Shown here: one piece after another, positions 1 to 64,000 of the stretch | Numbering within the stretch: position 1 is the stretch's first letter | How the letters are laid out: every line of letters begins with the position of its first letter | Origin: a virus | IMG/VR virus record: IMGVR_UViG_3300046779_000879 | Span: 64,001-128,000 of that record | DNA length: 64,000 bases | Direction: 5' to 3' (one strand) | The notes under the pieces: generated by a model | Database searches by the model: none | The model's input: the letters and a program-made list of their open reading frames with translations, nothing else | Told to the model about the DNA's origin: nothing | Position numbers and translations under genes: made by a program

Positions 1-56
1 GATAAAGAGTGACGCACACGATGGTGATGTGCGTCATTATTAAAACGTAGATAAGT

Positions 57-695
57 TCAATCATCTTTTCTTTCGTACATAACTGTATCTGTATCACCAA
101 GTGCCCACTTGGATTCATTTTCGACAGACCAGCGTTTTGTTGCTACTTTAAAATCTGGCATCTTCAACTCCCGAGGATTAGACGAAGGCTCGAGGATAAT
201 AAGACGATTGTTTGGCTGAGCAGCGAACTGCCCATTATCACACATAATAAAATTATAAGATTTATGATCTTCGGTATCTTCAGCAAATCCAGTATCAAGA
301 ATATTAAAATCAGGATGACCAGAATCAACAGTGAATAGATAAGTTCCATACATCCAATCTCCGTTTTTTAATTTAAACTTACAACGCATTGATTGCAGTT
401 GTGCTTTCTTAATTACTGTAATATCATAAGAAAGACAGTCCCATAACTGTAAATAATCTAATGGGAGTGGTTCTCCATCAATTGGTTTCCAACAATAAGC
501 ATGCAATGGCAACTTATCATATAATGCACCATAATGATTAAGATACGATTCAATACGAAATGCTTGTCCTCTTAGTGACTTTATACTTATCCACCAGCAT
601 GGTTCTAATTCACCATGTCCCTTTTCAAAATCATAAAGGAATTCTCTTCGCACATAACATTTTACTGGTGGTAAATTTGCTACTATATGCGCCAT
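57..695 (-). CDS. conserved hypothetical phage protein
   Basis: Likely start MAHIVANLPP at 695, overlapping the upstream stop (TAATG); resembles a family common in T4-like environmental phages. Confidence 0.65.
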   Translation of the reverse strand: MAHIVANLPPVKCYVRREFLYDFEKGHGELEPCWWISIKSLRGQAFRIESYLNHYGALYDKLPLHAYCWKPIDGEPLPLDYLQLWDCLSYDITVIKKAQLQSMRCKFKLKNGDWMYGTYLFTVDSGHPDFNILDTGFAEDTEDHKSYNFIMCDNGQFAAQPNNRLIILEPSSNPRELKMPDFKVATKRWSVENESKWALGDTDTVMYERKDD

Positions 696-1366
696 TATTC
701 CTTGTTTCCAAACAGTTGTAATATGCTGATGAAAATGTTGATGAAGTTTATGTAAAGACTTAACGCACCAAACCATTGCATACGTGCGATTTCATCTTGC
801 GAAGCATCCCAAAACATATCACGAATACGATTCATGTCATATGCAGTAAGACCTAAGAAAATGAGAATTGCTAATACATTTAATGTCATCTGTAATGCTG
901 TTGATGCTACAAAAATGTTTATGATGCCAACAACGATTAAACCGATTACACCAGCAAACAAAAATGGACCCCATCCTGAGATGTCACGTTTAGTGAAATA
1001 ACCCCATCCAGCCAATGCACCGAAAGAAACAGTTGTTCCAAGTAAAGCAGTAACGATACTTGCACTAGTATATGCATAGAATAATAAACTTAAACTAAGA
1101 CCCATTGCTGCTGCGAAAGCGAAGAACCAAAGTTTAATAGTAGATTCTGACATCTCAGAACCTTTCCATGCCAAAAACAAACTCATAACTAATGGTGCAA
1201 ATATAATAACATATCCAAGTATACCAGAAAATAACAGTGGAACTATTCCAAGACCAACTACAATAGAAGCGAAAATCATTGTAGCAAATATGCCAACAGA
1301 CATTCTACCAAGAACACCTGCTACTGCTGTGTTTAAACTTTCTACTGCTGAAACATTTAAATTCAT
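695..1366 (-). CDS. Bax inhibitor-1/YccA family membrane protein
   Basis: About 7 hydrophobic segments; GLTAYDMNRI and GALSLYINFINIFISILQL C-terminal motifs. Confidence 0.9.
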   Translation of the reverse strand: MNLNVSAVESLNTAVAGVLGRMSVGIFATMIFASIVVGLGIVPLLFSGILGYVIIFAPLVMSLFLAWKGSEMSESTIKLWFFAFAAAMGLSLSLLFYAYTSASIVTALLGTTVSFGALAGWGYFTKRDISGWGPFLFAGVIGLIVVGIINIFVASTALQMTLNVLAILIFLGLTAYDMNRIRDMFWDASQDEIARMQWFGALSLYINFINIFISILQLFGNKE

Positions 1367-1381
1367 AGTTTTTCCTTTCAA

Positions 1382-2371
1382 TTATGCTGCTTTACCCCAA
1401 ACATCACCCCAATCACCTGATAATGCACCCTTAGCATAGTCAGTCACACGATTCTCAAAGAAGTTACCGTGCACTGGTGCGTTAATCATTTCTTCAACCC
1501 ATGGTAATGGATTCTTCTTAACTTTGAAGACACCTTTCATACCTAAAGAGATAAGACGACGATCTGCGATGTAACGAATATACTTCTTTACATCTTCAGC
1601 AGATAAATCTCGCATCTCTGCGCCAGCAAAAGATAGATCGATAAACTTGTCTTCAAGTTCAACCATCTTCTCAGCAATAGTATAAATCTTACCTTTGAGT
1701 TCATCATTCCAGATCTCTGGATTCTCTTTGATATACTCACGGAATAATTTAATCATTGACTCAGCGTGCATTGTTTCGTCAACAATACTCCAAGTAACAA
1801 TTTGTCCCATGCCTTTCATCATACCATGACGTGGCATATTTAATAACATAATGAAAGAACTAAACAACTGCATGCCTTCAGTGAATGCAGAAAACACAGC
1901 GATGTGCTCAGCAGTAGATGCAATGGTTCCATTACGTGATGAGATGTCACCAATATAATCATGCTTGTCTTTCATTTCTTGATATTCCATAAACTGATTG
2001 TATGTAGTTTCTGGAAGACCAAGTGTTTCAATCAGATGAGAATATGCAGCAATGTGAAGTGCTTCACGTGCAGCAAAACCAGACAACATCATACGAATCT
2101 CTGGTTGTGGGAAGTATGGAAGATAGTTCTTCACATAACCACCAGCAACATCAATGTCACCTTGTGTGAAGAAACGAAAGATATTTGTGAGAAACAACTT
2201 CTCTTCTTTAGTTAATTTCTTCTTCCAATCTTTTACGTCTTCTGCCATTGGCACTTCTGTATGTAGCCAATGTGCTTGTTCGTGTTTCAACCATGCTTCA
2301 TATGCCCATGGATAGTTGAATGGTTTAAAGTAATTTCTCTCATCCGTCATTTTATTATTTTTCTTAAGCAT
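1382..2371 (-). CDS. nrdB: ribonucleotide reductase class Ia beta subunit
   Basis: FFTQGD, REALHIAAYS (radical Tyr), TEG, VDETMH diiron ligands, NFFENRVTDY. Confidence 0.97.
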   Translation of the reverse strand: MLKKNNKMTDERNYFKPFNYPWAYEAWLKHEQAHWLHTEVPMAEDVKDWKKKLTKEEKLFLTNIFRFFTQGDIDVAGGYVKNYLPYFPQPEIRMMLSGFAAREALHIAAYSHLIETLGLPETTYNQFMEYQEMKDKHDYIGDISSRNGTIASTAEHIAVFSAFTEGMQLFSSFIMLLNMPRHGMMKGMGQIVTWSIVDETMHAESMIKLFREYIKENPEIWNDELKGKIYTIAEKMVELEDKFIDLSFAGAEMRDLSAEDVKKYIRYIADRRLISLGMKGVFKVKKNPLPWVEEMINAPVHGNFFENRVTDYAKGALSGDWGDVWGKAA

Positions 2372-2391
2372 TTTATTTTTCCTGTTATCTA

Positions 2392-3087
2392 TTAAATCTT
2401 ATCCATTCTATACAATGGAATGTTTTCTGCTCGGTCGGTTTCTATTTTATTTAAAAAATAAACTAATGTTAATCTTGAATCTTCTGAATCAGAGCCAAAA
2501 AAAGTATTGGCACCATGATATTCATTACCATTAAACATAATACATCTATTGTATAAATTATTAATTTTAATGGTTTCATCAAACATAGAATTACATTCTG
2601 TTCTTTCTTCATCATATTTGTTAGACTTAATGTTTTGATGATAGAATGAATTTTTTGTTACTTGTAATTCTTCATATCTTTTGGTATCGAATAAGGAATT
2701 TGGTTTGTATATAGATGTCCCACTATTTAATGGAGCATTTGGAGTTAAGTAAAGAACTCCAGCACTTAAATCTGAACCATCAACGTGAATCCAACCATCG
2801 TTCCAATTTTTTGGAACCAATTGGAAAAACGCATATACTTCCCAACTAACTCGTTGTTCCTGAACATTATGAAATATTGAAGACAACTTTGAAGTAAACT
2901 CAAAATATAAATCAGTATTAATTTCATGTAAAGCGTCAGTTCTTGAACCTGGATATAAAATAAGTTGTCCAGCATCAATACGTTCTTTATTTGTTTTAAA
3001 GATTTGTTTTAAAGCAAATTCTCTTACTTTATCTGGATCTTTAAAGAAATTATCTACAACAGTAATTGGATATAATCTATCCATCAT
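2392..3087 (-). CDS. 2OG-Fe(II) oxygenase (DUF6445-like)
   Basis: VVDNFFKDPD..YPGSRT, HVD, GVLYLTP, YHGA, RLTLVYF. Confidence 0.8.
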   Translation of the reverse strand: MMDRLYPITVVDNFFKDPDKVREFALKQIFKTNKERIDAGQLILYPGSRTDALHEINTDLYFEFTSKLSSIFHNVQEQRVSWEVYAFFQLVPKNWNDGWIHVDGSDLSAGVLYLTPNAPLNSGTSIYKPNSLFDTKRYEELQVTKNSFYHQNIKSNKYDEERTECNSMFDETIKINNLYNRCIMFNGNEYHGANTFFGSDSEDSRLTLVYFLNKIETDRAENIPLYRMDKI

Positions 3088-3272
3088 TCCTTGTCCAATG
3101 TCAGTTCTATCATATCATCTTTAATATAAACACCTACAACTTCACGATAACCTTCTTCAGTATTAACAACTACTTTGACTTTTTTATTTGTTTTAGTAAT
3201 TTCACCAGAGTTCTTTGGAACTACTGCACACCAATACTTTTTAATTTTATCCGCAATATCATAGGCATCCAT
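3084..3272 (-). CDS. hypothetical protein
   Basis: 62-aa ORF packed between neighbours. Confidence 0.6.
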   Translation of the reverse strand: MDAYDIADKIKKYWCAVVPKNSGEITKTNKKVKVVVNTEEGYREVVGVYIKDDMIELTLDKE

Positions 3273-3280
3273 TTTTTATC

Positions 3281-3778
3281 CTATTTTAATTTTAGTTTAA
3301 AGGCAACAGTTATTCTTAATTCTTTGCAGTGCCTTGTCGGTTCTGATCCATAATGTAGTATATTACTATTAAATAAAATTCCAGTATTGGGTTTTGGGAT
3401 ATGTGTGTATGTAATATTGTCATGATGTAAAACAGTAGCACCACCCCATTTAATATCCCAAACAGGGTTCATATAAATCACAAATGTTTTGATATCTTCT
3501 GCACGATCATCTATGTGAAAATCACCACATAAACCATATGTCTGTCCATTGGCTCGTACCGATAACAGTTCAAACTTTTGCTCAGTCATACTTTGTATTT
3601 CATTAAACACAAATGAGTTATAAAAACTATTATCAATTAAATCTATATACCAAAATGTTAAAGCATCATTGCCAGGTGCACTGTTATTAATAAATTTCCA
3701 TCCAGAACCATGCGCCAGTGCATTATATTGATCATAAAAATAGCATTCTGGAATTACATTATGATATACCTCAAACAT
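3281..3778 (-). CDS. 2OG-Fe(II) oxygenase (prolyl-hydroxylase-like)
   Basis: FHID, WDIKWGG, ILHYG, LRITVAFK. Confidence 0.85.
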   Translation of the reverse strand: MFEVYHNVIPECYFYDQYNALAHGSGWKFINNSAPGNDALTFWYIDLIDNSFYNSFVFNEIQSMTEQKFELLSVRANGQTYGLCGDFHIDDRAEDIKTFVIYMNPVWDIKWGGATVLHHDNITYTHIPKPNTGILFNSNILHYGSEPTRHCKELRITVAFKLKLK

Positions 3779-3782
3779 TATT

Positions 3783-5582
3783 TTATCCCTCACAAGCTAA
3801 GCAGGTATCTGCGTCGCCAGTTAGTGCATGAAGATCGATCTCTTTAATAACTTCTCGTTCGATACGTTTTGATACCTTATCAGCTTTAGCAATCTTATCT
3901 GAACGGCAATAGTACATAGTTTTTAAACCTTGCTTCCATGCTTGGAAGTGAACAGCGTGAATATATTTGATATGACTATCTGGTCTGAAAAACACATTCA
4001 ATGATTGGGCTTGATCAATAAACTCTTGACGATCTGCAGCGTGTTGGACAACCCAACGCTGGTCAATTTCCATTGATGTTTTATACACATCTTTAGTCCA
4101 CTCATCCATCCAATCAAGGTGCTGAACAGAACCATCGTTGGCAATAATGCTGGACCAAACTTCGTCTGCCCATCCTTCTTTATGATTTACTGCTTCTGTT
4201 TGAATCACTATATCCAAGAAACGATTCTTGTTTAAGTGAGAACCCGATAGAGTGTCTTGGCGATAAGCATTGGCACGATAAGGTTCAATAGAAGGACTAG
4301 TATTGCCCATGAGAATGGAAGAAGAAGCATTGGGAGCAATAGCCATAAGATGACTAAAGCGATTCCCAGTACCCACTGCGTCCAATGCTTCACCACGTTC
4401 AGATCCCAATTCTTTATTAGCAACATCTAACTTTCCTCTTATGTGTGCAAAGATTTGTTTGTTACGTCCGATTGCCATTGGGGATTCCCAAGGTAACTTG
4501 TTTTTCTGCAAGTAGGCATGCCAACCCAACGCACCGATGCCGATACTTCTTTCTCGCATGGCGGAGTATTTTGCTCTTTTAATGGTGGAAGGTGCATTAT
4601 CAATAAAATACTGAAGAACATTGTCAAGCATTTCTGCAACATCACGAAGGAAAGTAGGATGCGATTTCCATTCATCATAGTACTCCAAGTTTAGAGATGA
4701 CAAGCAACATACTGCTGTTCGCTTTTCATTTGTTGGTAGAATAATCTCAGAACAGAGATTTGATTGATGAATCTTTAAACCTTTATCTTTTAACCATTGT
4801 GGCAATTTACGATTCGATTCATCAATAAAGTGTAGGTATGGTTCGCCAGTCATCATACGCATTTCAAGGATACGTTGCCATAATTCTTTTGCTGATACAG
4901 TTTCACGAATTTCGTTTGATGCTGGATCAACTAAATTCCAAGAGTCATCTGCATCAGGATCAATCATACAATTCTCAACTAACTGCATAAACGCATCAGG
5001 AATATTGATACCATGATGCATGTTAAGAGTACGCATGTTTTGGTCGCCTGTCGGCTTGCGCATCTCTAGAAAGTTAATAATGTCGGGATGACTGATATCA
5101 AGATAAGCAGCATAACTTCCACGACGAGTACGACCTTGGCGATAAGCAAGACTCGAAGCATCGTACATTTTGAGGTGTGGCATGACACCAGTGCTCTTGT
5201 CGTCTGCCGAACGTATACCGAACCCAATACCAACACCACCCCCGAGCATAGAAAGCCAATTAGTTTCAGAAAGGTTATCAACTAGTCCCTCCGCTGTATC
5301 TTCAATGTAGTTAAGAAAGCAAGAGATAGGCAATCCTCTTTTACTTCTCCCGAATGAGAGAATAGGTGTTGAGTAACTAAGCCAGTGCTTGCTGGAATAA
5401 TCGTAAAGTCTTTGTGCATGTTCTGGATTGCTACCAAATTTACTGCTAACGAATGCGAATCTTTCTTGTGGCGAAACTTCTTCATCTTTCATGTAACTTT
5501 CTTTTAATCTTATCTTTCCTAATTCATCGAACAAATTATCTCGAGAATAGTCTACCTTGATGCCATGTACAATATTGTTCAT
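3783..5582 (-). CDS. nrdA: ribonucleotide reductase class Ia alpha subunit (no ATP cone)
   Basis: PISCF, SNLCSEI, VCCLSS, APNASSS, KTMYYCR, C-terminal CLACEG. Confidence 0.97.
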   Translation of the reverse strand: MNNIVHGIKVDYSRDNLFDELGKIRLKESYMKDEEVSPQERFAFVSSKFGSNPEHAQRLYDYSSKHWLSYSTPILSFGRSKRGLPISCFLNYIEDTAEGLVDNLSETNWLSMLGGGVGIGFGIRSADDKSTGVMPHLKMYDASSLAYRQGRTRRGSYAAYLDISHPDIINFLEMRKPTGDQNMRTLNMHHGINIPDAFMQLVENCMIDPDADDSWNLVDPASNEIRETVSAKELWQRILEMRMMTGEPYLHFIDESNRKLPQWLKDKGLKIHQSNLCSEIILPTNEKRTAVCCLSSLNLEYYDEWKSHPTFLRDVAEMLDNVLQYFIDNAPSTIKRAKYSAMRERSIGIGALGWHAYLQKNKLPWESPMAIGRNKQIFAHIRGKLDVANKELGSERGEALDAVGTGNRFSHLMAIAPNASSSILMGNTSPSIEPYRANAYRQDTLSGSHLNKNRFLDIVIQTEAVNHKEGWADEVWSSIIANDGSVQHLDWMDEWTKDVYKTSMEIDQRWVVQHAADRQEFIDQAQSLNVFFRPDSHIKYIHAVHFQAWKQGLKTMYYCRSDKIAKADKVSKRIEREVIKEIDLHALTGDADTCLACEG

Positions 5583-5597
5583 TTATTACTCCACTTA

Positions 5598-6605
5598 TTA
5601 TTTTAATTTTTCTAACTCTGAATAGATTTGTTCTATCTGTGAGTCATATCTTCTACTATCGTTTTGCTCTATTAAATTAGCATATTCTATAAACAACAAA
5701 TCTTTTCTAAAAGAATCTTCATAATTATTTTTATTATATAAAAGAGTATTCATTCTATCTTTTAGTTTACAAAATTCATATACCAAAGACTCAGCATATT
5801 CACCAATTAGTTTTTTGATTTCTTCCCGTTTAACATTATCACTACCATTATATTGATAATGTTCTGTTCCATATACAGAATGATATAGTCCAGCAGCACA
5901 CACTTCTTTTGTATGTCCTAATTGCTCTAAAAGTAAAGAAACTCTATACAAATGTTCAAAAAATGTTTTTCCAGAATGTTTTAAATCAATGCTTTGTTTA
6001 AAGATAAAATCGACCTCTTCGCTTAAACAAGAATGATCAATAGTTTTAAATACTAATACACTTCTAAGTTCTGGACAAATTCTACTTAATGGTCTAGCAG
6101 AATGAAATTTATTCGAATCAAAAATTAAAACTCTATTTGGTTTTGGTAGTACAGAATATTCTATCTCATTATCAGAATTAAGAATTGTTGTTTCTCCACC
6201 CCAATCTCTATCCCAAGTTTTATTTAAATAAACAATAATAGTTTCTGTCAAAACACTAGAACCAAATTTTTTTAGAATCCAGTTATCATCTACGTGATAA
6301 TATGCATCAGTACCAAAAGTATAACCATTGATATATGATCTTAAAAGACATCGTTTACCAATTTTAGATTGAATAGCCGACCATAATAGATCTACTTCTT
6401 GATGTGATGATATAAAGGGCATAACACTATGATCATAATAATGAAATTTACTGTTGCTTAAAATGTTTTTATTCCAGTGTCCAAAGTCGTAAGATTTATC
6501 AACATTAGACTTTCCACCATAAGTTAATCCACTCTCTACATATCTTGACCTAATATTTGATATTAGGTTATCACATTCATCTAACTGCAATAAAATAGTA
6601 CTCAT
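5598..6605 (-). CDS. 2OG-Fe(II) oxygenase fused to C-terminal HD-like (DUF6817-like) domain
   Basis: YHVD, WDRDWGGET, FHSAR, RSVLVFK; then HSGKTFFEHL...AGLYHSVYGT. Confidence 0.75.
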   Translation of the reverse strand: MSTILLQLDECDNLISNIRSRYVESGLTYGGKSNVDKSYDFGHWNKNILSNSKFHYYDHSVMPFISSHQEVDLLWSAIQSKIGKRCLLRSYINGYTFGTDAYYHVDDNWILKKFGSSVLTETIIVYLNKTWDRDWGGETTILNSDNEIEYSVLPKPNRVLIFDSNKFHSARPLSRICPELRSVLVFKTIDHSCLSEEVDFIFKQSIDLKHSGKTFFEHLYRVSLLLEQLGHTKEVCAAGLYHSVYGTEHYQYNGSDNVKREEIKKLIGEYAESLVYEFCKLKDRMNTLLYNKNNYEDSFRKDLLFIEYANLIEQNDSRRYDSQIEQIYSELEKLK

Positions 6606-7285
6606 AATTGTCTATCCAATTTTTTAATAATTGGGAATACCTCAGCAATAACTTTAGCACATTCAAGTGCAACTATCTGATGTTCTTTTTGTGTACCATT
6701 TGCACTGCGTAATTCAATAAAGTGAATCCAACTACGCAGTGTACCATTCATGTATAAACGACTAACTGTATTGCCTTCTGGTAGAATTGCTCTTGCTTGT
6801 TCTTTAGCAATTCCTTGACCAATCGCCCAGTCATACGTCTTTATTACTAGTGCTAGAATTTCTCTTTGCCTGTGACGCCACTCTTCAGCAATATTCTGTC
6901 CAGCAATGGTGGCTGGTAACTCTACGCTATTTTGACGATTGGTTTCGTCTTGGAGTCTGGCTTCCCTAAGGACAAATGATAAGTCCTTGGTGGGATCTGC
7001 GTAGCGTTGGCTGAATTCTTGAAAACTAAAAGAGCGGTGACGCAAGATTTGTCTTGCGATATCACGAGTAGTTTCTATTTCTAAACACGCACTGACCATT
7101 TCTAATGGTGACCAATGGCTGTGTTTGATAAGATACTTAATTAACTTCTCTGATGTCTCTGTGTTGAACTGGTTGGATGGATTTGATACACGAGCACAAA
7201 AAGCAACTAGCTCTTGTGCGTCAATCAAACCCTCATCATACATTTCATCTGATGGTTTAGAATAACTAATCAATTTCACTTTCAC
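6602..7285 (-). CDS. thyX: flavin-dependent thymidylate synthase
   Basis: HWSPLE, RQILRHRSFSFQEFSQRY signature. Confidence 0.97.
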   Translation of the reverse strand: MKVKLISYSKPSDEMYDEGLIDAQELVAFCARVSNPSNQFNTETSEKLIKYLIKHSHWSPLEMVSACLEIETTRDIARQILRHRSFSFQEFSQRYADPTKDLSFVLREARLQDETNRQNSVELPATIAGQNIAEEWRHRQREILALVIKTYDWAIGQGIAKEQARAILPEGNTVSRLYMNGTLRSWIHFIELRSANGTQKEHQIVALECAKVIAEVFPIIKKLDRQL

Positions 7286-8307
7286 TTAACTCTCCATTCA
7301 CTAAATCTAAGTTTCGCTTCCATACCAGTATGGGTGTTTGTATTTATTACTTCGGTGATTTCATCGGCAGTCATTTCGCCATGTAAAATCATTTCATTAA
7401 TATCCTTTTGTTGTATGCTGTTTGGAAACATACATACACTAAATCCTGAATCAATATATTTTTCTAACTGTTTGACGATATCTTTATTTCTTGGCTCATT
7501 GTCCATAATGATTGTAGCGTTAGTGAGCAACTGACGAATCGTTGGTGTATCAAATGAAGCACCTGACACAGCAACAGCATTGGGTAGAAATAAAGAATCA
7601 ATTGGACCTTCCACAACCAAGATTCGTTTCGAATAATCAACTCGATCCAAACCATAAATCTTTTCCTGAGTCTCATCTACCTTAATGGTATAATACTTAG
7701 GCTCCTCATTTCCATACGCTCTACCTTGAAAAGCAAAACACTTTCCTGCTGGAGTAAAGTATGGAATAATCATACGTGGATGTTCATCAACAATTGGTTC
7801 CACAAACTTCGGTGTGACAGAGTTTACAAACTTCTTAAACTTAGCACAGAAGTAAAGCAGATGCCATTTGTCTCGTGGAATCTTTCTACTCAAAACATAC
7901 TTTACTGCAGGATGAGAAACATCAAGTGTGTCTATCCTACTTAGTGGCTCAAGAATATCATCTTCAAGCAACTCAATCTTTTCTGGTTCTGGTAGGATTT
8001 CCGATATATCTTTGTGCGCATTGTAACGAGTAGCACCAGCTTTGTATCGTTCAAGAACATACTCATCATATAATTTTGTATCAACATACTTAATTAAATT
8101 ACCAATATTGGTACTGTAGTTGCAGTTGTGGCACTTCACAAACAAGTCAGCTTCTGCACGATAAATGTACCCACGTGCCTTCAATTTATTTTTAGATGAG
8201 TCACCACACACTGGACAAGAATAGTTCCAGAGATAATCTTTTTTCTGTTTGAAATTTCGCAAGCGACTACCCAGTATTTGGGCATACTTTGCATCAATGT
8301 ATAACAT
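7282..8307 (-). CDS. 61: DNA primase gp61
   Basis: Zn finger CPVCGD..CHNC, VEGPIDS TOPRIM motif, DNEPRN, KDINEM. Confidence 0.95.
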   Translation of the reverse strand: MLYIDAKYAQILGSRLRNFKQKKDYLWNYSCPVCGDSSKNKLKARGYIYRAEADLFVKCHNCNYSTNIGNLIKYVDTKLYDEYVLERYKAGATRYNAHKDISEILPEPEKIELLEDDILEPLSRIDTLDVSHPAVKYVLSRKIPRDKWHLLYFCAKFKKFVNSVTPKFVEPIVDEHPRMIIPYFTPAGKCFAFQGRAYGNEEPKYYTIKVDETQEKIYGLDRVDYSKRILVVEGPIDSLFLPNAVAVSGASFDTPTIRQLLTNATIIMDNEPRNKDIVKQLEKYIDSGFSVCMFPNSIQQKDINEMILHGEMTADEITEVINTNTHTGMEAKLRFSEWRVK

Positions 8308-8330
8308 AATAACTCCACATGTAGGATACA

Positions 8331-8359
8331 ATTATACCCTACATAACATTATAAAACAA
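8331..8359 (-). promoter_or_regulatory. sigma70-type early promoter
   Basis: TTGTTT-N17-TATAAT upstream of primase. Confidence 0.7.
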
Positions 8360-8361
8360 GT

Positions 8362-8718
8362 TTATTTCAGAAAATTTGCAATTTCTGAGATATGACCAAG
8401 AATAAATCCTAAAGTTGCAGCACCACCGATTACATACCATTTCCACTGCTCTAATGCACCAACTCGCTTTTCCATTTTCTCTATATCTTCAACAACATCT
8501 TTACGTATTTCTTCATGTTGAGTTTGCGAGATTTGAGCATTTGCATTCATCTTATGCTCAATGCGTGTTTGCATATCGTCAATCTTATCAACGATCTCTC
8601 TATTAGATGTAGTAATACGAGAGTGGATCTCTTTAATATCAGATTTCAACTCTTTGACATCCTCTTTAATAGTTTCTACTTGCGCTTCCAATTTAGCTAG
8701 TCTCTCTGGCGAATCCAT
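8362..8718 (-). CDS. coiled-coil protein with C-terminal TM helix (XhlA-like, possible holin/lysis protein)
   Basis: Heptad coiled coil followed by WKWYVIGGAATLGFILG; adjacent to spanins. Confidence 0.55.
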   Translation of the reverse strand: MDSPERLAKLEAQVETIKEDVKELKSDIKEIHSRITTSNREIVDKIDDMQTRIEHKMNANAQISQTQHEEIRKDVVEDIEKMEKRVGALEQWKWYVIGGAATLGFILGHISEIANFLK

Positions 8719-8982
8719 TTATTTTACACTTTCAAAAATGTATTTTTGTGTTTTGTACCATTCAACCCAAGTGTCTACTTTAATTTTACATTCATGATAT
8801 TGTCCGTAGTTGTCCACTACGACTTTCAACACTTCACTTAACTTTTCAGTAGGTTCTGTAGTCTTTAAGTCAGGACATGCTTCCATAAGTTGTTTTGGAA
8901 CTTCTGGAAAAGTTCTTTTCACTGGTGTTGTTAAACAACCTGTTAGTAATATAACAGGAATCAAAAGAAGTAATCTTTTCAT
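8719..8982 (-). CDS. o-spanin (Rz1-like lipoprotein)
   Basis: Lipobox LLTGC, Pro-rich region, two further Cys; follows the i-spanin. Confidence 0.8.
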   Translation of the reverse strand: MKRLLLLIPVILLTGCLTTPVKRTFPEVPKQLMEACPDLKTTEPTEKLSEVLKVVVDNYGQYHECKIKVDTWVEWYKTQKYIFESVK

Positions 8983-9434
8983 TTCTTGATTCCCTTTGCT
9001 GCATCGTTAAAAATGTCTACAGTTTCATTAGTAATTTTACACTGAGAATCAATTTTAACTTCTACTGTCTTTATTTTTTCTTGAATAACAACTTGAGTTT
9101 CTTTAACAACTCGCACTTTATCCACATAAACAGTTTTAATCTTTTCGTTAGCGGTTTTAGATTCAGCTTCAGCTTTTGCAACCTTGGCTTCCATCTCAGC
9201 TACTCTTGCTCTCCATGACATCTCAACACCAACCCCACCTTTAAAGTATACACCAGCAATGAGTAGAACAAGAGCAACTATTTGCAGGAGCATTCTGTAA
9301 GGAATAATCCACGGAAGATAACGAATAAAGAAACCAAAGAAAAATGCTACAACAGTGCCGATGATACCAGCAATTAGAATTGCATTAACTACCCAAAGTA
9401 GGAACGCATCAGGAATAAAATTAAGCAGAAACAT
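8979..9434 (-). CDS. i-spanin (Rz-like)
   Basis: N-terminal TM helices, periplasmic coiled coil, C-terminal Cys. Confidence 0.75.
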   Translation of the reverse strand: MFLLNFIPDAFLLWVVNAILIAGIIGTVVAFFFGFFIRYLPWIIPYRMLLQIVALVLLIAGVYFKGGVGVEMSWRARVAEMEAKVAKAEAESKTANEKIKTVYVDKVRVVKETQVVIQEKIKTVEVKIDSQCKITNETVDIFNDAAKGIKK

Positions 9435-9945
9435 TCACTGGTTTTCTCTTAGCCATTAGCTGAAACTTCTTGATGTTTTTCTTATCAATTTTAGGTTCAT
9501 CAGTAGAGACTGCAGCACCAGTAACATTCATGGCACCAGCATCACCTTCTTCAGATAAGAATTTTTTAACAAGTAGTTCCTCTTCAACAAGAGACACTCT
9601 ATTATCCAACATAGTGATCAACTTATCAAACTTTTCTTGCATCATTGCAGTTGAACGACTGCCTGACTCGTATGTTTCTTTGACTAACCAAAGAGCAGCA
9701 ACTAAACTTTTAGTCTTGTTTTCACCACCTGGAAGTTTGTTAATGATTTTCTTCATATTGAAAACCAAACGATTCAAAAAGGTGTAAGCATCTTTTTCTT
9801 GTGTAGTCGAAAGAGTATTTGCTTTGCGAAGATTCTTTCCTTTTGCATCAATAATACCTAGCTTGAATGCTTCCGTGTCAGTGAAATTTGTCACTAACAT
9901 TTTTAATACTTTGTAAGCAATCAGGTTGTCTATTATGCGACTCAT
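9421..9945 (-). CDS. conserved T4-like hypothetical protein
   Basis: AFKLGIIDAKGK..RLVFNMKK pattern seen in T4-like phages. Confidence 0.7.
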   Translation of the reverse strand: MSRIIDNLIAYKVLKMLVTNFTDTEAFKLGIIDAKGKNLRKANTLSTTQEKDAYTFLNRLVFNMKKIINKLPGGENKTKSLVAALWLVKETYESGSRSTAMMQEKFDKLITMLDNRVSLVEEELLVKKFLSEEGDAGAMNVTGAAVSTDEPKIDKKNIKKFQLMAKRKPVNVSA

Positions 9946-10325
9946 TAAATCTTCCTTAATGTGGCTATGATTGTTTCATCTAAAACTACATCTGATAAAA
10001 CAATACCGTATTCTGGTAGGGTTTCTGGCATTCGATCAAGATAGACCAAGAATGTTACCAACGAATCCCAACACTCTTTTTCGATTTTATAAAACAGCAT
10101 CTTAGTTGCTGAATCACCGAAGATATTATAAAGGACAATAATATGATTGAGGATTAATCTTTCTCGCAGTTCACCATTGTTTTTATATCTTGAGAGCAAT
10201 TTCTTAAGATACAAGAACTTTTTGATATCTTCTTCAAACTCTGCTAGACTATGACATTGTGGGTTATCATAGTGATGCATTGCATAAACAAGAAAGTTAC
10301 CTTCATTTAATTTTTCACTAACCAT
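9945..10325 (-). CDS. conserved T4-like hypothetical protein
   Basis: YAMHHYDNPQC..ERLILNHII; likely start MVSEKL. Confidence 0.75.
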   Translation of the reverse strand: MVSEKLNEGNFLVYAMHHYDNPQCHSLAEFEEDIKKFLYLKKLLSRYKNNGELRERLILNHIIVLYNIFGDSATKMLFYKIEKECWDSLVTFLVYLDRMPETLPEYGIVLSDVVLDETIIATLRKI

Positions 10326-10342
10326 ATTCTCTTCACAGAAAT

Positions 10343-10365
10343 AGAGGGAGACCAACTCTCCCTCT
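10343..10365 (-). terminator. stem-loop (terminator or 5' stabilising hairpin)
   Basis: 9-bp inverted repeat AGAGGGAGA/TCTCCCTCT, then TATTTCT on the minus strand. Confidence 0.55.
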
Positions 10366-10375
10366 TTACATCATG

Positions 10376-10383
10376 TATTTATT
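10376..10383 (-). promoter_or_regulatory. T4-type late promoter
   Basis: AATAAATA at the gene boundary. Confidence 0.5.
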
Positions 10384-10918
10384 ACGCTACTGTTAAAGTC
10401 GCTGCGTTAGAAGTCTTAGTGTCAGCACCAGCTAGAGATACTAGAACACGATACTTGTCGCCATCTGTTGCACCTGCGCCATCACCAGTTGCTGTCGCAC
10501 CAGTTGTGTATGACGCAGTAGTTCCACCAGTACCAGTTGTTACGTTAGCCCATGCGCCAGCACCTTCTTGTTGAATCTGCCATTGGTATGTGATTGTACC
10601 AGTACCAGTACGAGTAGCAGTTACGCTAAATGTAGCTGTTGCTGGAGCAGTTACAGATTGATTAGCTGGTTGTACAGTGATAGTAATTTCTGGGGCAATA
10701 GTGTCATTGTCACCAGTCATTGAACCCATCGCAACCAATACTTCGTGGAATACACGACCAGAGCGATCTCCAGAACCAGTTGTTTTTAAATTCCAGCCAG
10801 CAGTTAATCCATTAGCAGTTGCTTCTTCAGTATTAATACCAACAGTGTTTGATGCGTCTGTTGCATTTAAAAACTTTGGTTTACCTGCTTCCTCGTCTAC
10901 GTTTGTCCATAGTGCCAT
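10382..10918 (-). CDS. virion structural protein with Ig-like domain
   Basis: MALW N-terminus; ITVQPANQSV..TYQWQ..YRVLVS..SNAATLTV Ig fold. Confidence 0.75.
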   Translation of the reverse strand: MALWTNVDEEAGKPKFLNATDASNTVGINTEEATANGLTAGWNLKTTGSGDRSGRVFHEVLVAMGSMTGDNDTIAPEITITVQPANQSVTAPATATFSVTATRTGTGTITYQWQIQQEGAGAWANVTTGTGGTTASYTTGATATGDGAGATDGDKYRVLVSLAGADTKTSNAATLTVA

Positions 10919-10930
10919 TTTTATTTCTCC

Positions 10931-12532
10931 TTATTTGTATAACTTTGAAGTGCCAGTAATTTTACCAGCACCAGATTTTGCCCCAGCTGGGCGACCACGA
11001 CCACGCTTTACAGCTGGCTGTTGTTTTGGTTTCTTATCATCAGCATCGTCAGCACCTTCTGGATCTACATATGATCCACCATAAGTGCCTTTGTGAACAT
11101 AACGACCATCTTTTGCTTCATACTCAAGCATCATTGCAAATTCTTTATAAGAAACTTTATTGTTTATGATATTACCATCTGCATCAAAACTTTCTTTCAC
11201 ATTAGTTGGCATACCATTGATTGGTTTCTTAGTTGCTTTATATGCTTTGTGCTCTGGAGTACCTTTAATATATTTTTTATCTGGAACTGGAGCAACAGGT
11301 GCTTGCTCTTCTATTTCAGAGTGTAGATAATCAGACGCAGTTTGAATGTAGTCAGCAGCAAGAGTAATCTTAGACTGAACCCACTCAGGTAGATTAGTAT
11401 CAGGTTGCATTTTTGCTTGTAGTGCCTCAGCATGACGCATGATGGTCTTTAGTTGAGTAACAGCCATCTCACCTTCGTAGTTGTACTCATTGTCATCTTT
11501 CTCAAACAAACGATCGATATCTTCTTTCATTTGTTTCTTTATTGCGTCTTTAGCAAGTGCACGTGCACGACTCATTGGTGATTGAGTAGTGCCATCTGAG
11601 TTTTTAGCAGGTTTAGTCTTTGTGTATGGACCATCGAATGGAACATCGTCTTTTTTAACTTCTTCGGCTTTCATTGCAGCACGACCAATTGCTACGTTTA
11701 AATTCTGTGCTCTTTTGTAACCATATTCAGCAGGATCTAACTTAAGACCACGATTGATTTGTGCACCTTTAGATGCAGCCATCACATTTTTCATTATCTT
11801 GTTTCTTTTAGCTTGATCAGATTTCTCGTCTAATTCTTGAACTTCTTCTGCCATTTTTATTCTGTTTTTCATAAACTCAGAACGACCACGTCCAACTGTG
11901 CCACCAATTCGATCTGTCTTCTTTGCTGCAGTTTGAGCATTATCAAAATGTCTTTCTTCGCCATCCATGTCACCCTTAGCATTTGCTCTTGCTGCTTTCT
12001 TCATGTGTCCCATAACTACATCACCATGAACTTTTGTGATTGCTTTTTCAGTTGGCTTGGTATCGTTACCATTAACATGAGCATTTGCAAATTTATTGTA
12101 GAGAGTTCTTACTGATAGATCACCTTCGTCTAATTCTTCAGCTTCTTCTTTCATCGCTTGTTTAGTTGCAGTAGCATACATAACTTCTTTTGCTCTGTCA
12201 CCGTAACGTGCTTTGAAGCCAGCTAAGTTTTTCTTCATACCTTTAACGATACGCTCTCTTTCAGCCATATCTGCATCAGACATCTTGGCTTCTTTCATTT
12301 CTTCTTTGTCGTCTTTAGATTCAGCATCGTTGAAAACGATTTCTTTATGAGACTTACGACCAGATGGACCAACTTTATAATCGGCACGAGCCATACGAAC
12401 TTCTGCCTCATCTAACTCTTCTTCCTCTTTACGAAGAAGTTTAAAGTCTTGAGCATCGATCTCGCCATTCTTGTTCTTATCGATCTTGTGTTGTTTGCCC
12501 TTCAAGGCTTCCATAAATGATTTAAATTGCAT
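10931..12532 (-). CDS. putative internal head (poly)protein with EF-hand and AT-hook
   Basis: CTS-like MQFKSFME, DKNKNGEIDAQD EF-hand, repeated ELDE sites, LPEWVQSKITLA motif, KRGRGRP. Confidence 0.6.
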   Translation of the reverse strand: MQFKSFMEALKGKQHKIDKNKNGEIDAQDFKLLRKEEEELDEAEVRMARADYKVGPSGRKSHKEIVFNDAESKDDKEEMKEAKMSDADMAERERIVKGMKKNLAGFKARYGDRAKEVMYATATKQAMKEEAEELDEGDLSVRTLYNKFANAHVNGNDTKPTEKAITKVHGDVVMGHMKKAARANAKGDMDGEERHFDNAQTAAKKTDRIGGTVGRGRSEFMKNRIKMAEEVQELDEKSDQAKRNKIMKNVMAASKGAQINRGLKLDPAEYGYKRAQNLNVAIGRAAMKAEEVKKDDVPFDGPYTKTKPAKNSDGTTQSPMSRARALAKDAIKKQMKEDIDRLFEKDDNEYNYEGEMAVTQLKTIMRHAEALQAKMQPDTNLPEWVQSKITLAADYIQTASDYLHSEIEEQAPVAPVPDKKYIKGTPEHKAYKATKKPINGMPTNVKESFDADGNIINNKVSYKEFAMMLEYEAKDGRYVHKGTYGGSYVDPEGADDADDKKPKQQPAVKRGRGRPAGAKSGAGKITGTSKLYK

Positions 12533-12534
12533 TC

Positions 12535-12981
12535 TTATTCCCCAGATTTAAGGATAGATTTTAACATCCATCCATGTTTCTTATGTGCGTCTAGTCTACC
12601 AGCTACGAAATCAGCAAACCCCTGCTCACCTGCAGTGTCTAATTCCCCGAATAATTTATTTAGGGTTATAATGCTTTGGTTATTTGCAATTAATAGATCT
12701 GCCACCATCGCAGATGCATTTGTTGCAACATTGTCTCCATCAATAGTCTTTAGAGCAAAAACTTCATCTAAATTCTTTGGAGCATACTCGCCGAGTGCTC
12801 GAATTTCTTCTGCAAATGGATCAACTGCCCCTTGTAACTCTTCATATAAGTCACCGAAAAACTCATGCATTTGTGGGAAGAACATACCTTCCACATTCCA
12901 GTGATACGATTGTGCTTTGAAATACATTACGAATGTATTTGCCATTGCTTGTTTTGCGGTTTCAATCATTAACAGTTCCAC
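12535..12981 (-). CDS. dps: Dps/ferritin-like DNA protection protein
   Basis: YHWNVEG, HEFFGDLY, DPFAEEIR, KHGWML. Confidence 0.9.
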   Translation of the reverse strand: MELLMIETAKQAMANTFVMYFKAQSYHWNVEGMFFPQMHEFFGDLYEELQGAVDPFAEEIRALGEYAPKNLDEVFALKTIDGDNVATNASAMVADLLIANNQSIITLNKLFGELDTAGEQGFADFVAGRLDAHKKHGWMLKSILKSGE

Positions 12982-13934
12982 TTTCTAAGAGCCAGTGCCT
13001 TACGAGTTGGTTCACCATTTGGTTTTTTCATTGGACCTTCCATACCACCCATACGTGCGCAGAAAGATTTTCTACGCTTTGCTGCTTTGCTGTCTGGGTT
13101 TAACTTAGATGGTGGAGTCGTTACTGGTGCTTTTAGATTAGCACCTTTAGCATTATATGCATCACGACCTTTTTGAGTTAAACCACCAGTAGAAGACTTG
13201 TGTCCTTTGGCATCGACTGCATACTCTAGCAACTCTTCATCGCTAAACTGTTCAAACTTTTCCCAAACATATTCAGGATCTAGATTATGTTGTAGTGCAA
13301 GATCTTCAATAACTTCTTCGATTAAGTCAAACTGTTGTTCAACTTCTTCATTCTTTGGTACGCAGTCAGGAACCATGCGGTCACCTTTCTTTTTCATACC
13401 AACTTGCTTATGAGTATCCCAGCATGCTTCGTATAACTCTTCATCCATCTCTTCACCGAACATCTCACGATACTTCTTAGTGTGCTTGGATTCTTTGGTC
13501 TTTGCTTCTGCATCTCCAGGTGCTGGAGCATATGCAGATGGATCGCTATCGCTTTTCTTATCCATTTTGTCCCAATGTGCTGCTCTGGCTTTTGCTGTTG
13601 AAGCAGATAGACCAGCAACATATTTCTTTGGTAGACCAGACTCTTTATCTTTTGGAACTTCTGGTAGATTATTTTCTACGATTTCTTCTTCACGTAGATC
13701 TTTATCAGCACCATGATAAGTTCCCTTACCTTTAGTGATATAAGAATTTACACGAGCCATACCCCACTGTTGTGGAGTAGTTCCTGGACGATGACCAGAG
13801 TTCCATGCAGCAACACCACGACGATATACTTTACGTAGTGTGCCAATAGAAATACCTGACTTTGATGCTTTGGCTGCGAGACCAGCGTCAGCAGTTTCGC
13901 AGATTGTGATTGCAAATTGTTTTAATGATAGCAT
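12969..13934 (-). CDS. putative internal head protein
   Basis: KVYRRGVAAW..WGMARVNSY, EACWD..VPDCVP, RRKSFCARM..ALRKWNC modules typical of T4-like head proteins. Confidence 0.6.
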   Translation of the reverse strand: MLSLKQFAITICETADAGLAAKASKSGISIGTLRKVYRRGVAAWNSGHRPGTTPQQWGMARVNSYITKGKGTYHGADKDLREEEIVENNLPEVPKDKESGLPKKYVAGLSASTAKARAAHWDKMDKKSDSDPSAYAPAPGDAEAKTKESKHTKKYREMFGEEMDEELYEACWDTHKQVGMKKKGDRMVPDCVPKNEEVEQQFDLIEEVIEDLALQHNLDPEYVWEKFEQFSDEELLEYAVDAKGHKSSTGGLTQKGRDAYNAKGANLKAPVTTPPSKLNPDSKAAKRRKSFCARMGGMEGPMKKPNGEPTRKALALRKWNC

Positions 13935-13942
13935 GTTATTCC

Positions 13943-16219
13943 TTAAAATACGCTAGGCTGTGAACCTTGAGTATACTTTGAGTGAGACATACGTGCCTTC
14001 TCAACTTTACGAACACGTGGAGCAAGACGAGTGGCAATACGTCCAATAAGTGCTTTACGTTGTTCTAATGTTCTTTCGATTCTTTCTTTCTCACCAACAG
14101 AAAGTTTACTCGCATCACGACCACGTAGTAGACGTTGCTTCATTAGTTTAATTGCAAGGCGACGTGCACGTTTGTTAATTGTTGCAGTGTTTGAGTAACG
14201 CTTCAACGCAATTTTAGTTGCACGTTCACGTTTTGCTGCAGTGCGACGAATACGGAACTTTGCTTTCATTCTTTCGATACGAGAAAGGACTTCCATGATT
14301 GCTTGTTCATCAAGAGCATCTTCTTCAGGTGACTTTGGAATCTCTTCGCCAGTTTCATCATCGACTAAACCAAGTTCGTCTTCACCGTACTCGTCCATAA
14401 TTTCTTCGTCAGAAAGATTACCAATCATGGCTTCGATTTCTTTATCATCGATATCATCTTCTTCTGATGTTTCTAGAGGAGTATTTGGAGTGGCAACTTC
14501 AATCGTTTGATCTTCTTCTTTAAAGAATGGATCAAATGTAGGTTTTAGTTGAGTTTGATCAATTGATTTATCGTCACAAACACATGGAGATTTTTCGCAT
14601 TCTTCACAAATATCATCTTCAAATTCTATTTCTTCACCAATTGCTTTTCTTAACCCACGAATGGCAAAATCATGCGATTTTAAATGCGCTGGACCTGCCC
14701 ATTCTCCTGAATGTTTCCTTAAAGAATCTCTCTCTTTAGTTAAATGATGTATAATTTCTTTTGTTTTAGAGGTGCCATGCTTCTTTGCTATGTCAGAGTA
14801 ATTAGACTGTCCTTTGATATGAGTATCATACACTGGCGTAGTAGAAGATTCTTTTAATCTTTCTCTCTCTGACTTTTGCTTGTTTGCTAAAGATTCTTTT
14901 TCTTGTGCATGTTTAGCCATTAGATTTGCTTTGGCAACTTCATTTGACTTTGGATCAGGAGTGCTATTTTCTGCAACACTTTGCATTTTTGATAAGAAAG
15001 ATTTAGCAAGTGCCTTTTGTTTGGCAGTGTGTTCTGGATCTGTTTCAATATGTTGAGCAGTTAATTCATGACCACCTTCTTTACCGTAAGTAGTCATACC
15101 TTTCTTCATAATCTTTTTAGCGATCTCAAAACCATGTTGTTCACCAAGATGATATTTAACTTTACGACGACGTAGATTATCTTGACCACCTGGAGATACT
15201 AAAGTGTGTCCAACTTCTCTTTTATCTGCTGCATGTGAATCATAGTCAGCATCAATATCAGACTCGTTATCTTTCTTATGGTCAGCTTGAGATTCTTTAC
15301 CTTTGTGTTGCTCTTCTTTAATCTTCTGTGCCTTAGTGTAATTATAGAAAGTGATCATTCCCTTCTTCACTGTTTTCTCGGGAAACTTACCAACTTCACT
15401 GGTTGGTTCAGAAGTCTTGGTATCGATCTTGTCTGTACCATTTGGTTGAATTGGTGCTTCTGTTAGGTTTGATTCGTTCATTTCTTTTTCTTCTGTAGGT
15501 TTAACATCTTGAATCCATTTGGAAATCAATTTGCCTGTTGATTCTTTTAACAACAAATGATTAGAGCCACGCTTTACAATTGTAAATTTCTCACCATTTG
15601 ATTCTACGATATCACCTTCGTTAAAAATTTCACCACGGAAATACTTCTCACGCAGTTTATCTTTAACCAAGACTATCTGTTCTTTAATAGGCTCAAGACC
15701 TAGACCAGTACGCATCTCATTCATTAGACGTTTACCATCAATATCACGAATGGTGCTTGGTAATCTCTTTTTAAAGTTTTCGTAGATACCCTTTGAAGCA
15801 AACTGCCTCATTTTAGTATTGTCTGCTTCTGGATCTTTATCTACAGGAATAAGTTCTACATTCTGTAGCTTACGCATTTCTGTGATTTGATCAGTTCCAG
15901 CAACAAGGATAATCTTCTTGTACTTCTTATGTAACTCTGTAATAACTTCTTGTAGATTTGATTCGTTGAGTGACTTAAACTTAGTCTTAGGGAACATTAG
16001 ATTAAGGTAATGTTCCTTTTTGTCCTCTTGAATCAGACTATTTTTAGATGGGGATGTATAGATAACGTGTGCGGAACTCTTCTGTTCTGCCAGTTTTTTG
16101 ACTGTCTTTACCAATAATTCGTGACCAACAGTCGGAGGGTTAAATTCTCCAACTGCGCATACAATGGTATTGGACGGTAGTTCTCTGATTAACTGTTTGT
16201 AATCTTTCATTTTATCCAT
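13943..16219 (-). CDS. cytidylyltransferase-like domain protein fused to head-protein segments
   Basis: GEFNPPTVGH (HIGH-like), LREKYFRGEIF module, acidic linkers, basic C-terminus. Confidence 0.65.
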   Translation of the reverse strand: MDKMKDYKQLIRELPSNTIVCAVGEFNPPTVGHELLVKTVKKLAEQKSSAHVIYTSPSKNSLIQEDKKEHYLNLMFPKTKFKSLNESNLQEVITELHKKYKKIILVAGTDQITEMRKLQNVELIPVDKDPEADNTKMRQFASKGIYENFKKRLPSTIRDIDGKRLMNEMRTGLGLEPIKEQIVLVKDKLREKYFRGEIFNEGDIVESNGEKFTIVKRGSNHLLLKESTGKLISKWIQDVKPTEEKEMNESNLTEAPIQPNGTDKIDTKTSEPTSEVGKFPEKTVKKGMITFYNYTKAQKIKEEQHKGKESQADHKKDNESDIDADYDSHAADKREVGHTLVSPGGQDNLRRRKVKYHLGEQHGFEIAKKIMKKGMTTYGKEGGHELTAQHIETDPEHTAKQKALAKSFLSKMQSVAENSTPDPKSNEVAKANLMAKHAQEKESLANKQKSERERLKESSTTPVYDTHIKGQSNYSDIAKKHGTSKTKEIIHHLTKERDSLRKHSGEWAGPAHLKSHDFAIRGLRKAIGEEIEFEDDICEECEKSPCVCDDKSIDQTQLKPTFDPFFKEEDQTIEVATPNTPLETSEEDDIDDKEIEAMIGNLSDEEIMDEYGEDELGLVDDETGEEIPKSPEEDALDEQAIMEVLSRIERMKAKFRIRRTAAKRERATKIALKRYSNTATINKRARRLAIKLMKQRLLRGRDASKLSVGEKERIERTLEQRKALIGRIATRLAPRVRKVEKARMSHSKYTQGSQPSVF

Positions 16220-16237
16220 CTATAAAGGGTTTGCCTA

Positions 16238-16247
16238 ATTATTTAGG
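16238..16247 (-). promoter_or_regulatory. T4-type late promoter
   Basis: CCTAAATAAT upstream of the 758-aa ORF. Confidence 0.55.
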
Positions 16248-16258
16248 ACTTTTGTAAA

Positions 16259-16495
16259 TTACGCTAAGGCGATTAACGCTTCTGCTGCAGCTGCAATCCA
16301 ACGACAGGCGATCTCATCTGAGGCTAATTCTTGCTGGGCACGAACCGAAGCGATCTCTTGGAGTAGATAATCATACTCCTCTCTACTTAGCTGTCCCTGT
16401 TCGAAGTTCTCACGAATAACCAATAGTTCGTTGGCTAAAACTGCTGCTGGACCACCTAGTCCTGCTTGTTCTCTTAGATCGTTTATAATACTCAT
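16259..16495 (-). CDS. hypothetical protein
   Basis: ORF coupled to the upstream lipoprotein. Confidence 0.6.
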   Translation of the reverse strand: MSIINDLREQAGLGGPAAVLANELLVIRENFEQGQLSREEYDYLLQEIASVRAQQELASDEIACRWIAAAAEALIALA

Positions 16496-16836
16496 TTTCT
16501 TCCTTTCCATGCATCGGTGATAACATCTACTCTGGCTTTGTTAATTTTGATAACAGACTCACAGAACTTCTCATTTTTAGACTCGTGTGCTTTCTTTAAA
16601 GCTGATTCTAGTCCCTCGACTGCTGGTGCTTGAGGATCGTTACGATGCCATGTATAGACTTTTAGTTTCTCTATCTTAGAGAATGCATCGTTCCAGTCTT
16701 TATTCGTGCAGTTTAATTTATCAACTGCAATCTTTACTTCAACTAGATTATTAAACGCAGCACCATCATGTGGAATAGGAAAGATTACTGCACATCCTGA
16801 TAATGCTACTGCTAGAATTAAAATTAGTTTTTTCAT
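16492..16836 (-). CDS. lipoprotein
   Basis: MKKLILILAVALSGC lipobox. Confidence 0.75.
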   Translation of the reverse strand: MKKLILILAVALSGCAVIFPIPHDGAAFNNLVEVKIAVDKLNCTNKDWNDAFSKIEKLKVYTWHRNDPQAPAVEGLESALKKAHESKNEKFCESVIKINKARVDVITDAWKGRK

Positions 16837-18233
16837 TAGTATATTTCCCTCCATTGAAGAGCAGCACCCACAGTGGCAGTGGCATTTCCTGCGGTTGAAA
16901 TAGTTTTAACTACAATAACATAAACCTCAGAATTATTAGAGTCAAAATTTTGATTTAGAGCATTTTTCTTAGCACTAGTTAGTTCTCCAGAGTTTACTGG
17001 AGATAAAGAGTTTTGAGAAGCACCAGCTGGAATAAAACCAGCCGATAACATATCACCATCTGCTTCAACATACCCTGTTTGTGTCACTGAATATTCAACA
17101 GCACTATCATCATTAACAGATACCCAAGTTACAGTTCCTGTTAAGGATGCAGCTGTAGGTAGTTTTATTACTTGATAGTATACGCTATTCGTTTCTGCGT
17201 AGAAAGAAACATTATTTAAACGAGCAGTGATTCTATTTGGATAACCATTAAATGTATTTTTTAATCTAATAGCAACCAAAGGAAGTGGTGTTGCTGCTGG
17301 CGATGCAGTCGTTCTTGCTAACGGAGCAATTGCCCAGTCGATACCATTTTGCGAGTACCCACCTTCACTAATAACAGTAGCACAGATTTGATCTAAACTT
17401 CCACCAGTGGTCGTTCCTGTGTTAAGAATTTCACAACGAACAGGAAGATTAGGATTTGAAATATAAACTTCACTTAACACGTTACTGCAATTATATTCAT
17501 GAGCAATAATATACACTCCATCATGAACAAAACCGACTCGGATTCTACCAACACCTAACCATTGGAAATCCATATAAACGAGTTGGGTCTTTGACATGTT
17601 AATGTTAAAGCCACTTGGACCAGTACCATCACATTTGTCTACATTCCACAAATGTTGTGGAACTCTACGAACATATTCACCCTGTGTGGCTTCACTTGGT
17701 GAACCAGAAACATAACTTCTTACCACAAAGTTAAGTGTTCCATTGTTTGTATTGTCGCTAGTGTTAGAACCAACCTGTTCGAAATAGATGCCATCTCTGT
17801 CATCAAAGTATCCAGTTCTTTTCGTCACATTTCTTTGAGCATACCCAAAACAAATAGATGATAGAATTGTTTGGGATTTTCCTGGCTGATAGTGATGATA
17901 AAATTTAGTTTGGTGTGCAGCATATGACGTTGTATTGCTAGTAGTTGATAATACAGCACATGCTTTGTTCGAAATAAAAGTTACAGAACCACCATTTGAT
18001 ACTTTGTCTACAAAGTTAGGATCAAGAGCATAAAGATGTTTATAATCTCCCAGTGTGAATGGTTCACTGACACGCTGTCTACCAAATGCATCGTTACCAC
18101 CACCTGATGGAGTAGTTTGAGCATCTACATATATTGGGTTTGCAGCAGAGTTTACTGTGGTGTTCTTTGATACTGGTAACGGATTTCCAATATCATTCTT
18201 AACTTCTTGATTGTTTGTGAACAAATATGTCAT
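16836..18233 (-). CDS. beta-rich virion-associated protein
   Basis: DAFGRQRVSEP, YQPGKSQ, DFQWLGVGRIRVGF motifs of a widespread phage family. Confidence 0.6.
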   Translation of the reverse strand: MTYLFTNNQEVKNDIGNPLPVSKNTTVNSAANPIYVDAQTTPSGGGNDAFGRQRVSEPFTLGDYKHLYALDPNFVDKVSNGGSVTFISNKACAVLSTTSNTTSYAAHQTKFYHHYQPGKSQTILSSICFGYAQRNVTKRTGYFDDRDGIYFEQVGSNTSDNTNNGTLNFVVRSYVSGSPSEATQGEYVRRVPQHLWNVDKCDGTGPSGFNINMSKTQLVYMDFQWLGVGRIRVGFVHDGVYIIAHEYNCSNVLSEVYISNPNLPVRCEILNTGTTTGGSLDQICATVISEGGYSQNGIDWAIAPLARTTASPAATPLPLVAIRLKNTFNGYPNRITARLNNVSFYAETNSVYYQVIKLPTAASLTGTVTWVSVNDDSAVEYSVTQTGYVEADGDMLSAGFIPAGASQNSLSPVNSGELTSAKKNALNQNFDSNNSEVYVIVVKTISTAGNATATVGAALQWREIY

Positions 18234-19141
18234 ACGATTCTCCAACCATTACGATATATCATCTGTATGGCTCCATTGTTAATTTGAATTATGAAACCAC
18301 CAGCATCGTTATCAACAGTCCCAAGTACGGTAATAGGATTGATTTCTGCGTCGCCATCTTCATCTTTAATGATTAACATTCTACCAGAATTGGCAGATGA
18401 TGGTAGTGTTATTGTTACTGGACCAGCATAGTTCACACCAATGTAGTAGTCACTATCTTGTACTGTATATGTCGGTGTTGTTACTTCAGTTGTATTATAT
18501 ACAACTTCGTATGGATTGATTTCATCAAATACAAATTTCTTGCGAGCACCATCATACTTTAACCAGCGTCCATCTAATATGGTTTCTCTGGCGACATCGT
18601 CAAGGTATCTAAGATTAACTTCACCAGATCCTGGACCAGCATTGTTAATCTTACCGATCCATTGCTCAAGGAATTTAATCTTGTTATTGATTAGTTGAAA
18701 TTCTCTCTGCGAACTATCTTCTTTAGGAGTTTCAAACTGAGGCGACTTTAAGTATTTTTCAATAGAAGGTAAATCAGCAATGGCTGGATGTTGAGTCTCA
18801 GCTGGAACATCTCCAATCGGAGTTGGGAGTGGTTTAGTTTCAATAAGAACTTCCTCAACTAATTGAGGGTTTTCTTGAATGATTTCTTCTTTTCTATTCT
18901 TTAGAGATGCTAGTTCTGCAAATAAAGAATCAAAATCTGTTTTAACATTTTCTTTAATGTCAGATTCTAATTTTCTATTCTTCTGAACGACAGGATCTTT
19001 GTCCTTTAAATGTGACAATTGGGAGAATAATCCTCCCAAGTCTTCTTTAATATTTTCTTTTATCTCTCTATTCTTAACAGCAACAGGATCTTTTTGTTTA
19101 CCCTCTGCCATTAATTTGAGGAAATCATTTAATTCACTCAT
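18230..19141 (-). CDS. hypothetical protein with C-terminal tail-fibre-like repeat
   Basis: GSGEVNLRYLDDV and YYIGVN..TITLP..GRMLIIKDE. Confidence 0.55.
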   Translation of the reverse strand: MSELNDFLKLMAEGKQKDPVAVKNREIKENIKEDLGGLFSQLSHLKDKDPVVQKNRKLESDIKENVKTDFDSLFAELASLKNRKEEIIQENPQLVEEVLIETKPLPTPIGDVPAETQHPAIADLPSIEKYLKSPQFETPKEDSSQREFQLINNKIKFLEQWIGKINNAGPGSGEVNLRYLDDVARETILDGRWLKYDGARKKFVFDEINPYEVVYNTTEVTTPTYTVQDSDYYIGVNYAGPVTITLPSSANSGRMLIIKDEDGDAEINPITVLGTVDNDAGGFIIQINNGAIQMIYRNGWRIV

Positions 19142-20928
19142 TACTTCATCGCTTTTCGTAGGTCATTATACAACGCATCTTTGTGTTCTGGTTTCATCTG
19201 TGAAGATAATGCAGCATGAAATTCTTTCTTCTTACCAGTGGATGCTAACTCTCTTAATTTAGTTCCAGAGATACCAGCTACACCTTTAGCATTCTCGTCA
19301 CGTTGACCAGATGAATGCATGGTGATTGATTTAAAGTTAAAGTGCCCATGAGAAGACTCTTTACCATTATACTTCTTGAGCATCTCAACCATACTCTCAC
19401 GATCTGAACCGCCAACAAAGTGTAGATGTTTAACACCTTTGTTGTATAGATCAACTGCATGGTGAAGGATTGTTGGTTTACTCTTGTCTGCTACTTCAAT
19501 GTTAGTTCCAGGGAATGCATTCTTAGCATGTTTTAACTTCTGCTCTGGACTTAGTGGATTCTTACCATCTTTAGTATTGTGTGAATGAGAAAGAATCAAT
19601 GTATGGTCACCACCAACTTCTTTGGCAGTTTTCTTTAATTGATTAACAACTTGTTCATGTCCAGCAGTTGGAGGATTCATACGACCAAATGCGATGGTAT
19701 GATGTTTCTCGTCTGGCTCTTTGGCTGGAGCACGTGACTTCAATAGATTCTGACGAGCAAATTCTGCACGATTGACCAACTTGGTTGGCTCAGTTGTACC
19801 TTTGTGAGTATGATTGTAAACAAAACCTTCTGGCTTAGAAGCAACACCACCGATGGCATGTTCATAAGATCCTTCGTTGGATTCTAGAGTCTTAACCAAT
19901 TCATTCTTAGCATTGGCTAAGTGACCATGCATCTTTAAAAGATTTTCGTAATGTTCAGCATTCTTTTGAATGTGTTTAACATGACCACTCAACTCAGCAA
20001 GTTTAGCGTTTTGAGACTTCTCAGTTTTAAGTTTACCAATAATCTTTTCGTATTTACCAGCGATGTGTTTTTGTAAACCTTCAGCGGATGGAGTGCTACC
20101 ATCACGAACTGTTTGATTAATGTATGTGCTCAAGTGTCCAGCTTCACCAGAGTGTTCTGGGTGGATGGCATTATACATTTTAGTACCATGCTTTTCGTGA
20201 ATTGTTTTTGCTTTGGATAGTTCTGAAAGAACTTTGTCTTGAGATTCTTGAGGATACTTTGCACCACTGGCATCGTAAGAAGCAGTGTGGTGAAATACGT
20301 GATCGTGTTTACCAAACTCATCATCACTAACATTGCCAGTGGCACGCATACTGCTGAGAGTATTACCTTCGTATTTGGTATGAGTAACTACACCCAACTT
20401 GGCTTTGTGAATTGCTGCAGCTTTGTCGCCATGTGCAGTATAAGTGATAGTGTTTGGAGTGAAGGAAGCAGATCCGCTTTTACCTTTCTTGACATCAGGT
20501 TTAGTAAACATCACGTCACCCTGATAAACACCCTTCTTTGGAGCAACTTTTGGTAAATGCTCAAGACCAGCTTTTAGTTTTTCTACAAGACCTGGAGCAT
20601 GTCCATGATTCTTTTCTACATCTTCAGGTGTGTAGTTTAATTTTGGATTCTTATTGAACGCAGACTTGGAAGCAACAAAGAACTTACCAGTCTCTGGATG
20701 ATGACCATAAACAATAGATGGCGAACCATCGTATTTCATCGTCAACTTGTTGGATTGCTTACCTTGTTTGGTATGGAAGTGTGCACCATGGAGGGCATCG
20801 TATGCATGATGGAAACCTTCTGCTCCGTGGAACAGAGGTCTGTCTTCTGCATGAGTAATGTGCTTGAGTTTAGCACCCTCTTCCTCTACACCTTCGATTA
20901 AAAAATCATTGAATCCTAACACTTTCAT
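19141..20928 (-). CDS. His-rich two-domain protein (N-terminal KYDG domain plus C-terminal cytidylyltransferase-like domain)
   Basis: TMKYDGSP..QGD..EGFV..KLVNR (ligase/capping-type nucleotidyltransferase-like motifs); FGRMNPPTAGH, GSDR, ISGTKLR. Confidence 0.7.
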   Translation of the reverse strand: MKVLGFNDFLIEGVEEEGAKLKHITHAEDRPLFHGAEGFHHAYDALHGAHFHTKQGKQSNKLTMKYDGSPSIVYGHHPETGKFFVASKSAFNKNPKLNYTPEDVEKNHGHAPGLVEKLKAGLEHLPKVAPKKGVYQGDVMFTKPDVKKGKSGSASFTPNTITYTAHGDKAAAIHKAKLGVVTHTKYEGNTLSSMRATGNVSDDEFGKHDHVFHHTASYDASGAKYPQESQDKVLSELSKAKTIHEKHGTKMYNAIHPEHSGEAGHLSTYINQTVRDGSTPSAEGLQKHIAGKYEKIIGKLKTEKSQNAKLAELSGHVKHIQKNAEHYENLLKMHGHLANAKNELVKTLESNEGSYEHAIGGVASKPEGFVYNHTHKGTTEPTKLVNRAEFARQNLLKSRAPAKEPDEKHHTIAFGRMNPPTAGHEQVVNQLKKTAKEVGGDHTLILSHSHNTKDGKNPLSPEQKLKHAKNAFPGTNIEVADKSKPTILHHAVDLYNKGVKHLHFVGGSDRESMVEMLKKYNGKESSHGHFNFKSITMHSSGQRDENAKGVAGISGTKLRELASTGKKKEFHAALSSQMKPEHKDALYNDLRKAMK

Positions 20929-20934
20929 ACCTTT

Positions 20935-20963
20935 ATTATACCCTAATTTGCAATATTTGTCAA
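20935..20963 (-). promoter_or_regulatory. consensus sigma70 promoter
   Basis: Perfect TTGACA-N17-TATAAT. Confidence 0.85.
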
Positions 20964-20970
20964 GCAATAA

Positions 20971-20987
20971 CCCTACAGACTTGAGGG
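20971..20987. repeat. CCCT-N9-AGGG palindromic box
   Basis: CCCTACAGACTTGAGGG, 7 bp from the -35 element. Confidence 0.65.
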
Positions 20988-20989
20988 GT

Positions 20990-22210
20990 TTATTTCAGCT
21001 TGAAAGAGCCAGCGATTCCCTTGTGAGCACCTGACGAGGACTTCAGAGTGTAGCGAGCCACAGTCATAGTCTTACCAGATTCTCTATGTTTACCTTTGAT
21101 TGTTAAAGTAGTTCCAGCTCCAGGAGCAACGTGTAATCCTTCAAACTTCGCTAAATGTTCATCTGCTAAAGTATGTGATGGTTTGATAATAGAATCTGCA
21201 GAACCATCGTTCTTAACTTTACTATGAGCAACATAGTGAGGGATATGAGTTGGAGGAGATACGTTTCCTCTAATAACATCTCTTAGTTTAGCATCATCAT
21301 GTTTTGATAACGCATTAGCAAAGTCAGCAGTAGCTGCAGTGCGTGCTGCAATATTAGATGAACGAGCCAGCTCTGCACGCTGTTTTGATTTTGCTAAAAA
21401 CTCTGCTTGTTTCTTCGCTGGTAAACTATCATGTGCTTTAACAAAAGCAGATAGTTGTGCATGCATAATTTTGTTTTTACCAGATAGTGTTTTACCTGAA
21501 GCCAAAGCACCTTCGTGTTTAGCGTGTTCTTCTCTGGCTTTATCAATACCCATCTCATCAATCTTGGTCTGCATATTTCTTTGATCAGCAGAACCATGAT
21601 GTCCCAAAGCATCCATATGTTCTTTATGGATGTCCATATGCTTCTGTAAAGTTCCAGGTGGTAGTCCAGCAGTTTTCTCTAAAGAATCAACTCCAGGATT
21701 ACGATAGTTTGGTTCTTGTGAACCATACTTGGCAGAGATACCAATATGTCCAACTGGTTTACCATCTTTATGTAATGTAGTAATTAAGTCAGCATTAGAG
21801 TTTACGTCTTTGACACCAACAGTTTTCTCGTGGTCACCAGCGACGTTAGGTTTATCTGCGTTAGATGTCCAATGAACATTACCAATTGTAATTCCGTTAC
21901 CTGTATGTCCATGTTGATCAAGTTGTTTCTTAATATGTTCAGCAGTTTGTTTAGCGTGATTATCAATCTCAGCGTATGCAGCTGGACCAATCTTTTGTTT
22001 CAAACGATCATGCACTTGCTCAGGAGTTCCTGCGTGGTCTTCGTTATCTGAAAATGAACGATGATGTTCTGGCAGAGTAGTTGCTGGGTGTAGATGTTTT
22101 GCTAAAAGCAACTCATGCATCTTACCTTTGTCATCTGCTTCCAGATCTGATGTTTCTGCTTTCTCTAGCAGTAAAGTTTCTTCTTTAAGAAATGATTTAA
22201 AATTTAACAT
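20990..22210 (-). CDS. capsid-targeted protein with probable PD-(D/E)xK-like fold
   Basis: MLNFKSFLKEE CTS-like start; GKMHE..NADLI..GISAK. Confidence 0.5.
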   Translation of the reverse strand: MLNFKSFLKEETLLLEKAETSDLEADDKGKMHELLLAKHLHPATTLPEHHRSFSDNEDHAGTPEQVHDRLKQKIGPAAYAEIDNHAKQTAEHIKKQLDQHGHTGNGITIGNVHWTSNADKPNVAGDHEKTVGVKDVNSNADLITTLHKDGKPVGHIGISAKYGSQEPNYRNPGVDSLEKTAGLPPGTLQKHMDIHKEHMDALGHHGSADQRNMQTKIDEMGIDKAREEHAKHEGALASGKTLSGKNKIMHAQLSAFVKAHDSLPAKKQAEFLAKSKQRAELARSSNIAARTAATADFANALSKHDDAKLRDVIRGNVSPPTHIPHYVAHSKVKNDGSADSIIKPSHTLADEHLAKFEGLHVAPGAGTTLTIKGKHRESGKTMTVARYTLKSSSGAHKGIAGSFKLK

Positions 22211-23016
22211 TACGCAAATGCCTCAATTAGTTGTTTGTTGTGAACAGTATTATAAAGATTCTCATTGATAGTAACATTAGAAGCACTAGTAACTGGTGCT
22301 ATGTTATAATGTGATTTAGTCATTTTACTAAACTCTAAAGTCATAACAAATTGATAATCTCCACCACCTTTATTTTGACAACGAACTCTAATTCTAGCAG
22401 AGGCAATGTCAGAAAAATCAGGAATTTTATCTTTGAGTTTAGTGTTTAACTTTAATGGATCTCTTTTATTTAATAGATAAAAACCATGGGTGCCAACATT
22501 AATATATGAACACTTTTTGGTATTATAGTAATCACAAATTGCTTTAGCTGGTATATTAATATGAACTTCATTCTCTCCGCTGAACTGTTTGATGTCCTCT
22601 TTATAGGCATCAACTTTTGTTTTACCACTTGGAATTATTTTCTTACCTGACTTATCATTTTGTAGAAATGGAACTTTACCTCGCCAGTTTCTACCAGCAG
22701 TTCCAGATACATTCATCTCGTTAAGTAGTTTGTATTTGTTACCTAAAGCAACTAGTAATTCTTTCTCTGGGTCACCTTTGGAATCTCCATATGCCCATTG
22801 ACCATCTGTATACTTTAGAACTAAAGAACCTGCTGCGGTGGGAGCAATTTTCATCTCACACCCCTCTCGATTGACTCCAGTTTTATCTCTTACTAATTTG
22901 ATCTCTAAATCTGGACGATCTGATGATGCGCCAGCATGCCCTATTCCCGCACTGATGCCATATTTCTTCAGTGCAGTCCATGCATTCGCTTCGTATTGAA
23001 AACCTTGTTGCGCCAT
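22210..23016 (-). CDS. putative PD-(D/E)xK nuclease
   Basis: GFQYE..RPDLEI..CEMK. Confidence 0.55.
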   Translation of the reverse strand: MAQQGFQYEANAWTALKKYGISAGIGHAGASSDRPDLEIKLVRDKTGVNREGCEMKIAPTAAGSLVLKYTDGQWAYGDSKGDPEKELLVALGNKYKLLNEMNVSGTAGRNWRGKVPFLQNDKSGKKIIPSGKTKVDAYKEDIKQFSGENEVHINIPAKAICDYYNTKKCSYINVGTHGFYLLNKRDPLKLNTKLKDKIPDFSDIASARIRVRCQNKGGGDYQFVMTLEFSKMTKSHYNIAPVTSASNVTINENLYNTVHNKQLIEAFA

Positions 23017-23045
23017 TTAATCCATTAATAAGAGATTGTAATCTC

Positions 23046-23762
23046 TTATTTAGGTCTTCTGGATGCCCTAATAGTTCTTTCGTATTTGCGTTCCCACTTA
23101 CCCACTTGCTGGATAATCTTTTGAATAGCGTGGTTATTACGATAATCGTAATTGAAAGCCTTGAGGATGTAATGGAAGGTATTTGAGTCTCGCTTCGTTT
23201 TGGATCTAGCGAGTAATTCTGACACTGGTACATTTGGTTTAAACATCTTATAGTCTAAAAATATACAATGTGCATATGCTTGAATCTCATCAAACTCTGA
23301 CAGATATCTTCTCTCTGCGTCTTTTTTGACTTGACCTATTTTTTTGTATGGAACAATGTAGTTGCTCCACTCATCATCACGTCTATCGTATTGCATAAAG
23401 TGGATTAATTCATGCATTTCTACTTGAATTAGTTTAAACTTAAACCTTTCCCATGAACGAGGGGTGAATGGGAAAGAGTCGTAGTGTTCAGTGTGAATTT
23501 GTAAAATACACTGTCGAGTTTCTGGATCGTACTCTCCACCTACAGCAACATGTGTCTCAAAGTACTTGGCTTTGGACTTTTCTTTGAACCAAACTACTTT
23601 AGTTCTCCACTTTCTAAAGTAGTTTGATAGACCTTTGGAATCGTTGCGATACTTGTCTAGGTCTACCCATATTTTCGCAGGGTTGAACTTAGCCCTAAAT
23701 GGACGCTCGTAAAAATTGAGCATTTCCATCCAGTCATAGTTTGATTGTTCTAGGAATTTCAT
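23046..23762 (-). CDS. putative zincin metallopeptidase
   Basis: MHELIHFMQ (HExxH) with downstream EIQAYA. Confidence 0.6.
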   Translation of the reverse strand: MKFLEQSNYDWMEMLNFYERPFRAKFNPAKIWVDLDKYRNDSKGLSNYFRKWRTKVVWFKEKSKAKYFETHVAVGGEYDPETRQCILQIHTEHYDSFPFTPRSWERFKFKLIQVEMHELIHFMQYDRRDDEWSNYIVPYKKIGQVKKDAERRYLSEFDEIQAYAHCIFLDYKMFKPNVPVSELLARSKTKRDSNTFHYILKAFNYDYRNNHAIQKIIQQVGKWERKYERTIRASRRPK

Positions 23763-23782
23763 AATCCTAGAAAGTCCTATCC

Positions 23783-24388
23783 TTACCCTAATTGACCCTC
23801 TAAAAAGGTTAGAACTTTCCCCTGCTCCTCTAAGTTAGTGTTTGCAAACTCAGTAATATAGGACATCAATTCGAAATTAGATAATAGATTACTATATTTA
23901 GTCTCTCGCCCTCTTAGGAATTGTTCAGATTGGTCTGAACCACGATCAATATAACGCTGTTCTAGGATCTCTTTAGGTGCTTTGAGATAGACAATCTGTA
24001 GGTCGGTATTCGGTAGACCCATACAGAACTCTAGGAATGACTGATTAAAAACTCGATCTCCTTCGAAAAGAATGTTACAGTTATGCGTCTGGATCCACTC
24101 TTGTAGGTTCGGCTGGACTGCCATCGAAAGGCGATCTGTTCCAGCGAATGTTTCGCCATCTTCATACTTACCTAGAATGTAAAGATCTCGCTCTGTATTA
24201 TATGAAGCTGAAACTAACTTGGCAGGTTCAGTGGCAATCCACTGCTTGTTTTCCATAAACTTACGGAACAACGTAGTCTTGCCAGTTCCAGGTGAACCAC
24301 CAACTGCGATAATCTTTCTAGTCTTCATAGGTTTAGTAATTTTCTGAACAGTAATGGTATCTAAAACACCAAGTTTTTCATTAAGCAT
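23783..24388 (-). CDS. P-loop nucleotide kinase, 5-hydroxymethyluracil-DNA kinase-like
   Basis: GGSPGTGKTT Walker A, LGKY..GTDRLS, FEGDR; gene context. Confidence 0.8.
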   Translation of the reverse strand: MLNEKLGVLDTITVQKITKPMKTRKIIAVGGSPGTGKTTLFRKFMENKQWIATEPAKLVSASYNTERDLYILGKYEDGETFAGTDRLSMAVQPNLQEWIQTHNCNILFEGDRVFNQSFLEFCMGLPNTDLQIVYLKAPKEILEQRYIDRGSDQSEQFLRGRETKYSNLLSNFELMSYITEFANTNLEEQGKVLTFLEGQLG

Positions 24389-24767
24389 GTTTCGCTTCCT
24401 CAAGTAATTTCTTTAGCTCATCTTCTGTAAATACCCATACACGACCAATAAAGTGATGTACGTCTGCATCGACATCTCGTTTCTTAGTGAAAGATGTTTT
24501 TTTAATTATCTCTCTTGCAAGATTGCGAGACAAGTTTTCTTTAATCTCATCTGCATATGTTGGAACAGTATCTTTAAGTTTCATCAACTCAAACTCTGTA
24601 ACTTTATGCTCAACAGTCAGAAGATTTAACTCATGTCGTTCCATCAAATCTTCTACAGCAGTTGGTGGTACAGATATCGTTCCATAAGTTGTAGCAGAGG
24701 TTTTGATAGATCCAACAGTCAGTGAATCAATAGGTGTAGTAATAGGTGTAGTAATAGTAGTAATCAT
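24381..24767 (-). CDS. hypothetical protein inside the modification operon
   Basis: Overlaps both neighbours. Confidence 0.6.
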   Translation of the reverse strand: MITTITTPITTPIDSLTVGSIKTSATTYGTISVPPTAVEDLMERHELNLLTVEHKVTEFELMKLKDTVPTYADEIKENLSRNLAREIIKKTSFTKKRDVDADVHHFIGRVWVFTEDELKKLLEEAKHA

Positions 24768-25783
24768 GCGAACATCTCCAATCCATTTAATATAGGTTCT
24801 TCATCATCGAACAGCCACTCTAGATTTTCTAGACGACCTGTTCTTACAAAACTTGAAAATCTTTCTTTATCAATACCACGTTTGTGGTCTAAACGCAAGT
24901 CAATTGTTTCTTCTCTAGCTTGCCATAAAACATTCCAGTCAATACCATACCATCCATCGGACTCAGCTTTGATAATTTCTTCTGCTTGTCTATCAAGATA
25001 GTATCCAAGATACCTTCCGTGATTCTCTCTAAAGATTTTCTTAAAAGAACACAGACAGGTTTCCATGGTAAAGTAATCTATACTCGATGAGAGTTCTGGA
25101 AATCTCGCTTTCGTCTCTGCAAGAATCTCTTTGGCTTGTGACTCAAGATTTCCATACTCTGATGCAGTGAGTTTTCTATCCACACTGTCTTCTTGTCCGA
25201 TGGCATAAAGTAATCCATTACGATGAGAGCGAGAGCCATCATAATCGTCCAGCATGAGAGAAGTAGGATTGATCCGAACACCAGCGGTATGCTTAAGATG
25301 CTGAAGATAAAACCAAGTACTGTAACGACCAAACTTATGCAAGCCAGACTTAACGCTTTGCCACAAGTTATCAAAGTTCGCTTCCTCATTGTGTCCATAG
25401 TAACTTTCCAATCTCTCTCGTTGTGTTCTTCCACCAATAAATTGTTGATAAGATGCGAACATGGCTGGAAGATGTCCCTTGTTCCATTTTGTGTCAGTCT
25501 GATAACGCAGACGTTTGTAGTTGGTTGTGTTCCACTGAGTGGTTCTGTCCACTGTGGCAAGTTCAAAGTCAGGAAACTCATTCATTAATACCCATGCAGT
25601 TGGGAGTTGATATGTGTTACCATATAACCAGCATAACCAAAGTTTCTGCTCATCATTATGTTCATATCGTTTGTTGAGATAGTTCGTACACCAAACTGCT
25701 GGATCGCAGTCATCATACTTTAATGACCACACATACCAACGAATGAACGCTTCCCTACGATTTTGTTCTAAGCGATAATCCAT
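24764..25783 (-). CDS. alpha-glutamyl/putrescinyl thymine pyrophosphorylase clade 2 (amino acid:DNA transferase)
   Basis: DCDP, FGRYSTWFYLQ HhH-like motif, ETCLCSFKK, GRYLGYYLDR. Confidence 0.8.
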   Translation of the reverse strand: MDYRLEQNRREAFIRWYVWSLKYDDCDPAVWCTNYLNKRYEHNDEQKLWLCWLYGNTYQLPTAWVLMNEFPDFELATVDRTTQWNTTNYKRLRYQTDTKWNKGHLPAMFASYQQFIGGRTQRERLESYYGHNEEANFDNLWQSVKSGLHKFGRYSTWFYLQHLKHTAGVRINPTSLMLDDYDGSRSHRNGLLYAIGQEDSVDRKLTASEYGNLESQAKEILAETKARFPELSSSIDYFTMETCLCSFKKIFRENHGRYLGYYLDRQAEEIIKAESDGWYGIDWNVLWQAREETIDLRLDHKRGIDKERFSSFVRTGRLENLEWLFDDEEPILNGLEMFA

Positions 25784-26424
25784 TATACTAAAAATTCTTC
25801 AAGCGAGGGTTGTTCCATTAATGCATCACGCAACCATGCTTTACCGACAGCGTCAATTGCTGCTTGCGTTTTTGCTTTCTTTTTGTCTCCCCACTTATAT
25901 GTTTCTAATGCTTCCGAACGGAATTGATCTCTTGCCTTATAAGGTGGCAGAGCCGAGATTGGATTTGCGATAGCAGCAGCTCTAAATGCGAGTTGCTCAT
26001 TACGAGTGGGGAATAGAGTTTGGTCAGAGCGGAGACTACCTGTGGGGTCAACTGCCCAGAAGATGAGACCATTTCTGTAATGCCAAGTGACTGAAGATGG
26101 CGTACAAGATATTTTAAGTCTTTTAGATTTTCGCTCTTCAACTGCATACCTAATCCAAGATTCCCAACATTTGCTGGCATATCCATTTCCCTCTTTCCCT
26201 TCCAACGTGACTATTTCATACAAATTGGCATATCCATCACGATTGTGTGTGGCAAAAATTAAAGAAACAACTTCTCCATTAACTTCATACGCAAGCGGAG
26301 GTGCTTTGTCATAGTTATGAAAGCGATACCACAATGAATGTGCAGCCGATAAGAACTTGGTGTTCTTACCAGCTGGACTAGTTTTAATTAACTCTTCAAC
26401 TCTCGTTGAATTAACAAAGTTCAT
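25783..26424 (-). CDS. GNAT acetyltransferase
   Basis: NLYEIVTLEGKEGNGYAS acetyl-CoA motif A; WHYRNGL. Confidence 0.75.
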   Translation of the reverse strand: MNFVNSTRVEELIKTSPAGKNTKFLSAAHSLWYRFHNYDKAPPLAYEVNGEVVSLIFATHNRDGYANLYEIVTLEGKEGNGYASKCWESWIRYAVEERKSKRLKISCTPSSVTWHYRNGLIFWAVDPTGSLRSDQTLFPTRNEQLAFRAAAIANPISALPPYKARDQFRSEALETYKWGDKKKAKTQAAIDAVGKAWLRDALMEQPSLEEFLV

Positions 26425-27103
26425 ATTGTAAGTCCACCGCATCTTCAATGACTTCTTTTTCAATAGTCATTGCGAGTTGGTCATCAAATGTAATGTAATG
26501 ATTCATCAAAGTATGAATCGGCAATCCTGGAACTTCTGCTCGTTTTGGAACATCAGCAGTAGAAGTAATTATACAACCATTTGAGATATTTGTCAAGTAT
26601 AATGGACGCTTACCATTGCGATAGAATCTAATAACTTTATCAACATGCAACTCAATTACTGCAAGACTAGAATCTTTCCAACGAACCAATGGACTAATAC
26701 AATCTTCTGCCGTATGCAAAATCAATTCAGTATCGTTTTTAGTTTCGCAATCATATCCATAGAGTTCTTTCCATTTCTCAGGCAACTCTTGAGTAATAAC
26801 TCCATTGTGGACTACCGAAAGATTCTCATTGGCGATGGGTTGATTGAATTCTAAGTCACTGGTACTATAGCGACAGTGACCAATTAGATAAAGACTACCA
26901 TCTTCATTGACATAACTCGGAAAGTTAAATGGAAATTGATCGGCAGGTACTGGTCGCTTCTCAGTGATAATCTTTCCATGTTTAACATAGGAGATTCCAG
27001 TGGCATGCATCCCTCGAATCTTAGACTCAAGGAACACACGATGAAGCATTAAGAAATCCTCGGCACGAGGTTCTTTAATAATTGCTCCAATGACTGAACA
27101 CAT
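26411..27103 (-). CDS. stand-alone class II glutamine amidotransferase / Ntn hydrolase
   Basis: N-terminal MC, RGMHATG, GHCRYST, NQP, HNGVI, NDTE. Confidence 0.88.
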   Translation of the reverse strand: MCSVIGAIIKEPRAEDFLMLHRVFLESKIRGMHATGISYVKHGKIITEKRPVPADQFPFNFPSYVNEDGSLYLIGHCRYSTSDLEFNQPIANENLSVVHNGVITQELPEKWKELYGYDCETKNDTELILHTAEDCISPLVRWKDSSLAVIELHVDKVIRFYRNGKRPLYLTNISNGCIITSTADVPKRAEVPGLPIHTLMNHYITFDDQLAMTIEKEVIEDAVDLQYELC

Positions 27104-28428
27104 TAGAAGAATCCTTCAAGTGAGTTTGACTTTTGCGATTCTGGATGATACTTCATCAATGTATCGTGTCCAAGTTTACTCTCAAGATATTCATACCACT
27201 CATCAGATTCCCACATTGAAGGGCTGACACCATTCCAAAGATGTCGCTGAGAACCATCTTCATATTTTTGATCTGGGTGTTCTTTGTTAAGTCTGCGTTG
27301 TTCAACAAAGTCATAACGGCAGTCTTCGTATTGTTTAGAACCCAACTCAAGCATTTTCTCACGGAAGTAAACAACCAATGAGATTCGTTCTGCTTCTTCA
27401 TCAAGCAATTCAATCTGAGTATTGCCATGCATAACTTCATGGTTGTTAATTAGTAGCAAATCTCCAGGTCTTGGATTGACAGCAACACGATACTCTGGTG
27501 CAACAAGATAACATCCTTTGTAGTTACCATTGTTTGTTAGAGTCAACAGATTTGATAGACCAGAAGTTAAGTCACCTGCATCGTAGTGACATGCAGTTCT
27601 GAAAGATTTATTAACTGTAATAGTAGTAAATGGAGTTCCAGGAACTAAGAATGCAGGATCTAGTTTCTTTGCTGCTTCCATTTGATTATTGTATCTCCAT
27701 GGCAACAAGTCTTTGAAACCTTGCGCAAGTTGCTGGAGGAATGGATATGACATGGCAAACTTTACTGGCTCACGAGCAGTATAAGATGTTGCACGACCAT
27801 AAGGAATGCGAGGATAACGATCGAACCATCCAGCAATACCAGACATAACACCATTGGCATAGGTAGTTGCACAAACATATGCTTTCTCTACTCGTCTGGC
27901 TTCAGCAATCATTTCAGATGCATCTAATTTACGAACTTTCTCGACCCATTCATTGAAGACAAAATTGTCTTTCTTAACTGCTTGAATACCCCAAACATTA
28001 TTTCGTGTAGATGGTTTGTCAGTCTTACCTTGATGTTTGGCTTTAATGGCTTCAATTGGATCTCCATCCAAAGATGCTTTTGGGTTTAAGAAGTAGTCAA
28101 TGATTTCTGATTCATATTCAGTGACCCATTCACGATTACCCAATTTCTCTGCTCTTGGACCTGCAGCCATACCTCTGTTTTGAGTTTCAGTTGCAGCCTC
28201 ACGCAAACCAATGTATGCTTGATCTTGTTGTTCCTTTGTAAAATAATTCTTACGGAACTTCAGAACAATCCTTTCTTCAGAGTATGTCAACTCTGGATGT
28301 CCAGGAATTTCTGGCATATAAACATCACAGTCCTCTTCAATGAGGAAATCATAATGAGACTCATCAGGAAATTGTCCCAACATATGAGTCATATCATGTT
28401 TCTGTTTTGCTACGATTACCTTAGTCAT
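27103..28428 (-). CDS. TET/JBP-family 2OG-Fe(II) DNA pyrimidine dioxygenase
   Basis: FTTITVN..TACHYDAGD (HxD), MHGNT (H), ERISLVVYFRE (R). Confidence 0.85.
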   Translation of the reverse strand: MTKVIVAKQKHDMTHMLGQFPDESHYDFLIEEDCDVYMPEIPGHPELTYSEERIVLKFRKNYFTKEQQDQAYIGLREAATETQNRGMAAGPRAEKLGNREWVTEYESEIIDYFLNPKASLDGDPIEAIKAKHQGKTDKPSTRNNVWGIQAVKKDNFVFNEWVEKVRKLDASEMIAEARRVEKAYVCATTYANGVMSGIAGWFDRYPRIPYGRATSYTAREPVKFAMSYPFLQQLAQGFKDLLPWRYNNQMEAAKKLDPAFLVPGTPFTTITVNKSFRTACHYDAGDLTSGLSNLLTLTNNGNYKGCYLVAPEYRVAVNPRPGDLLLINNHEVMHGNTQIELLDEEAERISLVVYFREKMLELGSKQYEDCRYDFVEQRRLNKEHPDQKYEDGSQRHLWNGVSPSMWESDEWYEYLESKLGHDTLMKYHPESQKSNSLEGFF

Positions 28429-28436
28429 ATTCTCTC

Positions 28437-29837
28437 CTAAAACTTAAATCCATTAAAACTCTCTGTACTATGTATGCGTTTGCCAAAAGCAGATTTATCA
28501 AACATTGGACCATCATCTTTATCTTGACCAGCATCAGACAAACCAGTCTGTGCAGACGCTTCAACATCATAGAGTTTCATCTTTGCTCTATCAATCCCAA
28601 TTACGAATCTCTTGTAGAAACTTGGATCGTTATAACGATTCTTTAATTGCTTAACGATAATCTGATTTAACTCCTCAAGTTCTTCGTTGCTGACCAAAGC
28701 AAACATAAAGTCAGCAGTTGCAGGCAGACCAAAAGATTCAGATGTATCTTCAAGTCCTGGATCGCTGTTAGTGAAACCACCACGAGTAGTTTGAGTGGCA
28801 GATACAATTGGAACATTATACTCAACTGCTAGACCACGCAACTCTTCAGCAATGCTCTTAATATATGTATAAGAGTTAATACTTCCACCTTGTTTCATTC
28901 TTTGACTCGCACAAATATTCAAATAGTCAATAAAAATAATATCAGGTCTAAACTCTTTCTTCAATTTCAATTCTTCCAACAAAGCACGGAAGTGACCAGC
29001 ATGAGCACCAGCAGTTGGATACTCTTTGATGATAAACTTACCTGTACTCTTTTTGGCGATCTTATCAATTCTAGTTTCGTAAATATCTCTATCAATAACC
29101 TTCAACTCGTCCATGGTCAGATTTAACAGATTCGCATCAACACGTTCAGCGATTCGTTCTTCTGCCATTTCCATAGTTATGTATAAGGCATTTTTACCCT
29201 GCGTCAAAACTCCTGCAGCCATGTGACACATGAACAATGATTTGCCAACACCAGTACCAGCCAATGCGATGTTTAGGGTTTTCTTTGAAAGTCCACCCTT
29301 GGTGATTTTATTGAACATGTCAAGGTCGAAAGGAATCTTCTCTTCAACCCTGTGATAAAAATCAAACCTCGCATGATGGTCATCGATGTAGTCATGACCA
29401 ATGTGATTATCAAAAGAAACAGCCAGTGCGTCAGATAGAATAGAAGGAATCGCATCTTTAGAATTTACCTTATCACCACCATCAATAATTTTAATCGAAC
29501 CTAAGATGGCATTATAAACGGCACGATCCTTACAAAACTTCTCAGTGTTCTCAAGCATCCAGTCTTCGTTGACTGGTTCATGAGACATTGTGTTGATATA
29601 CTCAGTTAGTTCAGATAATTCTTTATCTGTAAGATCCTTACGATTCGAAACTTCAATCGTAAGAATTTCTTTTGTGGCTGGTTTGTTGTACTTGCTGAAG
29701 AAGTCTACAAGTTCGTTTGCTAGGATTGCTTCTTTTTTATCCGAGAAGTATTCTCGTTTGATAAATGGGATTACCTTACGGCAGTACTGCTCATCATAAA
29801 TCAGATTGCTCAGAATTTTTTGTTCTATTCTCATCAA
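28437..29837 (-). CDS. 41: replicative helicase gp41
   Basis: AGTGVGKS, IDYLN, SATQTTR, QLKNRY. Confidence 0.97.
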   Translation of the reverse strand: MMRIEQKILSNLIYDEQYCRKVIPFIKREYFSDKKEAILANELVDFFSKYNKPATKEILTIEVSNRKDLTDKELSELTEYINTMSHEPVNEDWMLENTEKFCKDRAVYNAILGSIKIIDGGDKVNSKDAIPSILSDALAVSFDNHIGHDYIDDHHARFDFYHRVEEKIPFDLDMFNKITKGGLSKKTLNIALAGTGVGKSLFMCHMAAGVLTQGKNALYITMEMAEERIAERVDANLLNLTMDELKVIDRDIYETRIDKIAKKSTGKFIIKEYPTAGAHAGHFRALLEELKLKKEFRPDIIFIDYLNICASQRMKQGGSINSYTYIKSIAEELRGLAVEYNVPIVSATQTTRGGFTNSDPGLEDTSESFGLPATADFMFALVSNEELEELNQIIVKQLKNRYNDPSFYKRFVIGIDRAKMKLYDVEASAQTGLSDAGQDKDDGPMFDKSAFGKRIHSTESFNGFKF

Positions 29838-30126
29838 CTCCGCCTGTGTATGTCAAATTATTTCGTTCAATACCTTCATAGATTAACTCTTGTAGAATAT
29901 CTCCAATATATTGCTCGAATGATGCTTTATCGGTTAAATCTTTATCATCGTCATCAATGATATCATATTCGAAACGAAGATGAATATTATCAGTTGTTTC
30001 ATTTTCATCGAATTGAACTTTACCGTAAGTATAGATTATACCCTCAAAAGCACCTTCTGTCAACTTTATTGCTTGGAGTCCATCTTGTTTAGAATCCAAC
30101 ACAACGTAACGTGGGTTACTCATCAA
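29794..30126 (-). CDS. conserved T4-like hypothetical protein
   Basis: GIIYTYGKV..YIGDIL; lies between uvsX and 41. Confidence 0.65.
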   Translation of the reverse strand: MMSNPRYVVLDSKQDGLQAIKLTEGAFEGIIYTYGKVQFDENETTDNIHLRFEYDIIDDDDKDLTDKASFEQYIGDILQELIYEGIERNNLTYTGGVDENRTKNSEQSDL

Positions 30127-31189
30127 ACTCTAACTCTTCTAATGCTTTATCAAGTTCATCTTCTTGCATCATTTGACCACCCTGACCGATTGAATACTTA
30201 CTCTTTACAAAATCATAGAATGACTTACTTGTAAGAATTGACAACCAGAAATCTTTTGAGTCTGTTTCTTTGATACGATATTTCTTATCTTCTACTTCGC
30301 CAGTCTCAGGGTCACATTTGGAATACCATCCGTTGCTTGGCTTAACCACATGCTTGGATTCAAGAGCAAGGTCAAGTAGACCAGACCACTTACTAAGACC
30401 ACCATCAAAAGATACGCTAACAGGTATCTTAGATTTTTCTTTAACATAACGACTCTTCTCTACGTTGATAATAAAATTGTAACCAACAATCTCAGCACCT
30501 TCTTTTTCTTGCTGACGTCCAAGGATATAGACATTGTCTGCTGAATACATTGCGCCAGTACCACCACCAACAATTGCTTTCGGGAACATACCAATTTCCA
30601 TGTAGGTATGATTCACAACTACCAATGGAATGTCTTTAAGGTTCAAGTGTGGAGTTACCATACGGAACAATGACTTCATCTGCTTTGCACGAGTCATATC
30701 AGCTGCAGACTTACCTTCCAATGCATCTTCAACTTCTTTCTTAGAAGCCAGATTACCGATCGAGTCAATGACGATGATAAGATGATCACCACGATCTACA
30801 CTTTGTAGTTGTTGCATGATGTCGAACTTCAATTGCTCAACGTCAGTGAGTGGAGTATGAACAACACGCTTTGTATCAATACCAAATGTATCGAAGTAAG
30901 ACTGTGGAGTACCAAACTCTGAATCATAGAACAACAAAGCTGCATCTTCATACTTGTCCATGTATGACTTAGCCATTAGCAAAGAGAATGCTGTCTTGAA
31001 GTGTTTACTTGGACCAGCCCACATTGTAATACCTGGAGTCAAACCACCATCTAAGCGACCAGATAAAGCCACATTGATAATAGGAACTGAAGTGGGAATC
31101 ATGTCTTTCTTTTTGAAGAACTTTGATTCAGAGAGAATAGCAGAGTCTTTAATCGTACTATTTTTTTTGATTTTATCTAGAATGCTCAT
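30116..31189 (-). CDS. uvsX: RecA-like recombinase UvsX
   Basis: AGPSKHFKT, YDSEFG, IDSIGNLAS. Confidence 0.96.
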   Translation of the reverse strand: MSILDKIKKNSTIKDSAILSESKFFKKKDMIPTSVPIINVALSGRLDGGLTPGITMWAGPSKHFKTAFSLLMAKSYMDKYEDAALLFYDSEFGTPQSYFDTFGIDTKRVVHTPLTDVEQLKFDIMQQLQSVDRGDHLIIVIDSIGNLASKKEVEDALEGKSAADMTRAKQMKSLFRMVTPHLNLKDIPLVVVNHTYMEIGMFPKAIVGGGTGAMYSADNVYILGRQQEKEGAEIVGYNFIINVEKSRYVKEKSKIPVSVSFDGGLSKWSGLLDLALESKHVVKPSNGWYSKCDPETGEVEDKKYRIKETDSKDFWLSILTSKSFYDFVKSKYSIGQGGQMMQEDELDKALEELEFDE

Positions 31190-31216
31190 TGTGTTTATCC
31201 TTTACGTAATATTAGT

Positions 31217-31245
31217 ATTATACAGTGTTTATATTTGCAAGACAA
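31217..31245 (-). promoter_or_regulatory. sigma70-type promoter
   Basis: TTGTCT-N17-TATAAT. Confidence 0.7.
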
Positions 31246-31250
31246 TTTAA

Positions 31251-33737
31251 TTATCCAAAGAAATCTTCCAATGAACTTTCTTCTTGTGTCTTCCAACCCA
31301 GTGGTTCAATAACAATTTGTAGAGCATCCAAGAATACTTTCTCAAACTGTTTGTCATAATCTATGTATGATTCCAATCCAAACTCCTTTGGAAGAACTTG
31401 AGGGAATGCAATAACATCTTCTTGAAGTGGGTTTGGTGTCTTAACATAAACGAATTTAATCTTGTCACCATCACGAATAGGTTGATACCTTTTATCAATA
31501 CCGAATCGTTTGCAGTGATGATTGAATAATAAAGCACCACGAACATGAATCGGTGTTCCTTTGGCATACACTGGCGAACCAGCATACTGTTTGATACCAT
31601 TGACACCACGAGGGAATGCAATCTCTTCAACAGGAAGTTTCTCGAACTCTTTCTTAAAGTCCATAACATACTTATGCAGAACTTTTTGGTCACCGAGCAG
31701 AATGACATCAATGGAGTCTTTTAGTTTGTCACGAATCACTGCAGGTGTAGATGACTTGACCATTTCAAGACCCATCACCTTGACTTTAGGTTTTGCAAAC
31801 TGGACACCCTCAGAGTTATGCACATTGATAACATATCGCTTCTTAGCAGTCCAGATGGCTTTGTCGGCTAGAACTTCTCGCTTCATTACCATCTTTTGCG
31901 AATACGCATTCATGTACTCGGCTAGTTCTTGATAACCAGTATCAATAAATGGCTGAAAAATATCTTCACATATCTTGTCCATGAATTTGATTTTCTCTTC
32001 AGTGGACTTTCCAGCACAAACTTTTTCAACAAGATCTTCCAATGTAAGATAGATTGAGTCAGTGTCAATCGCAACAACAAAGTCTTTACCCTCTGACTTG
32101 AGAGTTTTGTTGAGGAATGCATTCAACTTGTTGGCCATCCAACGAATGGACAACTGACCAGAAGTCGTAATACCTTCAGCCATACGAATATCAAAGTAAC
32201 GGAAGTATTGATTACCCATCGCACCGTAAGCAGAGTTCAAAGCAATCTTCATCGCCATCTGCAGGTTGTTCAAACGAGAGATATCTTTCAACAGATGTTT
32301 CTTACTTTTGTCGTTTTGATACTCTTGCTCAACCTTCAACATCTGCTTTTTAAACTTGGAGCGGTTCGCATACATCTGTTCCATCAACTCAGGCATGAAA
32401 CCTTTGACGTCTTTGCGATACGTCCAACCATTGGCAGTCAATGCCAAATCTCTACGCTTTGCATATGAAGTATCAATCTCTTGATTGAGTAACTTATCAA
32501 CTGTCACAGAAATCTTTTCGCTTGTGAGAGTTTCAGGGCTGATGTTGTACTGCATAATCAAGTGAGGATACAGAGAGTTCAAGTCAAAGGATGCCATCCA
32601 TTTGTGAAGTCCGATGATTGGATCCTTCACATAAGCACCTTCGAACTGAGCATCTTTACCAGAGAAAGACTTGGATGGAATGACAATACCTTTCTTACGC
32701 AGGTGATTGTAAATGATAGTATCCCACATACGAACCTGCGAGTAAACATCTTCAGGATTAATCTTGGCATTGTATGCCATAGTCAGATGCAGTTCAAGCA
32801 GACGCATCTTATCTTCTAGTTGGTCAACCAACTCTACGTCATGAATGTTATACTCAACGAACTGTTGCCAGTAATTTGTGTAGAAGTCTTTGAAGTCAAC
32901 TCCAGGATTCTCTTTCTTTTTGTCGCCTAGTTCTTCTTGTGCAATGTAATCCAGACGATATGATTCTTGTTTTGTGTATGTGTATTTCTTATAGAGTTCT
33001 AGGTAGTCAAGCTGATTGATACCCATGATATCGTAGTGAAGTTCTTCATTACCTTTGATGAATGTCTTACGTTCAAGAACATTACCCCATGGACTCATCT
33101 TGTTGGCAAAAGTATCACCCAACTCACGAGAGATCCTACGAATGAGATAAGGCATATCGAAGAAGTCAGTATTCCAGCCAGTGATGCAGTCTGGATAATT
33201 CTGTTGCCAGAAAATCATAAACTCTTTAAGCAAATGAAGTTCGTCATTACAACGAACATACTTAACATCTTTACGATCTGTATGAAACTCTTTTGAACCA
33301 AAGGTGATGATGCTCTTTGTTTGGAGATCTTTGATTGTAATTAGGAGAATCTGCTCATTGGCAGTTTTGGTATCAGGGAATCCATTCTCAGTTTCAGTTT
33401 CAATGTCAATGGTGAATACTTTGACTTGTTCCATATCCCAGTTGACATCGTCTTCATAGGTGTCACTGATATATTGATATGCGTAATTGGTGTTACCGTA
33501 AACAGGAAATCCTTCGACATCTTCGTATCGTTTAACAAAGTCTTTTGTTTCTTTGATACTTCCAGGTTTAATTTCATCTACGTAAGTACCTTCCAATGTC
33601 TTCCAATCAGAAGACTTATTAGAAGTGACATACAGCGTAGGATAGAAATCTACCTTACGCTGATATTGTCTGCCCTTATCGTAACCTCGAACGAGGATCT
33701 TGTCACCCCATGCATGGGCTGATGTGTAAAATTCCAT
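31251..33737 (-). CDS. 43: family B DNA polymerase gp43
   Basis: DIET exonuclease, SFDLNSLYP, KIALNSAYG, DTDS, KKRY. Confidence 0.98.
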   Translation of the reverse strand: MEFYTSAHAWGDKILVRGYDKGRQYQRKVDFYPTLYVTSNKSSDWKTLEGTYVDEIKPGSIKETKDFVKRYEDVEGFPVYGNTNYAYQYISDTYEDDVNWDMEQVKVFTIDIETETENGFPDTKTANEQILLITIKDLQTKSIITFGSKEFHTDRKDVKYVRCNDELHLLKEFMIFWQQNYPDCITGWNTDFFDMPYLIRRISRELGDTFANKMSPWGNVLERKTFIKGNEELHYDIMGINQLDYLELYKKYTYTKQESYRLDYIAQEELGDKKKENPGVDFKDFYTNYWQQFVEYNIHDVELVDQLEDKMRLLELHLTMAYNAKINPEDVYSQVRMWDTIIYNHLRKKGIVIPSKSFSGKDAQFEGAYVKDPIIGLHKWMASFDLNSLYPHLIMQYNISPETLTSEKISVTVDKLLNQEIDTSYAKRRDLALTANGWTYRKDVKGFMPELMEQMYANRSKFKKQMLKVEQEYQNDKSKKHLLKDISRLNNLQMAMKIALNSAYGAMGNQYFRYFDIRMAEGITTSGQLSIRWMANKLNAFLNKTLKSEGKDFVVAIDTDSIYLTLEDLVEKVCAGKSTEEKIKFMDKICEDIFQPFIDTGYQELAEYMNAYSQKMVMKREVLADKAIWTAKKRYVINVHNSEGVQFAKPKVKVMGLEMVKSSTPAVIRDKLKDSIDVILLGDQKVLHKYVMDFKKEFEKLPVEEIAFPRGVNGIKQYAGSPVYAKGTPIHVRGALLFNHHCKRFGIDKRYQPIRDGDKIKFVYVKTPNPLQEDVIAFPQVLPKEFGLESYIDYDKQFEKVFLDALQIVIEPLGWKTQEESSLEDFFG

Positions 33738-34303
33738 TAAGTCTTTCCATACATTAATTGCATTGCGTCAAGTGCACAGTCGTGAACAGGATGATGTTTA
33801 ATTACGTTGTGTCGTTCAAATAGTGGATGCACAACTTCAACATATCCGTTTGTAGTTCCGTAGAGAATATCGACTGCAGTTCTGACATCTCTCCACATAT
33901 TATACCCTGTAATTTCTTCCAAGCCAAATTTAACTGCCAAAGAATCAATTGCCATCTGGTCTAACGAACCACGTGCCCACATTGTTTGTTGTTTTGCATT
34001 TGTAAACTTAGCCATGTAATCATAGAACTTTTGCATTCCATTTTCAACAGTCATGTCTTCACGACTTGGATCCAGAGAAACTTTGCGAACATATTCATGT
34101 TGACCTTTCCACCATTCTAAAGTAGATTTAGATGCAGTACGACCAACACTCATCTGTTCTTTGACATCGAACTTAACAAAGCACGCATTGTCCAGCAAGT
34201 CTTGATATGTTGGTCGTTTCTCTGGGTCGAATTGAACCAATGCAGCAGATAAAACTACGCAAGTAGATTCTACACCCAAAGTTTCTACATCAAATACAAA
34301 CAT
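33737..34303 (-). CDS. DEDDh 3'-5' exonuclease (DexA-like)
   Basis: FDVETLG, WARG, RDVRT, HHPVHDC. Confidence 0.8.
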   Translation of the reverse strand: MFVFDVETLGVESTCVVLSAALVQFDPEKRPTYQDLLDNACFVKFDVKEQMSVGRTASKSTLEWWKGQHEYVRKVSLDPSREDMTVENGMQKFYDYMAKFTNAKQQTMWARGSLDQMAIDSLAVKFGLEEITGYNMWRDVRTAVDILYGTTNGYVEVVHPLFERHNVIKHHPVHDCALDAMQLMYGKT

Positions 34304-34305
34304 TA

Positions 34306-34617
34306 TTAATCTGCCTTATATCCAATTGGTGTAGTAAGTCGTTCAATCTTTTCTTCATCAGTCCATGATTTAAGATAATCATTATCCTCAGCACATAGGC
34401 AAAGAATTTCTGGTTTGTCAACCTGTCTAGATCCAATGATTGTTTCACCCAACCACTTCTGCGAAAACTCTTTCATCTCTTCCATTGTGACAGTATCTTC
34501 TGCCCATTGAATGTCAGTGCAGGGAAACTCTCTGTCATTATGGTCATCAGGCACTTCAATCACATAACGCATACGATATTGAGATAGTGTTTCAACCAAT
34601 ACAAATTTACTCATCAT
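34306..34617 (-). CDS. hypothetical protein
   Basis: Likely start MMSKFVLVET. Confidence 0.6.
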   Translation of the reverse strand: MMSKFVLVETLSQYRMRYVIEVPDDHNDREFPCTDIQWAEDTVTMEEMKEFSQKWLGETIIGSRQVDKPEILCLCAEDNDYLKSWTDEEKIERLTTPIGYKAD

Positions 34618-35134
34618 CTTCCTCCTGAGATTTTTCACGACCCTGCTCTTTTGCATGCACATCACAAAGTGTTGTGTGCCATCCATCTGTGTATCTTTCT
34701 CCAGGACTGCCACAAACTTCACAAGTTTTATAACTAATACTCTCAGCAAAGTTAATATAGTTGTAGTGTTTATCAGTTGCAGCATGAACATAGAATCGAA
34801 GTCCACCAAACTTTTCTTTCACCTGAACAGCAACTGGAACCTTTAATGTTTCTTCGTCAAGTTTCGCTTTGGCTTTATCAATCTCCTCTTGAGTAACAAT
34901 CTTGTTGCTACCTTCCCACTGTGGCTGATTGACTTTATCTTTAATGAAGTCGTAGCGTGATTGAGCAGAACGATAGTCGCTTGTCAACAAACCACAAAGA
35001 GTGTCAAGGATATTGTACCAACCATCACCAGTACAAATACCCCAACACATGGCTGTGGTGCGCATGTCCGCATTACGATCTTTGAAGATTAGCGGATACT
35101 TTGCACATAGTGTTTCATCAAGTTCTTTACGCAT
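34607..35134 (-). CDS. hypothetical protein with Zn-ribbon
   Basis: GDGW, QVKEKFGGLRFY, CEVCG..LCDVH. Confidence 0.7.
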   Translation of the reverse strand: MRKELDETLCAKYPLIFKDRNADMRTTAMCWGICTGDGWYNILDTLCGLLTSDYRSAQSRYDFIKDKVNQPQWEGSNKIVTQEEIDKAKAKLDEETLKVPVAVQVKEKFGGLRFYVHAATDKHYNYINFAESISYKTCEVCGSPGERYTDGWHTTLCDVHAKEQGREKSQEEDDE

Positions 35135-35492
35135 ACCAAGTCCTATGGTCCTCTGCGATATGTTCAATTCCATCGTATTCACTGATATGCCATTTAACAT
35201 CATCTGGAATTTCTACAATAGCAATTTCTGCTGCCCAATCCCATGATGCCTGACCCATCTCTTCAATCACTGCAATCAAATCTGGATCCGCACGATTCTC
35301 GTAGTAATTATAAGAACTGATATAATAGTCATCATCACCAACATGTCCTGCTTGATAATAAGTCGCACCCATCAGTTTAGATTCATTCTCTACTTTTTCA
35401 AACGCAATACCTTTACGCTCGAGTAATTTCTCAAACGCTTCATCTGAGATACCGAAGCCACCGAAGCAACGATTAATAGCGACTCTTGTCAT
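35127..35492 (-). CDS. conserved phage hypothetical protein
   Basis: INRCFGGF..RADPDL..EYDGIE. Confidence 0.7.
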   Translation of the reverse strand: MTRVAINRCFGGFGISDEAFEKLLERKGIAFEKVENESKLMGATYYQAGHVGDDDYYISSYNYYENRADPDLIAVIEEMGQASWDWAAEIAIVEIPDDVKWHISEYDGIEHIAEDHRTWYA

Positions 35493-35507
35493 TTTTAACT
35501 CCTAAAA

Positions 35508-36359
35508 TCATAATATACTTACCTGAAATTTATCTACATTTATAATTCTACTCGAATCAACTGGGAATGTCAACTTTATCATGTCTCTTCTATTGGGATA
35601 AATTGCAACCTTACCACTATCATGAACATGATACAAATCAACACCATCATAATCTAACTGATATCTTTTATTAAAAACTTCTTTTCCAAGATTGTAACCT
35701 TTAACATTTAGATGAATGCGATTGTGAAACGAGTCTAATATAAAGTTATCTGTTTGAGTGCGTAAATCATTATAATCATGTTTCCACTTTTCTTGGAAAT
35801 ACATCTCACCAACAATCACCATTTTGTCCAATTGAAATTCAATATTCTTTATATCAAAGGCAATTGCTTTACTTCTATTATTAACTTCTTTGATCGCTAA
35901 ATTTCGTTTCTTTTCATTCTCAATTTTTGCTTTTAGATGATCACGTGTTTCTTGAGTGACATTGGCAGAGTTTGTATTAATTTTATTAGATCTTGAGACT
36001 ACCTCTGCTTGTATTTCAATAGTGGTGCATTCATTGCGAATGACTTTATAAGACTTAATAAGTCCACCACTATACTCAACTATTCGTTCTTTGTAAACGT
36101 CTTGATCAACTGTTTTCTCACCAGACATCCAAACACCTACTGCCTTTTCTATAGCAGTAACCTTAGCATTTTCTAATGCCTGCTCACAAGTCTTACCCTT
36201 GCCAATAGCAGTCACAGTAACAGAAGATGTTCTATCAAATTTATCTTCTCGTGAGAGCTCAGTGATTATTGATGGGACTATTGCTTGTATCCAAGCAACA
36301 GGATTCGCATGAACAGAAGTAGCCACCAGTGCAGTGGCTACTAACATTAGCTGTTTCAT
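35508..36359 (-). CDS. secreted protein (LPP20/FlgT-N-like domain)
   Basis: Signal peptide; GKGKTCEQALENAKVTAIEKAVG. Confidence 0.6.
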   Translation of the reverse strand: MKQLMLVATALVATSVHANPVAWIQAIVPSIITELSREDKFDRTSSVTVTAIGKGKTCEQALENAKVTAIEKAVGVWMSGEKTVDQDVYKERIVEYSGGLIKSYKVIRNECTTIEIQAEVVSRSNKINTNSANVTQETRDHLKAKIENEKKRNLAIKEVNNRSKAIAFDIKNIEFQLDKMVIVGEMYFQEKWKHDYNDLRTQTDNFILDSFHNRIHLNVKGYNLGKEVFNKRYQLDYDGVDLYHVHDSGKVAIYPNRRDMIKLTFPVDSSRIINVDKFQVSIL

Positions 36360-36901
36360 TACTGACCCATCGACGCACGAATCTGACTTGCAGCACGAAT
36401 AGATTTTTTATCGACTTGAACAGTTACAGAAACAACACGAGTGTCAGAGGATATTTTACGTTCTTTGATATATGAACCACGGACGATACCGTTTGATTCT
36501 TCTACCATTTTCTCTGTGACTTTGGTTGCAATATTTGCAGCACGCTCTTTAGATTTCTGATCATTATCAGAAACTTCTTTTGCCAAAGAGTTTGTGATTA
36601 CATCTACTGTCTTATTGTTCTTTAAATCAGTATTCATGAACTCAACAATGTTACGTTTTGCTCGCATGGTTGCGATATTCATCGCTTGCTCAAGACCAGC
36701 ATCGTCATTGATAGGAATTGCTGCCGTGGCAGTGGACTTAATCTCTGTCCAAGTATCATCGTTAAATGTCACCTCAACTTTACCAAAGTCTTGAGTATAC
36801 TTAACTGCGTCTTTAGAAACAGGGTCAACTTCAGCTAACTTGGTTGTGCTACATCCTGATACAGCAAGAGCGAGTACAGCAATTGATAAAATCTTTTTCA
36901 T
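36359..36901 (-). CDS. LPP20-like lipoprotein
   Basis: LAVSGC lipobox; ATMRAKRNIVEF. Confidence 0.7.
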   Translation of the reverse strand: MKKILSIAVLALAVSGCSTTKLAEVDPVSKDAVKYTQDFGKVEVTFNDDTWTEIKSTATAAIPINDDAGLEQAMNIATMRAKRNIVEFMNTDLKNNKTVDVITNSLAKEVSDNDQKSKERAANIATKVTEKMVEESNGIVRGSYIKERKISSDTRVVSVTVQVDKKSIRAASQIRASMGQ

Positions 36902-36907
36902 AATATA

Positions 36908-37198
36908 TTACCTCACAGTGGTTGAATAAACTACTACATCGTCACGCTTGTATAACGACTGCATCCTTTCTCTTAAGACTGGATCACTTACATGATTACC
37001 CAATCTTTCTGGAGCCTTCGGGTCTACAAGTTTTAAATCAGCATCAGTTACAGGAACTGAATTTACAGGAACTGTTGCTGAATTGGTTTTGGCTTTTAGT
37101 TTAACAAATTCATTCTTAAACTTAGCCCATTCTGTATCAAAGTCTAGTGCCATCGCATTGGTTGACACCAAAACCATCATAATAAAAAGTTTCTTCAT
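36908..37198 (-). CDS. secreted hypothetical protein
   Basis: Signal peptide MKKLFIMMVLVSTNAMA. Confidence 0.6.
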   Translation of the reverse strand: MKKLFIMMVLVSTNAMALDFDTEWAKFKNEFVKLKAKTNSATVPVNSVPVTDADLKLVDPKAPERLGNHVSDPVLRERMQSLYKRDDVVVYSTTVR

Positions 37199-37320
37199 TT
37201 TACATTCTTTATAATAATTTCTTTTGCTTGATTAACATGATAGTCTGTAAAACTAAGTAAGTTACCAACACCTACCGTAGCTACAACAAACCCTAATATA
37301 AAACTAATCAGTAGTTTCAT
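37195..37320 (-). CDS. small membrane protein (41 aa, not in the ORF track)
   Basis: MKLLISFILGFVVATVGVGNLLSF...; ATGA overlaps at both ends. Confidence 0.6.
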   Translation of the reverse strand: MKLLISFILGFVVATVGVGNLLSFTDYHVNQAKEIIIKNVK

Positions 37321-38633
37321 TTAATGTCCTTACTAGCATCAGCTACATCTTTATCATCACGTAGTTCTACAAAAATTGGAAGAAATAAACTCTCTTCACC
37401 TTGTTTGTTTTTAATTCTAGTATTATACTTCACTGCAACGATTTTGTCAAGTATTTCTTGTTTGATGTGCCACAAGTTGATTCGATGTTCGTCATTCAAG
37501 CCAGAGCCAACAGATACCTTTACAACTCCATCTGACGATTCGCAAATTATTGCACCGAGCATTCCTGCATACTTACCAGATCCTTCTTCAACTGCAACAA
37601 TCTTAAGATCGCATTCCAATTCACCTTTGAATTTAATCTGGTGCTTTGCACGCTTGTCTTCCCAAACACCTGAACCATCTTTGAGAATGATACCTTCATG
37701 CCCCAAAGACAAATACTCTTGAAACATTTCTTGTGCTTCTTCGATTGTTTGCACGATCTTGCTGGAAACTAACCAGACTTTTTTATTTTTAATACTTTGT
37801 TTCTGAACCAGTTGTTCTAAACTAGAAAATCGTTTTGAGTATGGAACTGGACAATGCCCATCTGTAAAGTAAGCATAAGGAATAACATCCCATACAGAAG
37901 CATGAACCATTGCAGCTTCTTCAGCTGAGATTGTACCCTTGTTTGCTTTGTTTAGAATACCATTACCTGTCTGACGATCCGCAAACTGGATATCATCTGG
38001 AAACATAACAAGCAACTCACCATCAAATACGCAATCTACTTCTCCTGCCATTGCGATAAATTGTTCATCTAGATTACCCAACAGCTGAATCTCTTTACCA
38101 TTGCGACTACGATATTCAACCTTACCATCACGAACAATTGCATTAAATCGCATACCATCCATCTTCATCTGAGCATAGGCTGGGAATTTAATTTTGTCAA
38201 TCAGCTTCTGTTCAAACTGTGAGCAAAGCATCACAGGATATTCTCTAATTAGACCAGACCAAACTGCATTGGCAGTTGATACTTGAACACCACAATCAAG
38301 ACTTTTGTCAATGATTCTTTCAATGACCTTTGCGTCATCTGGATCTAGAGATGAAAGAAGATTGCGTAAGAATTCAATTGCAGCATTTCCTGTTACTTCT
38401 CTACTTGAAAGACTATACAGTTGCTGCATGGCAAATCCAAGAGTCATCGTATTGAATTTTGGATCTCGAGTGTATGCTGGAATCTTACGCTGATAGAACT
38501 GAGTGAATGGACATAGTGCCAAACGAACAACCTCACGCAAAATCTCATTGTCAGCATATTTTTCCAACTGCTCGATCTTGTAGTTACGTGATGGGTTTGC
38601 AGCAAGAGTGTTTAGGAAGGCATTAATATTCAT
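37317..38633 (-). CDS. 30: ATP-dependent DNA ligase gp30
   Basis: KMDGMR, FDGEL, EGIILK, IKFK. Confidence 0.95.
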   Translation of the reverse strand: MNINAFLNTLAANPSRNYKIEQLEKYADNEILREVVRLALCPFTQFYQRKIPAYTRDPKFNTMTLGFAMQQLYSLSSREVTGNAAIEFLRNLLSSLDPDDAKVIERIIDKSLDCGVQVSTANAVWSGLIREYPVMLCSQFEQKLIDKIKFPAYAQMKMDGMRFNAIVRDGKVEYRSRNGKEIQLLGNLDEQFIAMAGEVDCVFDGELLVMFPDDIQFADRQTGNGILNKANKGTISAEEAAMVHASVWDVIPYAYFTDGHCPVPYSKRFSSLEQLVQKQSIKNKKVWLVSSKIVQTIEEAQEMFQEYLSLGHEGIILKDGSGVWEDKRAKHQIKFKGELECDLKIVAVEEGSGKYAGMLGAIICESSDGVVKVSVGSGLNDEHRINLWHIKQEILDKIVAVKYNTRIKNKQGEESLFLPIFVELRDDKDVADASKDIK

Positions 38634-38836
38634 ACTTCTTTCAATCCTTTTTGAATAATCTTAAATGTTCTGTATCGTTTATCGAAACGAATTGGATTTT
38701 TAAACATAGTAAAATCTTTTGGATTATTCCATTTGAAGTATCCATAAATCTTACTCATACTATCTGACATTAGATATGTATGATTTGGTTGTCTGTGTTC
38801 ACAATTCCAGACAGTAGTTTCTCTGGCGAGAATCAT
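38630..38836 (-). CDS. hypothetical protein
   Basis: Coupled ORF. Confidence 0.6.
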   Translation of the reverse strand: MILARETTVWNCEHRQPNHTYLMSDSMSKIYGYFKWNNPKDFTMFKNPIRFDKRYRTFKIIQKGLKEV

Positions 38837-39168
38837 GCAGCATCCAATACTTTTGCAGGATAAGTAATCTTACCATCGTACTCCAGCTGACTAATCTCAA
38901 ACTCAGTCATGAAGTCATCGGCAACAATACCATAACCGATGATGTACTGACGACTACCAATATCATTCCACTCAATTTTGTCACGTACTGAGTCAACAAT
39001 CATCTCAAGATTCTTCTCAGCGAACTCGTGTTCAGCATTGTAACCATCAAGAGACATGAAGTAATCTTCTCCACCCTTCATCTTCCAATACTGAGGACAC
39101 TCACCCTCGCCATCCCAATCATGAGCACCATAGTTTTCCATGTACTGCGTGATGATATGTAGTTTCAT
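38833..39168 (-). CDS. conserved phage hypothetical protein
   Basis: TQYMENYGAHDWDGEGECPQYWKMKGG. Confidence 0.7.
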   Translation of the reverse strand: MKLHIITQYMENYGAHDWDGEGECPQYWKMKGGEDYFMSLDGYNAEHEFAEKNLEMIVDSVRDKIEWNDIGSRQYIIGYGIVADDFMTEFEISQLEYDGKITYPAKVLDAA

Positions 39169-39185
39169 AATATAGATCCTATCAA

Positions 39186-39431
39186 TTAAACAAAAGTCCT
39201 GCGTGGATAACCAGTGGCGAATCCACTAGTGCCACCCATAAAGCCACGTGAGGACTTACCAGACATTTTAGTCTTAGGCACTTTACGTTTCTTCTCGTCA
39301 ACCTGAATAACTCCACCCTTCTTCAAGAATGCTTTCATCGCTTTCTCGCTTTCAGCACGTGCCTCAGCTTTTGTCATGACAGGTTTGTTGTAAATTGTTG
39401 CAACAATCAATTTCTTCTCCGACTTCTTCAT
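39186..39431 (-). CDS. small basic hypothetical protein
   Basis: AFLKKGGVI motif; Lys-rich. Confidence 0.6.
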   Translation of the reverse strand: MKKSEKKLIVATIYNKPVMTKAEARAESEKAMKAFLKKGGVIQVDEKKRKVPKTKMSGKSSRGFMGGTSGFATGYPRRTFV

Positions 39432-39739
39432 TATGCACACTCCTTCATATCAATTTTATCGAATCCAAAACTAGCCACCACAAAAGTCTCATCTGTCTCT
39501 AGGTTGTGAACAATGTCACCGACCGACAGACTATGCATCTTACCAACAACTTCAATCAGTTCTGCGTCCGACTCACACACAAAGTTTGCAATTCGGAAGA
39601 CTTCATCCATCGTTCGTGCTTCCACATGAGCCACCATTTCAAACTGATCAGAGATATCTTCAATCTGTTTGGCATTCATGAAGTGCAGGTCACGAGAATT
39701 TTGGTTTTCAAAGGGGAGTTGATAGATTGCGTATTTCAT
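39431..39739 (-). CDS. YodL-like protein
   Basis: YAIYQL..HSLSVGDIV. Confidence 0.65.
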   Translation of the reverse strand: MKYAIYQLPFENQNSRDLHFMNAKQIEDISDQFEMVAHVEARTMDEVFRIANFVCESDAELIEVVGKMHSLSVGDIVHNLETDETFVVASFGFDKIDMKECA

Positions 39740-39769
39740 TACATTTCCTTTTCTCATCATAATATAACT

Positions 39770-39798
39770 ATTATGCCCTAAATCGGAATTAAAGACAA
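39770..39798 (-). promoter_or_regulatory. sigma70-type early promoter
   Basis: TTGTCT-N17-CATAAT. Confidence 0.7.
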
Positions 39799-39815
39799 CA
39801 ACTATTTGCAAATGA

Positions 39816-39923
39816 CCCTACACGTCTGAGGGGATTAGATCCCCTGTAGATACAAGGGTTTAGAATGACAAAAACCCTCTACGAGAGAGGGTTTGGAGGG
39901 AGGTTTAGCCCTGTAGATTAGGG
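39816..39923. repeat. cluster of CCCT-Nx-AGGG palindromes
   Basis: Boxes at 39816-39832, 39842-39858, 39875-39891 (N9) and 39909-39923 (N7). Confidence 0.7.
39871..39894 (-). terminator. intrinsic terminator
   Basis: AAACCCTCT-CTCGT-AGAGGGTTTT on the minus strand. Confidence 0.65.
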
Positions 39924-40223
39924 CATCTGGAGTCCAGCTAGAGCGGATGCTGGAGCCACTTGGATACCAGAACCATATAATCGGTTATATTCGTTCACCA
40001 TATTAGCGGATGGGGTTGCTTCGGTGGCAATAGATTGACTGAACAACTTCATCTTTCCTTCTGCATAAGGCATGTATGGCATCAAAGCCAAACCAACACC
40101 TTCTTTTGTTTGTTGCATAAGAATAGTTGCTGGTGATTCTATTGTATATCCAAGTCCAGTAACTTCTACTTTGGCAATTAGTTCTTCACCACTAATCAAT
40201 TTAAATACTTTAATCTCGTTCAT
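39918..40223 (-). CDS. Sm/LSm-like fold hypothetical protein
   Basis: KLISGEELIAKV..PYMPY..YNRLYGSGI. Confidence 0.65.
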   Translation of the reverse strand: MNEIKVFKLISGEELIAKVEVTGLGYTIESPATILMQQTKEGVGLALMPYMPYAEGKMKLFSQSIATEATPSANMVNEYNRLYGSGIQVAPASALAGLQMP

Positions 40224-40224
40224 T

Positions 40225-40431
40225 TCAATCCTCTATAACAAGTAGTTCAATAAAATCTGCTGCTGCATTTGAATCTGAAAAACAACGGATAATCATTTTT
40301 TCCAATTCATAACAATGTTGTGCAATAACCATAATCTGTTTACTTTTATAAACAGAAACTTTGAGAATCCATTCTCCTCTGCGAACAGTGACGAATGAGA
40401 TTAAATTTTGTGATAGTTTTGCTTTCATCAT
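40225..40431 (-). CDS. hypothetical protein (predicted leaderless, late)
   Basis: TAAATA 5 nt upstream of the ATG. Confidence 0.6.
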   Translation of the reverse strand: MMKAKLSQNLISFVTVRRGEWILKVSVYKSKQIMVIAQHCYELEKMIIRCFSDSNAAADFIELLVIED

Positions 40432-40440
40432 ACAAGTATT

Positions 40441-40464
40441 TAGGGAGAGCCGAAACTCTCCCTA
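40441..40464 (-). terminator. UUCG-loop hairpin overlapping a late promoter
   Basis: TAGGGAGAGT-TTCG-GCTCTCCCTA, continuing into CTAAATA. Confidence 0.6.
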
Positions 40465-40473
40465 CCTGCATGA

Positions 40474-40551
40474 TTATTTTGGTTGGGGTACTGGTAGTTT
40501 ACCGTTTACCCAATCCCAATCATCATCTGTCATCGGGATCCAGTTATTCAT
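40474..40551 (-). CDS. 25-aa microprotein
   Basis: MNNWIPMTDDDWDWVNGKLPVPQPK; ATGA overlap with the upstream ORF. Confidence 0.45.
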   Translation of the reverse strand: MNNWIPMTDDDWDWVNGKLPVPQPK

Positions 40552-40682
40552 TTGCATTCCCCATACTTCGCCATTAATGCTTGTGCTTCTTTATGTTTAC
40601 CATTTCTGGCGAGGTTTGCTGCTGCTTTTGCGTAACCTAAACCCTTTAGGCAGATATAAACTTTGCGGAAAAACGATTTCAT
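40548..40682 (-). CDS. 44-aa small protein
   Basis: MKSFFRKVYICLKGLGYAKAAANLARNG...; TAATG overlap with hsp20; GGAG RBS. Confidence 0.6.
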   Translation of the reverse strand: MKSFFRKVYICLKGLGYAKAAANLARNGKHKEAQALMAKYGECK

Positions 40683-41158
40683 TATTTCTCCTCAGTCAAT
40701 AACTGCTTCTCACCTGTTGACTTAACTGCGATTTTCTTTGGTTTCTTTGCTTCTGGAATTAAACGCTCCAAAGCAATTTTTAGCATACCATTAAAAATCT
40801 CGGCATCTTTAACTTCTACTTCGTCATTCAATACGAATGAACGAGTGAAAGCACGATTAGCGATACCTTTGAACAAGAAGTTATCTTCTTGGTCTTCAGT
40901 TTTAATATTACCACGGACAACTAATTTACCACCATCAATTTCAATATCAATATCTTGCTGAGCAAAACCTGCAACAGCAATCTCAATGGTATAATGGTTT
41001 TCGTCATTCTTGCGAATGTTGTATGGTGGATAGTTTGGAATATTTTTTGTTACATCATCATGTAGTTTTTGAAGAGTTTTAAACTGTTCATCAAAACCAA
41101 CAAAGAATTTATCCAAGTCTTTAGTTCCCCAGAATGTAGGGATGAAATTGTTTGTCAT
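40682..41158 (-). CDS. small heat shock protein Hsp20 (IbpA-like)
   Basis: NYPPYNI, IAVAGF, GIANRAFTRSF, NGMLKI. Confidence 0.95.
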   Translation of the reverse strand: MTNNFIPTFWGTKDLDKFFVGFDEQFKTLQKLHDDVTKNIPNYPPYNIRKNDENHYTIEIAVAGFAQQDIDIEIDGGKLVVRGNIKTEDQEDNFLFKGIANRAFTRSFVLNDEVEVKDAEIFNGMLKIALERLIPEAKKPKKIAVKSTGEKQLLTEEK

Positions 41159-41167
41159 GTTATCTCC

Positions 41168-41353
41168 TTACTTAACTACAATAGCTGTGAAGAAATCATT
41201 AGTAGATTTCGCTACAGTTTTTGCGAAAGATGCTTGTGCATCAATATAAGTTTGGAGTTGTTTTGCGATCTTTTCGTCTTTAACAAATGTCTTAACGAAT
41301 TGAGTCTTTACACCAGAAATGGTGTCGATGGATGTATTTACTGCTTGTAACAT
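41168..41353 (-). CDS. small helical (phasin-like) protein
   Basis: Amphipathic 61 aa; strong AGGAG RBS. Confidence 0.55.
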   Translation of the reverse strand: MLQAVNTSIDTISGVKTQFVKTFVKDEKIAKQLQTYIDAQASFAKTVAKSTNDFFTAIVVK

Positions 41354-41377
41354 ATAGTTCTCCTATTAAGCGAGATT

Positions 41378-41538
41378 AAATAAAAACTCTATCCCAAATG
41401 GGCATAGAGGGTTTGCTGGTTACTGGTTCCAGCGACAGCTTAACGCACTGTCAGCTTTATGCGATTCGTAACTTAGTGGTCCTAAGGTGAATTCTTGGTA
41501 GTGATTGAATAGGTTACCAGCCTATCTTCCCATCCCTG
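41378..41538 (-). ncRNA. putative structured RNA / leader
   Basis: Non-coding stretch with five tandem hairpins between a TAAATA box and a U-tract. Confidence 0.45.
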
Positions 41539-41546
41539 AGAATTAT

Positions 41547-41717
41547 TTATGCTGCTGGCGATTGAGCAGACTTTTCTACTTCAGCCATTGCTGCAACTTG
41601 CGGTTCGCCTTGTTGCTTAATCTTGTTGATAACAGAGACTACTTCTTCAAATGGATGTTTACCCAATACACGAAGAATCATATTACACTCTTCAATACTC
41701 AATTCAAGTTTAATCAT
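41547..41717 (-). CDS. 56-aa hypothetical protein (not in the ORF track)
   Basis: MIKLELSIEECNMILRVLGKHPFEEV...; ATGA overlap with regA. Confidence 0.7.
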   Translation of the reverse strand: MIKLELSIEECNMILRVLGKHPFEEVVSVINKIKQQGEPQVAAMAEVEKSAQSPAA

Positions 41718-42133
41718 TTTGCTTTCTTTCCTATGTTATATTTTGGAACTAATTCCCACTGGTCTTTTTCTTTATAAGAGACCACCTTAATTTGAGATAG
41801 TGACGCTTTCTGTTCTGCTCTAACATTATCTAGGATCTTAAGTAGATCCCAGTCTTGTAGCAGACCAGCGATAGCATTTCGTCTCTCGATATCTCCGCTA
41901 GTGATGTTTGATTCTTTACCATCAAGAGCGAATAATTCTTTAAAGTGCACAATGAAATACCTACCCTGTTTATGAAGGATATGGCATGATTGGTACAATG
42001 TGTTTTCTTTTCTGGAAGCGATGCCGATGCGAGTTAGGGTCTCACGGACTTTTAGAAAGTTGTCTGGTTCTGGCAGACTCACTTCAAGCATCGACTCTGG
42101 TGTCCAGTCGTAATAAATCATCTCTACAGTCAT
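41714..42133 (-). CDS. regA: translational repressor RegA
   Basis: FLKVRETLTRIGIAS, LYQSCHILHKQGRYFIVHFKELF. Confidence 0.97.
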   Translation of the reverse strand: MTVEMIYYDWTPESMLEVSLPEPDNFLKVRETLTRIGIASRKENTLYQSCHILHKQGRYFIVHFKELFALDGKESNITSGDIERRNAIAGLLQDWDLLKILDNVRAEQKASLSQIKVVSYKEKDQWELVPKYNIGKKAK

Positions 42134-42510
42134 TATTTTCCACCTTTGTATAATTTTTCTTTTATCATATTCAACTGTTCTTCAGATAAGATGCTTAGTG
42201 CTTCATTAGCCTTCTCGGAAGAATATCCAAAGTACTCTTTTACAAGAGTAAGATCCATCGTATCGGCTTCTTTCTTATGCCATTTCGAGAATCTCTTTTT
42301 CTTTGATATAGTATTTAGGAAAAAGGAAAACTGCCAGTCCTTGGGTATGCTCGAGTTACGATTCATCTCGTTTGCATATAGGACTGTATCGGGGAAATAC
42401 GACAAACCACGATTGACTAGGAATGGTGTATAATCTTTGTCAGCCTGTGGTTCTTCGAATAGGTTTTTCTTTGTAAGATTGATTGCGTTGATAAAGTCAA
42501 AAGGTGTCAT
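42133..42510 (-). CDS. 62: clamp loader small subunit gp62
   Basis: FLVNRGLSYFPDT, KKRFSKW, KEYFGYS. Confidence 0.93.
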   Translation of the reverse strand: MTPFDFINAINLTKKNLFEEPQADKDYTPFLVNRGLSYFPDTVLYANEMNRNSSIPKDWQFSFFLNTISKKKRFSKWHKKEADTMDLTLVKEYFGYSSEKANEALSILSEEQLNMIKEKLYKGGK

Positions 42511-42692
42511 CGTCCTGCTCTCAATACCCAGTCTTCTGCAAATTCTTCTGCAAGATCAATAGATGGAAAGGATTCGAATTCATTATAGTCATTTTGAGCA
42601 TCAAAGACAACAACAGAGTATTGACCATTGGCATCTTTATAAACTTTTGCGTTACGTGTTCCTTCTTGGTAATTACTTAGAATAGGCATCAT
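42507..42692 (-). CDS. hypothetical protein
   Basis: Coupled ORF; AEEFAEDWV. Confidence 0.6.
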   Translation of the reverse strand: MMPILSNYQEGTRNAKVYKDANGQYSVVVFDAQNDYNEFESFPSIDLAEEFAEDWVLRAGR

Positions 42693-43012
42693 GATGTAAA
42701 TCCTATCTCAATTAAATTCTTTGGTGTAACTCCAAATGTTTTTCCAGGAAATAACTCTGCCAATTTCTTTTCAAGTTCTTTTCTATCATTGGCTTGTGTG
42801 ATAAACTGACTACTATCTTTATGATATGCGAATAGTATTCCATTATCCTTTTCAATAGTAATCTGTATAACTTCTTGGTTTGTATCTTGATCAAGTTCTT
42901 GTTCGATCTGAGCAAGAAGTTTGTTTGTTTTAATAATAGCAAGTTTTTCTCGAAGATTCCATCCGAGAGAAAAACCTATAATCATTACTCCAAATAAAAT
43001 AAGAATATCCAT
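42689..43012 (-). CDS. membrane-anchored hypothetical protein
   Basis: N-terminal TM helix. Confidence 0.6.
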   Translation of the reverse strand: MDILILFGVMIIGFSLGWNLREKLAIIKTNKLLAQIEQELDQDTNQEVIQITIEKDNGILFAYHKDSSQFITQANDRKELEKKLAELFPGKTFGVTPKNLIEIGFTS

Positions 43013-43019
43013 ATTAGCC

Positions 43020-43973
43020 TCATTTGAATTTACACTGAGCCATAATCTCAGTTAGTGCTGCCATAATATTTAGTTCATGGTCAGCAACAAATGCTGCTTT
43101 ATATTGATAGTCTGCCAAAATAAGAATCATTGGTGGAATGCTATTGGAATCCATATTGACACTTGCGGTATCATATAACTCACGGAACAATGCAGTAGTA
43201 TCTGCATCAGAGTTTTTGGCAACCCACTTACGAACCTCAGTGAAGTCTTTATCTTTCATCAGTTTAACCAAACCTTTGAAAGACTCTTGTGACATATTCA
43301 CTAGGATACCTGAGTCGATCTTACCTGAAACAGAATAGCGTTGAAGTTCGTTTAGAATACGACGATAATCAGGGAAGTGTTTCGTAACAAGTTCAGCCAC
43401 GACTTTAGGATCGAACTCGATATTCTCTTGTTTGAGAATGGTGGTTGCTCGTTTGAAAAATGCTGCAGCGATCTCTTGCTTTTCTTTATTATCGATCTTG
43501 AATTCAATCACAGCACAACGACTGTGGATGGGTTCAATGATACGATTCTTATAGTTCGCAGTAAAAATAAAGCGACAGTTAGCCGAAAACTCCTCCATGT
43601 AATTACGGAGTGCTGGCTGAGTAGAGTTAGCCTGTAGATAATCTGCTTCGTCTAAGATAATAACTTTCTTAGCATCAGTCAAAGATACAGATGTGGCAAA
43701 ACCCTTAATGGTAGTACGGAGAGTATCAATGTGACCACCAGTATCCGATCCGTTAAGAATCACATACTCTGCACCGATCTCATTACACAATGCTTTGGCT
43801 ACAGTAGTTTTACCTACACCTGCAGTACCACAAAGTAGAAAGTGTGGTAGTTCACCCTGTGCAATATAATCTTTAAAAGTCTTTTTTAAAGATTCTGGAA
43901 GGATACATTCATCAATTTTCTGTGGGCGATACTTTTCTACCCACAGAAACTGTTCATCACGACTTTCAATCAT
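43020..43973 (-). CDS. 44: clamp loader large subunit gp44
   Basis: WVEKYRP, GTAGVGKTT, DEAD, SRC. Confidence 0.97.
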   Translation of the reverse strand: MIESRDEQFLWVEKYRPQKIDECILPESLKKTFKDYIAQGELPHFLLCGTAGVGKTTVAKALCNEIGAEYVILNGSDTGGHIDTLRTTIKGFATSVSLTDAKKVIILDEADYLQANSTQPALRNYMEEFSANCRFIFTANYKNRIIEPIHSRCAVIEFKIDNKEKQEIAAAFFKRATTILKQENIEFDPKVVAELVTKHFPDYRRILNELQRYSVSGKIDSGILVNMSQESFKGLVKLMKDKDFTEVRKWVAKNSDADTTALFRELYDTASVNMDSNSIPPMILILADYQYKAAFVADHELNIMAALTEIMAQCKFK

Positions 43974-44000
43974 ATAAATCTCCAAACATAACAAAGAATA

Positions 44001-44020
44001 GAGAGGGATTATACCCTCTC
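44001..44020 (-). other. intergenic hairpin between genes 45 and 44
   Basis: GAGAGGG-ATTATA-CCCTCTC. Confidence 0.5.
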
Positions 44021-44025
44021 GTCAT

Positions 44026-44685
44026 TTAGAATTCAAATGTAGAATCAGCTTCTACTGCAACATAATATACCAAGTCACTAGATGGAGATTTAAAACGAGA
44101 GATTTTCTTACTTGAAATTGATACTTCATAATCGCCTGGAAGCATCTTTAGGTTTTCTACTTTCAGATTAACTTTGAATGTCTTATCAGTAGCACCGACA
44201 GATTCGCTGAAAGAGTTGCCAGTGGCATTCTTCTTGTCACCAACAACTGCGGTAATCTTACTACCATCACCAACGATTGATACGTCAGATGCACGCAGAA
44301 CAGATGCAGTCTTATTAATCATATTCAACATCGCAGCAGACATCGTGAAGTTGATTTCTGCTTCAGGAAATGTAATCGCTTTTTGCGGTGCGACCAATAC
44401 AGATGCGTCTGCAGCAAAGAACTTAATCTTCATACTACCTTGACTAATTGATACATACTTGTCTTGGAAGTCTAATTCAGGATCGTCAAACAAAGACATA
44501 GCACCCAAGAACTCATTGAGATCGTAGATTCCAAAGTCAGGGAATGTTTCTGTTACTGTCGCATCAGCCATCACGTTTTTCTGTGATGAGATTGTTGCAA
44601 GTTTGTTGCCACTCTTTAAAAGCAGATTACTGTTAATGCCAGCAAAGTTTTTAATTAGGGCAGTGGTTTCTTTACTAAGTTTCAT
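44026..44685 (-). CDS. 45: sliding clamp gp45
   Basis: KNFAGINSN, FGIYDLNEFL, YYVAVE. Confidence 0.95.
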   Translation of the reverse strand: MKLSKETTALIKNFAGINSNLLLKSGNKLATISSQKNVMADATVTETFPDFGIYDLNEFLGAMSLFDDPELDFQDKYVSISQGSMKIKFFAADASVLVAPQKAITFPEAEINFTMSAAMLNMINKTASVLRASDVSIVGDGSKITAVVGDKKNATGNSFSESVGATDKTFKVNLKVENLKMLPGDYEVSISSKKISRFKSPSSDLVYYVAVEADSTFEF

Positions 44686-44726
44686 TACTTTCTCCATTCA
44701 AATGATTACATTACTATGTATAAAAC

Positions 44727-44755
44727 ATTATACCTCAGAACGAGGTTTTTGACAA
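44727..44755 (-). promoter_or_regulatory. sigma70-type promoter
   Basis: TTGTCA-N17-TATAAT. Confidence 0.7.
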
Positions 44756-44757
44756 AT

Positions 44758-45087
44758 TTATTTTGAGTACTTGACATCGTGTTCATATAAGAACATCAAG
44801 CAACACATTGCATGTGCCAAGTGATTCTTACCACTCTCGGGATCGTTTTGCTCTCCCTCTTTCCATGCCCAAAGATGTCTTTGCATTGCGTCAAAGTATC
44901 TACGTTTGGAATCTGGTACGTACTTCCAATTATCTGGTTCGTATTTCTCCGCACCAAATGTTAGAATTTCTACAGTGGCTTTTAATGCCAGTGGTGGTAG
45001 CAAACCATATTGTAATTTACCACCATCAAATTTACGACCACCTGTTGTGGCATTCTGCGACTTCTTAATATCTTCTTTGGTTGCCAT
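44758..45087 (-). CDS. dATP/dGTP diphosphohydrolase domain (DUF5664-like)
   Basis: GRKFDGGK..LLP..FGAEKY..NW..AMQRH..DPESG..HLAHA. Confidence 0.85.
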   Translation of the reverse strand: MATKEDIKKSQNATTGGRKFDGGKLQYGLLPPLALKATVEILTFGAEKYEPDNWKYVPDSKRRYFDAMQRHLWAWKEGEQNDPESGKNHLAHAMCCLMFLYEHDVKYSK

Positions 45088-45145
45088 ATTATTCTCCAAA
45101 TGAAACGACAAATGGACACTCAGAGAATGTCCATTTATAACTCAC

Positions 45146-45406
45146 TTAGGCAGTGCGAGTAAACGCTGAAGAACCAGCAACAGCATTAGCTAAAGCAACC
45201 ATTTTACGAGTTGGACGACCAATACGATACTTAACAACTTCGCTACCGTTTACAACTGCAGGGTTTGAGTAAACGCAGTAACCTTGTTCACGCAAATCAC
45301 GAATAGCAGAAGCTGGATGAGCAATACCGAAAGAGGACTTGATCTGCTTAGCAGTAAACTCTTTACCTTTTTGTAGATGCTTCAATAGCATTTCTTGTTT
45401 AGACAT
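45146..45406 (-). CDS. winged-HTH DNA-binding protein
   Basis: FTAKQIKSSFGI..SAIRDLREQGYCVY..KYRIG. Confidence 0.7.
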   Translation of the reverse strand: MSKQEMLLKHLQKGKEFTAKQIKSSFGIAHPASAIRDLREQGYCVYSNPAVVNGSEVVKYRIGRPTRKMVALANAVAGSSAFTRTA

Positions 45407-45490
45407 AATAATATCTCCATAATTAACAACCATCAAATGAAAAAAATCATCTGGGAGATGGCAAACCCCAGATGACAAGTAAAACTCTAA

Positions 45491-45979
45491 TTAAACAGTG
45501 ATGCCGTTTTCACGTAGGATGGCATTGAAGTCTTCAGTATCGCCATCAACATCAACAGAATCATCGATGATTCGCTGAAGACGTGACATCTCCATCTGTT
45601 CATCTTTCTCGACTGCAGTTTTTGCAGGAGTCTTGGCTTTTACAGTCTTAGCCTTAGCAAGTTTCGCAACTTTGGCTTTTGCTTTAGCGACTGGAGCAGT
45701 CTGTTTGTCTGCAAGTTCTTTTGCAAAGGCAGACAACTCGGCATCAGTAGGAACTGGCAACTGATACACACCACGCTCTACTTTGTTCTTGTTGAACAAC
45801 CAGTTAGGATAACCAATCTTCTCACCCTTAGTGCCAGTACGCTGGTCACGCAAAGTGTAATAGATTGCAGCACATTCCTTCAGAGTAATCTGAGGATCTT
45901 TTTTGTATTGAGGATTAGATTCAATCACTGCAACAACAAATCGTTTTTGAGACAAAGACAAAGCATTAAATTTCAACAT
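45491..45979 (-). CDS. early hypothetical protein, possibly DNA-binding
   Basis: PNWL..VERGVYQLP motif plus an Ala/Lys-rich histone-like linker. Confidence 0.6.
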   Translation of the reverse strand: MLKFNALSLSQKRFVVAVIESNPQYKKDPQITLKECAAIYYTLRDQRTGTKGEKIGYPNWLFNKNKVERGVYQLPVPTDAELSAFAKELADKQTAPVAKAKAKVAKLAKAKTVKAKTPAKTAVEKDEQMEMSRLQRIIDDSVDVDGDTEDFNAILRENGITV

Positions 45980-46028
45980 AATATATTTCCTTAAAAGAAG
46001 TTTTCAAATTTTCAACACAACAAGTTCT

Positions 46029-46057
46029 ATTATACAACAAGATGAGATTAAAGGCAA
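46029..46057 (-). promoter_or_regulatory. sigma70-type early promoter
   Basis: TTGCCT-N17-TATAAT; degenerate box CCCA-N9-AGGG at 46075-46091. Confidence 0.7.
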
Positions 46058-46092
46058 GTCTTATTTGCAATAACCCCATAAGTTGTAAGGGA

Positions 46093-47256
46093 TTAGAATG
46101 GAACCTCATCTGAAGGACTTGGAGCAGGTGCTTCTACAACTGCTACAGGCTCAGGTTGAGGGTTTGCAACTTTATCGAACAAGTCAATGAATGCAGCTTT
46201 TGTTGCAGCATCGAAACGATTGCAACACAACTCGACTGCTTTCTGCTGATTCTTGAAAATCGCAAACGCACGAACAATGTGAATCATACGACGAGTCGTA
46301 ATTGTTTCATCCACACCACCATCCTCGAAAGTGCGACGAATTGCTTCAGCCCACTTCACGAGTGTCTCTGCAAACTCGGCATCTAGACAGCCATAAGTTT
46401 CCATGAGATTCTTAATAATCTTAACTTCGATCTTAGCATTAGGATATTCTTGTTCGAATGTAACAGCGAATCGCTCCAAGAATGCTTCGTTCAGTACGTT
46501 AGTACCGATGTAACGACCATCGTCTGACCCTTTACCCTTAGTGTTTGCTGTTGCAAAGATGTTGAATCCTTCAGCTGGAACAATCATCTCATTCTTGAGT
46601 TTGAAGTAGTATGGTTTACCCTCGAGAATCGGCTGCAAACAAAGTAATGTATTGGCTGAACCTGCATCGATCTCGTCAAGCAAGAGTGCAGTGCCATTGC
46701 GCATGGCGATAAGAACTGGACCCTCCACGATCTCCACGTTACCATCTTCCAAAGTCTTGGAGCCAATCAACTGCTCTTCGTCTGTCATCATGTTTAGGTT
46801 GACACGAATTAGTGGACGTTTGTGTTTGGAACAGATCTGCTCGACCATGGTTGACTTACCATTACCTGTTGGACCAGAGATGTATGCAGGATAAAAGATG
46901 CCAGACTTGATAATGTTTTCCAAATCGTTGTAATTACCGAATGGAACAAAGTTTGGATCTTTCTTTGGAACTAGGGCTGAGATATCAGAGTAGTCTACCT
47001 TAAACGATTCTTGTTTCACAGGTTGTGCCTTCAATGCAGTGTTTCCAATAACAGGGGTTGCACTACCATCAATAGCGTACAAGCCACGACCAACTTTATT
47101 CTTCATGAGCCACAGAGGATACTTCTCTGTCTTCATTGCTTTCATAACACTCAAAAGTTCTGGACGACTCACAGTGCCTTTAGTGGCAGTGTCAGGGTAC
47201 ATTTCTTTCATTTTCGATTCAAACGAATCACGGAACTGGTTATCAGTTTTTGCCAT
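46093..47256 (-). CDS. MoxR/CbbQ/CobS-like AAA+ ATPase
   Basis: GPTGNGKS, LLLDEID, ATANTKG, NEAFLERF. Confidence 0.92.
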   Translation of the reverse strand: MAKTDNQFRDSFESKMKEMYPDTATKGTVSRPELLSVMKAMKTEKYPLWLMKNKVGRGLYAIDGSATPVIGNTALKAQPVKQESFKVDYSDISALVPKKDPNFVPFGNYNDLENIIKSGIFYPAYISGPTGNGKSTMVEQICSKHKRPLIRVNLNMMTDEEQLIGSKTLEDGNVEIVEGPVLIAMRNGTALLLDEIDAGSANTLLCLQPILEGKPYYFKLKNEMIVPAEGFNIFATANTKGKGSDDGRYIGTNVLNEAFLERFAVTFEQEYPNAKIEVKIIKNLMETYGCLDAEFAETLVKWAEAIRRTFEDGGVDETITTRRMIHIVRAFAIFKNQQKAVELCCNRFDAATKAAFIDLFDKVANPQPEPVAVVEAPAPSPSDEVPF

Positions 47257-47303
47257 CACATTCTCCATAATAAAAACTACACTTTCACAATTTCACAGTG
47301 ACT

Positions 47304-47332
47304 ATTATACTGCAATTAGCAATAAAAGTCAA
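47304..47332 (-). promoter_or_regulatory. sigma70-type early promoter
   Basis: TTGACT-N17-TATAAT; box CCCTGTAGATACAAGGG at 47344-47360. Confidence 0.75.
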
Positions 47333-47362
47333 CACTTATTTTTCCCTGTAGATACAAGGGTC

Positions 47363-49549
47363 TTAGGCTACTAATGCAACGAATCGGTTAAGTAGGACTC
47401 GGGAAGTCTTCTTTACATTCAAATACTTACCGAAATTTTTTGCAATTGCTTTAGCATTAGCATTTGCATTCACATCAAATTCACCCTCTTGAATCTTGGT
47501 AGAAGATTGTGGAATCAAGAACAACTCATCACGACCAGTGTTTTTGATAGAAGCAAATCCATTTACTCGAAATTCTTTTTTCCAAGTTTCAACTAATGAA
47601 TACACATCACCATTGTAGTTAGGTAGATTTGAATTCAAGACACCACGTAAATCACGACCACGATTAGCACAAATATGAAATCCAACCATTGCAATATTAT
47701 AACGATCTTTCATCATTCGAAGAATCATTTCAGTCTGCTCACCTGCTCTGCGACTAATCTCATAGGTTTTCTTAGTAACTTCATCTTTGATAAAGTTCTT
47801 AATCTTAATTCGTTTGTAGATATTATTAACAACTTCAGTACGAGTGTCCTCCAATCTACCACGAGAGTACGAATTTAATTGACCACCTTCACCATCAGTA
47901 AGAGTGATAAAAGTAGTTTTCTCGACGTTGTTGTTCTTGATAAATGCACCCAATGTATTATAGCAATATACCAATGCTTCATTTAAGGGAGTGCCACCAG
48001 TATTATATCCATCATTCCATTGAAAACGATAATCAAGAATACGACGTGACATTGAATTGAATTCGCTGGTAGTCATTTTGTTACTGAATAATTCTAATAG
48101 ATGAAATCTGTCTGCACAGTCAATCAAGTCATTTTCTTCTCGCCTTGCAGATCTCCAAGCATGATACGCTTCACGTTCTTCTTGAGATTTAGCTAACTTG
48201 TCGTCATAGTCAGTGGTGAATGCATACACACGATATGGAATCTGAACACGATTGCAGAACATAGCCAAGTTAATAACTTGCTTCATTGTATCTTTCAATA
48301 CATCATTCATTGAACCAGAATAGTCAACAAGAAGAACCATACCATGATTTTTACCTTGCGGTAAAGAAGTCACACGTTTAAACAAATCATCTTGCAGTTT
48401 ATATGCATAAACTTTCTTCATGTCCAACGAACCAATCTTTGATACTGTTGCACGCTTATGCATCTGTGCAGACTTCTTCATCTCGAATTCTTTCACGAGA
48501 TAATTTACAGTACGAATAGATTCTGTTTTAAATTTAATGAAATCAGCTAACTCGGCAGTTTTAAAATTAGCCTTGTCTTCTTCAGACATGTAGCGAGTGC
48601 GATAATCAGTCAATTCAGGATTGTCATCATCCCACTGTTCAGGTGCTTTAGTTTCGTTGAGAACTTGTTTGTAACCAATAACTGGATCTCTGAAATAGTC
48701 TGTATCAAATTTCCAATATTTGTATTCGGTAGAATCATCAGCAAGGTCTTCCAATTTGTTTTGGAATGCTCTTTCTGTTTTTGATTCTAAGTCATCACCC
48801 TCTTCTGACTTTTCGTCATTTTGAAAAGCAGATTGTTTGTTTCGTTTAGCTGGTTTCAGATCTTCGACATCACCATCTTGTTCTTCAAAGTCATCATCAT
48901 TATCGATGTCAAAGTCACCATAAATTGGATCTTCGTTTTCATCTTCGCCATCATCATCTTCCAGTTCTTGGAAGTTGGCATTTTGTTTACGCTCTTCGGC
49001 TACTTGTTTAGAATATGCATAGATATCGTTTGCCAATGCAATAATGTCATCGACAGTCTCAGTGCGTTCAGCACGATTCACAAATACCTTTTCATCAGGT
49101 GTGAATGTTACACCACACTGGAAACCAGCTTTAAAGTAAAGATTGATTTTGTCAATAAGTAACAAGTCATCGAAAGACTGGACTTGTTTCGTGCCAAAGA
49201 AGTCACGATCATTGAGTTGCTTATATCCTTCGTTCATGCGTTTACGCAATCCTGGATATTTGCGTTTGATAAGTTTCTCGATACGAACATCTTCTAGGAC
49301 ATTCATGTATGAGTGTAACTTAGGGGTATTCTTTAGGGGTTCAAGATATTCATTGTTGGTGTAAAGGGCATGACCCACTTCGTGACCAATTAACATATCT
49401 TCAATTTCGGGAGTCATATCTTTCCACATCGGCAAAGTCAACACACGTGACTTGATGTCGAAAGATGCAGTGCGAGTTCTTGCTCTAATAACTGAAAGAT
49501 TTTCAGTGGCAAGAAGACGTGCGGAGAGGTCTGTTGCTTTCATTTCCAT
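47363..49549 (-). CDS. metallopeptidase-VWA protein (CobT-like partner)
   Basis: HEVGH, NVLEDVRIE, acidic linker, DYSGSM MIDAS, GGTPL, LTDGE. Confidence 0.88.
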   Translation of the reverse strand: MEMKATDLSARLLATENLSVIRARTRTASFDIKSRVLTLPMWKDMTPEIEDMLIGHEVGHALYTNNEYLEPLKNTPKLHSYMNVLEDVRIEKLIKRKYPGLRKRMNEGYKQLNDRDFFGTKQVQSFDDLLLIDKINLYFKAGFQCGVTFTPDEKVFVNRAERTETVDDIIALANDIYAYSKQVAEERKQNANFQELEDDDGEDENEDPIYGDFDIDNDDDFEEQDGDVEDLKPAKRNKQSAFQNDEKSEEGDDLESKTERAFQNKLEDLADDSTEYKYWKFDTDYFRDPVIGYKQVLNETKAPEQWDDDNPELTDYRTRYMSEEDKANFKTAELADFIKFKTESIRTVNYLVKEFEMKKSAQMHKRATVSKIGSLDMKKVYAYKLQDDLFKRVTSLPQGKNHGMVLLVDYSGSMNDVLKDTMKQVINLAMFCNRVQIPYRVYAFTTDYDDKLAKSQEEREAYHAWRSARREENDLIDCADRFHLLELFSNKMTTSEFNSMSRRILDYRFQWNDGYNTGGTPLNEALVYCYNTLGAFIKNNNVEKTTFITLTDGEGGQLNSYSRGRLEDTRTEVVNNIYKRIKIKNFIKDEVTKKTYEISRRAGEQTEMILRMMKDRYNIAMVGFHICANRGRDLRGVLNSNLPNYNGDVYSLVETWKKEFRVNGFASIKNTGRDELFLIPQSSTKIQEGEFDVNANANAKAIAKNFGKYLNVKKTSRVLLNRFVALVA

Positions 49550-49556
49550 AATATAT

Positions 49557-49721
49557 TTATTCCCCAAATGCAAATTCATGTTCAATAAGAGTCAACTCAT
49601 CTTCAATCTCTTTACGATTGATAAGACTCAAGTCACCTGCAAAAAGTAAGCTGTCTTCAATGCCATACTTTCCAGCCAGTTCTGCAATTTCAAAATCACT
49701 AAAGTCTTTCCACATATTCAT
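49557..49721 (-). CDS. 54-aa acidic early protein (not in the ORF track)
   Basis: MNMWKDFSDFEIAELAGKYGIED...; AGGAG RBS just after the promoter. Confidence 0.65.
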   Translation of the reverse strand: MNMWKDFSDFEIAELAGKYGIEDSLLFAGDLSLINRKEIEDELTLIEHEFAFGE

Positions 49722-49740
49722 CTCCTATCCAATAGAGTGA

Positions 49741-49769
49741 ATTATGCATCAAAACTGAATAAAAGACAA
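49741..49769 (-). promoter_or_regulatory. sigma70-type early promoter
   Basis: TTGTCT-N17-CATAAT; box CCCTACAGAACTGAGGG at 49809-49825. Confidence 0.7.
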
Positions 49770-49790
49770 CTGTTTTATTTTTCCCTGTAA

Positions 49791-49803
49791 AATCAACAAC
49801 TTA
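49791..49803 (+). promoter_or_regulatory. IHF consensus site
   Basis: AATCAACAACTTA matches WATCAANNNNTTR. Confidence 0.5.
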
Positions 49804-49827
49804 CAAAGCCCTACAGAACTGAGGGGA

Positions 49828-51546
49828 TTACGAGACTGCAATAACGCTGAAGTCGTTTCGTTTTTCAAACTTAATGACAGATCTGAATTTATCAAACAGC
49901 TGATCACCTTTGTGAGAGATGACAAAGATGTTTGTGTTCTCGCCAAAATGATTCATCAGATTTAAGAAGTAATCTGTTCCTGCAGTATCAAGAGAAGAAT
50001 CAAAAATCTCATCGAGTAGTAAAAGATTAGTATTGACGGAGTTTTTCATTTTAGCAATTTGTCGCCACGTGAATAGAATCGATAAGTCAATACGCATCTT
50101 CTCACCTTCAGAGAAACTTGCATAAGTAAAATCATCACGATGTCTTGACTTAACAATCTCGTTAAATGCTTCATCCAACTCAAAGTGAATATATGCATCC
50201 ATTGCTTGGAGATACTTGTTAATTAACTTATTCATGGCAGGTAAATACTCACGAATGATGGCAGTCTTAATACCAGTATCTTTTAATAGAATGCTCGCCA
50301 CTTCTTCAAGATTACGTTGTTCTTGTAAAGTTGTTTTGGTTGCTATCTTTTCCATAGCTGATTTAGCCAACTCTTTTAGCTTACGCTTTTCTTCATCGAT
50401 ATTTGTCGTATCAGTTTTCGTGCTTTCAACTTCAGCCTGCATTTCTTTAACTTGTTTATTGAGCAAGGTGACTGTTGAGTTTTTTGTAGATAGTTCAATA
50501 TTCTTATCGGTAATCTTCGATTGTATTTCAGTAATCGCAGATAACTTTTTGTTAAGGTTGGAGAGGATAGTTTCGAGTTCACCAACTTTTGTGTTTTGTT
50601 CCAACAACTTTGAATTAAGGTCTTCGACAATCTTTGACTTGTGTTCCTCTGGGATATTCTGGTCACATGATGGACAAACATCGTGCTCGTTAAAGAACTC
50701 TGTGTGACTCTCACAAGTTTCGATTTTCTGGAGTAACTTGGACTTGATTGACTTTGCTTTTTCGATGTCTTCATTAACAACTTCTTTATCATTGATGCTT
50801 GTTTTAAGAGTATCGATCTCCGAAAGAATAAGTTGGATCTCGCCCTCTGCCTGTAAAATTTCAGCATTGTTAGCAGAAATCTTGGATAGGATGTTGTTGA
50901 TACTCTCAGTTTTGGCTTCCGTGATGGCTTTAATAAGTTGTGTCTGGGAATCGACTTGAGTTTTTGCTGTGGCAATTTCCGCTTCAGCTTTAGCGATTTC
51001 ATCTTTTGTCTCATTAATCTTTTCTTTCAACAGAGTATTCATTGTAGAGAAAATACGAATATCAAGAATGTCTTCAATAACCTCACGTCTTTGTAGAGAG
51101 GACAACTGCATGAATGGGACAAACGATGCTGAACCAAGAATAACAACTTGTGTGAATGTCTTGTAGTTTAACTTTAAGATTTGTTGCTCAAGAACTTTTT
51201 GATAATCTCGAGATGCTGCATCTTGATTGATCATCTCACCATTGAGATAGATCTCGAAAATGTTTGGTTTGATACCACGAATGATTTTGTATTCACGACC
51301 AGAAATAGAGAACTCGATAGTAACCAAACATTTTTTACCATTGATACTATTGATAAGTTGGTTCTTGTTAATGTTACGAAATGGTTTGCCAAATAGCGAA
51401 AAACACAATGCGTCTAAGATTGTGCTTTTACCTTCACCATTCTTACCAATAATAAGAGTTGTGGGTGATTTGTTTAATAGAACTTTATTCGGTGAATTAC
51501 CAGTTGATAGGAAATTCTGCCAAGCGATTGAGCGGAAGGTTATCAT
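49828..51546 (-). CDS. 46: recombination endonuclease subunit gp46 (Rad50/SbcC-like)
   Basis: GKNGEGKST, CPSC hook, FSEGE, LLDEIFD, ISH. Confidence 0.96.
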   Translation of the reverse strand: MITFRSIAWQNFLSTGNSPNKVLLNKSPTTLIIGKNGEGKSTILDALCFSLFGKPFRNINKNQLINSINGKKCLVTIEFSISGREYKIIRGIKPNIFEIYLNGEMINQDAASRDYQKVLEQQILKLNYKTFTQVVILGSASFVPFMQLSSLQRREVIEDILDIRIFSTMNTLLKEKINETKDEIAKAEAEIATAKTQVDSQTQLIKAITEAKTESINNILSKISANNAEILQAEGEIQLILSEIDTLKTSINDKEVVNEDIEKAKSIKSKLLQKIETCESHTEFFNEHDVCPSCDQNIPEEHKSKIVEDLNSKLLEQNTKVGELETILSNLNKKLSAITEIQSKITDKNIELSTKNSTVTLLNKQVKEMQAEVESTKTDTTNIDEEKRKLKELAKSAMEKIATKTTLQEQRNLEEVASILLKDTGIKTAIIREYLPAMNKLINKYLQAMDAYIHFELDEAFNEIVKSRHRDDFTYASFSEGEKMRIDLSILFTWRQIAKMKNSVNTNLLLLDEIFDSSLDTAGTDYFLNLMNHFGENTNIFVISHKGDQLFDKFRSVIKFEKRNDFSVIAVS

Positions 51547-52131
51547 TCACTTACCTTTACTAATGTTTTCTTTCCACGGTAACATCTGAAGATTTTCTTT
51601 AACAGCAATTTCTTCTGGTGGAATGTTATTATCAAATCCATATCGAATAGAGACAATATGATCTAAGTGGTAGATTCCAGCTTGACCAGCTAACCCTCTT
51701 GGATAATTGTTTGGGTTAATCTCTGTGTGATGCTCTTCGTATATTTTTCTAGTTAAAACATGCACTCTATTTGAGTATCTACGATATTCTGGAGTGCTTT
51801 CCTTTTTCAAGGTATTTCTATATTCTTCAGTTTGCATATAAGATTTATCAATGTTCTTACTACCGCAACTCTGAGAACAATATCTTTTAGTGTCAGATGG
51901 AGTGACCATAAAAGATGCTCCACAATACAAGCAACTTCGTTCTTCTTGTTTAACCTGCCATGGTCTTTCTTTCCCTTTCTTGCTGCCTTTTGGAACAGTG
52001 ACCCCAAGTTTGGATCTCCATCGTTGGGCAGTAGCAGTTCCTATACCAAGAACTTTAGATATTTCTACTAAAGTCTTAGATGGATTAGTTAAAATCAAAA
52101 GTTGTTCTTCTGTTAGTTTATGGAATTTCAT
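51547..52131 (-). mobile_element. free-standing HNH homing endonuclease
   Basis: N-terminal HTH, CxxC..CxxxC Zn finger, YHLDHIVS..NLQMLPWKENISK. Confidence 0.8.
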
Positions 52132-52136
52132 AAATC

Positions 52137-52156
52137 CTCCTAATTTTATTTAGGAG
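52137..52156 (-). promoter_or_regulatory. late promoter within an RBS-sequestering hairpin
   Basis: CTCCTAA-ATAAAA-TTAGGAG contains TAAATA and most of the AGGAGG SD. Confidence 0.7.
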
Positions 52157-52193
52157 TTTTCATTTTTCTATTGTGGGTTATTAAATACAATCA

Positions 52194-52706
52194 TTAAATA
52201 AACCCAGCTTCAGTTTGTGGAGGTGCTGGTGGCTCGGCATCAGAGTAGCGATATACATACTCTGGTTCTTTCGGTACAGTGTATGGGAAAGTCACTGGTA
52301 CTCGTGATTCTCTACAGGTATAGTATGATTTGAATGGTTCACCTGTATCATAGGACTTAGCCCACTCCCAAAACACTTTACCATCGATGTCGTAGCATTC
52401 ACCAGTGGCTTTATCCTTGAATACATGGGATGCTCGCTTGTTCTGATAAACATCATGCCCAGTATCGCTCCACTCCCAGTCTTCACCAGTTAATGGAGCG
52501 ATCGGTTCAAACTTCGCTAGTCTTGAGAATAGATTAATAGCATATGGTGCAGAAGAGCCAGAGTGCCCCTCACCTTCAAAAACTTCCAACAATTTCAGAA
52601 CATGTTCACAAATCATCCCCTGCATCTCATCAGTGAATTCTCCGTTTTCGTTTACCCAACCTGCTGCTCGGAATTCTTCACGAGCGTGTTTTTCATAATT
52701 ATTCAT
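52194..52706 (-). CDS. conserved phage hypothetical protein
   Basis: GHSGSSA..PLTGEDWEW..QNKR. Confidence 0.7.
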   Translation of the reverse strand: MNNYEKHAREEFRAAGWVNENGEFTDEMQGMICEHVLKLLEVFEGEGHSGSSAPYAINLFSRLAKFEPIAPLTGEDWEWSDTGHDVYQNKRASHVFKDKATGECYDIDGKVFWEWAKSYDTGEPFKSYYTCRESRVPVTFPYTVPKEPEYVYRYSDAEPPAPPQTEAGFI

Positions 52707-52993
52707 TTAGCCTTCCATTTCACTCCCATAATCTTATAGAGATATCTTCTAAAGATATTGGGTTTAGTTTTAGAAACCACTGTTAGTGGAGTCTGGTCGA
52801 TATCAATTTGAAACGATGGTTCAATATTACTGACAGTCGCCAATGTAGTTCCAGTTCCACCAGCAATCAATACAGAACCAGCAATCATATCTGCTCGTTT
52901 CTTTGCCTCATAGTCATAACTTGGTCGAAAGTCCAAGTCAAGAAGGATCTGTTCCGTCAGTGGAAAGAAATACTGGATTTGAATTTGCTGCAT
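52703..52993 (-). CDS. hypothetical protein
   Basis: Coupled ORF after gene 47. Confidence 0.6.
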   Translation of the reverse strand: MQQIQIQYFFPLTEQILLDLDFRPSYDYEAKKRADMIAGSVLIAGGTGTTLATVSNIEPSFQIDIDQTPLTVVSKTKPNIFRRYLYKIMGVKWKAK

Positions 52994-54046
52994 TTATACC
53001 TCGACATTAACAGCTTCAGTGTATAATGTTCTCATGAATGTTTTAATCTGTTCTTTGTCAACGTCTGTTTCAATAGAGTCAACATAGTTAGATAAAACAG
53101 ATACGGTATCTTCAAGATTAATTTCTTCATCGATTTGACCTTCTTCAAATTCAGAAAAGTCTTCAATAATCTTAATCTCGTAGCATCCTTTATTATACAA
53201 CTTTTGAATGAACTTGTCAAATTTATAATAGTCAGTCTTATTAACTACAACTAACTTTACATACTTACTAGTTAAATCAATTAGATCGAGGTCGATGGGA
53301 TCGGATTCTTTGTCGTCGTATTCGACTCTTTCAAACATAGTATTTGGATTTGATATGAACTCGAGTTCTCTTCGCTCGAGATCAAACAAGTGGAATCCTC
53401 TAGTGTCTTTGTAATCCTGCCAAGTAAGTTCATAGGGATTGCCGAGATAGTAAATATGACCATCATCTGAACGATGATGATAATGACCAGAAAAAACCAT
53501 ATCAAACTTGTCAAATATTTCTTTAGAAAGACCCTCATGGGATTCCATTCCTCTGTGCATTGCAAAACCTGCGATCTCAAAGTGACCCATACAGATTTCT
53601 GCTTTAGTGTTTTTCATTTCATCAAGAGATTCTTGATAGTTTTCAGGACAAATCCAAGGCATCATACAAATGCTAGTTCCATCAATGACAATTGTTTCTG
53701 GAGAATCAATAACGTCAATGTTATTATACTCACGCAACAATAAGTCTGGAGAGTTTACATCGTTAGTGTTCTTGTAGTATGTGTCGTGATTACCTGCAAG
53801 CATATGAACACGAATACCACGTTCTTCTAATTTGTCAAAGAACATTTTTTTGGCACGATCCAATGCATAGAAGTTTACATATTTACGTCTATCAAAAGTG
53901 TCACCAAGAATAAGAACAGTATTAATACCAGCTGCATCAAGACTAGGAAAGAAAGTATCGTCATAAAATTTTTGAAAGAAATCTAAGAAAGCGATACTAT
54001 CATTTCTAGCACCGAAGTGCTGGTCTGTAATAATTGCTACCTTCAA
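52994..54046 (-). CDS. 47: recombination endonuclease subunit gp47 (Mre11/SbcD-like)
   Basis: TDQHFG, LGDTFD, GNHD, SGHYH; TTG start. Confidence 0.96.
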   Translation of the reverse strand: MKVAIITDQHFGARNDSIAFLDFFQKFYDDTFFPSLDAAGINTVLILGDTFDRRKYVNFYALDRAKKMFFDKLEERGIRVHMLAGNHDTYYKNTNDVNSPDLLLREYNNIDVIDSPETIVIDGTSICMMPWICPENYQESLDEMKNTKAEICMGHFEIAGFAMHRGMESHEGLSKEIFDKFDMVFSGHYHHRSDDGHIYYLGNPYELTWQDYKDTRGFHLFDLERRELEFISNPNTMFERVEYDDKESDPIDLDLIDLTSKYVKLVVVNKTDYYKFDKFIQKLYNKGCYEIKIIEDFSEFEEGQIDEEINLEDTVSVLSNYVDSIETDVDKEQIKTFMRTLYTEAVNVEV

Positions 54047-55221
54047 ATGAACCCTACCTTTCTATTCACAGAGGAAACACCAGCGTGTGTTTGTTTATTA
54101 AAGATCTCAGCCAAGCTGTAATCTTTTTTGTCTTTGTCAACTTCAACACCAAGTTTTGCAGCAAGTTTATTTGCATCAGCGTAAGATAATGTATCAAAAG
54201 TTAAGATGTCAAAGCAACGACCTGGACGAACCAACGCAGAATCAATATCACGAATGCTTGGAAGGTTAGTAGAGAAAATCATCTTCTTACCTTTGGTCGT
54301 AACAAGACCATCACCCACATTCAAGAAACGATGCATCATTGTGTTACCATCGCTACGTGACTTTAAGAATGCATCACTGTCTTCAAGAACCATAATCTCT
54401 GCATCATCCTCGATGAACTTTGCGAAGAAACCATCTTTCTCAAGAATACCAGCATCGTATGTTACGATTGCAGAGCAGTTACGATGAGCCAATAGACCAC
54501 GAATGAATGTAGTCTTACCAGTTCCTGGAGGTCCAATTAATAGGAGAATGTTGGCGGAAGATTCCATGTAACGATCGTAGTAATCATTAAGAGATTCACC
54601 ATTAAGGAATGGATACATTTCTTCAACAGGAAGACGATCTCGATTGAGTGGTACGTTCACAGAATTCCCATCGCTGGAATAGATCCATTCGATATAAGAT
54701 GTGACAACATCAAAAGACGCTTCAACCATCTCAATCATATCTTCAGCGTATTTTACATCACCATATGCACGAACAGTGGTCGTGTTTGAATTTACATCAA
54801 ACTTAACAAAGTTGTTTGTTTCCTCTTCGATAATCATACCAGAAGAAGAATTATTTTGAATGTAGAGTTGTTCGCTGAAGATATCTTCTGCCCACTTCTT
54901 CCAGCGTTCACGATTGCAAAGAACTGTAGTCTCACGCTGAACTGTAGGGTTGCCAGTATCTGCACGACGCTTCATAATTTCTGCAGTGATTAGATCCTCA
55001 ACATCTGATACACCCAAGAAAATTTTGTTATCATTATTATTCATAATCTCTTTCAAATTAAACTGATTGTCAAACGCATCCCATGGAAACTTACGAAGAA
55101 GTCTTTTAGTATTAGATTTATTTGCTCTTTTAAATCTATTTCTTGTTCTTGCTAATGCTGGTGTAAAGTTTGGAGTGCTTGAACTTAGTTCACGAATCAA
55201 GTCTCTTATCGAGTTGCTCAT
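54043..55221 (-). CDS. AAA+ ATPase
   Basis: GPPGTGKT, VLEDSD, FSTN, LVRPGRCFD. Confidence 0.85.
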   Translation of the reverse strand: MSNSIRDLIRELSSSTPNFTPALARTRNRFKRANKSNTKRLLRKFPWDAFDNQFNLKEIMNNNDNKIFLGVSDVEDLITAEIMKRRADTGNPTVQRETTVLCNRERWKKWAEDIFSEQLYIQNNSSSGMIIEEETNNFVKFDVNSNTTTVRAYGDVKYAEDMIEMVEASFDVVTSYIEWIYSSDGNSVNVPLNRDRLPVEEMYPFLNGESLNDYYDRYMESSANILLLIGPPGTGKTTFIRGLLAHRNCSAIVTYDAGILEKDGFFAKFIEDDAEIMVLEDSDAFLKSRSDGNTMMHRFLNVGDGLVTTKGKKMIFSTNLPSIRDIDSALVRPGRCFDILTFDTLSYADANKLAAKLGVEVDKDKKDYSLAEIFNKQTHAGVSSVNRKVGFI

Positions 55222-55753
55222 CAATATCACCTTCTATAAAATCATCTAAATTGGTCAACTTCTTTTTCTTCTTATCTTTTTTACGATCCATGAACGTATC
55301 ATCGAACGTATGATTTTGTTGCATGAAATCTAGATAAGCATTTTTATATTCACCAGTATCATCTTGTTCTTGTAACTCAAACATCTCAAACGGCATGTCT
55401 TGTATCAACTTACCTTTAATATAACTTTGTTTCTTTTCCTTGGCGATCCTGCGTAAGAATGCATAGTAGATAATCTGTGTGAAGTAAGCGAAAGGATTAC
55501 TAGACTTATCTGGATTAAAGTTATCAATATACTGAATGCAATTTTCTACACCATCAAGAATCATATCATCTCGATAAGAGTAGTTTATAAAATTGGGTTT
55601 GTATGACAGGTGGGTTGCGATTTTAAGAATGCATTCACCGATGTAGTTGCTAACGATTGGTTTTGGTAAACCTTTTTCTTCAGCTTCTTTGGTCTTTTCT
55701 TTCCACTCGATAATTGCAGCTAGAAAATCTTTGTTGTTTACATAATGTGCCAT
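55190..55753 (-). CDS. 55: late sigma factor gp55
   Basis: HYVNNKDF, NFINYSYRDDMI, NPFAYFTQI. Confidence 0.96.
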   Translation of the reverse strand: MAHYVNNKDFLAAIIEWKEKTKEAEEKGLPKPIVSNYIGECILKIATHLSYKPNFINYSYRDDMILDGVENCIQYIDNFNPDKSSNPFAYFTQIIYYAFLRRIAKEKKQSYIKGKLIQDMPFEMFELQEQDDTGEYKNAYLDFMQQNHTFDDTFMDRKKDKKKKKLTNLDDFIEGDIDEQLDKRLDS

Positions 55754-55791
55754 ACCATGGGGGTTCTTTCTTATAGTTCAAGTTATTCATA

Positions 55792-55820
55792 AGTATACAT
55801 CAACTTCATACATAAGACAA
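55792..55820 (-). promoter_or_regulatory. sigma70-type promoter of gene 55
   Basis: TTGTCT-N17-TATACT. Confidence 0.65.
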
Positions 55821-55856
55821 GTTTTATATATTTGCAATATTGCTACTAAAATATAT

Positions 55857-55885
55857 TTGCTTTTTTATTTGTCTTGAGACATAAT
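55857..55885 (+). promoter_or_regulatory. orphan plus-strand (antisense) promoter
   Basis: TTGCTT-N17-CATAAT, same pattern as the phage early promoters. Confidence 0.5.
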
Positions 55886-55913
55886 CACGGTGTTAGGGTT
55901 TATGAGTGATAGA

Positions 55914-56315
55914 TTAGTTTATCGTATCATTTCCTTCAACAAAGGTAGTAAAACTCTCTTCTATCTTTTCCTCTTCCCAAGTAAGATCTTCTGCAGTTTT
56001 TCTTTCTTCTGTTTCCATCAAACCTAACTTCTCATGCTCATGTACGATTCGTAAATAATGAGGAATAAAAATATGATGCATCTTTTTAATGAACATCACA
56101 TCTTTTTTATCTAACACGTATTTCACATCATCAGTAAATTGACAAAGAGGATGAGCAGTGATATGCTCTTTGTTTGTTGCAACAACAGGGATAGTGCGAA
56201 TGCACATTGGTGATTCAACCTCAACAAACATCTCGTCTTCAGAACGCAAGACTGCCATAACTTGTTCACCAGAAACAAGTTTTAGAACTACAAATAACTC
56301 GTTACCACTTAACAT
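55914..56315 (-). CDS. Sm-like fold hypothetical protein downstream of uvsW
   Basis: LKLVSGEQVMA. Confidence 0.65.
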   Translation of the reverse strand: MLSGNELFVVLKLVSGEQVMAVLRSEDEMFVEVESPMCIRTIPVVATNKEHITAHPLCQFTDDVKYVLDKKDVMFIKKMHHIFIPHYLRIVHEHEKLGLMETEERKTAEDLTWEEEKIEESFTTFVEGNDTIN

Positions 56316-57790
56316 AATTCCACCTCTACTATTTTAGTTTTAAAGTCTTCTTCAGCATAGGTTTTGTAACGCTCTGCTGCATGATTTAGAGTATGGTTTT
56401 TCCATGACTTCCAATGTAGGTCATCTGCCAAATCAAAAAGATTACAAGTAGTCTTGCCATCTTTCATTCTTAACCCACGTCCAATACTTTGCAAATTACG
56501 GATTTTACTTTTTGATGGGCTTGCGAAAATAACATTCTCAATCGAAGGTATGTTGATACCTGTCGAGAATGTCCCGAAAGAAGCAATGATGATAGCATCT
56601 TCCTCTCCCTCTGTGATATGTCTAATTGACTCACGATCAGAAGTTTCTGTTCCTCCGTACACAAAGAAAATTTTCCTGGTATCATGTGCCTTTTCTTTTA
56701 TCATTTCGTATAAAATTTTGCCATGCTTTTCAACATACTGAAATAATACAAGAGTGTTCCCAGTTGATTTAATCGCAAGATTACGTATAAACTTATTTCT
56801 TGGTTCAAATCCTACAATGAAATCCATTTCATCTTGATAGGTATTATTCTTTCTTACTTTACGAATCTCTTCTGAGTATTTCAGAATTACACACATTATA
56901 TTTAGGTTAGCCAGTTTATTGGAGTCCATCAATGCTTTAGTAGTAGTCACTCTATGTACTGGACCAAAGATACCCTCAAGAACCAAACGATGAATCTTTT
57001 TGTTATCCAGAGTACCTGTAGTTCCAATACGATAACGAATGCTGTCCATCTTTTCCATAATAGTAGTCAAAGACTTTGCTTTAAACTGATGGGCTTCGTC
57101 ACCAAAGATAACATCAAACTGTTTAAACCAAGACTTGGGTTGTAGATAGCTTGAATGCCAAGTTGTAATTAAAACATCCTTAGTGAACTCTTTTGTAAAA
57201 CCACTGTATAGTTTTTGTACGTGAGTAGATGTTTTCCAACCATTGGCAGAAGAATAGTCTTCGAAGTCAGTATACAACTGTTCAACAAGAGATGTAGTTG
57301 GAACAATGATGATACACTTTCTACCTGCATCTAAATGATAACGTAAAGTGGTATAAATTATAAATGACTTTCCAGAAGCAGTCGGAGATAATAGGAGTGT
57401 CCGCTCTTTATCGAGAGCAGTCTTTACTGCTTCAACTTGATAGTCACGAATCTCAATAGGATTACCACGACCATGTGGTTTTAGCGATGCAGCATACTGC
57501 TCAATCTGTTCATGAGTGATGCCGTTGCTTGTTGTGATTTCTGTTTTAAAAGTTAATGGATAACCATTTCTTTCACAGAACTCTTGCACGTAATTTAATA
57601 AACCAATGTAAAGAGTTTTTCTTACTTGGTCATAAAGACGAACTTTTCCATCCCAGAGTCTGGCACGAAATTGTGGCGTAAATCTTGCACCTGGATATTC
57701 ATACGTAAAGAACTCAGCCAGTTCTTGTTCAATACTTGGCTCAGCGAAAACACGCATGTATACTTCATCTAATTTTTCAATGGTTACCAT
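56309..57790 (-). CDS. uvsW: RNA-DNA/DNA helicase UvsW
   Basis: PTASGKS, DEAH, TGT, QSIGRGLR. Confidence 0.95.
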   Translation of the reverse strand: MVTIEKLDEVYMRVFAEPSIEQELAEFFTYEYPGARFTPQFRARLWDGKVRLYDQVRKTLYIGLLNYVQEFCERNGYPLTFKTEITTSNGITHEQIEQYAASLKPHGRGNPIEIRDYQVEAVKTALDKERTLLLSPTASGKSFIIYTTLRYHLDAGRKCIIIVPTTSLVEQLYTDFEDYSSANGWKTSTHVQKLYSGFTKEFTKDVLITTWHSSYLQPKSWFKQFDVIFGDEAHQFKAKSLTTIMEKMDSIRYRIGTTGTLDNKKIHRLVLEGIFGPVHRVTTTKALMDSNKLANLNIMCVILKYSEEIRKVRKNNTYQDEMDFIVGFEPRNKFIRNLAIKSTGNTLVLFQYVEKHGKILYEMIKEKAHDTRKIFFVYGGTETSDRESIRHITEGEEDAIIIASFGTFSTGINIPSIENVIFASPSKSKIRNLQSIGRGLRMKDGKTTCNLFDLADDLHWKSWKNHTLNHAAERYKTYAEEDFKTKIVEVELC

Positions 57791-58227
57791 CACATCCCTG
57801 CTAGAAACTTCTTCCATTCAACTGCTGTTTTAATAGTCCAATCACGAGATTTAATTTGACCAAGAACAGACTCAAGAAAATAAATCATCGTCTCAAGATA
57901 ATCAATCTTGACTCTTAATGTATTTAGATCTGAATCACCAGAAAGGAATTCATCCATCTCATTCTTGAGTGGTTTGATACCTTGCCACTGTCCCCAGTCA
58001 AGTGCTTGTAATTCTTCACGTGATAGTTCGCCACGATAGTAACGAAACTTATTTTTACGTAGAAGATTATAATCTGATTGAAGTTTAGTGTGCTTGAGTT
58101 TTACATTGATTAAAAATCGAATGTACTTAGCGTGAAGTTTTGGAGTTTTTGTGGCATGTTCTCCGAGATAGTTGTCATCAATCTCGCAGTCTTTATCCCA
58201 CTCTTCTTGCAATTGTTCAATATTCAT
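57790..58227 (-). CDS. uvsY: recombination mediator UvsY
   Basis: WDKDCEID..LHAKY..YYRG..IKTAVEWKKF. Confidence 0.9.
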   Translation of the reverse strand: MNIEQLQEEWDKDCEIDDNYLGEHATKTPKLHAKYIRFLINVKLKHTKLQSDYNLLRKNKFRYYRGELSREELQALDWGQWQGIKPLKNEMDEFLSGDSDLNTLRVKIDYLETMIYFLESVLGQIKSRDWTIKTAVEWKKFLAGM

Positions 58228-58252
58228 AATAACCTCAAATTTAGATACTGCT

Positions 58253-58281
58253 ATTATACAGTAATCTTACAAAAAAATCAA
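58253..58281 (-). promoter_or_regulatory. sigma70-type promoter of uvsY
   Basis: TTGATT-N17-TATAAT. Confidence 0.65.
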
Positions 58282-58288
58282 GTTTGTC

Positions 58289-58822
58289 TTACAAGAATTT
58301 GTAATATCCGTAGCGGAATGTAGCGTTGCCGATTAGATATTGCACGTCAGTATTTGTTCCTGCAAATTGTAATGAGTCTATTGCAATTGGAAACAAATCA
58401 ATAAATTGCACAGTTTTTACAATTTGATTATTACCAGAAAGAATTTGTAATGTTGCGTCAGAGTAGTTTGTCGCTAACTCTGAAGTTATACCACGATTGT
58501 CTGCACCAATAAATGTTGTATACTGTTCATAATCATTTGGAAACCCAAGAGCAACGATCCAGTTATAAATCGCTTGATAATTCGTCATGGTCTCATCAAT
58601 TAAAAACTGCACTGTTAATTGATCGTATGTTAATGATTCACCTGGAATTGGTTGTGTTTGAAATGGGTTACCATATTCAGGAGAACCTAATGTAATTCCT
58701 GGAAGATTAACGGACTGAGCAAAGAAGTTTAACTCAGGTAATTTTTGAATGGTAAACATAAACCCATTAGGTGATAATGGATTAATGTTGCTTGGAATTG
58801 GACAAGTAATAGTAGTATTCAT
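58289..58822 (-). CDS. 3: tail completion / tube terminator gp3
   Basis: NPLSPNGF..NLPGI..FLIDE..SDATL..FP; position after gp23. Confidence 0.85.
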   Translation of the reverse strand: MNTTITCPIPSNINPLSPNGFMFTIQKLPELNFFAQSVNLPGITLGSPEYGNPFQTQPIPGESLTYDQLTVQFLIDETMTNYQAIYNWIVALGFPNDYEQYTTFIGADNRGITSELATNYSDATLQILSGNNQIVKTVQFIDLFPIAIDSLQFAGTNTDVQYLIGNATFRYGYYKFL

Positions 58823-58838
58823 ACAATTATTTAGGAAT

Positions 58839-58867
58839 AAAAAAAGAGGATCCGAAGATCCTCTTTT
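58839..58867 (-). terminator. intrinsic terminator after gp23
   Basis: AAAAGAGGATC-TTCG-GATCCTCTTTTTTT. Confidence 0.9.
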
Positions 58868-58909
58868 AAATTACCGCTTCTTTGTCGGCTTCGTAGCCAA
58901 CTCGATGGA

Positions 58910-60217
58910 TTACATCAAGTTAGAAACCTTAACACGACGGTAGTAGTAGTTAGCGTTAGCTGTCAAGTTGTCCTGGCCAGAAGTGCCGTCATCCAAGTTA
59001 ACGAATGGGTTAGCAACTAGACCATAACGAGTCTTGAAGCCAATTTTTGGCTGGAAGCTGTTAGGATCAACTGCACGAACCAACTGGAGTGGAACGTATG
59101 GGCAATAGAACAAACCAGCATCAAATGCTGACTGACCTTTGTAACCAACAACGAAGAACTGAGTGTTAGATACGTTTGAAGTATATGGATCAACATACAC
59201 TTTGTACTTACCATTCAATACACCAGCGAAAGTAGTGCTTGTGTCATCGATGTTTAGATTGCTGTTACCTTGTAGAGCAGGAGTGTAGTCAAGTACACCA
59301 GCCATCGCTAGAGCAGACGCAACGTCAGCTGAAGTGATGATGAAGTTACCACGACCACGACGTGTTTGTTGACCGATTGCATTGGCTTCACGTTCGATTT
59401 GGAACATTAGACCCTTGAACTTCTCAACAGACCAACGACCATTAGAGTCAGTGTCTAAGTCGAAAGTACCAGCAGTAGTAGTACCAACTGCAGCACCAGC
59501 TTTAGCTGTCTTGTAGATTGTACGGATAACTTCACGGTTGATTTCAGCAAGGATCTCTGTTGAAAGGATGTTGCTCAATTCACCTTCAGCGTCAAGACCA
59601 TGAACAGATTTCATATCTTGAGCTAATTCGATTGAGTACTCAGCTTTCAAAGCACGAGTCTTAGCAGTTACAGAAGTCTTCTCGATAGAGAAAGCCATTG
59701 CACCGAAAGAACCATCACCAGATCCGCCTTGACCTAAACGCTCTGCATCAGCAGTAGCGATACCAGTACCAGTAGTTTCAGAACCACCGAAATCGTATGC
59801 GCCAGAGTGTGTACCTGTACCAGCGAAGTCTGTATCAGCTTCGTTGAATAGAGCCTCAGTACCACCTTGAGTTGAATAACGTGACTTCATTGCGAAAATC
59901 AAGCCAGTTGGTTGAGTCATTGGCTGAACACCAGCAACGTCATAAGCGATCATCTGTGGCATTGCACGACGGACTAAAGAGATAAGAACTGGATCGAACT
60001 TAGCGAAACCATTGGTATCGCCATAGCTACCAACAGCGTTAGCTGGAGCAGCTTCGTTCAACTCACCCATAGCTTCGTGACCACGACGGATCTCACGCTC
60101 TTGGTTCTCTAGAAGAACAGCAGTAACTTCTTTACGATAGTTATCTTTGATTGGTGCTACTGATTCTGATTCAAGAATCGGAGCCCATTTTTTAACTAAA
60201 TCTTGACGAATTGTCAT
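58910..60217 (-). CDS. 23: major capsid protein gp23
   Basis: LLENQ, DPVLISLVRR, ELAQD, FYCPYVPL, GFKTRYG. Confidence 0.98.
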   Translation of the reverse strand: MTIRQDLVKKWAPILESESVAPIKDNYRKEVTAVLLENQEREIRRGHEAMGELNEAAPANAVGSYGDTNGFAKFDPVLISLVRRAMPQMIAYDVAGVQPMTQPTGLIFAMKSRYSTQGGTEALFNEADTDFAGTGTHSGAYDFGGSETTGTGIATADAERLGQGGSGDGSFGAMAFSIEKTSVTAKTRALKAEYSIELAQDMKSVHGLDAEGELSNILSTEILAEINREVIRTIYKTAKAGAAVGTTTAGTFDLDTDSNGRWSVEKFKGLMFQIEREANAIGQQTRRGRGNFIITSADVASALAMAGVLDYTPALQGNSNLNIDDTSTTFAGVLNGKYKVYVDPYTSNVSNTQFFVVGYKGQSAFDAGLFYCPYVPLQLVRAVDPNSFQPKIGFKTRYGLVANPFVNLDDGTSGQDNLTANANYYYRRVKVSNLM

Positions 60218-60235
60218 TTTATTTTCCTTTTAAAT

Positions 60236-61219
60236 TTATTTGTTGAGTGCTGATAGATAAGCTGACATAACTGGATCTAATTTCTTAGACTCTGTCAGTG
60301 CCTCTACTGGAGCATCAGTAACTACAGATTTAACTTCTGCAGTTGCTTTGGTTGTGAAATAATTTTCACGGATAGTCTTAACTTTTGTCTCAAAAGTTTC
60401 AGCATCTTCGTAAGATAATTCTTCAACAAGACTCATAAACTTTTCAGTTTCTGTATCTGTCAAACCTTCGCTTACTGTCTTAACGATTTCGCCACGCTTT
60501 GCTTCAGCAAGAGTCTTGCTTAATTCAATGTTAGCAGCAACTTGTTCGTTAAGTTTTGCTTCGAGTTCTTCCATCTTAGCTTCCATTTCACCAAGAACGT
60601 CAAAACGCTCTTCAGGAACATCGATGTAGTGCTCTTCAAATAGACCTTTCAATCCATTCACGAAACCTTCTAAGATTTCTGACTTCATACCACGCTCAAG
60701 GGCAATTTCATTCTGTGCAATCCACTGCTCGGCTACATAACCGAGATATCCATCAACTTGTTCAACGAGACCCTCTACATTCTGCGCAATGCTCTCTTGG
60801 AGCTTTGCTTCGAATTCTTCTTCTAAGCGAGCGACTTCCGTTTTTACACGGGTCATCACTGCTGCTTCAAAAATTGTTTCTGCTTTCTGTTTAAATTCTT
60901 CAGAAAGATCTTCACCATTCAATAGTGCGTCAACATCTTCTTTGACACTTTTGATAACTGACTGGTCACCAGCTTCTGCTTTTGCAGTAGCAACATTAGC
61001 TTTCTTAGATGTAGCATTTGCAGCTTCATCTTCGTCATCCACGTTGTTACGAGCATTGTCTGGATTAGGTGTTTCACCACCATTTGGTACTGGGTCACCA
61101 GTACGAATTACTGACTGGTCACCAGCTTGTGCGTTTTCAGTAGTAGTCTTGCTACCACCTTCAGCACCTGCTAGTTTTGATTCTGCTAAAATTTCAGCGA
61201 TTTTTTGTTCGATTGACAT
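60236..61219 (-). CDS. 22: prohead core scaffold gp22
   Basis: LSEEFK..IFEAAV, YLGYVAEQW, LFEEHYIDVP. Confidence 0.93.
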   Translation of the reverse strand: MSIEQKIAEILAESKLAGAEGGSKTTTENAQAGDQSVIRTGDPVPNGGETPNPDNARNNVDDEDEAANATSKKANVATAKAEAGDQSVIKSVKEDVDALLNGEDLSEEFKQKAETIFEAAVMTRVKTEVARLEEEFEAKLQESIAQNVEGLVEQVDGYLGYVAEQWIAQNEIALERGMKSEILEGFVNGLKGLFEEHYIDVPEERFDVLGEMEAKMEELEAKLNEQVAANIELSKTLAEAKRGEIVKTVSEGLTDTETEKFMSLVEELSYEDAETFETKVKTIRENYFTTKATAEVKSVVTDAPVEALTESKKLDPVMSAYLSALNK

Positions 61220-61253
61220 CGTTTTCTCCTGTAACTGGATAGTTCTATTAAAT

Positions 61254-61261
61254 TATTTATA
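61254..61261 (-). promoter_or_regulatory. T4 late promoter
   Basis: Exact TATAAATA upstream of gene 22. Confidence 0.8.
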
Positions 61262-61263
61262 AC

Positions 61264-61917
61264 TTATCTGATTTTACTCAGAAAATGTTGGAATGCCTTA
61301 ATCTTGGCTTCCTGTAAATTCTTTGATGAAGTTTTCTTAATAAAAGACTGAACTTCTTCAATATGTTTTTCCACAAACTTTCCATCAACAAAAACCCACT
61401 CTTTTGACTCCATGATACCACGCACAAATGCGTCAGGAGCAGAAGGGTCGGCAACGATGTCAGCTGCAGTGGACAGCATAAAATCGTCTTGAACTACTTG
61501 AACACCCTCATTATTTGTTTTGAGAGATCCAAGTGCTCTGCTAGAAACACCAAGATTTGCACCGCCATCTAAAAGACCACGTGCAATCATACCCATTGGG
61601 GTTTCTAGAATCTTTGCCTTACCGATATAATTTGTGCCTTCTTTTTTCAAAGAAACGATCATGTGAGATACTCTATCAAGGTTAATTGATGGGGTATCTG
61701 GGTGACCTAATTCACCATATGCACGATTATTATCAACAGATTCTTTCATGTAACGAGCAACTTCACGATCCATAACTGATTCTGGATACATGCGACCATT
61801 ACGATTCTTGAGTTCAGATTGAAGGAAAATACCTTCAATAAAATATTCTTTACCTTTGCCGAGTTTGTTCTCAACAATAAGGTTAGTAGATTCGGTTACT
61901 TCTCTAATGAGTTTCAT
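61264..61917 (-). CDS. 21: prohead protease gp21
   Basis: NRNGRMY, GELGHP, GVSSR, DIVADPSAPDA. Confidence 0.97.
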   Translation of the reverse strand: MKLIREVTESTNLIVENKLGKGKEYFIEGIFLQSELKNRNGRMYPESVMDREVARYMKESVDNNRAYGELGHPDTPSINLDRVSHMIVSLKKEGTNYIGKAKILETPMGMIARGLLDGGANLGVSSRALGSLKTNNEGVQVVQDDFMLSTAADIVADPSAPDAFVRGIMESKEWVFVDGKFVEKHIEEVQSFIKKTSSKNLQEAKIKAFQHFLSKIR

Positions 61918-61926
61918 TTTTATACC

Positions 61927-62391
61927 TTATGGTTTATCTGGACTACCTGAAAGTGTAGTGCTTGCACCGACTTGGGTTTCATCATCGTATGCACCATAAA
62001 CAGCAGTCTCAACCTTAGTAGTGTATCCACTTACTTTACGTAGTGTAAGATAACATTGTGCTTCTGCACCAGCAATTGTTACAACAATGTCGCTGGCATT
62101 TTCAATATTATCAACAAAACCAGAACCTGCCGCAAATTCAATATAGTCAGCACCGCCACCTGGAAGTGTTAAAATATTAACTGAGTTTCTAGTGATAGTA
62201 ATTGTAGCACCAGGTAAACCGACCCATTGTACACCAGCAATATTAACTCTTGAAGTTGGAGGTGATGTAACTGCTTGAGTAGAAGCTATGAGATCTGTTG
62301 ATAAAGTAATCGTAGCAGATGCAGCAGTACCTGCTATTTTAACCACAGATTCTTGGTTTGTATTTTTAAGAATTGTCTTAGTGACTGCCAT
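61927..62391 (-). CDS. putative virion protein
   Basis: Beta-rich; lies in the head module. Confidence 0.6.
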   Translation of the reverse strand: MAVTKTILKNTNQESVVKIAGTAASATITLSTDLIASTQAVTSPPTSRVNIAGVQWVGLPGATITITRNSVNILTLPGGGADYIEFAAGSGFVDNIENASDIVVTIAGAEAQCYLTLRKVSGYTTKVETAVYGAYDDETQVGASTTLSGSPDKP

Positions 62392-62393
62392 CT

Positions 62394-62939
62394 TTATTCC
62401 TCTATTTGTTCAAGCACATGAAAGAAGTTCTCTTTTGACTCTCTCATATACTCGATAATTTCTGTTTGGTTCTGTAATAAGTTATTTAGGCGACTTTGAG
62501 TATGCTCACTAATTGCTACAATTGTGTCGTCTTTTAATACGTAATGAAGTTTACCTTCAACAAGACGATCAAGTTTGTTCAAAGCACGAATGTCTTGAAC
62601 AACTGGGTCTACACTAAACATGTTAGAAGAAGCAAGTTGTATATAATTTTCGATTAATGTATCTGTAACTTTAATATCGTGATATTCTTTAATAATATTA
62701 GCGACAGTATGCTCAGATAGTTCTTCGTATGTTTGTTTTGATATTTGTTCTTCTAATTGATGCGAAATGTAGTCTTGTTTAATGTATTGCCTTGCTTCTT
62801 CTATACTTTGTAATTCTGTTTCTAATCCATTAATTAAGATTTTACCATCTTCAGTTCTTTCGATTAACTGACGATAAGACCTAATGCTTTCAACCACATT
62901 AGGTTTCTTTAAGGATTTAGAAAACTCTGAGTAGAACAT
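62394..62939 (-). CDS. putative prohead core protein (gp68 position)
   Basis: Synteny between gp67-like and gp21. Confidence 0.5.
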   Translation of the reverse strand: MFYSEFSKSLKKPNVVESIRSYRQLIERTEDGKILINGLETELQSIEEARQYIKQDYISHQLEEQISKQTYEELSEHTVANIIKEYHDIKVTDTLIENYIQLASSNMFSVDPVVQDIRALNKLDRLVEGKLHYVLKDDTIVAISEHTQSRLNNLLQNQTEIIEYMRESKENFFHVLEQIEE

Positions 62940-63151
62940 TATTCTGTTTCTTGACTCTCTGGTTCAACTTCTTGTGTTTCTTGTTCAGCAACAGGTTCTT
63001 GTGAAGAGAACATGCTTTTTGCAATACCAGTACGCATGTCGTCTAGTTTAACTGCTAGTTTCTCAGCCATTGCAGCACCAAAAGCCTGTTCAGTTTCTAA
63101 CGCATCTCCGTTAGCCATCGCTTGAATTAAATTGTATGTAGTTTCACTCAT
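62939..63151 (-). CDS. prohead core protein gp67-like
   Basis: Small protein with acidic tail directly after the portal. Confidence 0.6.
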   Translation of the reverse strand: MSETTYNLIQAMANGDALETEQAFGAAMAEKLAVKLDDMRTGIAKSMFSSQEPVAEQETQEVEPESQETE

Positions 63152-63163
63152 GTCATTCTCCTA

Positions 63164-64000
63164 TTAATTTGGCCAACCAGTTGGTGGTGTTTGTTCATCT
63201 TGTTGTGCAGCTGGTACTGAATCATTTTGTGTTTCTTGTGGTGCTTGCCCATCAGCAGGTGCTTCTTGTGCTTGTGGAGCATTCTGTTGCAAGTAGTTCT
63301 GTTGTGCAGCTTGTGTAACACCAGCCAACGTACCAACTTGCTCAGCATCTTCAATACGATCTTCTTTTTCTTCTTCAATTTCTTTTTCGATCTGCTCAAT
63401 GTCTTCGTCATCAAGACGTAAAACATTTTTACGGATCCATGCTTGAGAGTAATATTTACCAACAAACGGATCTAACTGTTGAAGAATCTGAACACGCTGG
63501 GTCAAAATCTCTGCATCTTTTAATTCTGAGTAATGATTGTCTTCTAGATAATCATATTTAATCTTAGAAGAAATATCATCCCACTCTTCTGGTTTGATAA
63601 TATTTTTTGCAATTAGTTGTACTCTTAATGCTTGAGAGAACAACATGCTAAATTTCTTACGAAGTCTAACAATAAATTTGTTAAACTTAACTTCATCACG
63701 ACTAATCTCTGTTGAACGACCAATCGAGAATCCTTGCTGTTGTTGCAAGCGAGAGATTGGAACATTCAATGCATGATAAAGTTTTTGTTGGAAGTATTCG
63801 ATATCCTGAATCTCGCCAAGGTTTTGTCCACCTGGAAGAGTAGTTATCTCTGTGCCTTTACCACCCTCACGACGTGGCATCCAGAAATCTTCCATCATTG
63901 ATAAGTGACGACGATCGTCTCTTGTCTCACCAGTTGTTGCATCGTAAACAATTTTGTTACGGAACTTATTCATAATGTCCGAAACATACTGCTCAGCTTT
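63164..64000 (-). CDS. 20: portal protein gp20 (3' part, truncated by the window)
   Basis: EDFWMPRREGGKGTEITTLPGG, LNVPISRL, RDEVKF. Confidence 0.96.
   Translation of the reverse strand, partial: KAEQYVSDIMNKFRNKIVYDATTGETRDDRRHLSMMEDFWMPRREGGKGTEITTLPGGQNLGEIQDIEYFQQKLYHALNVPISRLQQQQGFSIGRSTEISRDEVKFNKFIVRLRKKFSMLFSQALRVQLIAKNIIKPEEWDDISSKIKYDYLEDNHYSELKDAEILTQRVQILQQLDPFVGKYYSQAWIRKNVLRLDDEDIEQIEKEIEEEKEDRIEDAEQVGTLAGVTQAAQQNYLQQNAPQAQEAPADGQAPQETQNDSVPAAQQDEQTPPTGWPN

Follow-up and report, generated by a model that had tools for sequence, protein, structure and literature searches.

A probable post-replicative thymine hypermodification cassette in an uncultured T4-like phage

The locus at positions 23783–28428 of the window (a stretch of 64,000 nucleotides, positions 64,001 to 128,000 of IMG/VR record IMGVR_UViG_3300046779_000879) is, judged from its sequence, very probably a thymine hypermodification cassette; it lies in the genome of an uncultured T4-like phage (163.6 kb, 100% complete by CheckV). 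We consider it reasonably probable that the cassette modifies thymidine after replication through a five-step pathway: the phage would replicate with ordinary dTTP, as its ThyX suggests; a long-form TET/JBP dioxygenase would oxidize thymine in the polymer to 5-hydroxymethyluracil (5hmU), as its family, fold, catalytic residues and genome context suggest; a P-loop kinase would phosphorylate the hydroxymethyl group to give 5-phosphomethyl-dU, as homology to PaMx11 gp49 suggests; Cys245 of an amino acid:DNA transferase (AADT) would add to C6, expelling the phosphate and exposing an exocyclic methylene, and the nucleophile would probably be ammonia, not a free amino acid, giving 5-aminomethyl-dU; and a GNAT enzyme would N-acylate the new primary amine, with 5-acetamidomethyl-dU as the likely product. 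The likely purpose is to shield the phage DNA from host nucleases.

The six open reading frames, each confirmed at its coordinates, all lie on the minus strand: the dioxygenase (27103–28428), a glutamine amidotransferase (GATase; 26411–27103), the GNAT enzyme (25783–26463, with the likely start at the ATG at 26424), the AADT (24764–25783), a conserved 128-residue protein (orf128; 24381–24767) and the kinase (23783–24403, with the likely start at the ATG at 24388). The sequence-only reading had described six genes with overlapping stop/start junctions directly downstream of a gp41-type helicase, and they read as described: the dioxygenase/GATase and GNAT/AADT junctions are TAATG; the AADT/orf128 junction is ATGA; GATase and GNAT overlap by 14 nt and orf128 and kinase by 8 nt; and 8 nt separate the dioxygenase ATG from the stop of the DnaB/gp41-type replicative helicase immediately upstream (28437–29837, minus strand; phrog_19, 4.9e-128; DnaB_C, 2.3e-19). 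That reading had also depended on the genes staying together in relatives. The order helicase, dioxygenase, GATase, GNAT, AADT, orf128, kinase recurs in virtually all of 80 IMG/VR metavirome contigs that reach far enough, across which the dioxygenase is 77–98% identical, and the arrangement is therefore not due to chance.

Family, motif and fold evidence verified the earlier assignments of all five enzymes. The dioxygenase (441 residues, C-terminal tail NSLEGFF) matches Pfam Tet_JBP with 92.9 bits (cut-off 34.9; E 1.6e-26); its residues H281, D283 and H334 do not vary among 36 homologues, and R348 hardly does; and its AF2 model (pLDDT 93.5) has human TET2 as top structural match (Z 20.7, rmsd 3.3, 259 residues aligned, model range 1–373), followed by CMD1, CcTet and NgTET1. 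The kinase and the AADT, on whose family matches the earlier proposal hinged, both match. The kinase, a probable 5hmU DNA kinase (5-HMUDK) of 201 residues counted from the ATG (23783–24388), carries the Walker A motif GSPGTGKT, matches Ploopntkinase3 with 28.6 bits (cut-off 27; E 1.2e-6) and is homologous (E 6e-8; 24% identity over 166 aa) to PaMx11 gp49, a demonstrated 5-hmdU DNA kinase (PMC8989533). It also matches phrog_800 (4.7e-14), whose label “terminase small subunit” is likewise the label of PaMx11 gp49 and M6 gp54 in their records.

The AADT (339 residues, tail NGLEMFA), a clade-2 enzyme of the type formerly called aGPT-Pplase2, matches Pfam ADDT with 84.1 bits (cut-off 26.2; E 1.6e-23) and shares 28% identity over 346 aa (E 5e-29) with an Ackermannviridae AADT whose annotation places it in clade 2. 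Its E241, C245 and K248 recur unchanged in M6 gp51, PaMx11 gp46 and the homologue from Caulobacter phage Cr30; M6 gp51 and ViI gp247, the two enzymes for which the cysteine-addition and phosphate-expulsion mechanism is established, both require the conserved Glu and Cys (PMC8989533). The GATase is a stand-alone class II (Ntn) glutamine amidotransferase domain of 230 residues (GATase_6, 4.1e-10; GATase_7, 8.9e-6), with weaker matches to AsnB, PurF and GlmS models; all 28 non-redundant orthologues retain its Cys2, and alignment with the GlmS glutaminase domain shows the CRYST, HNG and DTE positions to be kept. The GNAT enzyme (25783–26424; 213 residues, tail PSLEEFLV) is marginal by Pfam (Acetyltransf_1, 21.2 bits; cut-off 20.7), and its modelled fold confirms the assignment: the top Foldseek PDB matches shown for the AF2 model (pLDDT 76) are all GNAT-fold at probability 1.0, and most are N-acetyltransferases such as SpeG and PA4794. 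G76, G79 and G81 are invariant among 32 homologues; of 548 homologues in total, the matches listed are at least 78% identical.

Three of these enzymes, the dioxygenase, the GNAT and the AADT, share one type of short acidic-aromatic C-terminal tail with the phage's family B DNA polymerase (gp43 type; 31251–33737, minus strand; DNA_pol_B, 4.7e-27; tail SSLEDFFG), and for that reason they are probably recruited to newly made DNA by the gp45-type sliding clamp, the proposed docking platform (a 223-residue ORF at 44026–44697, minus strand; gp45-slide_C, 8.9e-11; DNA_PPF, 1.4e-4). We know of no DNA base-modifying enzyme that uses a gp45-binding motif. The pattern [SGA]L[ED]xF, defined after the tails had been seen, occurs six times in the predicted proteome (52,026 residues), and in four cases it lies at an extreme C-terminus (polymerase, dioxygenase, AADT and GNAT), where about 0.1 would be expected by chance for this post hoc motif. 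The tails are kept in 79 dioxygenase, 63 GNAT and 48 AADT orthologues, and persist where the protein bodies have diverged; such a tail also ends about 18 of the 26 longer TET representatives listed (345–477 aa) and is absent from the short forms of about 300 aa. In T4, the gp43 tail EKASLDFLFG, likewise a short Leu-acidic-x-aromatic peptide at the extreme C-terminus, mediates gp45 binding, as does a ligase loop with LDFLF, and a gp45-binding motif of the LDFLF type is present in gp33 as well (PMC6212786).

On this likeness of sequence we rate clamp tethering of the three enzymes as an even chance. The tail could instead contact another replisome protein, serve as a degradation or assembly signal, or be a by-product of recombination between neighboring genes, as might be suspected of a motif chosen post hoc and of a module in which aromatic C-termini are common, the gp41 helicase orthologues ending in a different one, SFEGFKF. 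We regard these explanations as somewhat unlikely: the tail differs little from that of the phage's own polymerase and resembles the gp45-binding tail of T4 gp43 (PMC6212786), it has been kept while the bodies diverged, and its occurrences are concentrated at extreme C-termini.

The identity of the nucleophile is suggested by a predicted complex of the AADT and the GATase, which scored ipSAE 0.90, 0.89 and 0.91 in three runs with shallow alignments, against 0.00 for the best control, the score being a measure of model confidence; 58 of 80 solved complexes and 2 of 110 mismatched pairs attain the scoring mark. Partner pLDDT is at least 90, and contacts agree between runs to at least 91%. To our knowledge, no AADT–amidotransferase complex has been solved. 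On the GATase side the modelled interface comprises residues 1, 28–33, 79–81 and 101–107—i.e. the catalytic Cys end, the Arg30 loop, the glutamine-binding loop and the oxyanion-hole segment—so that the active-site face of the GATase is predicted to dock on the AADT, and this pairing suggests glutamine-derived ammonia as the nucleophile. In such an arrangement the docked amidotransferase would free ammonia from glutamine at the AADT; ammonia transfer, for which the complex model and chemical logic argue, no ATP-dependent acceptor enzyme having been recognized in the cassette, is probably the fourth step. The sequence-only reading had assigned tailoring to both the Ntn hydrolase and the GNAT; the Ntn protein, by the complex model, looks less like a late tailoring enzyme than like an ammonia-supplying partner of the AADT. 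The ammonia route together with an acetamidomethyl product is a tentative proposal, to which we give slightly less than even weight.

An amino-acid nucleophile could still serve, because the closest characterized AADT type by sequence (ViI gp247, 28% identity) uses serine. The AADT would then transfer a free amino acid (M6 glycine, ViI serine or SP10 glutamate type) or glutamine itself, the Ntn protein, as an amidohydrolase, would next trim a γ-glutamyl or amide group, and the GNAT would acetylate the remaining amine; the final base would be an amino-acid-derived adduct and may be new. Ntn enzymes of the GATase fold can be amidohydrolases, e.g. EgtC, and the glutamine-binding residues of the GATase would hold a glutamyl moiety equally well; moreover, all biochemically characterized clade-2 AADTs use an amino acid or a polyamine (PMC8989533). 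However, the enzymes that process such adducts in known pathways (PLP decarboxylase, radical SAM and flavin enzymes) were not recognized in the cassette by family searches; the amidotransferase matches GATase_6/7, AsnB, PurF and GlmS types; and in the model its active-site face lies buried on the AADT, which would suit ammonia hand-over better than reaching a base in duplex DNA. We therefore consider transfer of an amino acid unlikely.

The phage encodes its own dTMP supply, a ThyX flavin-dependent thymidylate synthase (6602–7285, minus strand; Thy1, 4.2e-45), and a search of the whole genome gave no DNA_methylase (C5), Thymidylat_synt or ParB_N match at E 0.1 or better; because ThyX is present, and a C5-methylase, a dUMP hydroxymethylase and ParB were not detected, thymine rather than 5-methylcytosine (5mC) is, from genome context, the likely substrate. 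The same context supports the earlier proposal that a TET/JBP enzyme feeds the kinase/transferase route; its statement that characterized phage TETs oxidize 5mC has been superseded by the reconstitution of phage thymine dioxygenases (O'Toole et al. 2026, PMC13229309). That the dioxygenase acts on 5mC, or lays a low-level, sequence-specific epigenetic-type mark, with the downstream enzymes modifying 5hmC instead of 5hmU, is highly improbable: clade A and B phage TETs do oxidize 5mC and P-loop kinases also adjoin C5-methyltransferase/TET pairs (Burke et al. 2021, PMC8256090), and characterized thymine dioxygenases modify only part of the thymines, with a sequence preference (PMC13229309), but no C5 cytosine methyltransferase domain was found in this complete genome, AADTs and 5-HMUDKs have been characterized on 5hmU only (PMC8989533), and a C5-methyltransferase is present in only 6% of mined 5mYOX pathways (PMC13229309).

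Cassettes of this kind are already published, and the earlier reading overstated the novelty, the gene combination not being new as a neighborhood: TET_JBP beside a 5-HMUDK and an AADT, and separately glutaminotransferase-type genes without assigned function in 5-HMUDK/AADT contigs, were reported by Lee et al. 2021 (PMC8989533), and O'Toole et al. 2026 (PMC13229309) associated one phage thymine dioxygenase clade, C1, with GATases, kinases and AADTs; neither paper describes the role of the GATase or the product. In the published metavirome 5mYOX clusters (PMC8989533 Fig. 2 sequences 22–25; PMC13229309 clade C1), as here, TET_JBP replaces the dUMP hydroxymethylase and adjoins a P-loop kinase and a clade-2 AADT, with no C5-methyltransferase nearby; the sources are again IMG/VR-type metaviromes, and the surveys also note helicase and polymerase neighbors. 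The present dioxygenase differs in being a long form of 441 residues whose C-terminal tail resembles that of the polymerase, characterized enzymes having about 290–300 aa, and its genome has no detectable counterpart of the ParB-like activator that characterizes the published clade C1 clusters. Counting against the proposed activity, most TETs of clades C1, C2 and D were inactive in E. coli (PMC8256090), and a subset of clade C1 members without ParB had no detectable activity on 5mC or T (PMC13229309); in this phage, recruitment by the gp45 clamp would replace the ParB activator that other phage thymine dioxygenases need.

PaMx11 (gp46 AADT, gp47 flavin lyase, gp48 acetyltransferase, gp49 5-HMUDK) also groups kinase, AADT and acetyltransferase in one cluster, and its enzymes make the product proposed here, 5-acetamidomethyl-dU (5-acetylaminomethyl-dU), in vitro via glycine transfer and the flavin lyase (PMC8989533). 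Its 5hmU comes from a dUMP hydroxymethylase instead of a DNA dioxygenase, and in the place of its lyase the present cassette has the Ntn amidotransferase, with no flavin enzyme recognized. The AADTs share the Glu/Cys motif and no pairwise similarity beyond it, and the GNAT has no pairwise sequence similarity to gp48. The pathway of Salmonella phage ViI (Ackermannviridae), whose serine:DNA transferase gp247 represents the closest AADT type, uses a nucleotide-level hydroxymethylase, serine, 5-HMUDKs and a PLP decarboxylase and, unlike the present one, has no dioxygenase, amidotransferase or GNAT. Among the phage collection searched, the cultured T4-like phage Cr30 has homologues of the dioxygenase (46% identity), AADT (28%) and kinase (39%) within about 9 kb, dispersed among hypothetical genes, unlike the compact cassette; tblastn found no GATase or GNAT homologue in Cr30, and we are aware of no study of DNA modification in this phage. 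In trypanosomes, as proposed here, a TET/JBP enzyme (JBP1/2) oxidizes DNA thymine to 5hmU and a second enzyme decorates it; base J is, however, a glucoside made by a glycosyltransferase, in place of the phosphorylation and amine substitution that we propose.

Two further proteins accompany these enzymes. A 238-residue protein (23046–23762, minus strand), starting 20 nt after the kinase stop, is at the same position in relatives (61–91% identity); profile searches gave it no family and the ESM Atlas returned viral hypothetical clusters only, and its membership in the cassette is uncertain. Searches of Pfam, NCBIfam, PHROGs, PDB profiles and the ESM Atlas returned nothing for orf128, which is translationally coupled on both sides; it too keeps its position in relatives (44–84% identity), with a hypervariable, Thr/Ser/Gly-rich N-terminal stretch of 45 residues and a conserved C-terminal stretch of 85 residues.

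Our analysis identifies the six minus-strand genes at 23783-28428 as another thymidine hypermodification cassette of a kind already published, and a very abundant one; two testable mechanistic hypotheses, an ammonia route and clamp tethering, can be attached to it. Lee et al. 2021 established the 5-HMUDK, the amino acid:DNA transferase (AADT) and several tailoring enzymes, and reconstituted the PaMx11 route to 5-acetylaminomethyl-dU (PMC8989533); phage thymine dioxygenases have also been reconstituted, one subclass of which requires a ParB-like activator, and the ParB-requiring clade is said to show a consistent association with GATases, P-loop kinases and AADTs (O'Toole et al. 2026, PMC13229309). 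Because these two papers describe it, the enzyme combination is a published kind of neighbourhood; the sequence-only reading, which had taken a TET/JBP enzyme to feed a kinase/transferase route and, knowing of no biochemical characterisation of this combination, had held that it might make a new base or reach a known one by a new route, is supported in its families, motifs and context but overstated the novelty. The literature searched yielded no paper on a characterised product of this type of enzyme combination. TET/JBP-kinase-aGPT-Pplase systems were reportedly first predicted computationally by Iyer et al. in 2013.

The cassette encodes, all on the minus strand, a TET/JBP dioxygenase (27103-28428, 441 aa), an Ntn amidotransferase (GATase; 26411-27103, 230 aa), a GNAT (ORF 25783-26463, likely start ATG 26424, 213 aa), an AADT (24764-25783, 339 aa), a protein termed orf128 (24381-24767, 128 aa) and a kinase (ORF 23783-24403, likely start ATG 24388, 201 aa). 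TAATG occurs at two of the junctions and ATGA at one, and the other two are overlaps of 14 and 8 nt; the first cassette ATG lies 8 nt past the stop of a DnaB/gp41-type helicase gene directly upstream, which UvsX and a family B polymerase precede; and a 238-aa ORF (23046-23762) begins 20 nt past the last cassette stop. ORF coordinates, junction reads and family matches bear out the earlier picture of six overlapping minus-strand ORFs behind a gp41-type helicase, and the assignments proposed at that stage for TET/JBP, Ntn-GATase, GNAT, AADT and kinase hold on the scores, motifs and fold given below. The source IMG/VR record, of which the window covers bases 64001-128000, is 163.6 kb long and rated 100% complete. 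Two perfect σ70 consensus promoters (TTGACA, 17 nt, TATAAT; 12/12) occur on the minus strand: one at 26568-26596, within the GATase gene and ~150 nt before the GNAT gene begins, and one at 30035-30063, ahead of the helicase gene. Of 71 related loci, 57 retain a TTGACA-N16-18-TAnAAT site within the GATase gene, though it overlaps conserved codons, and 33 of 53 retain a site upstream of the helicase.

The fourth protein is, by family match and catalytic residues, a clade-2 amino acid:DNA transferase: it matches Pfam PF18724 (ADDT) at 84.1 bits (cut-off 26.2) over profile positions 18-231 of 232; an Ackermannviridae AADT with a clade-2 annotation shares 28% identity with it (E 5e-29); and E241, C245 and K248 are invariant in its alignment with an Ackermannviridae AADT, with the AADTs M6 gp51 and PaMx11 gp46, and with the homologue from Caulobacter phage Cr30. 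The Glu/Cys pair matching E241 and C245 is essential by mutagenesis in M6 gp51 and in another AADT, ViI gp247 (PMC8989533). Pairwise comparison with PaMx11 gp46 gave nothing significant beyond the catalytic motif.

The kinase lies just above the Ploopntkinase3 cut-off (28.6 bits vs. 27, a marginal match), and aligns with PaMx11 gp49, a demonstrated 5-hmdU DNA kinase, at E 6e-8 over 166 aa and with M6 gp54 at E 0.002 over the P-loop only; from this homology and the gene context, we infer that the last cassette gene encodes a 5hmU DNA kinase. PaMx11 gp49 (NC_028770.1 39217-39786) and M6 gp54 (NC_007809.1 41685-42248) carry the RefSeq label “terminase small subunit” despite demonstrated 5-hmdU DNA kinase activity; phrog_800, which the kinase of the window matches, is labelled likewise, and many mycobacteriophage homologues are named adenylate kinase or terminase small subunit.

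Between the AADT and the kinase, orf128 combines a hypervariable, Thr/Ser/Gly-rich head with a conserved 85-residue tail domain. Neither orf128 nor the 238-aa downstream protein was placed in a family by Pfam at E 5, NCBIfam, PHROGs or ESM Atlas, nor was orf128 by a PDB profile search, and relaxing the Pfam threshold to E 5 gave no match for the unassigned neighbours of the cassette in general. The ESM Atlas matches of orf128 (Baculo_F-type, score 0.92) look like coiled-coil noise and were rejected. A 608-aa protein encoded three genes downstream of the cassette (19141-20967, minus strand) matches DUF6267 strongly (1.1e-92), has a weak cytidylyltransferase-like region after that match, and is kept in relatives.

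Judged by its sequence, the product of 26411-27103 is a stand-alone class II (Ntn) glutamine amidotransferase domain. It matches GATase_6 at 40.2 bits (cut-off 27), also GATase_7, and more weakly the AsnB, PurF and GlmS models; it begins Met-Cys, with the catalytic Cys2, N-terminal once Met is removed, present in 28 of 28 non-redundant orthologues; and alignment to the GlmS glutaminase domain shows that the glutamine-binding and oxyanion residues (R78/T81, N100-G101 and D124) are kept. In GlmS, PurF and AsnB, the active-site face of the glutaminase is turned to the synthase domain. Complex prediction supports binding of the GATase to the AADT in a comparable orientation, with its active-site face towards the AADT: the modelled pair gave ipSAE values of 0.90, 0.89 and 0.91 in three runs (best of three controls, 0.00), the partners had pLDDT values of 90 or more, the runs had 91% or more of their contacts in common, and the GATase interface residues (1, 28-33, 79-81 and 101-107) lie around the active site. 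Of 80 solved complexes, 58 reach the mark used for such predictions, as do 2 of 110 mismatched pairs; these counts are only rough with custom alignments.

The third protein is predicted to be a GNAT-fold N-acyltransferase. Its Pfam match is marginal (21.2 bits vs. a cut-off of 20.7); its AF2 model has a pLDDT of 76; the top Foldseek PDB matches shown are all GNAT-fold proteins (probability 1.0, TM by target 0.5-0.66), mostly N-acetyltransferases with polyamine acetyltransferases first; and G76, G79 and G81 of the acyl-CoA pyrophosphate-binding loop are invariant. It showed no significant pairwise similarity to PaMx11 gp48, and a tblastn search with it against cultured phages gave no match.

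These assignments suggest a pathway whose first three steps, drawn from homology, would be conversion of T to 5hmU, phosphorylation, and Cys-mediated loss of the phosphate. Ammonia from glutamine hydrolysis by the GATase would then attack the methylene intermediate bound to the AADT to give 5-aminomethyl-dU, and the GNAT would acetylate this to the PaMx11 base, without glycine or a flavin lyase. The AADT-bound intermediate is the putative ammonia acceptor because a stand-alone glutaminase needs an electrophile and no other is available in the cassette; no ATP-dependent ligase was recognised among its proteins. The proposed route would differ from the PaMx11 pathway, which has a flavin-dependent glycinylthymine lyase (gp47 type) and a dUMP hydroxymethylase: the cassette proteins matched no flavin-enzyme family, and the genome has no Thymidylat_synt-type gene. 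The alternative is that an amino acid serves as the nucleophile and is later trimmed by the Ntn enzyme; the closest characterised AADT does use serine, but the predicted docking of the glutaminase on the AADT suggests ammonia rather than an amino acid or a polyamine.

A second feature may link three of these enzymes to the replisome. The polymerase ends in SSLEDFFG, the dioxygenase in NSLEGFF, the GNAT in PSLEEFLV and the AADT in NGLEMFA; the predicted proteome (52,026 residues) contains six instances of the motif [SGA]L[ED]xF, of which four lie at an extreme C-terminus vs. 0.1 expected, and the four carriers are exactly these proteins. The tails are retained in 79 TET, 63 GNAT and 48 AADT orthologues, and about 18 of the 26 longer dioxygenase representatives listed (345-477 aa) have one, while the 300-aa short forms have none. 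Binding to the gp45 clamp is known in T4 for the tail of gp43 (EKASLDFLFG) and for a ligase loop that contains LDFLF (PMC6212786); the extreme C-terminal Leu-acidic-x-aromatic peptides found here resemble that of gp43 and are candidate clamp-binding tails. The phage analysed here encodes a gp45 sliding clamp (44026-44697). Clamp tethering would explain how a dioxygenase without ParB is retained on DNA; the tail could also serve a partner other than the clamp. The orthologues of the gp41-type helicase (28437-29837, minus strand, in the window; L005-L084 among related loci) have a conserved aromatic tail, SFEGFKF or SFDGFKF, and most kinase orthologues have FLExxFKM-like tails; both resemble the polymerase-type tail and are not identical to it.

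The TET/JBP protein matches Pfam PF12851 (Tet_JBP) at 92.9 bits (cut-off 34.9) over residues 229-357, and among 36 homologues, down to ~30% identity, the iron triad H281, D283 and H334 is invariant and the 2-oxoglutarate-binding R348 nearly so. Its AF2 model (pLDDT 93.5) adopts a predicted TET-type double-stranded β-helix fold, with human TET2 as the best structural match (Z 20.7, rmsd 3.3, 259 aligned, model range 1-373), followed by CMD1 (Z 18.4), CcTet (Z 17.8) and NgTET1 (Z 17.1), and with generic AlkB-type oxygenases scoring no higher than Z 13. A fused ParB-like activator was considered for the N-terminal 175 residues, which have no Pfam match, and rejected: residues 1-373 align with TET2, CMD1 and NgTET1 as one domain, and since the structural alignment spans them, the N-terminal residues belong to the TET-type domain rather than to a fused accessory module.

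Across the whole genome, the C5 cytosine methyltransferase, ThyA/hydroxymethylase (Thymidylat_synt) and ParB_N families have no match, for ParB_N at E ≤0.1 in a six-frame search of all 163.6 kb, which a very divergent ParB may escape. The phage differs from those with ParB-dependent T-dioxygenases in having no detectable ParB-like activator. ThyX is encoded and the C5-methyltransferase and ThyA-type families are without a match, so the phage makes dTMP and lacks its own 5mC or 5hm-dUMP route; moreover, the gene for a DNA-level 5-methylpyrimidine oxidase adjoins genes for enzymes characterised only on 5hmU in DNA. From this context, we infer that the substrate is thymine in DNA, converted to 5hmU. 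Activity on 5mC is unlikely, the methyltransferase being missing from the genome. Earlier work found no activity in E. coli for most TETs of clades C1, C2 and D (PMC8256090), and some clade C1 members without ParB had no detectable activity (PMC13229309).

Taken together, ammonia transfer and clamp tethering would amount to a replisome-coupled line of glutamine-dependent DNA amination, in which gp45, replacing ParB, brings the dioxygenase, the GNAT, and the AADT with the Ntn glutaminase bound to it onto nascent DNA; the AADT, once an amino-acid transferase, would now serve as synthase subunit of a new amidotransferase, which would transfer ammonia from glutamine to 5-phosphomethyl-dU, yielding 5-(acetyl)aminomethyl-dU by an undescribed route. 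We offer this composite scheme tentatively, as possible rather than probable. If both parts were true, the cassette would represent a new kind of amidotransferase and, to our knowledge, the first case of base-modifying enzymes riding a replication clamp. The cassette could also settle the role of the glutamine amidotransferase genes, whose “functions [were] not yet known” in the 2021 survey. Thymidine hypermodifications protect phage DNA against the nucleases of restriction and CRISPR systems, and they are a source of DNA-labelling enzymes, and transfer of this compact, ParB-free pathway from ordinary thymine into E. coli should be feasible.

The lineage is abundant in metaviromes: dioxygenase relatives are encoded in 320 IMG/VR stretches, and 548 GNAT homologues were found. 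The best 80 of the 320 (dioxygenase identity 77-98%) preserve the order helicase-TET-GATase-GNAT-AADT-orf128-kinase-238-aa ORF as far as each contig extends. A 203-aa 2OG-FeII_Oxy_5 oxygenase gene is inserted between dioxygenase and GATase in some related loci (L011:1676-2287, also L010, L059, L077 and L081), and a 242-aa gene without a Pfam match between GNAT and AADT in others (L027:5332-6060, also L028, L029, L038, L040, L042, L044 and L057). These insertions in a subset of contigs show the cassette to be modular, and further oxidation of the product may occur in some relatives. More distant long-form dioxygenases (38-45% identity) have other, unrelated genes around them and no AADT or kinase, so the cassette is specific to the nearer clade; a nucleotide search with it among 50,697 phage records gave no match.

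The cultured Caulobacter phage Cr30 has dioxygenase, AADT and kinase homologues spread over 9 kb and differs in having neither GATase nor GNAT. In its locus (L002, KF301602.1 51383-68681), hypothetical genes and an annotated inositol-1-phosphate synthase gene separate the three homologues, an arrangement that may indicate a different thymine adduct there, and the dioxygenase carries the apparently mistaken annotation “SNF2 DNA repair protein”.

What the first reader, a model, noticed from the sequence alone, without database searches (positions are those of the whole stretch)
25783..27103. Stand-alone Ntn/GATase-II plus GNAT as novel base-tailoring steps
The 230-aa protein has the Cys1 nucleophile and HNG motif but no synthase domain, and it overlaps a GNAT. 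Hypothesis A: it releases NH3 from Gln for the transferase, giving 5-aminomethyl-U. Hypothesis B: it hydrolyses the amide of a Gln/Asn adduct on DNA. In either case the GNAT would then acetylate the amine. PaMx11 reaches acetylaminomethyl-U by a flavin-dependent route, so this could be convergent chemistry.
Basis: inference. Interest (0 to 1): 0.7.

Follow-up and report, generated by a model that had tools for sequence, protein, structure and literature searches.

The report
Glutamine-fed thymine hypermodification operon in phage
A lake T4-like phage carries an operon that rebuilds thymine in its own DNA, and its small glutamine-splitting enzyme most likely feeds ammonia to the DNA transferase so that an acetyltransferase can cap the new amine; the gene pairing has been noted in print, but this chemistry has never been tested.

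Summary
Window 26411-27103 (-) encodes a 230-aa stand-alone class-II (Ntn) glutamine amidotransferase with all glutamine-binding and catalytic residues. It overlaps a 213-aa GNAT at 25783-26424 (-).

Both genes sit in a translationally coupled operon: TET/JBP T-dioxygenase, GATase, GNAT, amino-acid:DNA transferase (AADT), a 128-aa protein, and a P-loop 5hmU-DNA-type kinase. The phage has ThyX. It has no dUMP hydroxymethylase, C5-methylase, flavin lyase or amidoligase.

The main new evidence comes from distant relatives of the GATase:
- In 10 of 10 informative contexts it is next to an AADT (4), fused to one (3), or separated from one only by GNAT or amidoligase genes (3).
- In sibling phages the slot between the GATase and the AADT swaps between a GNAT, an amidoligase plus GNAT, and an amidoligase plus phosphatase. 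GNATs and amidoligases both acylate amines.

Best reading (about 0.5): a PurF-like step in which glutamine-derived ammonia replaces the phosphate of 5-phosphomethyl-dU, giving 5-aminomethyl-dU, which the GNAT N-acylates.

The GATase-AADT co-occurrence is already noted in the literature (Lee 2021, O'Toole 2026), but no function has been assigned. I rate it a new variant of a known kind. The scan's first-stage readers noted this same operon on this genome; I saw only titles.

The parts
27103..28428 (-). TET/JBP-type 5-methylpyrimidine dioxygenase (441 aa). It is the presumed post-replicative thymine hydroxylase that makes 5hmU in DNA.
   Evidence: Pfam Tet_JBP 1.6e-26 and phrog_24024 6e-157. It is 46-49% identical to homologues in phages DLP6 and Cr30. 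Its stop overlaps the GATase start as TAATG. The genome has ThyX but no ThyA-type hydroxymethylase, no C5-methylase and no ParB_N.
26411..27103 (-). Stand-alone class-II (Ntn) glutamine amidotransferase domain (230 aa). It is the proposed ammonia donor for the AADT.
   Evidence: Pfam GATase_6/7. NCBIfam partial hits to the AsnB, PurF and GlmS GATase domains. GlmS alignment with Cys1, R30, R78, N100-G101 and D124 in register, all invariant in the family. 832 representatives at 50% clustering. Natural fusions to AADT, amidoligase and GNAT.
25783..26424 (-). GNAT-fold acyl-CoA N-acyltransferase (213 aa) with an extra C-terminal helical region of about 80 aa. It is the proposed N-acylase of the new amine.
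   Evidence: Pfam Acetyltransf_1 4e-4. AF2 pLDDT 94.5. Foldseek top hits are glyphosate N-acetyltransferase, PA4794, RimI and SpeG. Profile hit to RimI in the PDB. It is 48-57% identical to the C-terminal halves of the GATase::GNAT fusions P0273 and P0274. The ATG start gives a 14-nt overlap with the GATase stop.
24764..25783 (-). Amino acid:DNA transferase (AADT / aGPT-Pplase clade 2; 339 aa).
   Evidence: Pfam ADDT 1.6e-23. E241-T242-x-x-C245, D25/D27 and Y54/Y58 align with the catalytic E243/T244/C247, D22/D24 and Y47/Y51 of PaMx11 gp46 (residue roles from PMC11472151). It is 37-43% identical to the AADT halves of GATase::AADT fusions, against about 28% to ViI-type AADTs. It is the only AADT in the genome.
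24381..24767 (-). 128-aa protein of unknown function. It is conserved between AADT and kinase in window-type phages and is weakly similar to a DUF3310 protein that sits after the kinase in the L148 cluster.
   Evidence: No Pfam or PHROG hit. Conserved in L129, L114, L139, L012, L104 and others. BLASTP E 0.009 to the L148 DUF3310 protein.
23783..24403 (-). P-loop nucleotide-kinase-3 family protein (206 aa from a TTG start). It is the presumed 5hmU-DNA kinase that makes 5-phosphomethyl-dU.
   Evidence: Pfam Ploopntkinase3 1.2e-6, also AAA_18 and Zeta_toxin. It keeps its position after the AADT in all sibling cassettes.
23046..23762 (-). 238-aa conserved protein with an invariant HExxH motif. It always follows the kinase in this phage group. 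Function unknown.
   Evidence: Alignment A3 has invariant M116-H117-E118-x-x-H121. No Pfam, PHROG, NCBIfam or PDB hit.
6602..7285 (-). ThyX (flavin-dependent thymidylate synthase). Included as context: the phage makes ordinary dTMP.
   Evidence: PF02511 4e-45 at genome 70632-71222, which is window 6632-7222.

Best explanation
The GATase and the GNAT are two steps of a post-replicative thymidine hypermodification pathway.

Proposed steps:
1. The TET/JBP dioxygenase oxidises T in phage DNA to 5hmU.
2. The P-loop kinase phosphorylates it to 5-phosphomethyl-dU.
3. The AADT attacks C6 with Cys245 and expels phosphate, giving an exocyclic methylene intermediate.
4. The GATase, docked on the AADT, hydrolyses free glutamine at Cys1 and delivers the ammonia as the nucleophile, giving 5-aminomethyl-dU. 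This resembles PurF, where glutamine-derived ammonia displaces pyrophosphate.
5. The GNAT uses an acyl-CoA, most simply acetyl-CoA, to N-acylate the new primary amine, giving 5-acetylaminomethyl-dU or a close analogue.

What is shown: the folds and families, intact catalytic residues, operon structure, and conserved linkage and fusion of this GATase subfamily with AADTs.

What is inferred: ammonia transfer, the identity of the nucleoside, and the acyl donor.
For: 1. The GATase is catalytically intact and resembles true amidotransferases.
- Cys1, R30, R78, N100-G101 and D124 align with GlmS C1, R26, R73, N98-G99 and D123 and are invariant in 50 diverse relatives.
- Its hits are to AsnB, PurF and GlmS domains.
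- There is no GATase_4 (EgtC/YafJ-type) hit even at E<=10.

2. Rosetta-stone fusions exist. P0246, P0275 (11 members) and P0276 are GATase::ADDT proteins. The window's AADT is 37-43% identical to their AADT halves.

3. The linkage is conserved across phages with different replication genes.
- GATase is directly upstream of ADDT in L151, L153, L156 and L157, with no GNAT or recognised amidoligase.
- It is fused to ADDT in L141 and L145.
- It is separated from ADDT only by tailoring genes in the window, L148 and L152.
- Some of these clusters use a ThyA-like hydroxymethylase instead of TET. The GATase therefore goes with the AADT, not with the source of 5hmU.

4. Sibling phages keep TET, GATase, AADT and kinase and swap only the genes between GATase and AADT. 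Variants seen: a GNAT; an amidoligase plus another GNAT; an amidoligase plus LMW phosphatase. GNATs and COOH-NH2 ligases both acylate amines, which fits a primary-amine core product.

5. The window genome has no amidoligase and no DAO-type flavin oxidoreductase. The GATase therefore has no other obvious partner, and the PaMx11 route to the amine is absent.

6. The GNAT model is confident. Its nearest structures are amine N-acetyltransferases. It carries a G-x-A P-loop and a (W/F)-x-Y-x-x-G motif B.

7. In PaMx11, a GNAT acetylates 5-aminomethyl-dU in DNA (PMC8989533).

8. The gp46 residues that hold glycine, W146 and K150, align with Y154 and F158 here. The nucleophile pocket therefore differs.
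Against: - No biochemistry exists for any member of this GATase subfamily.
- Fusion and adjacency show coupling, not ammonia channelling. The same GATase is also fused to amidoligases and to GNATs, so fusion may only reflect a multi-enzyme complex.
- Class-II GATases must be N-terminal in any fusion, so domain order is uninformative.
- The W146/K150 mapping rests on a MAFFT alignment at under 20% identity. Profile methods failed to align gp46. Cr30, which has no such GATase, also lacks the Lys.
- No model of a GATase-AADT interface could be made.
- The single-sequence AF2 model of the GATase was useless (pLDDT 34).
- The GNAT's acyl donor and acceptor are unknown. Its closest structural neighbours include small-molecule and polyamine acetyltransferases, so it could act on a free metabolite instead of DNA.
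Confidence: 0.5

Rival explanations
1. Deamidase reading. The AADT installs glutamine or asparagine through its alpha-amine. The Ntn enzyme then hydrolyses the side-chain amide on DNA, giving an alpha-glutamyl-thymine-like base. The GNAT acetylates the secondary amine or acts elsewhere.
For: AADTs are known to transfer whole amino acids (PMC8989533). Ntn hydrolases can work as plain amidohydrolases. GATase-AADT adjacency fits consecutive steps as well as it fits ammonia channelling.
Against: The invariant D124 and R78 form the pocket for a free alpha-ammonium and alpha-carboxylate. An N-alpha-alkylated glutamine tethered to duplex DNA fits that pocket poorly. The GATase tblastn found no hit in Bacillus phages such as SP10; that SP10 carries alpha-glutamylthymine is from the literature, so that base does not seem to need this enzyme. 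A GATase fused N-terminally to its acceptor enzyme is the classic amidotransferase layout.
Confidence: 0.12
2. EgtC/PuuD-like unmasking. The enzyme removes a gamma-glutamyl protecting group from an amine that was transferred to DNA as a gamma-glutamyl amide. This frees an amine that the GNAT then acylates.
For: Stand-alone class-II GATase domains such as EgtC are gamma-glutamyl amidohydrolases (established knowledge; not tested here). Relatives pair or fuse this GATase with an Amidoligase_2 that could build gamma-glutamyl amides.
Against: The window genome has no amidoligase. Several distant clusters have only GATase plus AADT with no recognised amidoligase. There is no similarity to the EgtC/YafJ-type family GATase_4. 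No source of a gamma-glutamyl amine is evident.
Confidence: 0.1
3. Small-molecule reading. The GATase and/or the GNAT act on a free metabolite before transfer, for example by amidating or mono-acetylating a diamine or amino acid. The AADT then installs a ready-made side chain.
For: The GNAT's nearest solved structures include the polyamine acetyltransferase SpeG and small-molecule acetyltransferases. PhiW-14 and SH-Ab 15599 transfer free polyamines (PMC8989533, PMC13458397).
Against: A 230-aa GATase with no synthase domain cannot amidate a metabolite by itself. Its recurrent fusion partner is the DNA-acting AADT. The GNAT carries an extra Lys-rich helical C-terminal region not covered by any small-molecule GNAT match. 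In PaMx11 the GNAT acts on DNA.
Confidence: 0.13

Closest known systems
PaMx11 5-acetylaminomethyl-dU pathway (gp46 AADT, gp47 FAD lyase, gp48 GNAT, gp49 kinase; Lee et al. 2021, PMC8989533; Wen et al. 2024, PMC11472151)
   Same: It has a kinase and an AADT with the same D-x-D, Y...Y and E-T-x-x-C catalytic constellation, followed by a GNAT. The predicted end product may be the same or a close analogue.
   Different: No FAD lyase is present; a GATase occupies that logical step. 5hmU comes from a post-replicative TET/JBP rather than a dUMP hydroxymethylase. The GNAT is not orthologous to gp48: tblastn found no phage-record hit at E<=1 and hhalign gave only E about 0.01. It is 213 aa with an extra helical region, against 140 aa for gp48.
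Class-II glutamine amidotransferases PurF, GlmS and AsnB
   Same: N-terminal Cys nucleophile, oxyanion Asn-Gly, and the Arg and Asp that bind glutamine. In relatives the domain is fused N-terminally to its acceptor enzyme. The proposed chemistry parallels PurF, where ammonia displaces a phosphate-type leaving group.
   Different: In the window it is a separate 230-aa polypeptide. The proposed acceptor is a base in polymeric DNA held by a Cys-dependent transferase. No ammonia tunnel has been demonstrated.
Phage T-dioxygenase (5mYOX) hypermodification clusters (O'Toole et al. 2026, PMC13229309)
   Same: The paper states that 5mYOX genes of its ParB-dependent subclass (within clade C1) are linked with GATases, P-loop kinases and AADTs. 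The window is a cluster of that kind.
   Different: No ParB_N gene was found in the whole 163.6-kb genome. The paper assigns no function to the GATase or GNAT.
Gat-QueC of phage 9g (dG+ synthesis; Hutinet et al. 2019, PMC6884629)
   Same: It is a phage-encoded glutamine amidotransferase domain that serves a DNA base hypermodification pathway.
   Different: It acts on a different base (7-deazaguanine) and has a different partner (QueC). It is not settled whether Gat-QueC acts before or after the base is inserted into DNA.
LUZ24/tf/PaP3-type phage GAT-II, amidoligase, ATP-grasp and gamma-glutamyl cyclotransferase cassette
   Same: It is a distant (about 25% identity) class-II GATase domain in phages, next to Amidoligase_2 genes.
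   Different: These are 480-530-aa proteins with no annotated AADT, base kinase or TET in the 12.5-kb regions examined. It is a different system and not the window's subfamily.

Membership tests
Class-II (Ntn) glutamine amidotransferase domain | N-terminal Cys1 nucleophile exposed after Met removal | tested here: met
   The protein starts MCSVIG. C2 is invariant in 50 relatives.
Class-II (Ntn) glutamine amidotransferase domain | Oxyanion-hole Asn-Gly, plus the Arg and Asp that bind the alpha-carboxylate and alpha-amino group of glutamine | tested here: met
   N100-G101, R78 and D124 align with GlmS N98-G99, R73 and D123. All are invariant.
Class-II (Ntn) glutamine amidotransferase domain | Works with an acceptor (synthase) domain or subunit that uses the ammonia | tested here: inconclusive
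   The window protein has no synthase domain. Relatives are fused to ADDT, Amidoligase_2 or GNAT, and the gene is AADT-linked in 10 of 10 informative contexts. Ammonia transfer itself is untested.
Class-II (Ntn) glutamine amidotransferase domain | Glutaminase activity | not testable with these tools
   This needs an enzyme assay.
GNAT acyl-CoA N-acyltransferase | GNAT alpha/beta fold | tested here: met
   AF2 pLDDT 94.5 and pTM 0.87. Foldseek gave 180 PDB matches at E<=1e-3, all those listed being GNATs, with TM to target 0.5-0.65.
GNAT acyl-CoA N-acyltransferase | Motif A pyrophosphate-binding loop (Q/R-x-x-G-x-G/A) and motif B Tyr | tested here: inconclusive
   G81-Y-A83 is invariant, but the first position is Glu, not Gln or Arg. 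The distant L142 homologue has the canonical R-N-R-G-L-A. Motif B is W-H-x-R/K-N-G-L, and the Tyr position varies (Y/L/F/K) among close relatives.
GNAT acyl-CoA N-acyltransferase | Acetyl-CoA-dependent acylation of an amine | not testable with these tools
   This needs an assay.
AADT-based thymidine hypermodification system (Lee 2018/2021) | A source of 5hmU in DNA | tested here: met
   A TET/JBP gene heads the operon. ThyX is present, and there is no ThyA-type hydroxymethylase or C5-methylase. Its T-dioxygenase activity is inferred.
AADT-based thymidine hypermodification system (Lee 2018/2021) | A 5hmU DNA kinase | tested here: met
   A P-loop kinase3-family gene sits two genes after the AADT and is conserved there in relatives. 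Substrate is inferred.
AADT-based thymidine hypermodification system (Lee 2018/2021) | An AADT with the catalytic Cys and metal-binding Glu-Thr | tested here: met
   PF18724 1.6e-23. E241-T242-x-x-C245 aligns with gp46 E243-T244-x-x-C247 and is conserved in the family (E241 and C245 invariant, T242 in at least 90%).
PaMx11-type 5-AcNmdU pathway | A FAD-dependent glycinyl-thymine lyase (gp47 type) | tested here: not met
   There is no DAO-family (PF01266) match in the 163.6-kb genome. That gp47 belongs to PF01266 rests on its annotation and was not scanned here.
ParB-dependent 5mYOX subclass (O'Toole 2026) | A co-encoded ParB homologue | tested here: not met
   There is no ParB_N (PF02195) match in the genome. 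A very divergent ParB cannot be excluded.

The most novel reading that the evidence does not exclude
This GATase subfamily and its AADT partner form a two-component, sometimes fused, glutamine-dependent 'DNA aminase'. This would be the first amidotransferase shown to deliver ammonia to a base in polymeric DNA. It would give 5-aminomethyl-dU in one step without the glycine and flavin detour. Sibling lake phages would then diversify that amine through a hot-swappable slot that holds a GNAT, an amidoligase with a GNAT, or an amidoligase with a phosphatase (one variant adds a possible glycosyltransferase), producing a family of different N-acyl-aminomethyl-uracils in otherwise similar genomes.
Probability: 0.45. 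Interest if true: 0.75.

Novelty: new variant of a known kind. Interest (0 to 1): 0.6.

Why it matters
Thymidine hypermodifications protect phage DNA from restriction and CRISPR nucleases, and they supply enzymes for DNA chemistry.

Every characterised AADT installs a preformed amino acid or polyamine. A glutamine-fed AADT would add a new enzymatic logic for modifying DNA, namely ammonia delivery to a polymer-bound electrophile. It would also be a shorter, oxygen-independent route to 5-aminomethyl-dU, which is a useful handle for DNA labelling.

The phage group is abundant in the metagenome collections searched: 1737 near-relatives of the GATase and contigs of 160-187 kb. The swap-able tailoring slot suggests ongoing diversifying selection on the exact side chain. 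That makes it a natural system for studying the arms race with modification-dependent nucleases.

Tried and rejected
- Megablast of the operon against 50,697 phage records found nothing.
- A single-sequence AF2 model of the GATase was useless (pLDDT 34). This used one of the two structure jobs, so no model of a natural GATase::AADT fusion could be made.
- phmmer of the AADT against the PDB did not find PaMx11 gp46, and hhalign of an AADT profile against gp46 failed. Only a MAFFT L-INS-i alignment anchored on conserved motifs gave a residue mapping. I treat the catalytic motifs as reliable and the W146/K150 mapping as tentative.
- The Iyer et al. 2013 paper on aGPT-Pplase systems is not held, so I could not check what it says about GATases.
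- The search for related loci, with a protein or with a diverse alignment, returned only close relatives of 60% identity or more. Distant contexts had to be sampled one at a time, so the '10 of 10' linkage is a small sample. Three further look-ups hit contigs too short to judge (L142, L146, L155).
- I first considered the LUZ24/tf/PaP3 and Vibrio 1.262.O GATase-II genes as relatives. I rejected them as a different, longer family in an amidoligase/ATP-grasp cassette with no annotated AADT nearby.
- I looked for a hidden amidoligase among the unknown window proteins (128, 238, 268 and 406 aa). There was no similarity.
- The 238-aa HExxH protein gave no PDB or family hit.
Full report
**What is there.** The window is part of a 163,642-bp IMG/VR virus record estimated complete. 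It belongs to an uncultured T4-like phage. Family-B DNA polymerase, UvsX and a DnaB-like helicase lie just upstream of the finding on the minus strand. Megablast found no close relative among 50,697 phage records. The genes are nevertheless very common in metagenomes: the GATase has 1737 homologues, many 96-100% identical, on contigs up to 187 kb.

**The operon.** The finding's two ORFs sit inside a tightly packed minus-strand operon:
- TET/JBP dioxygenase, 27103-28428
- class-II GATase domain, 26411-27103
- GNAT, 25783-26424
- amino acid:DNA transferase (AADT, PF18724), 24764-25783
- a 128-aa unknown protein, 24381-24767
- a P-loop kinase3-family protein, 23783-24403
- a conserved 238-aa protein, 23046-23762

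The junctions TET/GATase and GNAT/AADT are TAATG overlaps. GATase and GNAT overlap by 14 nt.

**Checking the observation.**
- The 230-aa protein begins Met-Cys and matches only GATase_6 and GATase_7.
- HMMER aligns it with the E. coli GlmS glutaminase domain. Cys1, R26, R73, N98-G99 and D123 of GlmS correspond to C2, R30, R78, N100-G101 and D124.
- Those positions are invariant in 50 relatives of 31-57% identity.
- NCBIfam sees only the GATase parts of AsnB, PurF and GlmS.
- The GNAT call was weak in Pfam (E 4e-4). An AlphaFold2 model from a 15-sequence alignment is very confident (pLDDT 94.5).
- Foldseek puts that model among amine N-acetyltransferases: glyphosate N-acetyltransferase, PA4794, RimI, SpeG and Ard1.
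- A profile search of the PDB also finds RimI and diamine acetyltransferases, though weakly: E 0.009 for RimI and 0.08-0.9 for the rest.
- About 80 C-terminal residues form extra helices, including a Lys-rich stretch, that no GNAT match covers.

**Where the 5hmU comes from.** The genome encodes ThyX. It has no ThyA-type enzyme that could be a dUMP hydroxymethylase, no C5 cytosine methyltransferase, and no ParB_N protein. The TET/JBP enzyme is therefore best read as a post-replicative thymine dioxygenase. Such enzymes were demonstrated in phages by O'Toole et al. 2026 (PMC13229309). The kinase and AADT are the two signature enzymes of the known thymidine hypermodification pathways (PMC8989533).

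In a MAFFT alignment the AADT conserves the catalytic constellation of the crystallised PaMx11 gp46 (residue roles from PMC11472151; alignment):

| PaMx11 gp46 | Window AADT |
|---|---|
| D22 / D24 | D25 / D27 |
| Y47 / Y51 | Y54 / Y58 |
| E243-T244-x-x-C247 | E241-T242-x-x-C245 |

**What the GATase does: evidence from relatives.** A full HMMER scan of 1.84 billion representatives found 832 relatives, 344 of them below 1e-10. Nearly all are stand-alone proteins of 200-250 aa. The exceptions are the informative ones:
- Three different cluster representatives are GATase::ADDT fusions: P0246, P0275 (11 member sequences) and P0276.
- Two are GATase::Amidoligase_2 fusions: P0150 and P0272.
- Two are GATase fused to a GNAT that is 48-57% identical to the window's GNAT: P0273 and P0274.
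- The window's AADT is 37-43% identical to the AADT halves of the fusions. It is about 28% identical to ViI-type AADTs.

I then sampled contexts of distant GATase representatives at 35-42% identity:

| Locus | Arrangement |
|---|---|
| L151, L153, L156, L157 | GATase immediately upstream of ADDT, usually overlapping; no GNAT or recognised amidoligase; two of them have an LMW phosphatase nearby |
| L141, L145 | GATase fused to ADDT |
| L148, L152 | GATase, amidoligase, GNAT, then ADDT (one extra 436-aa gene before ADDT in L148) |

With the third fusion (P0276, no context retrieved) and the window itself, that makes 10 of 10 informative cases AADT-linked. Three other contigs were too short to judge. 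Several of these clusters use a ThyA-like hydroxymethylase and HMUDK-type kinases instead of TET. The GATase therefore tracks the AADT, not the way 5hmU is made.

**A swappable slot.** My own phmmer annotation of the fetched IMG/VR loci, with Pfam checks, shows this. Sibling T4-like phages keep TET, GATase, AADT, kinase and mostly the 238-aa protein in the same order. They differ only between GATase and AADT:
- the window-type GNAT alone, which is the commonest form (though the sample is biased, because 80 loci were fetched with the GNAT as query);
- an amidoligase plus a different GNAT (L117, L121, L122, L125);
- a more distant amidoligase plus a low-molecular-weight phosphatase (L128, L130, L135);
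- the same preceded by a 362-aa protein with a weak glycosyltransferase hit (L120, L131).

GNATs (acyl-CoA dependent) and COOH-NH2 ligases (ATP dependent) are two alternative ways to acylate an amine. This is what one would expect if the conserved core delivers a primary amine on the base.

The window genome itself has no amidoligase and no DAO-type flavin oxidoreductase. Two things follow. The GATase cannot be serving an amidoligase here. The PaMx11 way of making the amine (glycine transfer, then FAD-dependent lyase) is also absent.

**Most likely mechanism.** Ammonia released from glutamine by the docked GATase then adds to the exocyclic methylene, giving 5-aminomethyl-dU. The GNAT caps the amine with an acyl group, most simply acetyl, as PaMx11 gp48 does. 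The analogy to PurF, where glutamine-derived ammonia displaces a phosphate-type leaving group, rests on established knowledge of that enzyme.

- Shown: folds, intact active sites, operon structure, fusion and linkage.
- Inferred: ammonia transfer, the nucleoside products and the acyl donor.
- Confidence: I put the full scheme at about 0.5. I put the narrower claim that this GATase works directly with the AADT at about 0.85.

**Rivals.**
- Deamidation of a DNA-bound glutaminyl adduct (hypothesis B) is disfavoured. The invariant pocket is built for a free alpha-amino and alpha-carboxylate, and the fusions follow the classical amidotransferase layout.
- EgtC-like removal of a gamma-glutamyl mask is disfavoured. 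The family shows no similarity to GATase_4, and many clusters, including the window, lack a recognisable amidoligase.
- A small-molecule role for the GNAT cannot be excluded, because SpeG-like enzymes are among its structural neighbours.
- A weak point in the argument for hypothesis A: the GATase's fusions to amidoligase and GNAT show that fusion in this system may only mean 'same complex'.

**Comparison with what is known.**
- The closest characterised system is the PaMx11 pathway. The window shares the kinase, AADT and GNAT logic. It replaces the flavin lyase step with a GATase, uses TET rather than a hydroxymethylase, and its GNAT is not orthologous to gp48.
- The gene association itself is not new. 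Lee et al. [quoted passage not shown] O'Toole et al. 2026 list GATases with kinases and AADTs around their ParB-dependent 5mYOX subclass.
- I found no paper in the held library that assigns the GATase a reaction.
- A phage GATase domain serving DNA base modification has a precedent in Gat-QueC for dG+.
- I therefore rate this as a new variant of a known kind, with a specific and testable prediction.

**Earlier scan notes.** A look-up showed that first-stage readers had noted this same operon, and had made the ThyX / no-methylase argument. I had reached that argument independently. Follow-up reports on this stretch were withheld. Nothing in the notes changed my reading.

Noticed in passing
window 23046-23762 (-): A 238-aa protein always follows the kinase in this phage group and has an invariant M-H-E-x-x-H motif (zinc-hydrolase-like). 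It has no Pfam, PHROG, NCBIfam or PDB sequence hit. It could be a further tailoring or repair enzyme of the modification system. One speculative role is clearing trapped AADT-DNA covalent intermediates.
   Followed up: partly
sibling loci L117, L121, L122, L125, L128, L130, L135, L120, L131 (between the GATase and AADT genes): The slot between GATase and AADT is a swap-able cassette: GNAT alone; amidoligase plus a second GNAT type; amidoligase plus LMW phosphatase; or the last form with an added 362-aa possible glycosyltransferase. This suggests that closely related lake phages make different thymine side chains.
   Followed up: partly
L139 / L140 (IMGVR_UViG_3300034073_000285 and 3300035670_004350): There is mosaicism inside the operon. 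In these contigs the GNAT is 96% identical to the window's, while the adjacent GATase is only 61% identical. This implies recombination between divergent GATase alleles right at the gene junction.
   Followed up: no
window 26568-26596 (-): A perfect sigma-70 consensus (TTGACA, 17 nt, TATAAT; 12 of 12) lies inside the GATase ORF about 145 nt upstream of the GNAT start. A second perfect one lies at 30035-30063 (-). They could be T4-type early promoters, or chance. Conservation was not checked.
   Followed up: no
window 13943-16219 (-) and 19141-20967 (-): Two large proteins carry cytidylyltransferase-like (HIGH nucleotidyltransferase) domains. One also has DUF6267. They lie just downstream of the modification operon, among genes with PHROG hits to virion structural and tail-fibre proteins.
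   Followed up: no
L001 (Caulobacter phage Cr30, NC_025422, 55.5-60.7 kb): Cr30 has a homologous TET (46%) and an AADT (28-30%) but no GATase of this family. Between them lie genes annotated as cysteine dioxygenase, with an inositol-1-phosphate synthase gene just beyond the AADT. It is probably a different, uncharacterised TET-initiated thymine hypermodification in a cultured phage.
   Followed up: no
L153, L157, L120, L130, L135: A low-molecular-weight phosphatase (LMWPc) recurs in GATase-AADT clusters that lack a GNAT. It may remove unreacted 5-phosphomethyl groups or act on an acyl-phosphate. Its role is unexplained.
   Followed up: no

Follow-up and report, generated by a model that had tools for sequence, protein, structure and literature searches.

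A ParB-less long-form TET/JBP enzyme of a T4-like lake phage as a probable post-replicative thymine dioxygenase

We analysed a 64,000-nucleotide stretch of viral DNA (the window), bases 64001–128000 of the 163,642-bp IMG/VR virus record IMGVR_UViG_3300046779_000879, which CheckV rates as 100% complete. A 441-aa protein encoded there is likely a Fe(II)/2-oxoglutarate dioxygenase of the TET/JBP superfamily that would convert T to 5hmU after replication, a role assigned by analogy to tested enzymes. This is the best reading because ThyA-family and C5-cytosine methyltransferase (C5-MTase) genes are absent from the complete genome and from 50 relatives. The first-pass annotation had proposed such a post-replicative thymine hydroxylase, and genome content, the HxD...H...R site, the TET fold and translational coupling all argue for it. 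The idea itself is not new: it was predicted for IMG/VR/GOV contigs that encode TET_JBP without a dUMP hydroxymethylase (Lee et al. 2021, PMC8989533), and phage T-dioxygenases have since been established in vivo and in vitro (O'Toole et al. 2026, PMC13229309). What differs here, as judged from sequence, is a structurally distinct, uncharacterised, ParB-less long form of ~440 aa.

The TET/JBP enzyme and its operon

The 441-aa protein belongs securely to the TET/JBP superfamily. Its match to Pfam Tet_JBP (PF12851) has E 1.6e-26 and 92.9 bits (cut-off 34.9), and that to phrog_24024 spans the full 441 aa (E 5.9e-157), confirming the gene call of the first-pass annotation. An alignment of 37 homologs shows no variation at H281, D283, H334 or R348, and phmmer pairs H281/D283, H334 and R348 with the HxD motif of TET2, its distal His and its 2OG-binding Arg, respectively. 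The AlphaFold2 model (pLDDT 91.2) aligned best with TET2 in VIA-align (Z 20.4, rmsd 3.7, 265 aligned), followed by CMD1 (17.9), CcTet (17.6) and NgTET1 (17.2); the best non-TET structures were AlkB-type, at Z ~13. Foldseek's best matches for the same model were all TET-family (E 1e-10 to 1e-8). Family, fold and catalytic residues are thus established.

Asp286, three positions after the Fe-binding Asp, aligns by phmmer with TET2 N1387, a position that we take to contact N4 of 5mC in the TET2 and NgTET1 structures. Reading substrate specificity from this residue was rejected, since those phage T-dioxygenases that have been characterised act on 5mC in vitro as well (PMC13229309), which makes specificity unreadable from sequence.

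The family is very large: searches returned 2,613 proteins (E<=1e-5) and, among cluster representatives, 1,467 (E<=0.001). Orthologs occur in the cultured phages DLP6, Cr30 and C48C1 at 41–49% identity (DLP6, 49%). In Caulobacter phage Cr30 the TET gene and homologs of the transferase and the kinase are all found within 9 kb, and the DNA of Stenotrophomonas phage DLP6 is listed as restriction-enzyme resistant in a review table (PMC8228603). The Cr30 and DLP6 orthologs are labelled 'SNF2 DNA repair protein'. That label is unsupported, the only Pfam matches for the window ortholog being Tet_JBP and TauD; our guess is that it was carried over from JBP2.

The record is that of a lake phage, described as a ~160-kb T4-like myovirus, and nearly all window genes lie on the minus strand. 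The TET/JBP gene belongs to a T4-type replication module (Table 1): beyond the helicase, further upstream, are UvsX and a family-B DNA polymerase, while NrdA, NrdB and ThyX lie at lower window coordinates. Two perfect sigma-70 consensus sites were noted on the coding strand, at 30063–30035 and 26596–26568. Queried with the cluster, megablast matched none of 50,697 phage records, and relatives were found at the protein level only. The window stretch was seen in freshwater metagenomes of several studies. Metatranscriptome contigs from four freshwater studies cover the TET and amidotransferase genes at 90–99% identity; these contigs come from relatives and possibly contain DNA, so the overlap does not demonstrate expression.

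Table 1. Features of the TET/JBP gene, its operon and related genes, in window coordinates
Feature	Coordinates	Strand	Basis or remark
ThyX, flavin-dependent thymidylate synthase	6602..7285	(-)	PF02511 E 5.9e-44; RHRSFS motif
238-aa protein (u238), HELIH (HExxH) motif	23046..23762	(-)	translation; travels with cluster
P-loop kinase, 5hmU-DNA kinase type	23783..24403	(-)	PF18751 Ploopntkinase3 E 1.2e-6, 28.6 bits, cut-off 27
128-aa protein (u128)	24381..24767	(-)	inside operon
Amino-acid:DNA transferase (AADT/ADDT, formerly aGPT-Pplase)	24764..25783	(-)	PF18724 E 1.6e-23, 84.1 bits, cut-off 26.2
GNAT-type acetyltransferase	25783..26463	(-)	weak: Pfam Acetyltransf_1 21 bits, cut-off 20.7
Stand-alone class II (Ntn) glutamine amidotransferase (GATase), 230 aa	26411..27103	(-)	GATase_6 E 4.1e-10, GATase_7
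TET/JBP (5-methylpyrimidine dioxygenase, 5mYOX), 441 aa, long form	27103..28428	(-)	Pfam, PHROG, fold
C-terminal extension, residues ~380-441 (~60 residues)	27106..27291	(-)	gapped in all short forms
Catalytic core: H281-x-D283 (27580-27588), H334 (27427-27429), R348 (27385-27387)	27385..27588	(-)	alignment
81-residue insertion, residues 93-173	27910..28152	(-)	alignment; right behind conserved TxNRGxAAG motif
gp41/DnaB-type replicative helicase	28437..29837	(-)	directly upstream of TET/JBP; Pfam DnaB_C, phrog_19 E 4.9e-128

Six genes follow directly downstream of TET/JBP, with stop and start codons overlapping or abutting; the TET stop is overlapped by the start of the amidotransferase. The latter begins MCSVIG, its Cys2 nucleophile visible in the translation. 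The true start of the GNAT gene is probably the ATG at 26424, and its product is 79–96% identical in relatives. The transferase, at 27–30% identity, is closest to 'alpha-glutamyl/putrescinyl thymine pyrophosphorylase clade 2' of ViI-like phages, and the kinase has the Walker A sequence GSPGTGKT. A PHROG label of 'terminase small subunit' (phrog_800) for the kinase looks unrelated to kinase function and was set aside. Both partner families had been noted from the outset as acting on 5hmU; the PF18751 and PF18724 matches confirm the two genes, and published biochemistry shows the kinase and amino-acid:DNA transferase families at work on 5hmU in DNA (Lee et al. 2021, PMC8989533).

The remaining two operon proteins are unassigned. 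For u128, Pfam and PHROG searches gave no family match; it is 52–90% identical in close relatives, yet a survey of 80 diverse long-form loci turned it up in just 3. Downstream of the kinase, u238 recurs in relatives at 61–91% identity and in 16 of the 80 diverse loci. It has no Pfam match, and its Atlas matches were viral hypothetical clusters only. For the 238-, 268- and 406-aa proteins, Pfam at E<=1 and Atlas gave nothing usable.

The order helicase-TET-GATase-GNAT-ADDT-u128-kinase-u238 is kept in ~80 IMG/VR loci at 77–98% identity. Among 80 distant long-form loci (45–73% identity), the amidotransferase was found in 43, the transferase in 38 and the kinase in 33, establishing both the operon and its conservation. 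In L189, a sampled long-form locus without kinase and transferase, a GT1 glycosyltransferase comes immediately after TET, an arrangement that resembles base J logic. Kinase/transferase and glycosyltransferase modules both require a hydroxymethyl acceptor.

Long forms, short forms and ParB

A search of cluster representatives showed that the enzyme occurs in two sizes, ~440 aa and ~300 aa. The short forms are 40–47% identical to the core of the window enzyme. A 288-aa enzyme with ~46% identity to that core comes from a ParB-TET-ADDT-GNAT-kinase locus, the type of architecture experimentally shown to oxidise T (PMC13229309); the locus of the short form P0171 reads ParB_N-TET-ADDT-(FAD-like)-GNAT-kinase. 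Characterised thymine dioxygenases fall into ParB-independent Clade C2 and ParB-dependent Clade C1, the latter 'consistently linked' to GATases, P-loop kinases and AADTs (PMC13229309). ParB dependence is controlled by a 'variable insertion' (consensus residues 73–118), and swapping this region abolished the ParB dependence of 5mYOX176 (PMC13229309).

The 81-residue insertion of the window enzyme falls within that published region. The ~300-aa relatives lack it, its position being between P0171 residues 82 and 83. All long forms, even those at 28% identity, keep it, and its R, W, R, VW and F positions do not vary. A separate model of the insertion (pLDDT 84.7) shows a small helical domain. Compared with PDB structures to see whether it conceals a ParB-like or DNA-binding domain, this model had no meaningful match (VIA Z <=3.2, best Foldseek E 2.8), a null result from which neither a new fold nor the lack of a known one follows. 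Long forms also share a C-terminal extension with conserved motifs WNGV...MW...EW. It adds ~60 residues even relative to ParB-linked short forms.

ParB_N matches were found in 36 of 50 short-form records at E<=0.01 and exceeded the cut-off in 24; in the two examples inspected (L133 and L139) the match was a ~210-aa ORF directly upstream of TET. Long-form records gave three weak matches in 50 and none over the cut-off. A six-frame ParB_N profile search of the whole genome of the window phage returned nothing at E<=1, phmmer with the ParB of locus L088 matched none of its ORFs, and a simple GxRR motif scan for ParB was negative. From these comparisons we infer that the long forms are a lineage akin to the ParB-dependent class that has no ParB and works without it. 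The 81-residue insertion may do the job that ParB does elsewhere.

A different account is that the enzyme is a T-dioxygenase needing an unrecognised activator (u128, u238 or a host factor) in ParB's role. We consider this unlikely, though it has more to recommend it than any other alternative weighed here. The nearest short forms are ParB-associated, the C-terminal extension is a trait reported only for ParB-dependent 5mYOXs (PMC13229309), and close relatives keep the two unassigned proteins in the operon, though few distant loci do. In addition, ParB-less Clade C1 members exist, and some were inactive on T or 5mC in E. coli (PMC13229309), a point that also counts against our main reading. On the other side stand the empty ParB searches of the genome and of the long-form records, and the location of the insertion in the region where a swap relieved 5mYOX176 of its ParB dependence.

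Keeping to the reading of a ParB-independent thymine dioxygenase, we tentatively extend it, with rather less than even confidence. The ~440-aa phrog_24024 enzymes of T4-like phages may form a third thymine-dioxygenase subclass, sister to the ParB-dependent enzymes and keeping their kinase/transferase/amidotransferase toolkit. Insertion and C-terminal extension would replace the ParB activator, and the stand-alone Ntn-amidotransferase would open a route to a thymine derivative made unlike in any characterised pathway.

Nucleotide supply and the proposed pathway

The phage encodes a dCMP deaminase (genome positions 49381–49788, outside the window), the ThyX already called in the first-pass annotation and borne out here (Table 1), and ribonucleotide reductase (NrdA, NrdB); together these give it an ordinary route to dTTP. 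The first-pass annotation had found neither a ThyA-type enzyme nor a C5-MTase in the window, and a search of the rest of the genome, which turned up the deaminase, extended both absences to the complete record. Neither the ThyA family (PF00303, which includes dUMP/dCMP hydroxymethylases and dCMP methylases) nor the C5-MTase family (PF00145) has a six-frame candidate anywhere in its 163,642 bp. With Cr30 ThyA as query, tblastn and phmmer found nothing in the genome (best E 0.92 and 0.16, respectively). The genome therefore holds no supply of 5mC or of 5hm-nucleotides.

Relatives agree. Fifty diverse long-form records, with homologs 45–73% identical and including three complete genomes of 160–197 kb, contained no C5-MTase and no ThyA-family gene (0/50 each). 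C5-MTase is likewise absent from DLP6, Cr30 and C48C1, for a total of 53 related records without it; of these three cultured phages only Cr30 has ThyA, and it looks canonical. With neither family present, thymine is the only abundant 5-methylpyrimidine available to the TET/JBP enzyme.

The substrate could instead be 5-methylcytosine made by a host methyltransferase, with the cluster hypermodifying cytosine. The TET fold is common to 5mC oxidases, Asp286 aligns with TET2 N1387, and P-loop kinases and aGPT-Pplases are also found in some C5-MT/TET contigs (PMC8256090). We judge this very improbable given the missing C5-MTase, and given that the genome and the long-form records lack a ThyA homolog that could methylate or hydroxymethylate dCMP. 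Host methylation would reach few sites on fast-replicating phage DNA, and C5-MT co-occurs with just 6% of mined 5mYOX pathways (PMC13229309).

More remote still is entry of 5hmU before replication, for example by action of ThyX or TET/JBP on dUMP/dTMP, with TET/JBP then otherwise employed (further oxidation, RNA): all cultured phages with characterised thymidine hypermodification do use a pre-replicative 5hmdUTP route (PMC5889632, PMC8989533), but the ThyA-family dUMP hydroxymethylase this requires is absent here, the window ThyX has a standard RHRxxS motif, and the TET/JBP enzymes covered in three papers all act on DNA polymers (PMC8989533, PMC8256090, PMC13229309). We know of no ThyX-type hydroxymethylase.

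For the favoured post-replicative conversion of T to 5hmU we propose the following course. Ordinary dTTP would be made by dCMP deaminase and then ThyX, with ribonucleotide reductase, and T would be incorporated at replication. The TET/JBP enzyme would then flip thymines out of the polymer and hydroxylate their C5-methyl groups, yielding 5hmU; a favoured sequence context would probably confine this to some of the T. What the genome holds and lacks, along with analogy to tested enzymes, suggests these first two steps. The partial, sequence-selective modification foreseen in the first-pass annotation would be correct in kind: published phage T-dioxygenases oxidise partially and motif-selectively, at NTC/YTY and NTG/NTR (PMC13229309), and TET89 oxidised ~10% of T in E. 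coli (Burke et al. 2021, PMC8256090).

Next, the co-transcribed P-loop kinase would phosphorylate the 5hmU hydroxyl, and the amino-acid:DNA transferase would swap the phosphate for an amine or amino-acid nucleophile, as family membership and the published biochemistry of homologs suggest. More speculatively, the Ntn-amidotransferase and GNAT would supply or tailor the attached group. A possible end product would be 5-aminomethyl-U formed with glutamine-derived NH3 and then N-acetylated.

Comparison with known systems

The window opens no new question, and its value is narrower. An abundant freshwater and marine T4-like phage family has the toolkit of the ParB-dependent enzymes, no ParB, and a conserved extra domain at the ParB-dependence site, so that its long forms amount to a natural experiment on the activation of thymine dioxygenases. 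Culturable handles exist in Caulobacter phage Cr30, with TET, AADT and kinase, and in Stenotrophomonas phage DLP6 with its restriction-resistant DNA.

The closest published system is Clade C1 (5mYOX176/ParB176, PMC13229309). The window enzyme shares with it the TET/JBP fold and HxD...H...R site, the GATase, P-loop kinase and AADT partners, and the lack of a C5-MTase; its C-terminal extension is a possible further likeness. Unlike Clade C1, the window genome and 50 long-form relatives are without ParB. The enzyme is also longer, at 441 aa versus ~290–300, its conserved helical insertion of 81 residues occupying the variable-insertion position, and its gene lies in the replication module of a ~160-kb T4-like myovirus. 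With Clade C2 (5mYOX89/97) it presumably shares ParB-free working, and a glycosyltransferase follows TET in some long-form relatives (L189), as for C2 enzymes. By their published description, C2 enzymes are ~290–300 aa, a size that 441 aa misfits, and their partners are glycosyltransferases, methyltransferases and endonucleases rather than the GATase, kinase and AADT of the window operon.

The phage TET 5mC-dioxygenases (Clades A/B, TET43; PMC8256090) belong to the same superfamily, use the same chemistry and likewise prime DNA for hypermodification. Their genes adjoin a C5-MTase and the enzymes act on Gp5mC, whereas the window genome has no C5-MTase. Phages ViI, M6, PaMx11, SP10 and PhiW-14 (Lee et al. 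2018, 2021) have in common with the window a 5hmU-DNA kinase, an AADT and tailoring enzymes including acetyltransferases. In these ViI-type phages a ThyA-family dUMP hydroxymethylase leads to 5hmdUTP, which is incorporated at replication; here there is no hydroxymethylase, and a dioxygenase predicted to act at the DNA level would take its place. The window operon further differs in its stand-alone Ntn-GATase.

Kinetoplastid JBP1/JBP2, which make base J, offer the parallel for the first reaction: their TET/JBP domain oxidises T to 5hmU in DNA after replication and the hydroxymethyl group is then decorated, a course predicted here as well. The JBPs are eukaryotic proteins that carry a fused J-binding or SWI2/SNF2 domain and whose product becomes glucosylated, whereas the window system is predicted to use kinase activation and substitution of the hydroxyl by an amino-acid:DNA transferase.

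Genes and possible insertions around the cluster

The 238-aa protein travels with the modification cluster, at 61–91% identity among relatives. No Pfam family was found for it, and its matches in the Atlas were viral hypothetical clusters only, plus a weak SprT-like lead. The 268-aa basic protein was found in few of the ~160 related loci (L040, L041, L058, L064 and L216). Because only this handful carry it, its gene seems to be a mobile or accessory element inserted beside the cluster.

Some close relatives also carry extra DNA within the cluster itself. The gap between the TET/JBP and GATase genes is enlarged by ~0.6 kb in L011, L012, L056, L060, L065, L078 and L082, and that between GNAT and ADDT (the amino-acid:DNA transferase) by ~0.7 kb in L028-L030, L037, L039, L041, L043, L045, L058 and L060. 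Insertion of small genes, for example ones for homing endonucleases, may account for this extra DNA.

Other genes and promoter-like sites

Two further 2OG-Fe(II) oxygenase genes flank the RNR/ThyX block; by family they are unrelated to TET/JBP. Large proteins neighbouring the 758-aa protein either had DUF matches (DUF6267, DUF6321/DUF5824) or matched no family. Two sites match the sigma-70 consensus perfectly. Overall, promoter-like sites were not more numerous than in shuffled sequence.

Additional features of the window
Feature	Position	Strand	Remark
2OG-Fe(II) oxygenase (2OG-FeII_Oxy_3)	3281-3793	-	edge of RNR/ThyX block
2OG-Fe(II) oxygenase (2OG-FeII_Oxy_3) fused to DUF6817/HD-like domain	5598-6605	-	edge of RNR/ThyX block
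758-aa protein	13943-16219	-	weak N-terminal cytidylyltransferase-like match
268-aa basic protein	22210-23016	-	adjoins cluster
238-aa protein	23046-23762	-	HELIH motif (HExxH, metalloprotease-like); next after kinase
sigma-70 consensus site, 12/12 (TTGACA-17-TATAAT)	26568-26596	-	within GATase gene, upstream of GNAT
sigma-70 consensus site, 12/12 (TTGACA-17-TATAAT)	30035-30063	-	upstream of helicase/TET genes

TET/JBP relatives in other genomes

The TET/JBP orthologs of Stenotrophomonas phage DLP6 (L001, KU682439.2) and Caulobacter phage Cr30 (L002, KF301602.1) are labelled 'SNF2 DNA repair protein'. Pfam assigned only Tet_JBP and TauD to the 441-aa ortholog in the window, leaving the label unsupported; judged by these domain matches, it looks wrong. 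Perhaps, as a guess, it was transferred from JBP2.

TET/JBP genes also occur in other arrangements. On a single metagenomic contig (L092:3840-6198, +), two 396-aa paralogs lie adjacent in tandem. Some long-form relatives lack the kinase and transferase; in the sampled locus of this kind, the TET/JBP gene is immediately followed by a GT1-family glycosyltransferase (L189:7290-8624, +). This placement of a GT1 gene where kinase and transferase are absent suggests that other T4-like phages make a base-J-like glycosylated 5hmU.
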